Assembly: GCA_044892505.1 (NCBI GenBank)
Contig: CM097883.1
Location: 318,370,001 to 318,434,000, forward strand
Direction of reading: 5' to 3'
DNA length: 64,000 nt
Origin: Schmidtea nova
Lineage: Eukaryota
This document shows, one piece after another, positions 1-64,000 of this stretch. The notes under the pieces are model-generated. The model made no database searches. It was not told where the DNA came from and saw nothing but the letters and a program-made list of their open reading frames with translations. Position 1 is the first letter of the stretch, and every line of letters begins with the position of its first letter. The position numbers were made by a program, and so were the translations under genes.

Positions 1-46
1 CTCAAGTTTTCGAATAAAATCTTCAATTTTGTCTTTCCATCTTGAT

Positions 47-205
47 NNNNNNNNNNNNNNNNNNNNNNNNNNNNNNNNNNNNNNNNNNNNNNNNNNNNNN
101 NNNNNNNNNNNNNNNNNNNNNNNNNNNNNNNNNNNNNNNNNNNNNNNNNNNNNNNNNNNNNNNNNNNNNNNNNNNNNNNNNNNNNNNNNNNNNNNNNNNN
201 NNNNN
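47..205. other. Assembly gap (N run)
   Basis: Run of N; further gaps at 2581..2786, 8270..8438 and 31168..31376. Confidence 0.99.
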
Positions 206-209
206 TATT

Positions 210-1130
210 GTATGCCATGAATCGTTTTCTTAAATGACACGCAGAAATCAACAAGTATTTTCTAGAAAACTTCATTAGTACTCTGCTTAAGCAGTACTTC
301 CTTCGTTCGTTCTGTTAAGTCTTCCGTTTCTGACATTCTTAACAATTTTTAATCATATTTTAAACTTCATTTTCACTGATGTTCATATTCAAATTTCTAC
401 GTGTATATTCGTATATTTGTCTAACACCCGCGTGGCAAAAATTTTTAAAAATTATCCCTTACATTTTTGCTAATACATCTTGCATAATATTTTCTATAAC
501 AAGTATTTTCGTTTTATTTTTATTTACAGTGGCGTTTTTATGATTAGTTCGATATTAATAACATGAAGTATAGCCTTTTCTTTTTTGTGTTTATCATAGG
601 TTATTTCTTGAGGTAAATCTTTGTCAATATAGAAAGGGCTTGAAATGTTGCATAAAGTATTAAATTTCAAGTAACTCTTTTCTGATGATGCAGTAACGAT
701 TTCATGCTTATTCATTGTTTTTGATCCACATGCAATGATTTGATCCTGCCCATTGTTGTATCGATATCTTAAATAAAGCGCTTTCATTAATATGCTGAAG
801 TTTGCTTGACATTCTTCAGTTCATATAAGTTTATCTTTATCAGACCCAAATGATCTTTCTTGGCATAATCTTTACCAAATTTTCGATGATAATTTTTCAA
901 ACACAGAAAGCCTCTTAAACGTTTAAATTATTTTAGTTTTGTATATTTTTAAATTGCTTTAATCTTTTCATTATCTTTTTCACACCATTTTTATTTATTA
1001 TACTATATAATATCTTATTTGTTAAAATGACATTTTTCTAGACTAATTTTCAAACCAGCTTGTTGAATGCTTCAAAAAATCCATTCTAGTCTTTTCTACG
1101 TTCTATCTCATTGATGCAAATATAGCGTTA
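210..1130 (-). pseudogene. Decayed Ty3/Gypsy pol remnant (RT C-terminus, connection, RNase H)
   Basis: Minus-strand translation gives KDKLI(W)TEECQANF (connection) and YNNGQDQIIACGSKTMNKHE (like the RNase H IAYASRTL motif). 824..1110 is closely similar to 29557..29730 plus 31812..31925, which is continuous with a clear RT fragment. Confidence 0.7.
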
Positions 1131-1318
1131 TAACGCTTATTTAATTTTATGAATACAATTTCTTCGTCATATTTTAAATAAAATCCTTTATATTAATAAA
1201 ATTCATTAAATTAAAAAATTAATTACATATCACAAAAGATATCTGAGAAAAGAATGGGTGACCTTTACGCATATTTTGCTAAATAAATCAGAAAAAAACT
1301 TGACGTTGGAGTTGAAAA

Positions 1319-1321
<3 letters not shown>

Positions 1322-1376
<55 letters not shown>
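1322..1376. repeat. (TA)n microsatellite
   Basis: Perfect dinucleotide run; others at about 3535, 3671, 38521, 50035 and 58975. Confidence 0.95.
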
Positions 1377-1377
<1 letters not shown>

Positions 1378-3953
1378 CATCTGTTGTGCGTTTCTTTGTT
1401 AGTCTAATGAATGATATTCAACAATTTGCAATACAAAGTCACAAGAAAAGGTGAAACTATATAATTACTCTATCACTGCAAATAGTACTTTAAATGGTGT
1501 CACAATTCTAAATTTTTTGATTTATTAAGGCGATGTTCATGAACAATGTCATAACTTTTTAATAATTATTAACCTTTTATAAACAAAATGAAATTGTGTG
1601 AAATAGAAGCGAAAAGGTCAAAGGTGAAAATAAGAGATGGTAGTGATATGATCTAATAATATAATTGATATTGATATTTATGACAATGTTTGAACTGGCT
1701 ACTAACTATAGGAATAAATGAAAGTTTCTCAAACTTAGAACATTTTTAGTATTAATCCTCTCTTCCAATTTACAGCTTACGGATACAGAGATTTTATGCT
1801 TATCGAAGAGAAATATTGTATAACTTATTTTTAAACTTAAAAATTTTTCTGACAACCAACCTGAGGTTCGAATTCAGCCTTTTGAAAGACTGAAATTTTT
1901 CTATTTTTGGGAGAATTCTACCGTTTGCGATCCACTGATGTAAGTGCTATGAATAATGATATGCGAGAATATTCGACAAATGATGACTGACTTATATCAA
2001 CTGAATTAAGACAGCAAATTATGAAGTCTTTCATAATAATGAATTTGATAATTTATATAACAATGAAGACTTATTACAGTTAATTTAATAGACAATTTTA
2101 CAGCAGTTTTCATTTATAATGACTTTTCACTTAAAAACAGCAAAAGCGAGAAAAGTTTGTATTTTCTATTTCTTAAAGTTAATTTGAGTCTCAAATATCA
2201 TATTTTATTCTATATTATTTTTCAGCAAAAATCTTTTGTTTTATTTTTTTATTGATTCAATTTATTGCACCTTAAGTTTTTACTAAAAATGGAATATTAC
2301 ACTTTTGCGATATATTTATATATTTTGAATTTAGGCAATTTGGGAGAAACAGTTCTACTATTTATTTGGATTTTTATTTATCGTCTTTATCATTTTGATT
2401 GTGTCAGTTGCTCAAGTAGCTATCGTGATGGTATATCTCCAATTGTGTGCTGAAGTGAGTCTTTTATTTCAATTCTTTAAATATAAGTTTACCAAATAAA
2501 CATCGAAATAAATGATTTCGAAGTTAATTTTAAAATAATATTATCAATCAGTTTACAGTCATGTTTACTTAACTCTTGTTNNNNNNNNNNNNNNNNNNNN
2601 NNNNNNNNNNNNNNNNNNNNNNNNNNNNNNNNNNNNNNNNNNNNNNNNNNNNNNNNNNNNNNNNNNNNNNNNNNNNNNNNNNNNNNNNNNNNNNNNNNNN
2701 NNNNNNNNNNNNNNNNNNNNNNNNNNNNNNNNNNNNNNNNNNNNNNNNNNNNNNNNNNNNNNNNNNNNNNNNNNNNNNNNNNNNNNGCTAGGTGTCCACT
2801 CTATGACGCATCCTAAATTTCAGATAAAATTTAGGAACAAAAGGGGATATTAGTATATTTGGCTCACTTGAAAAATATCCATCATTTTCAATGAATCCCA
2901 TTTCAAGCACTGTTCACGCTATCGTTATCTCCATCATCAATTAAATAAAATTTCTTATTTTATTTTTTTCCATCCTCAAAAATCTTTCTCAAACTTCCAA
3001 GAAACTGTTCATTGCTATCGCTCTCCTTATATCTATTTTTCAGGCTTCTCTTATCCAGATTTCGTCCAAACTGTGTTATTTTTTCTAATCTCTATCCCAG
3101 AGGTGGTGCCCTAAAATACACATTTTAACCTACTTAAAAATTCCTTATCTTCCACACATTTTCATATATAAGCATAGAAGAAATTAAGATTTTGGTTTGA
3201 AATCATTTAAAGACACACAGGAAACAGTTACTCATGTATTAATTAAAGATTTTCCTTATTAGAATCTTTTGAATATTCGATACACCTATTTAATTTAAAA
3301 GCTCTCCGTTAGTGATTAGTTTTCAAGCGTTTTTCTATTTCCCTTAATTTAGTTCTCTTTTCTTTGGAACTTATTTATGATTGAATATTTATTCTTTTAA
3401 ATCAAATTATTTGATTTTATTAAATTCTATTATCACCATCATATTCCATTACAAACTTTAACTGTGTTTACACTGGCCTGGTAACACGGTTGATATTAGT
3501 TACTTGTGTGTGTCTAGTTTGTAAGATATTAATTATATATATATATATATATATATATTTTATCATAATTATCTTTTTTCACACTTGATAAAGACTGTAC
3601 CGAAATATTGTGTTATTGTTTATAAAAAAAAAATTTGATCTATAGTCATTATGAGAATTATTGATAATAATATATATATATATATATATATATGATTATA
3701 GCGGAACAATAATTATAGTATCTTGAGCCTGATCATACTCAGAGTTAGATTCAATTTTGGATTAAATTTTTTTATATGGTTGCTTTGTAGGATGCTTTAT
3801 ACTAAATTAATAAAATGTAATTTAAAATCTACTATTAATAAATTTAATATCTTATATTATGTGAGTAATTTTTAGTTGAAGCAATTAATAAAATCTTTTA
3901 CATATTTATATTGTGTGCGTATTTCATATTAATTCTTCAATGTAAAAGAAAAT

Positions 3954-4287
3954 GGTACTTCTATACTTTCCCCCCACCTAAATGTTTTGGCATGCGTCTA
4001 AATGTTTTGACATGCGTCTAAATGTTTTGACATGCGTCTAAATGTTTTGGCATGGGTCTAAATGTTTTGGCATGCGTCTAAATGTTTTGGCATGCGTGTA
4101 AATGTTTTGGCATGCGTCTAAATGTTTTGGCATGCGTCTAAATGTTTGGGCATGCGTCTAAATGTTTTGGCATGTTCACTTAGATATACTTAAGCGTTTG
4201 CAAATATGGTATGCATTATTTTTGCTTCAAGAATGAATTTCATGATTTGTTATATAATAATCAAAGGGGGGGAAGTATAGAAGTACC
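3954..4287. mobile_element. MITE with about 20-bp TIRs and 8-bp TSD, Merlin-like
   Basis: GGTACTTCTATACTTTCCCCC at 3954 versus GGGGGGGAAGTATAGAAGTACC ending 4287; AAGAAAAT flanks both sides (3946..3953, 4288..4295). GG termini plus an 8-bp TSD fit Merlin. Confidence 0.8.
3981..4174 (+). repeat. Minisatellite, 20-bp unit AATGTTTTGGCATGCGTCTA, 9 full copies plus 1 partial
   Basis: Contiguous tandem units, each with at most one substitution, inside the MITE. Confidence 0.97.
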
Positions 4288-5913
4288 AAGAAAATAACTT
4301 AATTCATCAAAAGAAGATTTGTAAAAATATTAGTTTTGACATCGTTCAATTTTTGGAATTTTAATGAATATATTAGTATCATTTCGGGTGTATTACAGTA
4401 CCGTTAGCATCTAAGTAATATCATAATAAGTATTTTATTAAAACTAGGAAACTAGTTAATGTCCAAGACTAATAGCGAAAATTCATCCGACTACAACTAG
4501 CTTACCTTTAGAAATCGCATCGAATATCACATTAAACAACTTTATAATAATCATATATAAAATTTCAATCTGTTCGTCCGTCCGTCCCACAAATATTATT
4601 TATTGATTATTATAATTAAAAAATCAAATTATTTTTTAATTTAATTTAATGTTTTAGATATTTATTTAATATATTGCTGAGTTTTAAGGAAAGAATTAAA
4701 TTTATGTCAAATTTTCAACAGTTTTATTATTTTACTTCTGGTTTGTTTATTTATTAATATCACAAATTTAATGCTTACTGTCGATCCGTTGCCATCAATA
4801 TCTAATTTTATATAAATTCAAAAAAATTTGACGGACTTTCTATACAGCTAGTTATCTTTTTAGTATTTAAAATTTTGGCTGAATATTCTTTCAATATATT
4901 CTTTCATTATGGGATATATAGAAAAAGGTCCGTAAAAACTCCAGAGATTTATATTTATTGTATTTATACAATTCCGATTGGCAATTAAACCGATTGCTAC
5001 TATGTAATCAATGAAAGTCGACTGTCATTTTCTCTGTAAAATTTTAAATCTAATGGCTAATTAAAATTTTCTATTTCATATTTGTTTTAGACAATATAAA
5101 TTGATTTTTAACTTTTCAACTTTGCTAGCATTTTCAAATACAATTTAGCTCTTGATTTAACACAGTGAGTCGATTAACAACTTTTGCTGAAAAAGAAGGA
5201 TATTTACATTAGGAAAAGATCATACAAGTTTATATTTCTTTAACATGGAATTTTTTCAATTTTCTTTATCTTAATTTCTAAAACATCTTTAGAATTTGTT
5301 GGTTAAGAAATACTGACTGATTGATTCTGAATTTATTTTCACATAATTTTGTCAAATATTCTAATTTCATTTTATTTTATGCTATAGAATCTAATGTATA
5401 AATTGAATAAATAGACTGTGGCGTAGCGATGGTGAGAAGCAGGAGGCATATGTCTCCAGGTGACAAAACGAAGAAGAGATTTTTTTTCTACCAAAGAATA
5501 ACTTATTTCTTAGTAATAAGTAAAATTCGTTCATTTAAAATTTTCATTCTAATAAAACTGAATTTTCTATTTTATCTGATGTATATGCCTAAATAGAAGG
5601 CATGGGCTCCGGAATCCAAAATATGTAAGTAATTCCCTCAGTTTTTATTAGTTAAAAATAGAAAATGTCCTATTCGCCTTAATACAAAGTTTAACTGAAA
5701 TTTTATAAGAATCTTTGCTTCGTTCTGTTAATATCCATTAAAAATATACATATTCAAACAATTTTAAATTTTCTTCAAATGTAATTAAATTATTTTGGTT
5801 GGTTACTCTTTTTCTAAATTTCATAAATTCGTCATTTTTGACAAATCTTATAATAAATCGTCGATGACGGAAATAGTTTTAATGATTCTAGCATGGAAAT
5901 TTGATCTTTAATA

Positions 5914-6241
5914 CTAAACTAATTTCTCCACTGGCGATATATTTTAAAGTTTTTTAGAATATATAGTATAAATCAATATTTTTTTATTTATTTTACATGA
6001 ATTTTTGGCTCAGATTTTCAAGTGTTTGTAAGTGCCACAAATTAGTGTCAAATTATTAAAAATTATTGACTCTTTTAGTCTAAAAACAAATGCATATAAA
6101 AATATATTAATATGGAAAAGAATGAAATATTTTCCAAATGTATAGCTGTTATTTTTACATTATAAAAACTGTAGTCATGTTATAAGGTGCTTCCAAAAAT
6201 AGCGAATTGCTAGCTTCATTGCGATATTTTATACGCAAACC
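5914..6241 (+). repeat. 328-bp direct duplication (second copy 6680..7007)
   Basis: Near-identical segments from CTAAACTAATTT to ACGCAAACC. Confidence 0.95.
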
Positions 6242-6405
6242 TTCACTAATGTGATCCTAGATAAACTTATACCAATACAATAACAAATTTATTTGAGAAG
6301 GTATAACATGAATTTATATGCAAATATCATTTCTTATTTTCGCACTTTCACCGTCACAATTTTAAATTCTTTCACAATCTAAACTTCTCTATATGCATTT
6401 AATAA

Positions 6406-7039
6406 CCCTTTCTCTGCGTCAACCGTACGAAGCCGTAAAATATTTTTGTGGTTCGTATGCTAGAACCGGTTTAATACGCAGTTTAAATATATGTTTTATA
6501 TGTTCAATATGTTTTCTTTACCTTTATGTAATGCTTATAAATAAAACGCAAGTTATAAACAAAATATTTGTTTTTTGTTATTAAATAGTAAATTAACTTC
6601 GGATACCGTGTATATACGCATGTACATCATACATAGTGCGACAAACGTACTAATCCGCGCGCCTGAAAAAACGCTAATGCTAAACTAATTTCGCCACTGG
6701 CGATATATTTTAAAGTTTTTTAGAATATATAGTATAAATCAATATTTTTTTATTTATTTTACATGAATTTTTGGCTCAGATTTTCAAGTGTTTGTAAGTG
6801 CCACAAATTAGTGTCAAATTATTAAAAATTATTGATTCTTTTAGTCTAAAAACAAATGCATATAAAAATATATTAATATGGAAAAGAATGAAATATTTTC
6901 CAAATGTATAGCTGTTATTTTTACATTATAAAAACTGTAGTCATGTTATAAGGTGCTTCAAAAAATAGCGAATTGCTAGCTTCATTGCGATATTTCATAC
7001 GCAAACCAGAGCGCTTAAACACACGCCGCAGGGAAAGGG
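6406..7039. mobile_element. piggyBac-like MITE
   Basis: TIRs CCCTTTCTCTGCG / CGCAGGGAAAGGG (1 mismatch); TTAA on the right, ATAA on the left. Confidence 0.7.
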
Positions 7040-8779
7040 TTAAGAGGAGATGGATTTCCGTTTCAGAGAAATTATTTTGACTAAGTGCAACTACGATGTT
7101 CTCGTTTGTGACGTTCATAAACCGTTTCTCATACAAGCTTTAGTTAAATTATTTTTAATTATAGACCAATTACGTTTTAGTTAGAAATACACTGTTTTTT
7201 GGCACACACCTATAGGTGTTAATTTTATCTATCAATAATTGAACCATTATTTTCAATTGCTATAGGATTATCATTGGTGGTGGCGAACATTTATTGTTTC
7301 TGGAGGGTCAGCATTCTACGTTCTCGGATATTCAGTGTTTTATTTCGTTACTAAAGTAACTGAGTTTTTTTCACTGTCTGGCTTAATTTCCATTACAGTT
7401 GGAAATCACCGGATTCATACCGTCATTGATCTACTTTAGCTATACTCTGATGATCGTATTCTCATTTTGGCTATTGACAGGCACTGTCGGATATTTCGCC
7501 TCTTATACGTTCTTACGCAAGATCTATGGAGCAATTAAAATTGATTGAATTGTGTTCATGAATTATTATCGATTGTTGAAGTGTTTATTTTCGATTGTCC
7601 TCTAGCATATTATTGTATACTAATAATTAAGGGTTTTAATAAAACTGATCAAACGGATCTTCTTATTTCATTCTTAATATTCCAGAAATTTTTCTCTTAT
7701 TTTTCATTTTAAAATATTTTTTTTCTAAAAATATAAATGAGCACAAAATATTCAATTTTTAATTTAAATTATAAAAATATATTTTATTGGTATTTAGTTG
7801 TTATGAGTGAAAAGTTTCATAATGTCAAATATTTGGAAAAATAATATATTTTACGATAGAAATTTATTTGAGTTTTGTTTTATTAATCGATTAGTGAGGT
7901 AACTAAATATTGTTTTGTTTGAATTAAAACTGATTTTAGCTCATTTTTAATTTAATGAAGTCGAAATTTTAAATAACTTAATTTTGTTTCAAAAAACAAC
8001 CATTGGAAAACTCATATCGTGATAACTAGGGGAAGTGAGCGGTATGGCACTAGATTTTTATCCCTAAACTGTATAAGTTACGTAGTAATTATAGAGTTAA
8101 CCCTCCACTCCTTAAATTTTTTAAGGGGTTTACAAAATTTACATAATACTGTAATGTTACATAACACTTTATTTAGGAACTTGATTATATAATCATATTT
8201 TTGATTATATAACAACAGGTTTTAATTATGTCGTTTTTATACATCAGCATGTCCAGTTATGTAATCGTANNNNNNNNNNNNNNNNNNNNNNNNNNNNNNN
8301 NNNNNNNNNNNNNNNNNNNNNNNNNNNNNNNNNNNNNNNNNNNNNNNNNNNNNNNNNNNNNNNNNNNNNNNNNNNNNNNNNNNNNNNNNNNNNNNNNNNN
8401 NNNNNNNNNNNNNNNNNNNNNNNNNNNNNNNNNNNNNNACCTCTACTGTACTGTTTTTTTTATTTTGTGCCTCAAATTGATAGTTGGAGATATTTTGCAC
8501 TCTAACAATATATAGACAGAATTTATTCTATGCAAGATGACCGAAGGAAAAATTCATAATGTTGTGGTTTACGCGTCACACAAGTGTTTTGTGGTTAATA
8601 ATCGATTTTCTATTATATAATAAAAATAATTAGTTTTCACTTTAACAATGTGTATATAGAATTTAATCTCCTAAAAAATGGCTTGATTTGAAATCGTTTT
8701 GTTTGTGTTGTACACGTGTTTTGTAATGAATTTTGCATTTTCACCTATTTACAATAACTTTATTGAGTTTTGATATATA

Positions 8780-10013
8780 CGTAGTTCGTTCAATAATGCC
8801 TCGGACTAACGAAGAAAGAAATACAACACAAAAAACTAAACCGACTTTTATTGAACTATATCAAATATTAGTTAGGAAAACATTTAATTATGTTTATATA
8901 ACTACCATTGGCAGCAACCAGCTTATTCCATCAAATAACCAAATCTTGAGATGCATCAGCAAAAATGTCTACGAAGCTATGCAAACCATTGTTCAACAAA
9001 TTGCTGGAGTGCATCTGATGTCTCAAAATGATGTCCACGTAATGCTTTCTTCAGGTGCTTGAACAAAAAGAAGTGGCTCGGAGCAAGGTCCGGGCTGTAA
9101 GGTGGGTTTTGGAGAAGTCTAAAACCACTCTTTTCTGTTGAACATCGTGTAACATTGCTTACATGGACAGGAACATTATCAACAAGGAGCCAATGTGGAA
9201 CATTTCTTGATTTCCGTTTCTTTGCACGGCATTCCTCAACCAATTTGTCATAGTATTGACCATTTATTGTTTGTCCATTAGGCAAGAAATCTAGATGAAT
9301 GACTCCACTTTTGTCCCAAAACACTGAGAGCATCAGTTGTTTTCGATGTGAGTTGTTACTTCTCATCTTCAGAGGAAGTTTCTCTCTACAGATGATTCCC
9401 GTTTGGTTTCAGGTAAGTATAATGAAAGAAGTATCTCGTCCTCAGTAACGATATTATTAATAAATGCATCACCATATTGATTCAACAGTTGCAAATTTAA
9501 CAATGTGCTGTTGAGGCGCATTTCCTTCGAGTCAGGAGACAGATACTTTGGAACAAATCGTGAGCATAATTTGCGATAGCCTAATTTCACAATGATGTGA
9601 CAACTGCCAACACTTATTTTAAGTAATTCTGCAATTTCATCCACATTAATTCGTTTTTCAGCTCGAATAATCCTGGAGCACACTTTCATGGTCATGCTTG
9701 AATAATGATATCCAAAGATATATTGTGGATCTAGGACATTTGTTGTCATATGCAATGGTCATATCACGAAATATTTCATCAGATTACTTCTTTAAAAGCA
9801 CATAGAATTTTTTCACACTTCTGTATTCCACCTCATCCATTTGACAAAAAAATGAAATGTGAGTTAGTTTATGAATTATACGTACGTCAGCCAATCAGAT
9901 TATTTAATTTATGCAAATAAACAAACATACGTGTAGGTGTTAAAACCAATTGGTTTGATTGGTTTATCATGTTTCTTTCTTAGTCAGTCCCAGGCATTAT
10001 TGAACGAACTACG
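8780..10013 (-). mobile_element. Mariner (DD34D) element, TIR to TIR, inactive
   Basis: TIRs CGTAGTTCGTTCAATAATGCC at both ends, TA at left, 1234 bp. Transposase 9755..8977 is frameshifted near 9368, with motifs IVTEDE, SVFWD, LVDNVPVH and PPYSPDLAPS(H). The third catalytic D is replaced by H. Confidence 0.95.
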
Positions 10014-10462
10014 TTCAATGTAAAGGTAAAATTTTATTTTCTACAAATTGGCTTGAATAAAAATATATAATTTGGCGTTTTTCGTGTTGCACACATGTTT
10101 TGTTTTTAATTTTATAATTTTCAATTATTTAAAATAATTTTATAGAATTTTCATTGTAATATTATAAGCATAAAATTTAAATTTCTACAAAATGGCTTAA
10201 ATCAAAATTACAAAGTTACCGTTTATCGTGTTTTCATTATAACAATGTATATATAAAATTTAATTTTCTACAATATTTCATAAAGAAATATAACTCTACA
10301 ACTTTCTCAGTATTTGTTTAAGTGTTTATTGAATTGAAATCAAAATTAAAACAGAAGAATAAGATAAATAATTTAAAAAGATACCGAAAAAAAAATTTTC
10401 AGAACATCAATGACAAATTAATTATTCGAATTTTAATCTGGAAAACGGGTCAGAGATAGGAT

Positions 10463-11025
10463 CAGTAGCGTAACTATGGGCCCGCAACTGCGGGGGGCCA
10501 GGTAAAAGGGTGCCCATTTTTAAACCTGAAAAAATGAACTATTTTAATTAATAAATGCACAGCAGAAATCCGGGAACCGAAACTCCTTGTAAACTCCTTA
10601 GCCTTGTAAAATAAATAAATCATGCAGGCAGGCAGGCAGATGATGTGGAATATTACTATTGATGCGCGGTCGGCGCATATTTTTCTAGGCTTTGATTTAA
10701 GCTAGTGAGCAGGGACTCGAAGGCAAATTATAATCGCCAGATGACGTTGAAATTTGCAGTTAATTCACTCAATTAGTTTCACTTTTCGTCTTTGATTTCC
10801 ATCTTTGATTTTCATCTTTGATTTTTCATCTTTGATTTTCATCTTTGATTAAAAATTAATAATAAAATAAAATATCATAAATTAAAATCATTAAAATGTA
10901 TGCCTCAAAAGTGAGTCGATAATTTGAAACATAAAATTGTCTATCAGATTGTCATCGACTGTATGGATGGGGGGGCCATTTTGAAAATCTTGCAGGGGGG
11001 CCCAGAATATGAAGTTACGCCACTG
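10463..11025. mobile_element. hAT-type MITE
   Basis: TIRs CAGTAGCGTAACT / AGTTACGCCACTG; internal roughly 13-bp TTTCATCTTTGAT repeats at about 10785..10850; TSD only partly matched. Confidence 0.75.
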
Positions 11026-11075
11026 GATATCCTATTATAGGATATAAAATCGGAACAGTATGATAGGATTACTTT

Positions 11076-11846
11076 TGTTAGGGTCAGGTCCTTGGCCTTA
11101 AAAGAATAAAAAGATTAAGTTTTAATAATAGCAATATTTAATTACTTAAAATAGATTAAAAGAATAAATAATTACTATAAATATAAAATTAAAGTAAACA
11201 ATTACTAAAAATAGAATTATAAAGGAATGGTTAAAAATAGTAATTTTTAAATACTAAATATAGAATTGTTATTTTGATTTAAGTATATAAACCCAAGTAA
11301 AACAAAGGAAAAGGACGAAAATTTTAGACGATAATTTGATGATATACTTTTGGACGATAAATCTTTGGACGGCGTTTTGAGGACCAGAATTTGAAAAGTA
11401 AATAGGGCGCAAAAGAGTGAGAAGTAAAAGAAAGTGGACGATACACTATTGAAGGAGAACTAGACAAGAATTATATTTTAGTTGGCGTTAATTTGAAGTG
11501 GAAAAAAACTGAGTTGTGATAAAAGATTATCAATTGAGAAAACAGAAACCATTTTTGTTCGTTGCAGAAGGACGGTCCAGGAGGAATATTATTCGCAAGA
11601 AGTTTTGTTTGAATTTAGCAAAAGATAAACTATTCAGCGGTCGTTGAAATAACGAAGTTTCGAGAATCGTCTGACACTGTAATTTTGTTTAATAATTGAA
11701 AAGTAAAAAGAGATTTTTCGAAAGCGACGGTTATTTACTTTTATAGTATTAACCGTTTTCTAAATAAATAAATACTAGTTTTAATTTTAAGAAGTAGAGG
11801 GAAACAATTACCGTTTCACAACTACTCGGGTATCCCCAAAATCACA
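11076..11846 (+). mobile_element. Probable solo LTR (right boundary uncertain)
   Basis: Starts TGTTAGGGTC and ends AATCACA like the solo LTR at 36574..37322. TATA near 11284, AATAAA near 11765, shared AGAAGT..ACA..ACCG 3' motif. No clean TSD at this boundary. Confidence 0.5.
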
Positions 11847-12537
11847 TTCTTGCTTGCCCTCTTTCTTTAATTGCCATAGTTTTGCTACTCAGGTGCCAAC
11901 TATTTCTTGCAAGCTGATAAAAACAGCAGGGATCAGTGTATCCATATCTTTGTAAATCTTTTTAAATTGTAAACACAACAACAGATTTTGTTAATTGTAT
12001 TATTCATTAAACATTAGAAAAAGTAATTGTCTTGTGTTCATTTATTTATAAGAACTAGCAACCGACTAAATATAAATCATAATATTGCATATTATTATTT
12101 ATAAAAATAGTTTTAATTATAATTGGAGTCAGCTGTGTTAAGATTATCAAATCCCCACATTTGATCTTAACACTTTTTGTTGGGCCCGCCAAATAGGCTA
12201 AAACAACAAAAATAAAATAAAAGTTTAAAATAATAATAAAATAATAATAAAATAATAAACACAAAAATAGCAATAAAGGAAAAATTAAAAATAGAAATAA
12301 AATAGTAAATAATATTTAATAAATTTCCAGCAAAAGGAAATTTTAAAAATAAAACGGAAACAAGCAGTAAGGGGGGCCTGAAATAAGAATATTAAGAATG
12401 AAATAGATTAATAGTGCAAATAAATAATTAATTACTTGAAAAACCAGGACCACCCAGCGAGAAATTGGAAAAGGAAGTAAAATAATATTTAGATTTAAAT
12501 AAAATAGTAAAAACACTTTGATGGACGGTCTGATCCT

Positions 12538-12580
12538 GATTGGTCAATCTGACCAGCCGGATCAGTATAAATACCGATCC
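12538..12580 (+). promoter_or_regulatory. Inverted CCAAT box plus TATA box within an inverted repeat (family X copy A)
   Basis: GATTGG at 12538; GGATCAG-TATAAATA-CCGATCC; same position and sequence in copy B. Confidence 0.55.
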
Positions 12581-13599
12581 GAAAATCATAACAAAAAACG
12601 GTAAAACTGTTAACTGTTATAAAAACACACTTTTGAATTTTTCAAAGTTTGAAGATACTTTTAATCTACGCAAGATATTGTAAAAACTTGAATCTACCCT
12701 CGGAAAAACTACGAAGTAAATTTTGTTTATTGTATCATTGTTGATTTTGTACCCGGATTTCATTATTAAATTATTTAAATGTTGAATTTTGGTTTTTTTT
12801 TAATAATTTTAACCATGCATATAGACATGCTTCCTTGGCTGCTCACGCGGCGAGGGAGCCCGAGTCGTCGTTGTGGGGCTTCACGGTCTCACATGGCGGT
12901 TCCACCTTTTTCTGTTTTAATATTTTAGATGATTCTGATAATGTCAATTTATAAAGCTGCGTTTGAAATTTTTAGCATTTAAGGTTGCACAATGGATGAG
13001 TCGCTGAATGTGAAGGGAATAATGCAGGGGGCTGCCTGATGGTAAGGGACATCTCCCAGGTACCAGGTACCTTTTCCCAATGTGTGATCGGAATGCATGA
13101 GTTACCGTTTCAAGAAATAGATGAGAATAAAATTTACTAGTAAAAAATCACTCGACAATATACCCAGATATAAACAAATTCAAATAGGGCAAAGTACGTC
13201 TAACTAGTCGAACGAAATAAATGCGAAAACTTATGTGATTTTCTGATAATAGACTATTCACCTGATTTCAGTGTTGAGGTTAGAGATCGATCGTACACAC
13301 CCACTGATCCATGATACAGCGGCCAGATCGCATCAGACAACGTTGGAATGTGATTAAATTCGAGTAAAATAGCATTATCTTGATCGCTGTAAATAGCGCA
13401 AGAATTCCCCAATAATTCGGGAATTTAAATTTCATAGTTACCTGATCGCTGTATATAGCGCAGGGCCAAGTGACGAATATTGTATTCCGACCGTGGTACA
13501 TCGCGGCGAAGATAATTTGAATAATTAAAAATTTAGCATATTTTCTTTTGCATTAAATAAATAATATCTATGATAAGTTAACAAGTTCAAATAGCACAG

Positions 13600-13999
13600 A
13601 TGGTAACAACAAAGATAAATCATATGCTAACCGAACTCAGGAATTCGGTGAAGACGATCAATGAAAAGGAAACGTCTGACATATTCAAGGACCTTCCACC
13701 TCGAATTTTTCGCACCATCAACGCGCAAGTTTACAAATGGCGCCGAGGGTTTAAATCGGAGATGTCCATTCTCCATTTGGGCAGACAAGAGAGATCATAT
13801 ATTCTACCGGGGCGGACCGGATTGGCCAATTTCGAGAAAACCCTATTCAAAGAGATTTGGACAGATGGTCATCTTGATAAATGATGTAGAAGGACGACCG
13901 AATCAGATAATACTGGGGACACATCCCACGAAAGGAATTGCGCAAATTAGGACTGCAAGCGTTCATACCGCGGAAATCTGTCGGAAGAGAATGCAATGA
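13600..13999 (+). pseudogene. Family X ORF2 (copy A), one frameshift, unknown function
   Basis: FKDLPPRIFRTINAQVYKWRR, then in a shifted frame CPFSIWADKRDHIFYRGGPDWPI; aligns to copies B and C. Confidence 0.7.
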
Positions 14000-14242
14000 T
14001 GGACAATCTCCATTTTCATGGGCCAGGCTTCGAAGAATGCCGATTAATCATGAATTACACATCCTATTCCGACGACCTTAACTCTGACGATTTAATCATA
14101 ATAAATAGCTTAATAAAGATCATAGTGTTGATGTTCTGTCTTTGTTGTATTTTGTTCTAACAATAACTAGTTAATTTTAGTAATTCTAATTAATACTTTA
14201 ACGTAAGAGTAGTATACCATTAAATCTGAATAAATTGCAGAA

Positions 14243-14821
14243 ATGAATCTAGAATTAACTCAGAGAGAACTGGAAAAGATGTGGCGAATTCGAAGAGCCC
14301 AGAATAAGGAATTGGGTTACCTCAAGGAAAGTTTGTCCAAAGCGGAAGCACAAATCACCTATTTGCGTAAAAGTTGGTTCGCTCCTGCTCGAATGAAAGA
14401 GCAGATTGGAAAAACAGAGCGAGCGCAACGGACAGCTGATGATTACAGGATGGAGTGGGAAGCCACCAAGATCGAGCTCCGCAAGTGCCTTCATTCTGTA
14501 ACCGCCTCGTACATTGAGCGGGAATTGAAAGATCAAATACGGCCAATCACATACCAAGAATGGACTGCTGAGAAGAAAATGGGAAGCTCAATTGGTACGG
14601 ACGTCGAAGGCCTTACCGAAACCCGTGCCGAACCCAATTCGCCAATCAGCTCTAACACCCCGATCATCAGTACGCATCAAAAGCGTAAGCGAATCGGACA
14701 GAAAAGGCGTCGACAACGAAAACTCTTCGCCCAAAAGATGCAAATTCAGATAGACGCTCAACATAAATTATCCGAGGAAGAATTGTTAAATGAGGTGTTC
14801 AGTGGATTTTCAGTGATTTAG
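14243..14821 (+). CDS. Family X ORF3 (copy A), 192 aa, coiled-coil-like with Arg-rich tail, unknown function
   Basis: Intact ATG-initiated ORF with homologues at 18800..19384 and 63390..62977. Confidence 0.75.
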   Translation: MNLELTQRELEKMWRIRRAQNKELGYLKESLSKAEAQITYLRKSWFAPARMKEQIGKTERAQRTADDYRMEWEATKIELRKCLHSVTASYIERELKDQIRPITYQEWTAEKKMGSSIGTDVEGLTETRAEPNSPISSNTPIISTHQKRKRIGQKRRRQRKLFAQKMQIQIDAQHKLSEEELLNEVFSGFSVI

Positions 14822-15958
14822 TAGGGAAATAAATGAATGGTTACAATGTGTTGTTATTTTTGCTATTTCTTTTACGTGTTGACTTAATTTAAATTTAAAA
14901 GACATAAATAATTATCAGAGACATGTAACCATAAACTTCTCGAGATTTTTACACAAAGTAAAGTAATGAACTAATTGCAATAAATATAAAAGTTCGTACA
15001 GATTCGTTAGTTTACAAATAAAGCGTAAGTCCTTCTAACGGCAGCAATGAACCCGTAAACATAAATGGGGAGTAGTACTATAAATGGTGCTCACCTGTTC
15101 ATCATTGTTTAACCACCCTGCGCATCACCAACTTGATTATCCAGGGAAATGATCAAGGGAAATGATCAAGGGCGCTTGAGTGTATAGTTGCACATTTTAT
15201 GTATGATCATGGATGAGGGATCCCTAGTCATTGTTAGAACATTTTCATCTAACCCCTCCATGAACCCAGCATTTTATTAAAATTAAAAAACTCAGTAACT
15301 TGACATCTGTAAGGTGATGTTGTGTGGTGAGGTGCTCAAATGCAAATGATTGTTTATTAATGGTTTCGTGGGCGAGTGTCTGTGTAGATATCTGAGAGAT
15401 TATCGAGTGCTAATTTCGCTATAGCAATGTGTTGTATCATCAAATAAGAAATAATACTTTAAAAAGAAAGGATCAAATTTAAAACACAAGAAAATAAAGA
15501 AATCGTGCAAAACATCACCAGGAATTAAAAAATAACTTTTGAAGACATGACCTGGGAAGGTTGGTCTAAATGTTAAAAACATGTTTGGAAATTCCGTCTA
15601 TCATAATGTTGGGCCTGCAAAACATCTAAATAGGCAAAAAACATCTATGATTAGTTAAAATAAAAAGTTAAATAATGAATTAAATTTAATCCTATATGCC
15701 AACCGGAACTAAAGATAAATCAAGTAAATCCTCATAAAGAAAATAATAAATTACCAATTATAGGATTATACCAATCATCAGGAAACCGCAGGATTAGAAA
15801 ATCTAGAATGAAAGAAATATTAAATAATAGCAAATTTAATAAATAAAAGTACTTTTTACTAAATAATTTATCGGAAAATTTGACCACTGCAATCTGAAAA
15901 TAAAATAAGGTAAGAATTATTAAAATAATGAGATTTACTTTGAATGGCGGCCGGATCC

Positions 15959-16000
15959 TGATTGGTCGGTTCAGCCAAGACAATCAGTATATATACTGAT
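15959..16000 (+). promoter_or_regulatory. Inverted CCAAT box plus perfect 18-bp palindrome containing TATA (family X copy B)
   Basis: CTGATTGGTC followed by ATCAGTATATATACTGAT at 15983..16000. Confidence 0.55.
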
Positions 16001-18161
16001 CCAAAATCTCATTATTTCAGACTATTATTTTGAGACTAAGACTTAATAAAGTGTCGACTCAACAGAAACTTTATTTAATAAAATCAACTTAATGTGGCGA
16101 ATTACTCTGAAGATTTCTGAAGAAAGCTATCCAGTAATTATTTTAATTTTGTTATGTTAATATGATTTTTGGGTTTAAATTTTCTTATGATATTTTATAT
16201 ATTTATAATTTATTATAGATTTTAAAACGCTACATCTGGAGCTAAATGCTACTAGGGCGCAATCCGCGGCCGTGGAGCTCAGTAGTTCCACGCCACGGTG
16301 AGTGAATTCAAATAGGTTATTTTAATGAATTTAAATTTTCTATGTGAATAGACAAAATTGGTAGAGAATTGCACATAGGGCAGTCAACATAGCGTTAGAG
16401 CAATACCACCTAAATTTTTCAAATAGCCTCATTTCAGGACATAGACGATTCAAGTTAGCGTCACACTGAACGAGAAGTATGGATTCAATACTGAGCACAT
16501 TACACTAGCGATGTATTCCACTACACCATAGAATGTTCAAGGTGTGTTTTAGTGATAGTATTGCATGAGTTCAACACCTTACAGGTACAAAACATAGAAC
16601 AACTAGATAGCGTTTGAGTTATACCCAGACAGACAAAAATGTCGCGATCACATCTGAGACATACAATTTCACAAATTTTTCGATTTCAGCTAATCTGAAA
16701 CATACGAAGCATTTTGATCGTTGACCCATAGCATAGAAAATCCCCGACAGAGTTCGATCAGCACGTGACCAATCGAAACGCGAGATTTGGGGGAAACTAC
16801 ACTCAAGTGATAAGTACAGTTAATAAAGGAAAATGGTAAATTAAATGGGTTAAACGTGACGAGGGAATTGGTTACGATTTTCGTCCATTCGCAAGGGGCC
16901 CGAGAGGTTTATAAGAGGGGATAAATATCCCAGAAAGATGTCTCTAACAAAATATTTTGATTTCAAGCCTTATCCACCCTGATAGTCCTGTTAGAAGATG
17001 GTTAAAAAATTAAAATATTATACAGTGGGAAATGGAAGGTACAGAATAAATATACATGTGGTTCGGATGGCAACGACAATTCAATAATCAATGGAAAATA
17101 TCAACTTCAATGATATTATGATTTTAGTGATTCTATATGACGATATTTTACTGTTGATCTTTTTTGACTTTTGTTTTATGATGATAATTATCTATTGTAC
17201 ATTCATGACAATTATGTGATTAAGCTGTGACTATCTGACAATTTTTATTTTATGGGATAATTTTATTTTGTTGCTGTTAATAAAATATTGTTGACAATTA
17301 ATTTTTGTAATGACAATTTATCATTTGAAAATTTATCATTTATGATCTTGCGAACATATATTGACATTTTTTATGGTGATGGACAAAATTTTATATAATT
17401 TTGATAGAATATTTTGTTTTGAAAATATTTTATGTAAATTAATTTTTTTAACTATTTGTAAAATGGATTATATTTTCATTTATATTTTAATATTTTAATT
17501 CAATAAATTATAATAGTAATAAAATAAATAATACAGATTGTTTAAATAAATTAAAAATAAATAAATTCCTGTCTGTTTAAATAAATTATATTTATGACCT
17601 ACAAAGGTCAGCAAAATGAAATAATATTCCAAGGTTATAAAATAATTTTGAAAACAATTTCAATCAACTCAAGAAGCAAAATAACAATCATTATTGACAG
17701 ATAAAGTGCCTTAAAATTTAGATTATAAACTGACTGATTTTTCAGTCAAATCACCCATAAAATCTTTGCGTAAGAAGAATTTCATAGTTGCTATCGACTA
17801 CTGAAATAATAATTTGGAGCATACAAGATATCGAGCTCAGAAGGCATTCACGCATATATATTTACACATTACAGGAACAACATTGTGAATCTGTAATATT
17901 TTTTAGGTAATTTGTATTTGTTGTATTTGAATAAAATCTTTTAACCAGTATTATCTTATTTATTTATAAATGATACCAAGTTAAGATTCTGGGAACCTCA
18001 ACAGTCAAACGTTACCGCAATATGCATTGGGTGGTAAATCACGGTTATTTACCAGATTATAAAAATTTAAAATGTCATTTCTGACTATAATGATCAATGC
18101 GAAAAATAACTCAGTACGTTTTGTGTTAAACTGAATAAACTGTTTTAGAACGTAATCGATT

Positions 18162-18680
18162 ATGAAAATGTCTAGAAGAGATGTCCTTTACCGAAAATCC
18201 CTGTCAAAGAAGGGAGATCATATGAGCTGAAAGACCAGATATAATAAGTCACGACTGAGCTCTCTCAAGAACCTTCCATTCGAAATACTGCAGTAGGTGC
18301 ATCAGCGGATGTGGCAGTGGAGAAGAGAGTTGGACACCGCCTGCCCGGTCACTGTATGGGACCACCTGCGTCATCACGTGCGGTATCGCGGATGTCCTAG
18401 TTGGCCGATCATTCCCAGCGAGGACTATGAGCTTGGATATGCAGACTGATTTGTTCTGCTCCTGAACGAAGACGGGTTCCCAACCTCGATGATTTATTGG
18501 GGATATATCACAGCGGTGACACTGAAGGAGATCGGGTTCCACTTCTGCACAGAAATCCACATGTTACGAGAGGCTCAAAAAAAATCTCTGGCCGTTTCAA
18601 CGAACTCACCCAGCCCCATCCGGTCAAATTTGCAAATGCCGTCAATTTTCTCATATCGGAATAAACTTTCGGCGGATTGA
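18162..18680 (+). pseudogene. Family X ORF2 (copy B), three in-frame stops
   Basis: LKNLPFEILQ*VHQRMWQWRR...CPVTVWDHLRHHVRYRGCPSWPIIPSEDY in one frame. Confidence 0.7.
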
Positions 18681-18799
18681 AATCAATTTTGTTAATAAAT
18701 TTATTAGCCCGTTGAGCTTTTTCTGCAATTTTAGTCTTCATTACTATTTTATATGATTAACAGAATTTACAAGTCACGATAACCGTTGAGTTTTTTTAT

Positions 18800-19384
18800 A
18801 TGGAACTGAAATGTCAAACATAATAAGGAGTTCAGATAAGTTATGCCAGCAAAACCAAGACCATCAAGTGTGGGAATTACAGCGGCAAATAAAACGGCTT
18901 ACCACCGCCAACGAGGAATTGAAACAGAAATGGTTCACCCCGGAGCAGATGAAAACACAGATGATGAAAATTTCGTGATTATAAGGGGCGTTAACGGAGA
19001 CCAAAACAGAACTAGGCGCGGTACAGTGAAAACTCCAAAACTGTCTAAATACCGTGACCAAATCGTTTATTGACACAGAGCTCAGAGCCCTCATGATGGA
19101 CAACAATGGTAATGAAAGATATTTCCGTCGGAACGAATTGAGAGGGTCTTCAGCCTACACCTCCGGCTTCCATCCAGCTCGAGTCAAGATCTTATGCTAA
19201 TCCAATTATGTTTCAACCACTGCCAAACTCAGGAATGAAACCATTGATCGGTTCAAGAAAAAGACGATTGGGTGCTAAGCAAAGGCGGCGCAAACGCGAA
19301 TTCGCCCGACAACTAGCTGTGCAAGTGGATTACCTGAGCGAACTACCAGAATTAGATCTTTTAGATGACATCGTGTTAATTTAA
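18800..19384 (+). pseudogene. Family X ORF3 (copy B), stops and frameshifts
   Basis: LKQKWFTPEQMKTQMMK...ELGAVQ*KLQNCLNTVTKSFIDTELR and RKRRLGAKQRRRKREFARQLAVQVD, colinear with copy A ORF3. Confidence 0.75.
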
Positions 19385-20812
19385 AAAAATTAAATAAATT
19401 AGTAATAATTTTTCGTGTTGAGTTGTTTCTCGGGTCATCAGCAGTTTTCTTTTAATAATTAAAGACGGGAGTGGTTGGAGTAGTAGCTGTCACCCTAAAC
19501 TAGAAAGCCATTTAGAGTATAGGACAACCGCAAAATGAGCTAAATGAGAATTGATAGGACCGAACATGAAGATTGACAGCGTAAGACCTTCCATCGGCAG
19601 CAGGAATCTGTTGAAGAAAATAAATGAAGAGTTGTTTCGGTAATGAAGCTCACCTGTCCATCATTTTTCCGACTCCGTATACAGTTCCAACCTAGCTACT
19701 TAAGGAATAGTTAGGGGTATACGGGTGCGGTAGATGTTTTTTTTGTATGGTTGTGGGTGAGGTATCCCTAGTGCACATAACTAAATTCCAAATTCCATCC
19801 ACAAACCCATCAATAATATTAACTACAAATTATTCTTCGTAATAATTCTATTAAGTATAGAAAGAGAAAGGAAGTCCTAAAAATCTAGGAAAAGCAAAAA
19901 AATTATTCAAAAAGAGCTTTTCAAATTGCTCATTAAATTTTTTTGAAAAAAAAGCAAAACATATTTCGTTCTTGATAATGAATCTTATTTTACATTAACC
20001 AGTCCACAAAATTGTGGCTTCTAAGTTCATAGAGATTTATTAAAAAATTAGTAAAAATTAGTCCAGATGAAATTCAACTTAATTTTGTTCGAAAGAGTAT
20101 CAAAGAAAGTAAATTCATTGTACAGATATTCAAGGGTAATGAAGAAAAACAACTCATTATAACAGAATTCCCCATGTGTAACTAGTCCAGTGATAAACTT
20201 TGATAATGCTGTTTTACCCATCAGATTATAACAAGAATCCAATATTATTGTTTTTCATCAATTTGTAGTACGGTTGAAATTATATTTAATCAGATATTGT
20301 TTACATTGTGATATTGTTGATAAACTAATATATTGTTTTATTTGAATAGTTTGAACAAGTGGAGTCAGAGATAAAGCGAAAATCCATAACTACTATTGCA
20401 TCGACTTGTTATTTAAATCCAGCATTATTATTATTACTAGTGTGTTATCTGTCAAAAATGACGGAATTTTTCGAAATAAATATATCTTTAAAACACTTTT
20501 TGTTTGAGCTTTCTATCTTAAAAAATGAGAAAAAAAACTGTCATGTAAAAAAAATTCATCAAAATTGGGAATGAGATAAAACGTACTATACATCGTTGAA
20601 AAGCTTTTGAAAAGATTTTTAAAACACTTTTTGTTTGAGCTTTCTATCTTAAGAAATGAAAAAGTTGAGTTAGCGAAAACAGCGTTACACACACACAAAC
20701 AAACATACATGGGAAATTATATATGTAGATTATTATTCAATGGTGCAAACAACACAAGTTTTCAACACTGGAAAAAGTATTAATAAGATCGTTAACACGC
20801 GAAAAATTATTA

Positions 20813-20818
20813 TTTATT
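20813..20818 (-). promoter_or_regulatory. Polyadenylation signal of the astacin-ShKT gene
   Basis: AATAAA on the minus strand about 42 nt after the stop codon. Confidence 0.5.
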
Positions 20819-20859
20819 AACTTAAAATTGGTTTATAGTAATTTATCAAATACGTTTTC

Positions 20860-21772
20860 TCATTGACAAATATTGCAAGTCTTCTTACATAAATCAGCGA
20901 TATGGCTTACTGAGCAATAGTTTTGCCGCCAAGATTCACACAGTTCATCACCTTCAGTGTTCTTGCACTCACCAGCAGTCTTGATTGTGGTGGCTTCTAA
21001 ATTGTTAGAAACACAAAACGTATAAGATAAATTGTATCACCTTTAGAGGATTTGTTACAAAATCCACAGCTTTCTGGACAATTAGTTTTCATATGATCTT
21101 CATAATTTCTGCAGTACCCTTGATCAACCCAGGAAATACAAACTTCAGCTGTTTGTTTATTTCTGCAATGAGTATTGACTGCAGATGAAGAGGCTAGACG
21201 AAAACTAAAATAACATTTATCTAAAAGCAAATATACTTGTTGTATCACTGCCAATACAAAATCCACATGCCTTTGCACAGTTCTCCTTCATATATTCTTT
21301 GTTTTCCGAACAATAACCAGTAGATGTCCATGAATTGCAGGTTTCATCATCTTCGACGTTGAGGCATATAATTGGAGTCGTTGTTGTTGCTAGAAATTAT
21401 CGGGCAATAAATAATTTCTTAATTTACTTAATACTTTTCGGCAATACACACAAATTACAACTTTTTCGGCATAAAACTGCTCTATTGAGATAAGATTGAC
21501 ATAGTCCTCTTTCTTTCAAATTTTCACAACTTTCTTCACTGTCTTCGTTAACACATTCCGCAATTGTCGTTGACTCCATACTTGGTAAGATTACTGTTGT
21601 AACTTTTGGTTCATTACATAAATTACAAGAATTTGAGCATCGTTGACCTCTGTCAGTATTGCATTGATTTCGACGCACTATTTCCGTGCAGATGTGTAGA
21701 GAATCGCGATCTTTACATTCATTTATTAACTTGCTGTCTTCTATTTGACAAATTTGACAAGTTCTTTGGCAT
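20860..21772 (-). CDS. Astacin-ShKT exons 11-14 (end of ShKT 6 through ShKT 11, and stop)
   Basis: Exons 21772-21435, 21389-21237, 21193-21041 and 20996-20860 separated by 45, 43 and 44 bp GT-AG introns; six-cysteine ShKT patterns. Confidence 0.92.
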
Positions 21773-24700
21773 CTTAAGTATGTTATCAGTTATGATTCTA
21801 TACTACAATATATAATTAAGTATTTCAAATCATTTGTTCTCAACCTTTTTATTAGAAACTGACAAACGACATTAAATAATTTGGTCGATCAGAAAGGAAA
21901 CGTTGATGAAAAAGAGTATTTTATATAATTTTAATAAATATAATTTTTGAAGATTTGTATGATATTTCATAACTTTTATAATTTTTATAACAAATCATAA
22001 TCGAAAATTTTCACTCAATAAAACTTTGCAGCAATGACTTATATTGTTATTTAACTCATATTTGAAGGATATATAAATTTAAAATATTACATAACACAAG
22101 TAGCCAATTAGAATCCAAAATAATTAATCAAATTTGAAAATATAGAGAAATAAGTAAAGTTGAAAAAGACCTAGAAGGTGGATCAAAGTGCCAAAAACTT
22201 GTTTGGAAATTTTTTCTATCAAAATATTATGTATATGAAATTCTTCGTAATAATTCTGTCATGTTGTCAGATCGTGTGACCGTTGTAAGGTCACACGCCC
22301 ATTCGATATCAACATGGTTCACTTGAGGTTCAGGGTGTGTGGCGTAGACTAGCATGCGATGTTACACATTACAATAATGATTGTTATTTCACATTGATAG
22401 ACTGTGGTCCCAGCCGCTACTCACTGTGGAGGAAAATAAGATCGGAAAATGCAAGAGATATTTGTGTAAACATAATGCAGATATTCAGAGAAAGAGGAGC
22501 ACCGGAGGAGCTTCTACTCGACAACAGCCCGGCGTTTCGATCAAACGAGCTTGCTGATTTGAGCAAAAGTTGGAATGTGCAAATTCATTTTAGATGCGCG
22601 TATAGACCACAAGGCAATGGATTACCTAGAGGAACCATCGCACCATCAAGCGAAATCCAGCAAGGTGTCGGGCAGATCCTTTAACAATGGTGCAATGGTA
22701 TAATCTGGCACCAACTGACGGAACTGATGAGGAATCGTGCCCCACATGAGATTGTTCAAATATCCGCGGAGACAAGAAGTCGGCGTCAAAACAGGAGGCA
22801 TACAGCGAGGGGACAGAGTTTACGTTAAACCCTCGAATGTCAGATGCACTACTGAATGGCCAATCGGTGTGGTTACTAATCTGGTGGAGGATCAGCAAGT
22901 CGAGGTTAACGGCGTTCTACGACATATAACAGATGTTCGTAGAGTGGAGACACCTGAGTGCGAACCCGTGGAAAGGCAACGATCCACTCGCGTACGGCGT
23001 CGTCCTGGATATCTGGATGATTATGATTATGTAGATGACTACACCAGCGACGATCAAGAGTCTGTTTCGAAAACTACCAGGGCTGATGATCTCGAAATCA
23101 GGGCGGAATGTGGTTTTAAAGAAAAGAGATTGTTTTAATAAGTGGAAAAAAGGTAAAAGGCAGAATTTAAAAATAACACTGTGGTAGAAATAAAACTTGT
23201 GTTTATCAAATTATTCAACACATCTGTTTTCATTTTTAAAGGAAAAAACCTCCGCCAGAGCATTTTGTGCTTTAGCAGGATTTCGCCTCCTGTCATTGTG
23301 CAAAATTCGCCTATATATGATTCCAATTGAAAGATTTTTGGCACACTTGAAGGCTTATGTTGATGAATGGACGGCCCAGTTTAAATATCAGTTGTCACCA
23401 AATATAAAAGTAGGCTAAAGCCTTCGATCACTTATACTTTTCCAACCGTTTTGAACACTTAAAAGATAGAATCTTCCGTGCACATTAAAAACTTGATATA
23501 AAAGGAATTTAATTTCTAATAAATTCGTTGATCATGTCTACAAATTTGATTTGTCTGTGATGGGGTGGTGAATAATTATTTGGTTTTTGAATTCATGTCC
23601 AGTTTACTTTACGGACACAGATTACTCCATGAGAAGATGAAACTTGAACATCATTGTGATATTGAACTTTAAAAATTATGGAATTGTCAAAAAATGTTAA
23701 GATAAAAAAAAACAAAAAATAAAAGTTTCAAAATGTTTCGAATAATATTCACAAAACAATTTTTGATTTATAGTCTTACAAAAATTAATGTGAAAATTAT
23801 TGAATTAAAGTTTAGAATAAAATTTAATAATTTGAAACTTTGAAGAAAAATACCGGTGAAATTGCACTTCAAGGACGGGTCCCGTTTTAGTAAGGCATGT
23901 CCACTAAAGAAGCTCACAAAATTTCAAAAATGCACAAATTTTTTATTTTACCACATATCGTGATAAAATTAAAATAAAATCATGATAAAAAAGTAAAAAG
24001 CAGTTAACATTCTGGACATTAATGATTAGGTAATTGAGTTAACACGTTTTTAGAACACTAAATGATCTTTTGTTTGAAGTGGAGAAATAAAACATGAAAA
24101 TATAATGATAGGAACTTTTTTTCCTTTTTCTTCATGCGTCTTTCTAGCTGAGCTTCATTTTCGGTAGTTCACCCATTCTCATACACTTTTGCTTTGAGAT
24201 GAGCCCAATAGGGCGAATCTGAGGTGCACATGAAGGGTTCATGGATTTTCAAAAACATATTATATTTTTGATTCAAATACAATCCAAATTGACATTGACA
24301 TAATCACAGGAGGCAAGGTCTGGCCGAAGATGTAATGTTCCCTGAGGTAATGGTCATCAAAAAATGGTAGGAGGTGCTACTGCAGATGTAAATGGACCAC
24401 CAATGAGGACAATCCGCACCTTGATACGGCAGCCCACACCAATACTTTATAGCAAAGTTTTCCACGCTATTTAAGAGATATCTCACATGGAACATTGTGC
24501 CTTTGATCTGAGTAAACGTAGTATCCTTCCTTTTGTGAACCAGTGAGTTTGAAGTATGCTCCATCATTCAATACAAACTCTTTCTTTATTTTCTCAATGT
24601 AGAAATATTTTTAAAAATTCAATTTTCTCAGACTGACGAATTTGTTGAGCAGTGTTTATTATAAGGGCTTCCACTCTCTTTCTAAACTACAAAATGTCAC

Positions 24701-27700
24701 GTGAATGTGAAATGTAAATTGCCTACTTATAGCAGACTCAATTTGGAAATGGTGTGTAACACTGCTTCCTACATAGGTGTGTTTAATCTTTCACAATGAA
24801 GATTATTAAATGTTCTACTTTTTTTTCTGAAGCAAAAATTCATCAAATGATTCCATACTTTCTATAATACTTTATCAGTCCTTGTAAATTGTTATTTCGC
24901 TAATGGTAATGCTAAATGATGCTCCTTTCAACCCACAAATAAATTTTAATGAAATAAAAAGCTTTCATTAGACTCACTAAGTATTAAAGAGAAAAATCGT
25001 TGTCAATAATGTAGTATTTCGTCACAGTTATTTGCTAAGAACTTTATAACAAATAATCCAAAAACTTATATTATTAAAATCTTTAATCGTCTTCATCTTT
25101 GAACTTTTTCGATTTCATAAATTTTTATATTGTTCAGACAAAAGATTAAAAATATTTTTATCCCTTGTCTGAAAAAATGAAACTAACAGAAACTTATAAT
25201 CTCAACGTGACGTAACTAAGTAAACGCTACAGAACGTACCTATTAGCAAAGCCGGCATGAGCAGTGCATAGACCTCGTTGATTAACTGCATCGCATACAT
25301 CATCCGAGTCTTCGTTTTTGCACAGTTTATGGGAACAGAAATTGCAGGATTTTGCACAATGGTATTTCATGGTTTCTTTGTATTTCTAAAAAATTAAATT
25401 ATATCTAAATCAATAATTTCCATACAATCATTAATATGAAAATTATTGATTTGAATAAAGAGATCAAAGGTGAAACCAAAAGAAAATTATGATAAATAAT
25501 ATCTAATAAATGTAACTATGGTTACGAATTAAATTTAGAAAAATGAAACTTGCACATGCATGCTATCTCGAGTTACGTGGTACTTGAGTTATAAAACATT
25601 TTGCACTAATTTTGAGTCTTAAAATATAAGGCTTTGACTTACAAATAACCATTTAATCTTGTAACTTAAAGGTTGCCTGCATACAAATACATGTTTTATA
25701 TTAATCGGTTACAAAAAAATGCTACAAAAGCTGAATCATCAAATTTCACATAATATTACAAAAAAAATAAACCATAAGAATATTATGTAAATGTCATGCA
25801 TTTGTGTTAAGTCGTTGCATACAAATGAAATAAGCCTCTCCACCAAATATCAAACTATTACAACAGCATTTACTACTTGCTCAAATAAGAACTAATTCGC
25901 ACTGTTTCAACTGTCAAATAACACAGAAATAAGTATTATTTTATAATTGAACATTTTCACATAATAACATATTGCAGCCGGGCCCGGCGCCACGGGGGGC
26001 ATTTGGGGGAAATGCCCCCTGAAAAGGGAAATGCCCCCAAAACCGAGATGTCTTAAAAAATTTAGGTGTCTATTTTTCTGTTAATGAGCTGTTAAATGAG
26101 CTGGCTTCGCGTGGAGATGTTGAAGCGTTGGGACATCTAAATAGTGGGAAATTTCTTCAAATGTGTGAATACACGCTTGATATTGATCCAAAATTGAGCG
26201 AGATTTCTCAAACGATACCTGCTAATGCTAAGTATACTTCACATGAAATGCAGGATTTGTTAGTAAAGGTTAAGGAACATTCTTTAACTCCTCAACTTCT
26301 ACAAAATCTGTCACGAAAGATTCTTGAAAGACTTAACTGCAGCCTTATTATGAGCACATTGAGTAATGCAGATTGCGAAGACGAAAATAATTCCATGCAA
26401 AATGGCAATCGTCAAGTGTTTTTCGAGATTTTGGATGAAGTAATTAATGAATTACAGTCACGTTTTTCCAAATCAAACTGCGATTTGATTGCGGCGCTAG
26501 ATGCACTTTTACCTGGTAACAAAAACATTTTCCTTCAGGAAATAAAGATTGAACCATTGCTAAGTCTTGTAGCTGCAAGTGATAAGAAATTTACTGACAA
26601 ATCCCTGACAGCTGAGATTGTCGTCGCGAAAGAGCTAATTAACAAATCATCTATTGCCAATTCAAAAAAAATAGATGTTCTTGCTTCATTCCTGTCAAAT
26701 TACAGAGATGCATTCCCACACTTTTATCACCTTATCTGTTGCTCTCTTCTGTTGTCGGCTTCCACAATAACATGTGAAGCAACATTCTCAATATTGACGC
26801 GTTTAATGTCTCCCTACTGAAAGTGCAAGGCTGTGCAAAGAAAACTAGACCTGGCGTTATTAGCTTATGAGAAGGAAGAATCGAAGCTCGTCAGTTGTGA
26901 ATACGCTCTACCATTGTTTCAGGAGAGTAGTCGGCGTCTGATTTTGTAAAGCCTGCTTTTATACTGCTGTTGAACACATGCTGCATGTGTTTTTTATATT
27001 CTTGTATTGTCAAAGTAGAATATACCAATATTGGCTTTTATCTGTCAATATTTGATATATGGATGAGCAAAGGGTTCTAAATATGATGATAAATATAAGA
27101 TGATACTCGCAGACAATAAGACAAATGTCGATAGGACCGTTTTTTTTGTAATTTAAAATTTAAGGGGTTGCCCCACCAGTATCAATAATTGACCCCCCCC
27201 CATTGAATCATTCCTGGCGCCGGGCCCGATTGCAGCAAAGACTTATTTTGTTATTTATTAATTATTTAACATTTAATTAATGCTGCTACCAAGAAAGCAC
27301 CAAAATATTACAAAAGTATTAAACGAAAACGAAAAGCATATACAATGTCACTGTATTCAGTGTTTCAATCCATGAAAGTGTGTGTGTCACTATGATTATA
27401 GAACTGAAATGTTAGTATGCATGAAATCAGAAAAGTCACAGAAAGAATTTTTAGTTCCTTCATAAATGGCTCATTTAATGGTGGATAATAGAGAAGCCTG
27501 TAGACTTTCTGCTCAATGTTTGGCTATAACTGCTTAAAACATTCAGATAGAGAAATAATGGGTCTGAGATTATAATCAAACAAAGAGTTCGGCATGCCTT
27601 CAATGATCAGTTCAAGTATATGGTGTCGGTTGAGAAAATGCAAGAAGATTATTCTTACCTGTTTCTGCAACAATTAGCATGTCTCTTATTTTTTATTTTA

Positions 27701-30700
27701 AGAGATATTCACTGTCTAAATCCTCATCGTTTGCTATCACTATAATCGTTGCTAAGAAAGTAAACTTTCTGTCTGAGAGGATGATGGGATTTAATGTAGA
27801 TGCAACATCATGAGAACTCAAACATTTTCTGCAAAGTTTGCGGTTTCTTAAACATATCTTCATACAAATTATTTCTTGAAGTAAAAAGGAATCTCAATGT
27901 CATAATTATAATAGTCACCATCCTCTGTGTCCTTGTTATTTTCTCTTTTGTTGCTTGTTCCCTGCCATTTAATAATACTAACATGTTGCATTTTCCTTGT
28001 TTTTTTTTCATGTTTTTCCATAAATTATTTCTACTCCTTTCTTTTTTTTACTTATGCCCTCCTATTTAGTTAACTTCTTGTCAAAACTTAGCATTTTCAT
28101 TATTCTTGGTTCTCTCTTGATCCTTTGAGAAATCCTGTCTTTTTCACTTTTAATCCTTTCATTTTATTCTTTGTGTACTATATCAAACAGTTGAGTCCAT
28201 TTGAATTTAAAAGACATCCTGTTGAGTGCTTTTTGCAAAGAACTCCTTGTTTTATTTTTCTTCAGCAAATTGTACTTGTCGACAAAACCCTTCATCATTG
28301 TTACTATGTTCTATCACAATACCACTAGAATAAGTGAATCGCACTAAACTATAAAAAAGTGGTCAATAGTGAATCGTAAACTATGAAATATCGTTTCCTT
28401 CAATATGTTGTGATGATGAAAAACAACCTGTAATACTTGACTTGACATTGTCAAAAGATTTCCTGGTAAACTTGGCACTACTTGCCCAATTCTGTGTTGT
28501 TTCTTGTTGACAGACCTTGCAAACTATCCGGTGTAGCTAGCGTCATTGGAAATTACAAACTGGGAAAATAATTGCAATTAATAACTCTAAATATCAATCG
28601 GTTTCAAAATTATTTTGTGAGATCATTTACTATGTCAAAAGTAACAAATTTGACAACTAAGTTTATAAAAAAGGAACCCATAAAAACAAGTTTTTAATGT
28701 AACTCTTTCTTTTTCTCATGTTCTCGGTTAATTTTATTGTTGTTTCATTGTTTGGTAGTTTCTTGGCAACAGTAAATTAAAAAATCACATTGTTTCAAAA
28801 TTTTTTAAATTTTCAATGGAATAATTTGTGGGCCACCACTAGTCTGTTTGCAAATTTTCAGATCGATTGGATATCGGGAAGTGGGTTAAAAATCGATCCA
28901 AAGTTTGACAAGAAAACAAACAGAAATTGGAAGTTAAAAGAAAGAGTTAAAAAAATGTTGTTTTTTTCATTATATATGTATACAAATTTTCACTTTTTTT
29001 GACATTTTATGGATAAAGCAAATCAAGAAAAATTACTGTCAGTCGGATTCAGCATATTGAAATTACTCAGAATTCACTCAAAGATCGGTGGCAATAAAAA
29101 TTGTGTTGACCAGTGTAATCAAAGTTTTTTTTTCTCTTAAAAAATACAAACGTGCTTGTGTTGAAGTTACCTCTTGTAACCCTGTTACGCTATAGTGCTC
29201 ATTTAATTTTATGAATAAAGAACTTTTTCGCTTTAAAATACATTTTTTAATTCGATATCTTTTAAATAAGATCCTTTAAATTAATAAAATTCATTAAATT
29301 AAAAAATTAATTACATATCACAAAAGATATCTGAGAAAAGAATGGGTGACCTTTACGCATATTTTGCTAAAAAATTCAGAAAAAACTTGACGTTGGAGTT
29401 GAAAATGAATGTTATAAAGTGCATTGGAAACGGTATACGGCAGTCTGCAGTTTTCTCTAGCCTTCGGTTGGCTGGATCAGCCATAAGAATTATCTTCGAA
29501 ATGTCATAACATTAAGAAATCTGTTTCTACATCAATGTCATAATTTGCCAAAAAAGTATAAGTTTATCTTTATCAGACCCAAATGATCTTTCTTGGCATA
29601 ATCTTTACCTAATTTTCGATGATAATTTTTCAAACACAGAAAGCCTCTTAAACGTTTAATTTATTTTAGTTTTGTATATTTTTAAATTGCTTTAATCTTT
29701 TCATTATCTTTTTCACACCATTTTTATTTATAATAATATTTAGGGAAATTTTGAAAAATAGAATTTTTTTGTCATTTATCTGAAAAATAGAACTTTTTTT
29801 GAATATATTTTAAAAATAGAACTCGGCAATTGTTTCGAATTCTGTATTCACTGGAAACTCTTACATGAGTTAAACTGCATTACAAATGATATAAACGTAT
29901 ATTTTAGAAATTTTCAATTTACCGATTTTATTTTTAAACTAGAAAATAAACCCGTCTTGCCGGGGTGTTTTTAATTTATTAAATCTGCTTCTAACAAAAT
30001 TATGTTTATTATTTATGGTACACTTTATTTATTAAATAATAAAAATTTTAAAAAATACTTATGCAAAGAATTATTTTATTAGAATTAATTTTATTTTACA
30101 ATTTTTAACTACTTACAATTATAAGTAGTAATTTTTAAAAATAAAATTAAAAAAATTTTATTTAATGCGACAGACAGAGACAGTCGCAAATTAGTATTAT
30201 AGACTAGAAAATAAACCCGTCTTGCCGGGGTGTTTTTAAGAGTTTAAATTAAGAGCAAACGTGTTATTTAACAATAGTATATGATGTTCTTGTCACTGTA
30301 AAAAAAATAATGCTTATTTTAAAATAAATAAATTAATGTTTTATTTTTAATAAAAGAATCTCAGTAATTTAAAAATAAATAGATTGGGGTAAATAAGATA
30401 GTTACATATTTATTACAAATATTACATATTCAGGTTAGATAATTAACATATGTGTACATATACATCGATATGTACATAAAAAAACCTTTTTTAATTTTTA
30501 TATAATTTTGTTGGTCCACCCCTTAATAAAGTCCGCTCCAAATATTTTTGATTATCATTATTAATTTATCTAGTTTCATCTGATAGTGATTTGGAAAAAA
30601 AAATAAATATGCATATTACAGATAACTTCTAATTTTTTTATTCTTTATTTTTATTCTTACGTGTGGTCTTTTATCTTAATCACAAGTTGATTGGTGGTCG

Positions 30701-33700
30701 CAGAATTGTTTTCATGTGATGCATATATAATATACATTGCACATGTTTGTCATGTAGACTCCATTTGATTATCCAATTTTAATGAATTAACCCAATTTTC
30801 TTTTAAATAAATAAAAAATAAATAAATAAAATAATATTGAATAAAAATAAATATTAAATAAATAAATAGGAATTAATAAGAATAATTAATATAAATATAA
30901 ATAAATTAAATTTGTATAATTAAATAAAATAATAAGGCAAAATTTATTTAAAATAATTAATTTATTAAATCTGCTTCTAACAAAATTATGTTTATTATTT
31001 ATGGTACACTTTATTTATTAAATAATAAAAATTTTAAAAAATACTTATGCAAAGAATTATTTTATTAGAATTAATTTTATTTTACAATTTTTAACTACTT
31101 ACAATTATAAGTAGTAATTTTTAAAAATAAAATTAAAAAAATTTTATTTAATGCGACAGACAGAGACNNNNNNNNNNNNNNNNNNNNNNNNNNNNNNNNN
31201 NNNNNNNNNNNNNNNNNNNNNNNNNNNNNNNNNNNNNNNNNNNNNNNNNNNNNNNNNNNNNNNNNNNNNNNNNNNNNNNNNNNNNNNNNNNNNNNNNNNN
31301 NNNNNNNNNNNNNNNNNNNNNNNNNNNNNNNNNNNNNNNNNNNNNNNNNNNNNNNNNNNNNNNNNNNNNNNNNNNNTTTTATTATTAATTTTATTATTAA
31401 TTTTATTATTAATTTTATTATTAATTTTAACTACTTACAATTATAAGTAGTAATTTTTAAAAATAAAATTAAAAAAATTTTATTTAATGCGACAGACAGA
31501 GACAGTCGCGAATTAGTATTATAGATTATTCTATCTTATTATTTTATTTATTAACCGTAATGTTTTATATAATTAATTTAAAACCTGTAATGTATAAAAC
31601 ATTGTCTCTAAATAATTCTATTTTATAAAATTATTCAAAAAAACTGTAATGTTTTATAAATTCATCCATAAAAACTGTAATATTTTATCAATTTATCTAA
31701 CAAATGATATACTAATATATTTATTCAAAAAAGTTCTATTATTCAAATTTATTAAAAAAGTTCTATTTTTCAAATAAACGACAAAAAAAATTCCATTTTT
31801 CAGAATGCCCCTACTATATAATATCTTATTTGTTAAAATGACATTTTTCTAGACTAATTTTCAAACCAGCTTGTTGAATTCTTGAAACATATCTTTTCTA
31901 ATCTTTTCTACGTCCTATCTCATTGTATGCAAGTATAATGATGGCGTCGAAAAAGACAATTGATTCTCACCAATTGAGTAATTAATTTTTGAAAAGGGGT
32001 TGGAGCAGCGGCTATTCCAAAAGGTAATCGGTTAAAGAAATATTGTCCATCTTTTGTTGAAAATGCATTTTTTAATTTTGATTCATTTTCTAATTCCACT
32101 TGATAATAGACATTGATGAAATCGATCAGGATTAATATCTGTGCGTCATATAGAATATCTACCATCTCTATGTTTGGTTTTGGAAATCGATGTCCCTTCA
32201 TAATTGCATTTAGTTTTTTATAAGACACGAACCAATGGGCTAGCTCATTCTGAAATCACATTTTTTTAAATAGTTCCTGATTCTTCTATATTTTAGCATT
32301 TCAAGTACTTTTTGAGCAATATGAATAGGTAATCTTTTAGCATTACTGGTTACTGACCTTCCGCACGTGACTATCTTATGCTTAATTAATATCGTTTTCA
32401 CCCATGTCCCATTTATGCTGCATGAATATTTCCAAAAATTCTTTGATTAATTAATTTATGGTTAAATTAACCCTTTCCTATCCTGTGTCTATAAAAATAT
32501 GACAAAAAAAATTAACCATTCTATCCTCTGTCTGTAAAAAAATGACATTATTTTTGAATAGTTTATTTCCAATGCACTGTCGATTATAATTTGGAAGGAT
32601 GTCTAAGCGTTTGCGTGGTGAAGAAGTGTTAGAGAACTTTTTTTGAAATTTTATTAGGATTAGAACGGGCGGGACACATAAAATAAAGAAGATAGGAAAG
32701 GGTTAACCTCTAATTAAATTGCATTCTAAATTCATTAGTTGATTGATTTTTACTTCAGCTACTACCTGTAATCTAATATCAAAACAATTCATCATTTTTA
32801 CGGCTAACGTTATTTGCCACGAAAATCGAATTACAAATTCTAATTCAAAAGTTTTATAGAACGCAATTGCCAGTAAGTCAACTGTATATGTATTATTAGA
32901 ACATCTGAATAAGTATTTCACATAATGCTTATTCAATTTTTGTTTCATTATATTAGTTTTGTATGTTTTATTTGTTTATATTAAACCAGTAAATATGCCC
33001 TATTCATAAATTTTCGAATGAAAAAATAACTCAGCCCTCAAAGGGTTAAATAATGTTGTCCCTATGATTTTAAGTGTACTTTCGTTTGAACAAATAACTG
33101 TAATATTAGATTTTCCTATTTTATCACACATTTTTAATTTATTAAAATATCTTCGCTTATAATATTTATTCCGGTCACGATGACCAAAAGACAAATACTT
33201 TTTATTTTATTTTCTATACGATTACCTATATTAGGTCTGTTTTTTCATAAACGTTTTTAGGTGCAAATAATTTTTCTTTATTTTCATAAAATTTACTATT
33301 AATTATATTAATATTATCAATTTTATAGACTGTATTCAAGTCATTTTCATAATCAAAACTCATACATTTACAGTTATTCATCATTAATTTTTTAATAATC
33401 TCTTAATTCAGTCATTACAAAAATTTCAAAATCACAAGCATTCAAATTCAAACATTCTGTATCAATAATACACTAACTTATAACAAATTTATGGCTCCTT
33501 GCTACTTCCTTACAATTGGAAAAAAGCATACTTACTTCACTTCATTGCAAACAACCATTCTAGCATCAGCCATCAAATATTAGAATCATAGTGAACCGGT
33601 TATATACGAATCTGGAGCACAGTTTTCTGATACCCATGTATTTCAATTTGGCGTGGGCTGTACCAACACTGATGTTGAGCTTCGTTGACAGCATTTTCAT

Positions 33701-36700
33701 GGTGATTCGACGCTCTTCTTGGACAATCTTCTCCAATTTTTCATCAACTGTGTCAAAAATTTCTTGTGGCCGACCTGATTTTTCTTGATCAAAAACGGAG
33801 GTGCGGCCACCTTTAAACTCCCTGACCCAATATTTAACAGTTGTCAGGGATGGGGAGTCATGTAGGTAAGTTGACTGCAAAAGATCGTAGATTTCACTGC
33901 ACGTCTTCTTCTGCAACACAAAGAACTTGATAACGCTGCGATACTCAACGTCTGAAATCATTACACCGACGAAAATTCAAAATGTCAATAAAAATTTTAA
34001 TGCGTTTGATAAAATAAAACAATAACTGAAATCAAAACCTATATTTATTTATTTATTTACACAAAAAAACTAAAATTTGTCATTACATTTTTTTTACCTT
34101 TGGTCGGGTACTTATTGAACGCACCACGTAATTAGTTTATTATAAATTGTTATTATTTCATATGTATTACAGCTCTACATTTGGGTGTATTCCAGACCCA
34201 CGTATGTTAATTAAATTTATTACATAATTATTTTTGAGTCCTTCGTAATTTTTAAAATGTCAAAAAGGCAAAGTAATAAATCGGTTAAGAAAACTCGCAA
34301 TGTGGTGATTTTGGAAAAAAACTAAAAATTATTGAAAAGATAAAAAGTGGAAGTGATTTTAAATGGGCTGAGTCTACAGTGCGTTCAATTGTGCGGCAAA
34401 AAGATAAAATTAAAAACGCTTGAGAGAGTTTCTTCAATTACAGCGATACAAATTTCAAGAACCAGAAGTGTTTTGATGATGGAAATGGAGTATTTATTAA
34501 GAAATGGGATAGAGGATCTGAATCAAAACCACATGCCTACTAGTGCCCAAATCATAATGAATAAATCACTTAGTCTTTATGGTCATTTTGAAACTAAACA
34601 TGGAGGAGGAGAAATATTTAAAGGAAGCAAAGGTTGGTTTTATCGGTTTAGAAAACGATCAAACTTGCAAAACCTTAAAATGATAGGTGATTCAGCTAGT
34701 TCAGAAGTAGAATCAGTAGAAAAATATCCGATGGAGTTTCGTGGAATTGTAGAAAGGGGAAATTATCCACCAAATTTAATTTTTAATGTGGACGAAACTT
34801 TACTTAATTGGAAATTAATGCCAACACACACGTTTATTTCCATTGAGGAGAAGACTGCTTCTTGTTTTAAAGCATCCAAGGACCATCTAACTCTTCTTGT
34901 TCTAAAGCATCCAAGGACCGTCTTACTCTTCTCGGTGGAAATGCAACCGGAGAATTAAAATTGAAATCTTTGTTGATCTACCAATCAGAAAATCCTTGTG
35001 CCATTACAAGTTACTCTAAATAAAATTTATCACTTTTTCGGCAAAGTAACCGTAAGGCTTGGATGACACAAAATTTATTTATGGACTGGTTTCTACCCAG
35101 CAATTAAAAGAATATTACGAGGATATTGAAGTTGAACCTTGAGCTCTTCTGGCATTGGACAATGCACCAGAACTTGAGACGCTGTGCACTGATTTTCCCG
35201 TTGAAGTAGTATTTTACCTCAAAATACCACTTACATCTTACAGTCTATGAATCATAGCGCTATAGCAGCTTTCAAATCTTATTATTTAAGAAAAAAAGAA
35301 ATGTCAACTCATAGAAAAAACTGATGGAGGTGATAGAGATGCCATGCAGCTTTTGTAGAAACAATTTAATATTATGATAGCTTTCAGAAACATCGACGAA
35401 GCGCGGAATGAAGTCACCCAGTCGTGTATAAAAGGTGTTAAGAAAAAAAGTGTTTAGTGAAATTGTTGAAGTTTACTGCAGTTATGAAAATGATATTCAA
35501 AATATCATTGAAGAGATTAGTCATATAGCCATTTCTGGAGGCATGGAAGATGTTGCTGAAGATGATATTCAGATTTGTTAAAATCTCACGGCAACCCCTT
35601 AACTAATGAAGAGCTGCAGGAAATTGAGTGCCATACATACCTAGAAAATGACGTCTCCAAACCTGTTACTGTGAGAAATTCGACTATTAAAACCATCGAA
35701 AAGACCCTTTCTCTTCACAATCATGCATGGGGTTGTTAGAAGAGAACGACGAAGACTACGAGTGGGTGAGTGTGATGTAATGCCTTACTTGACAGTTATC
35801 GGCAAATTTTGTTCAATAAACGTTGTTATTATTAATGTCTATATAATAAATAAAGTGTTTTTCGAATTTTACAATGCTGTTTTTCAAAAATCCACCATTG
35901 ATCGCGAAATTTCACCTAACGCGATCATGCCCAGAACGTATGTGAATGAAACGGGGTTTCCTGTGCAATTATATATTATGAATTATATATTTATAAATTT
36001 GATTTCTAATTAAGTCTATATCTAGTGCAGTGGTTCCCAACCTGTGGCCCGCGGGCCAGAAGTAGCCCGCCGGACATAAAAAGTGGCCCTCGGCTTCTCA
36101 ACAAAGAACACTAAAAATATATCACAATTACACCTTCCATGGAAAACGTTTGCCCTAAATTTAGTTTAAAACTATGATATATCAGTATAGTTAAATAAAC
36201 CATTGACGTCGGACAAACGTGCCCCCCTCTCTTACTATTTCCATGGCAAAGCAGGAGAGAGGGCGCGTTCAGCCTTACAAGAGAGAGGGGTCGTTTGCAT
36301 TTACCAAATTAATATATTTCAGTAGCTAGATGGGCATATAATAGTAAAATCTAAAGTTTATACTATAGACTCATCATTGAGATTTTATCTTCGAAATTTT
36401 TAGTTATTTTAACCTTTTGGCCCTTCGTGCCCTCCAACTAAAAAAAAGTGGCCCTAAGCCAAAATAGGTTGGGAATCACTGATCTAGTGGGATCATATGG
36501 AAAAGAATTAAAGAAAATAAGAATATTTTTACAAATATGACTATTCCTTTTTTTCGTATACATGTCTTAATTTTGTTAAGGTCGTGTTTAAATAAGCATG
36601 AAATAAAATAAAAAGCACAAAAACTATGTGCAATTCAATACAAAACACAAGATATTTAAAACTGATAATTAAAGTACAATAATTAATTATAATTTGATGG

Positions 36701-38518
36701 GAAATACGAGTCGTCAACAAAGTTATCTTTTTATCAAGAAGATCGGATGGGTAGAGGAAGCCCGAGTGAGCAACCACAAATCCAATTACCCCAAACTAAT
36801 TTGAAATCCCGCAGGAAAAAAAAGAAGGGAAACCCAGTGGTAAAAAAAATTCGATTAACCAATGATTTAATTATTTTTAAGGAAAACCCCAGAAGCAATC
36901 TGATTTACTCCGAAGATAAAATAGAAAATTGGGATTACCAACAGAAATTTAATTAGTGCATAATTAGCCCAAGTGACAGGAGTCACTATATAAACTCAGA
37001 CAAATGGGTCAAATTTCCAGTTTGTAGAAGCACGAAATTATAATTCAAAATTACATAAATATTTTTTAAAGCGAAAAAGGGACGAGGTTTTAAAGTTTAC
37101 AGATGGTTAAAATTTGTGTCAAATCAATTGTTTGCGTACCAGAAAGGTGGGTCTCCTATTGGAAGACCTATCACTAACGCTTGAAGAGTGCAAATAATTG
37201 TGTAACTGTAATTCTGTGGTGAAATTTGAAAATAAAGATTATTGTGTTGGGTTTTGTTAATTTGTTTACAAAGAAAACAGACGAGAAGTCAGACAGTAAC
37301 CGACTATTTTATAATAATCACAATTTTATTTTTGGGTGATATATTTCCAATCCAAAAGCATGAAACTTTTTAACCTGACATTGCCCATCATTTGCAAAGT
37401 ATTGGCAATTGGATACCAAATCTTTACATTCTGTCCGAGTATCTATTTCATGAGCTTTAGCAACTTCTTGTTCAGTTTTGTTCGGCTCATTCCTATCATA
37501 GTCGTTTCCACATTTTCCACAAGATCCCAAGCAAATCTTTAAAGTAGTCCCATTGCATTTATTCTTTATAAATTCAAGTAAATTGTTTAAACTTAAACTT
37601 CAACCGTCTACTTCTCTGAACATTGCATCGCAATAAGAATCTGGTGAATAATTTCTACAAGGAGCATTTGGCTTTTTAATTGTCATGTTTGTCGAACACG
37701 TCCCGCATGAAAGAGCACAGTTAGCTTTCATGAATCCAGGATTGACAGTGCATTGTCCTTTTTCAGCCCAGTCTTCGCATAAATGAGAATTGTGTCTATC
37801 TTTGCATAAAAATTCAATTATGCTTGGGTCTGAATGATTTCCACAGGTATTGCAACTTTTTTTACAGTAAACTTTTGTCCATGTATCAAAATAGCAGAAA
37901 CCGTCGTTTTTGTTTCTTTGACATTGAGCTTTGTCAAGGTCAACACATTCTAAATAAAAACACATAAAAATAAATATAAATTATTGTTATATTAAAAATA
38001 AGGAAAAGAAATTTGAACTTCACAATGAAATTAGTATAAAAGATCTTTGCTTTCGGTTGAAAACTGAAATATTTTCTCTATTCTGTTTACTCATTTACAA
38101 AATTTTTGCTTTGAGTAAAAATGTATATTATAGAGTGAATTCCACATAAATATCTTTCATGAGAAAAGTGAAAATGTGTTGCAAATAACAGCATAAAGAC
38201 GAATTCAATAATTTTGAATTGATGCGGAGTCATATATAGTGTAACTGCAAAATACAAACTAGATAATTAATTAATTACAATTTTATTGACGACATTAATC
38301 AATTCTTTTGGAAAACAAAATCACCTAGTTTGATAAGCACGATAGCTGTCTGTCAAATAATGGGTGCGGAATAAAAGGTTTTATTTATCCATTTACTGAT
38401 ATCATCGAAAATGGGTAAAGATTGTGGATCTTGCTCGAAGAATTAAAACTGTTAATGGGAACACTGGGTATAAAAGCAAAGTTTTATTCCATAAAAATTT
38501 ACATCCATGATCATCATC

Positions 38519-38553
<35 letters not shown>

Positions 38554-63822: not shown

Positions 63823-64000
63823 TTAAAACAAATTGGTCCATCTGTCAGAATTCCTCCTGCTTCGGGATTCCACGAAGTATTTAGTGCAATCGTGGGGGTA
63901 ATCTTGCTCGAGGTCAATCGGCCACTCCTGGCTTCCATGCCAGATGATCTTGTCAGTACTACTTCGAAAGAGGCTTAATGCTAGAGATCTTACTGCTGGT
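63823..64000 (-). pseudogene. Family X ORF2 fragment (copy C)
   Basis: DKIIWHGSQEWPIDLEQDYPHDCTKYFV aligns with HHVRYRGCPSWPIIPSEDYELGYAD*FV of copy B. Confidence 0.55.

What the first reader, a model, noticed from the sequence alone, without database searches (positions are those of the whole stretch)
12178..19775. Family X: a 3-4 kb TG...CA element with a conserved small-gene cassette and no mobility enzyme
Seen: three diverged copies in 64 kb (12178..15230, 15607..19775, 62403..>64000). A and B share one layout: TGTTGGGCC, about 380 bp AT-rich, CCAAT plus TATA, a GC-rich block about 640 bp in, decayed ORF1 (SQCVIGMHEL versus SRCVLVIVLHEF, weak), ORF2, ORF3, two conserved motifs, CTAGT..CA. 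C shows the part from ORF2 to the end. Copy B has a perfect CATAA TSD. No internal direct repeats, RT, integrase or transposase motifs. Known: TG...CA with a 4-6 bp TSD is the retroviral-type integrase signature, and giant LTR elements (Burro) are described in Schmidtea. Inference: either giant solo LTRs that encode their own proteins, reminiscent of MMTV sag, or a non-autonomous virus-like unit moved in trans by an integrase. I recognise neither protein.
Basis: partly seen in the sequence, partly recalled or inferred. Interest (0 to 1): 0.85.

Follow-up and report, generated by a model that had tools for sequence, protein, structure and literature searches.

The report
Giant solo LTRs carrying two genes
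Three old, strongly diverged copies of a 3-4 kb inserted unit in an AT-rich animal genome (probably a planarian) are most likely leftover long terminal repeats of giant retrovirus-like elements, unusual because each repeat holds its own promoter and two small protein genes that resemble nothing known.

Summary
The repeat family is real, but its 3' limits and the quoted target-site duplication (TSD) are wrong. Copies A and B are homologous from their first to their last bases (nhmmer E 3e-9 and 1e-24). They share, in the same order, a terminus, a promoter block, ORF2, ORF3, a 3' block and an end block. Copy C shows the part from ORF2 to the 3' block.

A paralogous empty site at 22174-22257 shows that B is an insertion of 15607-19812 with a 4-bp TSD (ATAA). 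A is 12178-15271 with TSD TTTT. The ends read TGTTGGG...CCCAGCA in A and TGTTGGG...CCCATCA in B.

No open frame on either strand has a Pfam domain, and there are no internal direct repeats. ORF2 and ORF3 have no detectable relatives in sequence searches, and the ORF3 model has none by fold. Third codon positions are at random identity while first and second are conserved, so the proteins were under constraint. "ORF1" is not supported.

Best reading (about 0.6): these are solo LTRs of giant Ty3/gypsy-type (Burro-like) elements. Each LTR would be a self-contained Pol II unit encoding two proteins.

I could not test whether any copy flanks gag-pol, because no genome of this organism was reachable.

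The parts
12178..15271 (+). Copy A, whole unit (3,094 bp). It begins TGTTGGG and ends CCCAGCA.
   Evidence: Homology to B runs from base 2 to base 3091. The ends were read and aligned.
12174..12177 (.). Left copy of A's 4-bp target-site duplication (TTTT). The right copy is at 15272-15275.
   Evidence: Read directly. It lies in a T run, so the exact phase is ambiguous by one base.
12515..12587 (+). Promoter block of A: inverted CCAAT box (ATTGG, 12539-12543) and TATA box (12566-12573).
   Evidence: It is 77% identical to B 15937-16008. The 40-nt pattern is found only in A and B, with 0 matches expected. Promoter function is inferred from the motifs.
12829..12902 (+). GC-rich block of A, which folds into two stable hairpins.
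   Evidence: MFE -39.8 kcal/mol, z -2.9. It sits at the same relative position as the hairpin at B 16260-16300 (z -3.0).
13600..13999 (+). ORF2 of A. It is broken: its homology to B's single frame is split over two frames, which counts as one frameshift.
   Evidence: E 4e-4 and 1.8e-10 to the same frame of B. No Pfam hit, no relatives, no PDB match. The AF2 model is poor, pLDDT 39.
14243..14821 (+). ORF3 of A, intact at 192 codons. The model shows long N-terminal helices, a disordered linker, an Arg/Lys-rich helix and an acidic, Leu-rich tail.
   Evidence: AF2 pLDDT 76 with helices 7-43, 48-98, 144-175 and 178-191. No homologue was found.
15022..15109 (+). 3' conserved block of A. It holds a 7-bp hairpin (15074-15080 with 15085-15091) followed by GCTCACCTGT. 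This is the candidate 3'-end processing region (R/U5 border).
   Evidence: It is 72% identical to B 19578-19668. All three copies are aligned. In the hairpin 20 of 21 cells pair, and three pairs change on both sides.
15196..15271 (+). Conserved end block of A (U5/att-like).
15607..19812 (+). Copy B, whole unit (4,206 bp). It begins TGTTGGG and ends CCCATCA. The TSD ATAA is at 15603-15606 and 19813-19816.
   Evidence: The empty-site paralogue fixes the junctions. Sequence was read.
15937..16008 (+). Promoter block of B: ATTGG at 15961-15965 and TATA box at 15988-15995.
17090..17980 (+). AT-rich stretch of about 0.9 kb in B with no counterpart in A. It accounts for most of the length difference and may be a nested insertion or an expansion.
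   Evidence: Sequence. There is no A/B alignment here. It has short matches to other AT-rich places in the window.
18231..18680 (+). ORF2 of B, broken by three in-frame stops with no frameshift.
18811..19384 (+). ORF3 of B, broken by four in-frame stops and one frameshift.
19578..19668 (+). 3' conserved block of B, with the hairpin at 19633-19639 pairing with 19644-19650.
22174..22257 (+). Paralogous empty site for copy B. It is not part of the element but is the key evidence for it. The left flank of B matches 22174-22224 and the right flank matches 22221-22257. The 4-nt overlap (22221-22224, AAAA) corresponds to the TSD.
   Evidence: Left flank: 78% over 51 nt, score 23.5 against a shuffle maximum of 15. 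Right flank: 28 of 37 ungapped, including an exact 18-mer.
62334..64000 (-). Copy C, cut by the window end. The 3' limit is uncertain (62334-62403) and the 5' part lies beyond 64000.
   Evidence: ORF3 matches A at E 8e-11. The 3' block matches B at E 5e-4. Alignment.
62918..63390 (-). ORF3 of C, broken by one frameshift that separates the basic C-terminal part.
63826..64000 (-). Visible part of ORF2 of C. It carries the WPI motif shared with A and B and runs off the window.
   Evidence: columns G51, W55, P56 and I57 are invariant.
62554..62746 (-). 3' conserved block of C, with the hairpin at 62647-62641 pairing with 62636-62630 (minus strand).

Best explanation
A, B and probably C are solo long terminal repeats. 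They would be what is left after the two LTRs of one element recombined. The parent elements would be giant Ty3/gypsy-type, retrovirus-like elements of this AT-rich metazoan genome; the planarian 'Burro' group is the obvious candidate. The three copies belong to three deeply diverged lineages.

Shown:
- Each complete copy is an insertion bounded by TG...CA ends with a 7-nt imperfect inverted repeat and a 4-bp target duplication.
- For B, a paralogous empty site is present.
- The copies hold no enzyme domain and no internal repeats.
- The two ends, a CCAAT/TATA block about 360-390 bp in, ORF2, ORF3 and a 3' block are conserved, while everything else has diverged beyond recognition.
- Both proteins evolved under amino-acid constraint.

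Inferred:
- The first 420 bp or so are U3.
- Transcription starts about 30 nt after the TATA box.
- A 2.5-3.6 kb R region carries a GC-rich hairpin, ORF2 (about 150 codons) and ORF3 (about 190 codons).
- The 3' block (a covarying 7-bp hairpin plus a 10-nt motif that differs at one base among the three copies) marks 3'-end formation, leaving a U5 of about 160 nt.
- Every LTR, solo or not, would then be a self-contained Pol II unit making a short mRNA for two small proteins. Read-through of the 5' LTR would give the genomic RNA.
- ORF3 (coiled-coil helices, an Arg/Lys-rich patch, an acidic Leu-rich tail) is most plausibly a nuclear nucleic-acid-binding regulator of the element's own RNA or promoter. 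Its role would be comparable to accessory regulators of complex retroviruses, with no homology to any of them.
- The function of ORF2 (beta-rich, WPI motif) is open.
For: Element limits and insertion:
- Homology is coextensive with the ends (alignments).
- The TSD TTTT of A was read.

LTR-like anatomy:
- The only inverted repeat at the ends is 7 nt, and there are no direct repeats.
- The promoter block lies inside the unit. Its upstream 360 bp could be inherited through RNA only by the LTR mechanism (established knowledge of retroviral reverse transcription).
- TSDs of 4 bp and TG...CA ends are the signature of retroviral-type integrases (established knowledge).
- The 15 nt upstream of A and B are not purine-rich, and no TGG follows either end. 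Both copies therefore stand alone, as solo LTRs do.

Size: literature gives Burro an internal part of at most 25 kb and a total above 30 kb, so its LTRs are several kb long (PMC6431247).

Coding constraint: identity at codon positions 1/2/3 is 0.42-0.48 / 0.52-0.78 / 0.26-0.32, with position 3 at the random level.

No enzyme.

cis-elements: hairpin covariation and GC-rich hairpins with z about -3.

ORF3 architecture.
Against: - No copy in the window flanks a gag-pol region. Both complete copies are solitary, and the far side of C lies outside the window.
- No genome of this organism or of its relatives was reachable. The pairing of X units around an internal region, which is the defining test of an LTR, is therefore untested.
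- No Burro LTR sequence was compared.
- An R region of 2.5-3.6 kb containing genes is not known to me for any LTR element.
- The start and end of the transcript are read from motifs only.
- The poly(A) hexamer is not conserved in position among the three copies.
- A and B lie 335 bp apart in the same orientation. That needs either high copy density or a target preference.
- The proteins have no relatives at all, so nothing ties them to retroelements.
Confidence: 0.6

Rival explanations
1. A stand-alone, non-autonomous DNA element. It would be cut and pasted, or otherwise inserted as DNA, by an integrase or DDE transposase supplied in trans (Ginger-like or of an unknown kind). It would carry its own two-gene cassette as a 'satellite' of integrase-bearing elements.
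For: - All testable copies stand alone, with 4-bp TSDs and TG...CA ends starting TGTTG.
- rve integrase remnants lie in the same window, at 22289-22681 and 46422-47133.
- A DNA route has no difficulty with a promoter inside the unit.
Against: - The terminal inverted repeat is only 7 nt and imperfect, and no longer inverted repeat exists. From established descriptions, Ginger-type elements have inverted repeats of tens to hundreds of bp.
- No transposase-bearing partner with the same ends is seen.
- The pattern of conserved blocks (ends, promoter, 3'-processing region) is the pattern of an LTR.
Confidence: 0.15
2. A truncated or rearranged non-autonomous LTR element (TRIM/LARD-like) whose short LTRs have been lost or are too decayed to see. 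The 3-4 kb would then be the 'internal' region rather than an LTR.
For: The unit has coding capacity without enzymes, as large retrotransposon derivatives do (PMC6431247).
Against: - No terminal direct repeats are present in A or B.
- A/B homology starts and ends exactly at the TG and CA ends that abut the TSDs, so the present ends are the integration ends.
- No PBS-like or purine-tract-like stretch lies inside the ends.
Confidence: 0.05
3. An immobile host gene family: a tandemly duplicated two-gene cassette with a conserved promoter.
For: - A and B are adjacent and in the same orientation.
- ORF3 of A is intact.
- The proteins were under constraint.
Against: - The empty-site paralogue with a 4-bp duplication shows B was inserted as a discrete unit.
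- Homology stops sharply at TG...CA ends.
- C lies 42 kb away on the other strand.
- Most reading frames are broken.
Confidence: 0.03

Closest known systems
LTRs of the giant Ty3/gypsy-type 'Burro' elements of Schmidtea mediterranea (Grohme et al. 2018, as summarised in PMC6431247)
   Same: - LTRs are several kb long, inferred from a total above 30 kb against an internal part of at most 25 kb.
- Copy number is in the thousands, in an AT-rich planarian genome.
- The elements are reported to carry accessory ORFs.
- The ends are of the integrase type.
   Different: - No sequence comparison was possible.
- The source organism of the window is not verified.
- The literature I could read does not mention genes inside the LTRs.
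- A, B and C are far more diverged from each other than copies of one family would be.
Accessory genes that lie in or overlap the LTR of complex retroviruses, for example the MMTV superantigen gene in U3 (from established knowledge)
   Same: A protein-coding frame lies within the repeat, so every LTR carries a copy.
   Different: - There is no sequence or fold similarity. No named hit came back from Pfam, PDB, BFVD or the protein collections.
- Here there are two ORFs.
- They lie downstream of the LTR's own promoter, in the presumed R rather than U3.
- The LTR is two to three times longer.
Ogre-type plant LTR retrotransposons with 1.9-6.5 kb LTRs (PMC6431247)
   Same: Very long LTRs.
   Different: - According to that review, the extra ORFs of Ogre lie in the internal region, not in the LTR.
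- The host is a plant.
Ginger-type DNA transposons (integrase-related DDE, 4-bp TSD; from established knowledge)
   Same: A 4-bp TSD and ends beginning TGT.
   Different: - The long terminal inverted repeats that define them are absent.
- No DDE gene is present.

Membership tests
LTR of an LTR retrotransposon (solo LTR) | 5'-TG...CA-3' ends with a short inverted repeat | tested here: met
   A reads TGTTGGG...CCCAGCA and B reads TGTTGGG...CCCATCA, matching at 6 of 7 positions as inverted repeats.
LTR of an LTR retrotransposon (solo LTR) | Target-site duplication of 4-6 bp directly abutting the ends | tested here: met
   B has ATAA on both sides, confirmed by the empty site at 22221-22224. A has TTTT on both sides.
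LTR of an LTR retrotransposon (solo LTR) | Other copies occur as direct pairs around an internal region with a primer-binding site, gag-pol and a purine tract | not testable with these tools
   No genome of the organism was reachable. The ORF look-ups and pattern scans found nothing. Within the window, A and B are solitary.
LTR of an LTR retrotransposon (solo LTR) | Promoter and 3'-end signals in one orientation inside the unit (U3-R-U5) | tested here: inconclusive
   A conserved inverted CCAAT plus TATA block is present, as is a conserved 3' block. Both are read from motifs only, with no transcript data.
Burro (giant planarian Ty3/gypsy) | Sequence similarity of the LTR or its flanking internal part to Burro elements | not tested
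Only the size argument from PMC6431247 applies.
TRIM/LARD non-autonomous LTR elements | Terminal direct repeats flanking a non-coding or enzyme-less interior | tested here: not met
   No direct repeat of at least 20 nt occurs at the ends of A or B.
Ginger-like or other cut-and-paste DNA transposons | Terminal inverted repeats of tens of bp or more | tested here: not met
   Only 7 nt are found, and no inverted pair occurs at the ends.
MMTV-sag-like or Rev/Rex/Tas-like retroviral accessory proteins | Detectable sequence or fold similarity of ORF2 or ORF3 to those proteins | tested here: not met
   - Pfam: none.
- PDB by sequence: none.
- PDB and BFVD by fold, for ORF3: none with E at or below 0.001.
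- ORF2 could not be compared by fold because its model is poor.

The most novel reading that the evidence does not exclude
Long terminal repeats that are genes in their own right. In several anciently diverged lineages of giant retrovirus-like elements, the LTR would hold a conserved promoter-to-poly(A) unit. That unit would encode two lineage-restricted proteins inside a multi-kilobase R region. Thousands of solo LTRs could then go on expressing trans-acting element proteins long after the rest of the element is gone.
Probability: 0.35. Interest if true: 0.7.

Novelty: new variant of a known kind. Interest (0 to 1): 0.5.

Why it matters
If the reading holds, solo LTRs are not inert scars. They would be a dispersed reservoir of small regulatory genes and promoters. 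That bears on how giant retroelements reached thousands of copies in planarian genomes. It also bears on why PIWI-dependent silencing of LTR elements is tissue-specific there (PMC8532177).

It would also extend the known organisation of LTRs to one with a multi-kilobase, protein-coding R region.

In practical terms, the corrected ends, the TSD length and the empty site give annotation rules for this family.

Tried and rejected
Relatives of ORF3:
- The word-indexed search of 5.8 billion proteins found none.
- The profile search against 1.84 billion representatives gave three hits. All are bacterial repeat proteins (MucBP and HAMP arrays) matched in 5-6 stretches, so they are spurious.
- Pfam, PDB sequences, and PDB and BFVD folds gave nothing.

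Relatives of ORF2:
- The single-sequence and profile searches, Pfam and PDB all gave nothing.
- The AF2 model was too poor (pLDDT 39) to use for a fold search.
- A by-eye likeness of the WPI motif to the C-terminal part of the neighbouring integrase remnant is not real (BLASTP E 0.69).

Other copies elsewhere:
- Exact-product look-ups for ORF3-A, ORF3-C and ORF2-A were not on record.
- The promoter-block pattern had 0 matches in metagenome and viral contigs.

RNA and repeats:
- There was no Rfam family and no tRNA.
- There were no further copies in the window by nhmmer, tblastn or the terminal pattern.
- No empty site was found for A.
- 'ORF1' was rejected.
- The bacterial promoter scan is irrelevant to a eukaryote.
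- The Grohme 2018 paper is not held.

Two slips to report:
- To query the broken frames apart, I worked out the bounds of their open pieces. Those bounds stand in the references. They are not repeated here.


Full report
CONTEXT

The window is AT-rich (17-40% G+C in 2-kb bins) and has four N runs, which I left untouched.

Open frames show metazoan host exons:
- an astacin exon at 43845-44069(-);
- ShK domains at 37603-37980(-), 21427-21789(-) and 21000-21287(-);
- a TRAP-alpha exon at 55730-56074(+).

They also show many decayed mobile elements:
- mariner at 8980-9408(-), with an HTH at 33569-33976(-);
- pogo/Tc5 at 34344-34955(+) and 40330-40674(+);
- rve integrase at 22289-22681(+) and 46422-47133(+);
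- RVT_1 at 31923-32255(-).

A planarian source is plausible but was not verified. Copies A and B lie just beyond the 3' end of the minus-strand astacin/ShK gene.

Yes, in substance.

- At the DNA level, A and B share only two short blastn blocks.
- At the protein level, ORF3 of A finds B (E 5e-13) and C (E 8e-11), and ORF2 of A finds B (E 6e-8).
- tblastx gives one collinear chain: promoter block, ORF2, ORF3, 3' block, end block.
- nhmmer aligns A 2-706 to B 15608-16282 (E 3e-9) and A 1489-3091 to B 18245-19809 (E 1e-24).
- A 40-nt pattern across the inverted CCAAT box and the TATA box matches only A and B; none was expected by chance.
- No direct or long inverted repeats lie inside or at the ends.
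- None of 86 open frames of at least 40 codons, on both strands of A, B and C, has a Pfam domain at E 0.01 or better.
- 'ORF1' has no statistical support.

CORRECTED LIMITS

- A and B stay alignable for about 40 nt more and end CCCAGCA (A, 15271) and CCCATCA (B, 19812).
- The decisive evidence is a paralogue of B's insertion site elsewhere in the window. B's left flank (15556-15606) matches 22174-22224 at 78% over 51 nt, score 23.5 against a shuffle maximum of 15.
- B's right flank (19813-19849) matches 22221-22257 at 28 of 37 positions without gaps, including an exact 18-mer.
- The two matches overlap by exactly four bases (AAAA in the paralogue). This corresponds to ATAA on both sides of B.
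- B is therefore an insertion of 4,206 bp with a 4-bp duplication. The 'perfect CATAA' lies inside it.
- With the same end, A (3,094 bp) is flanked by TTTT on both sides.
- The 3' limit of C cannot be fixed (62334-62403).

THE GENES

ORF3 is intact only in A (192 codons). Break counts, given without places, are:
- A: ORF2 has one frameshift and ORF3 has none.
- B: ORF2 has three in-frame stops. ORF3 has four in-frame stops and one frameshift.
- C: ORF3 has one frameshift, and ORF2 runs off the window.

Within the aligned blocks, identity is 0.42-0.48 at first codon positions, 0.52-0.78 at second and 0.26-0.32 at third. The third-position value is what base composition alone gives. Synonymous sites are therefore saturated, and dN/dS cannot be given as a number. 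The proteins were clearly under constraint while the lineages diverged. One caveat applies: the blocks were chosen by protein similarity.

The ORF3 model is helical (pLDDT 76). It has two long N-terminal helices, a disordered linker, a helix rich in Arg/Lys and an acidic, Leu-rich terminal helix. Short shared motifs include:
- WFAPARMK in A, WFTPEQMK in B and DFSPAEMT in C;
- IRPIT in both A and C.

ORF2 shares invariant G, W, P and I columns around a WPI motif, but its model is unusable.

Neither protein has a detectable relative:
- 5.8 billion clustered proteins by word search;
- 1.84 billion representatives by full HMMER for ORF3, which gave only spurious repeat-protein hits;
- Pfam;
- PDB by sequence;
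- PDB and viral models by fold, for ORF3.

CIS-ELEMENTS

- The promoter block sits 337-405 nt (A) and 330-398 nt (B) from the 5' end.
- A GC-rich block about 650-720 nt in folds into stable hairpins in both copies (z about -3).
- The 3' block is not globally structured (z -0.7 to -1.3).
- It does contain a 7-bp hairpin in which 20 of 21 cells pair and three pairs change on both sides among the three copies. Every slid control falls to about 33-52% paired; 21 of 500 shuffles do as well as the observed structure. With three sequences this is suggestive only.
- The hairpin is followed by ten bases that read GCTCACCTGT in A and B and GCTCATCTGT in C.
- About 160 nt remain to the end, and the last 75 nt or so are again conserved.

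WHAT IT IS

The ends, the 4-bp duplication and the empty site show integrase-type insertion of a discrete unit.

The unit's own conserved promoter lies several hundred bases inside its 5' end. Such a unit cannot reproduce its first 400 bp through an RNA copy unless it is an LTR, where U3 is restored from the 3' copy. A DNA route would avoid that problem, but the 7-nt inverted repeat is far shorter than in integrase-related DNA transposons.

The conserved blocks fall where an LTR keeps its signals: both attachment ends, the promoter, the 3'-processing region and U5. No purine run precedes A or B, and no TGG follows either. They are therefore solitary, as solo LTRs with retained duplications are.

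Planarian Burro elements are reported with at most 25 kb of internal sequence in a total above 30 kb. Their LTRs are thus several kb long, and they occur in thousands of copies (PMC6431247).

I therefore read A, B and probably C as solo LTRs of three anciently separated lineages of such giant elements (confidence about 0.6).

The mechanism is inferred, not shown. Each LTR would be a complete Pol II unit whose short transcript encodes ORF2 and ORF3, while read-through gives the genomic RNA. ORF3 would be a nuclear nucleic-acid-binding regulator.

WHAT I COULD NOT DO

The defining test is whether X units pair around gag-pol. It needs the genome, which none of the collections held.

I did not use the window's integrase remnants to pull in public contigs with full-length Gypsy/Burro-type elements.

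VERDICT

This is a real family with corrected boundaries. It is most likely made of giant solo LTRs that carry a conserved two-gene transcription unit. That makes it a new variant of a known kind, and it may already be catalogued as an LTR entry in a repeat library I could not consult. Interest is moderate (0.5).

Noticed in passing
window 22174-22257: An 84-bp stretch is paralogous to the two flanks of copy B, making it an 'empty site'. It lies directly upstream of an rve integrase remnant. The repeat it belongs to extends weakly leftwards (15412-15606 against 22022-22224).
   Followed up: yes
window 22289-23135 (+) and 46422-47133 (+): Two decayed retroviral-type integrase remnants (rve, Integrase_H2C2, rve_3). 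Neither is followed by anything resembling family X.
   Followed up: partly
window 26023-26817 (+): The longest open frame in the window (265 codons) has no Pfam hit at E 0.001. By eye, its C-terminus recalls the dimerisation end of hAT-type transposases. That is a lead from memory and was not tested.
   Followed up: no
window 29971-30181 and 30957-31167, beside the N run at 31168-31376: A 211-bp direct repeat at 100% identity abuts an assembly gap, and related 92% copies lie at 31400-31528. It may be an assembly artefact or a tandem array. An RVT_1 remnant lies next to it at 31923-32255(-).
   Followed up: no
window 43845-44069 (-), 37603-37980 (-), 21427-21789 (-), 21000-21287 (-): Exons of what looks like one minus-strand astacin metalloprotease gene with several ShK domains, spread over more than 20 kb and interrupted by transposon remnants. 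A TRAP-alpha exon lies at 55730-56074(+).
   Followed up: partly
window 5909-6241 and 6675-7007: A 333-bp direct repeat at 98.5% identity, 766 bp apart. It has no TG...CA ends, so it looks like a local tandem duplication.
   Followed up: partly
window 28665-28955 and 47762-47476: A 291-bp inverted repeat pair at 95% identity, 19 kb apart. These are probably two copies of a small element.
   Followed up: no
window 17090-17980 (inside copy B): An AT-rich segment of about 0.9 kb is absent from copy A and has short matches to other AT-rich places (30802-30875, 21918-21961). It may be a nested small element.
   Followed up: no
window 16290-16300 (B) and 14230-14243 (A): B has a GGTGAGT string right after its GC-rich hairpin. 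A has TTGCAG just before the ORF3 start codon. These would fit a splice donor and acceptor, but they are not conserved between the copies and were not tested.
   Followed up: no
window 8980-9758 (-), 33569-33976 (-), 34344-34955 (+), 40330-40674 (+): mariner and pogo/Tc5 transposase remnants.
   Followed up: no

Follow-up and report, generated by a model that had tools for sequence, protein, structure and literature searches.

The window analysed here is a stretch of 64,000 nt from Schmidtea nova (contig CM097883.1, positions 318,370,001 to 318,434,000). The open reading frame at 14243..14821, which we call ORF3, is a transposon gene within a lone, decaying solo LTR of a giant Ty3/gypsy element. 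The features of this LTR (copy A) and of two related copies (B and C) are as follows, in window coordinates.

12178..15271, plus strand: solo LTR of family A, 3,094 bp, with TG...CA ends, short inverted termini and a 4-bp target duplication
12178..12590, plus strand: likely U3, with a CCAAT box at 12538 and a TATA box at 12566, motifs common to families A, B/D and C
12716..12721, plus strand: leader splice donor (GT at 12716) that opens intron 1; GTAA(T/A) in 22 of the 22 family-A LTRs printed, and the family-D equivalent was used in an intron-loss copy
12830..12911, plus strand: double hairpin, then a T run, within intron 1; folding z -3.8
13384..13461, plus strand: two small hairpins with TGTANATA at their tips, within intron 1; seen in 3 of 3 young family-A LTRs checked
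13600..14078, plus strand: ORF2, frameshifted here, about 159 aa in intact relatives; a CAG acceptor abuts its ATG
14235..14240, plus strand: predicted ORF3 splice acceptor, ending two bases 5' of the ATG; YAG near the ATG in relatives
14243..14821, plus strand: ORF3, 192 aa, from coiled coil to acidic helix; last codons frameshifted
within 14243..14821, plus strand: ORF3 codons 3-95, coiled coil with a kink at WFxP
within 14243..14821, plus strand: ORF3 codons 99-107, IRP(I/V)T-W motif
within 14243..14821, plus strand: ORF3 codons 114-143, variable linker
14681-14722, plus strand: Arg-rich helix of ORF3
within 14243..14821, plus strand: ORF3 codons 163-186, acidic amphipathic helix
14828..14833, plus strand: AATAAA, candidate poly(A) signal directly 3' of the ORF3 stop
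15021..15271, plus strand: 3' module, conserved and structured, with a 10-nt palindrome at 15216; adjoins the primer site in full elements
15607..19812, plus strand: solo LTR B of family B/D, enlarged by an insertion; 4-bp target duplication
18231-18677, plus strand: broken ORF2 of copy B, inside solo LTR B
18811-19384, plus strand: broken ORF3 of copy B, inside solo LTR B
62977..63390, minus strand: ORF3 of an old family-C LTR that extends beyond the window end (copy C); frameshift ahead of the Arg-rich tail
63773-63978: ORF2 remnant of copy C, near the minus-strand ORF3 at 62977..63390

The first-pass annotation had described ORF3 as similar in three copies and intact in two distant ones, A and C. 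The three-way likeness and the motifs quoted for it are real. ORF3 of copy A matched copy B (18919-19372) with E 5e-13 at 39-44 bits and copy C (63312-63082) with E 8e-11 at 52 bits, compared to a top score of 23 bits among 40 codon-shuffled windows. However, both copies described as intact are frameshifted against their nearest relatives: a 7-base gap shifts the last few codons in copy A, and a 1-base gap past the IRPIT-W motif places the Arg-rich tail of copy C out of frame. Copy B differs from its nearest relative by two in-frame stops and a 20-base gap. Nor do the copies represent distant host loci: each belongs to one of three old LTR families with high copy numbers. In a genome search with copy A, the best 150 of 9,827 candidates were scored, and the 149 besides the window copy were 77-93% identical; searches with C-like and B-like queries gave at least 150 matches each.

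The LTR ends were set from twenty relatives fetched with wide flanks, and they coincide with the two end points at 12178 and 15271. We observed TG...CA and a 4-bp target duplication in 15 of the 16 copies that had both ends (window copy included), the exception being a 3' LTR. An exact pattern search of the genome found 823 LTR right ends with no internal region after them. Among 459 LTR left ends, 22 of the first 100 had one purine-rich flank in common; those 22 are 3' LTRs. These counts of ends suggest about four solo LTRs per full element.

In eight full elements checked, the LTR pairs were 98.5-100% alike (one pair was compared over 1,069 nt only) and were spaced by about 27 kb (40 kb in one case), the elements being 25-30 kb in size. 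These elements have, 6 nt past the 5' LTR, a primer site able to pair with the 3' end of a genomic tRNA-Pro. The same primer site was present in young C-like elements (LTR 3.6 kb, pairs 99.2-99.8% alike) and in young B-like elements of family D (LTR 3.2 kb, pairs 99.9-100% alike), and both LTRs of the family C and D elements contain relatives of ORF2 and ORF3. ORF3 was open in 15 of the 16 LTRs of the eight young family-A elements. A poly(A)-tailed retroposon was rejected by the TG...CA ends, the target duplication and the LTR-flanked elements; the same LTR-end and full-element evidence rejected a non-autonomous DNA transposon. Two other candidate LTR pairs (L160/L161 and L163/L162) were segmental duplicates and were dropped.

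One element was scanned piecewise with Pfam. It has a single frame of about 4,300 codons, with the order gag-env-PR-RT-RH-IN-ankyrin and CCHC knuckles in gag. The env part, located before PR, is a mononegavirus-type fusion glycoprotein (E 8.5e-68), and a TRAF/MATH ORF lies with other ORFs downstream of the polyprotein. BIR, BCL2-like and dUTPase-like domains were not found in this element by Pfam at E 0.05; the Burro paper used HHpred. Judged from these Pfam matches, the order PR-RT-RNase H-IN is that of Ty3/gypsy, and by size, polyprotein layout and cargo the element is Burro/GYPSM1-like. Planarian Burro/GYPSM1 is described as about 30 kb long, with a polyprotein of more than 4,000 aa and env in frame between gag and pol; it resembles the present element in size, the single polyprotein, CCHC knuckles, ankyrin and MATH/TRAF cargo, and thousands of copies (PMC6431247). 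The TRAF ORF here is downstream of the polyprotein, unlike in the accessible Burro description, and the accessible text names no LTR-internal gene, spliced leader or Arg-rich regulator (PMC6431247).

Several observations concern the family and its surroundings. Internal ORFs of more than 1,000, 353 and 189 aa (L075:3-3167, 5258-6316 and 6395-6961) belong to no clear Pfam family, and the 189-aa ORF (L075:6395-6961) starts with a hydrophobic, signal-like stretch. At L091-L093 (G000:C1:459.61-459.66 Mb), genes for tRNA-Pro repeat in tandem every 308 bp; this tRNA fits the element primer site and has 899 matches genome-wide. In one family-A solo LTR, a 2.9-kb insertion (L032:2218-5074) with an opposite-strand frame of 663 codons splits ORF2. 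Several family-A LTRs at G000:C1:210.0-210.35 Mb have identical flanks, apparently as a result of tandem segmental duplication.

Purifying selection on ORF3 had been proposed from the window copies alone, with dN/dS as the check. We found a median dN/dS of 0.11 for 28 non-independent pairs from the eight young elements, which were chosen by LTR ends. The other frames of the ORF3 region had values of 1.0-2.8, and the antisense mirror frame had 0.17. In family A, pN/pS was lowest in the Arg-rich segment (0.04) and highest in the linker (0.38); the respective values in B/D were 0.24 and 0.64. The three family-C copies are too alike to say much about constraint; the acidic helix is poorly kept there (pN/pS 0.77). 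Stops and private missense changes numbered 12 to 94 in 30 older copies (a ratio of 0.13, with a neutral range of 0.08-0.12) and 0 to 24 in the young elements. Young copies are thus constrained and old copies are near neutral; therefore, selection acts via replication, and copies, once inserted, decay as those of the window do. The proposal held as to selection itself but missed that it acts on the replicating element, not on the host. The remark that ORF3 stays open in copy A where ORF2 is broken has little meaning, because old copies decay neutrally. We consider it nearly certain that a Burro-like giant Ty3/gypsy element carries ORF3 in its LTR as a selected accessory gene.

The divergence among the eight young family-A elements varied strongly along the LTR. 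The lowest value, 0.025, fell in the last 240 nt; the first 400 nt and the internal 3' flank both had 0.04, and the internal 5' flank had 0.07. Non-coding parts of the cassette reached 0.17-0.26, compared to 0.11 for ORF3. The cassette was 4-7 times more diverse than its flanks, and ORF3 distances hardly tracked those of the flanks (rho 0.05-0.23). From this profile we infer that U3 meets R near +410 and that the cassette was swapped between elements. Between families A and D, protein identity was 99% for RT, 91% for gag, 85% for env, 77% for TRAF, 44% for ORF3 and 32% for ORF2; between A and C, it was 94% for RT, 38% for ORF3 and 34% for ORF2, the ORF2 and ORF3 values covering alignable parts only. 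No other protein of the element diverges as fast as these two. Silent sites are saturated between families.

The organization of the LTR is shared by the three families A, B/D and C. CCAAT and TATA motifs are located at about +340 to +400, which would put the transcription start of copy A near 12590; a GT donor follows at +500 to +570, then a T-rich intron with acceptors close 5' of the ATGs. Of 37 intact ORF3 copies, 33 have a YAG at most 14 nt from the ATG (we estimate a rough chance level of about 30%). AATAAA occurred at most 44 nt past the ORF3 stop in 34 of the 37, a weak signal, as 4-57% of background 56-nt windows contain it. The promoter at +345 to +410 appears to be the only one, hence ORF2 and ORF3 would belong to R/U5. 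A second promoter was considered for the 3' module and rejected, since the TATA-like word of the window copy is missing from the 8 young copies.

Both LTRs of one family-D element (L235/L236, G000:C2:349.65-349.68 Mb) have lost intron 1 and measure 2,438 bp compared to 3,239 bp. The missing 801 nt run exactly from the donor GT to the AG ahead of the ORF2 ATG, and the relatives are 99.5% alike. Therefore, the leader-to-ORF2 splice is real, and packaged genome RNA normally keeps intron 1. A non-canonical intron, with GG at the 3' end as in L204, was rejected, as closer relatives have AG. The very young family-D LTRs L204 and L207 do have GG in place of the ORF2 acceptor AG, with another AG 11 nt upstream. 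Five pattern searches found no leader-to-ORF3 join in the genome. Contigs assembled from four runs of unrecorded kind, all from one study, had no GT-AG joint among the 15 joints listed, and contig depth in those runs cannot rank the LTR parts.

The double hairpin of intron 1 lies 240-320 nt past the inferred start and is present in all three LTR families (for example, at L154:1097-1200 and L204:2037-2114). Its folding z was -4.7 in young A and -6.6 in young C copies, compared to +0.9 for the opposite strand, and 5 of the 14 pairs of the second hairpin were kept by two-sided changes across A and B/D. A T run follows it in all 25 A-type copies and both C copies compared and is not adjacent in family D; a TATA-like word precedes it in A and C, not in D. 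The structure could be a Pol III small RNA of the foamy-dumbbell type or a protein-binding site. Foamy-virus dumbbell pri-miRNAs, as far as the accessible text describes them, are similar in being about 100 nt long, in the LTR, and flanked by a TATA-like word on the 5' side and a T run on the 3' side, as in A and C (PMC6950176). Unlike them, the present hairpin has shorter stems in A and D, lies downstream of the promoter and has no adjacent T run in D. The hairpins with TGTANATA tips were absent in the D and C LTRs checked; we take the tip word to be Pumilio-element-like.

Of the 44 pairs predicted for the 3' module, 25 had two-sided changes across A, B/D and C, a kind of count that relatedness between the sequences inflates. 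The module is likely a U5 packaging or priming signal. Its palindrome is nearly complementary to the purine-rich tract within the last 20 nt ahead of the 3' LTR (L075, L155, L205), and the match suggests genome-RNA dimerisation or 5'-3' pairing. An Rfam search gave no match at the family level.

An alignment of 40 intact natural ORF3 copies showed that WFxP-MK, ELxxC, IRP(I/V)T-W and the basic cluster are kept. In the AlphaFold model (mean pLDDT 77, pTM 0.31), helices span residues 3-43, 48-95, 104-113, 145-175 and 178-189, with a disordered linker. Residues 1-113 were modelled as a parallel, in-register homodimer with a score of 0.55, compared to 0.00 for the best of 3 controls; the runs agreed in at least 92% of contacts with pLDDT of at least 82. 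The mark that this dimer passed let through 21 of 30 microbial homodimers but none of 23 monomers; among eukaryotic homodimers, 17 of 29 passed, yet only 1 of 7 that lacked older solved relatives. It is possible that ORF3 passed through likeness to ordinary coiled coils. ORF3 is predicted to self-associate as a coiled coil; the helical model and the dimer agree with the original description of a coiled-coil protein with an Arg-rich tail. The Arg-rich motif has 9-10 R/K in 17 residues in A, D and C and falls within the modelled helix 145-175.

Tails were compared with export-signal patterns, leaving out the frameshifted tail of the window copy and L109 of family C. Only 1 of 15 family-A tails contained a consensus export signal, compared to about 80% of shuffled A tails; in family C, 1 of 5 tails did. 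In B/D, 15 of 18 tails had the pattern, but shuffled tails reached 55-95%, and the youngest D copy had no match.

Searches for relatives returned little. No ORF3 homolog was found by single-protein search (95 candidates) or with the 40-row profile (3,559 candidates, near lengths only). Two matches from a search of 1.84 billion sequences were bacterial repeat proteins aligned in low-complexity stretches only, and were rejected; Pfam and PDB-sequence matches were weak coiled-coil matches only. Atlas matches were all under 0.9. Foldseek, which the first-pass annotation had proposed to run on an AlphaFold model, gave nothing under E 0.001, and the VIA structure comparison gave nothing beyond generic coiled coils, with Z no higher than 6.8 and an rmsd of 4.8 over 96 residues. 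Neither sequence nor fold searches with ORF3 found likeness to Rev, Rec or Rem. ORF2 (window 13600-14078 and relatives) is a second conserved orphan protein, with invariant PF, WP and YxGxIP; it had no Pfam or PDB match, and its model (pLDDT 41) was unusable.

What may such a gene do for the element? The element faces the problem of complex retroviruses, because it has one leader donor, acceptors ahead of both LTR and internal ORFs, and a poly(A) candidate in the 5' LTR, and its genome RNA must stay unspliced. The reading that we prefer, at a probability of about 0.4, is that ORF3 works by analogy with the retroviral Rev/Rec proteins. Dimers held by the coiled coil would bind, through their arginine-rich helices, a structured signal in the unspliced RNA of the element, and the bound RNA would escape splicing, early polyadenylation and nuclear retention. 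Each LTR, solo ones too, would be a complete small transcription unit, from which a short spliced ORF3 mRNA would be produced early. The protein would later favour full-length RNA, which must keep intron 1, both LTR genes and the downstream acceptors. The likeliest binding site would be the double hairpin of intron 1, which varies between families like the basic helix does; the 3' module, common to all families, would more likely serve Gag and reverse transcriptase.

The Rev-like proteins are described as combining a coiled coil with an Arg-rich motif that is followed C-terminally by an export signal, and as being less than 30% identical to one another (PMC5568270). In the accessible account, HIV Rev, HERV-K Rec and MMTV Rem resemble ORF3 in small size, in coiled-coil oligomerisation as predicted for ORF3, in the Arg-rich motif and in a Leu-rich segment C-terminal to it, and the order of these three parts agrees as well (PMC5568270). 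The ORF3 message may likewise be spliced. The HERV-K Rec response element sits in the LTR, solo LTRs included, and the present LTR has structured RNA as well (PMC6916052). Unlike Rev, Rec and Rem, ORF3 does not match the export-signal consensus in two of three families and is encoded wholly within the LTR of a Ty3/gypsy element. The coiled coil of Rev is far shorter than that of ORF3. We did not file ORF3 as a member of the Rev family, because the export signal is missing in A and C and uninformative in B/D. Two further points speak against a Rev-like role: in the L235/L236 element, an RNA that lacked intron 1 at one end was nonetheless packaged and copied, and an Arg-rich segment is just as characteristic of a plain nuclear signal or a Tat-like protein. 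The comparison of the Arg-rich tail with Rev/Tat RNA-binding motifs had been offered early on as an analogy; it was a fair lead that lacked the context, the LTR of a Burro-like transposon.

The features that suggest a Rev-like role can be read in other ways. ORF3 might be an activator of the Tat/Tas type, its basic helix binding a promoter-proximal hairpin or LTR DNA and its acidic helix recruiting the transcription machinery for elongation or for read-through of the LTR poly(A) signal. We hold this to be improbable, though well worth weighing. In A and B/D an acidic amphipathic helix does come after the basic motif, a double hairpin lies at 240-320 nt past the inferred start, the consensus export signal is missing in A and C, and full-length RNA must pass the AATAAA past ORF3. 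Nevertheless, family C has no acidic helix, and the hairpin differs from TAR in being intronic and far past the start. An activator of the bZIP type is not a fitting model, as a variable linker of 30-50 aa parts the basic helix from the coiled coil. Given about the same low odds is a counter-defence or host-manipulating role of ORF3, together with ORF2, for example against piRNA silencing, with the basic tail as an import signal or a non-specific RNA grip. The fast divergence of both proteins within the element would suit such a role, as would the diversity of the cassette (4-7 times that of the flanks, with distances that hardly track them) and the TRAF and ankyrin among the other cargo; Burro is reported as a PIWI target in the part of the literature consulted (PMC8532177). 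Selection within families is, however, strongly purifying rather than positive, and template switching at the LTR also predicts cassette diversity.

Somewhat less likely still is a part in the particle or in transport, either as a nucleocapsid-like chaperone for strand transfer over the R/U5 of about 2.7 kb or as a coiled-coil adaptor between genomic RNA and a motor. A long R/U5, as the promoter position implies, the predicted long parallel coiled coil with a basic helix, and nearest folds that are generic coiled coils (Z at most 6.8) would all be expected; yet CCHC knuckles are already present in Gag, and a partner of a 91%-conserved Gag should diverge less than ORF3 does. The least credible reading by far takes ORF3 for a gene domesticated by the host, or for a frame in repeat DNA that is open without selection. 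It could appeal to 106 of the best 150 copies having no stop in the match, a set that was chosen for intactness. A chance frame is ruled out by the dN/dS of 0.11 in copies picked by LTR ends. A host gene does not agree with older copies that gather stops at about the neutral rate (12 to 94) or with the frameshifts in the window copies.

The Rev-like reading has a wider form that we regard as distinctly more speculative. A Ty3/gypsy element may have independently evolved the control circuit of a complex retrovirus wholly in its LTR, with promoter, spliced two-gene cassette, RNA response element and Rev-like switch. More than 1,000 solo LTRs would then be self-contained expression units that could regulate full-length elements in trans, and swappable alleles would form a family-specific protein-RNA code.

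As a rule, LTRs do not code for proteins, and a solo LTR is regarded as a leftover promoter. In MMTV sag and HIV nef, accessory genes do occur in the terminal repeat, within U3, upstream of the LTR promoter. Foamy virus bel2/bet likewise overlaps U3, according to the accessible text (PMC6950176). ORF2 and ORF3 resemble these three in being accessory coding sequence in a terminal repeat. Unlike them, ORF2 and ORF3 have introns of their own (a predicted one for ORF3) and lie downstream of the only conserved promoter found, and therefore a solo LTR keeps promoter, exons and candidate poly(A) signal. The LTR described here is a selected, hypervariable two-gene cassette that was kept across lineages in which silent sites of RT are saturated. 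The literature searched revealed no genes inside Burro LTRs; the figures and supplements of the original genome paper or the Repbase entry may show them. As far as our searches go, the element type is known and the hypervariable selected two-gene cassette in its LTR appears not to have been described.

Regulated export of unspliced RNA is, to our knowledge (which is not exhaustive), known only in vertebrate retroviruses. If ORF3 is Rev-like, such export extends beyond them, and the nuclear exit of the genome RNA of a 30-kb, multiply spliced element can be tested in a group of model animals. Should ORF3 not be Rev-like, its unassigned protein family, with thousands of copies, could still be mistaken for host genes by annotation pipelines.

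Besides the three LTR copies, the window contains other features. A short MITE-like element at 10463-11025 is bounded by 12-bp inverted repeats. The fragments at 8977-9758, 22289-23138, 26023-26820, 33566-34958 and 46422-47136 are presumably like mariner, gypsy integrase, hAT and Tigger/pogo. Cysteine-rich exons on the minus strand at 20900-21800 and 37600-39140 are probably from host genes; we take them to resemble ShK-domain repeats. Finally, an inverted pair of short tandem-repeat arrays surrounds an AT-rich core at 60900-61683.
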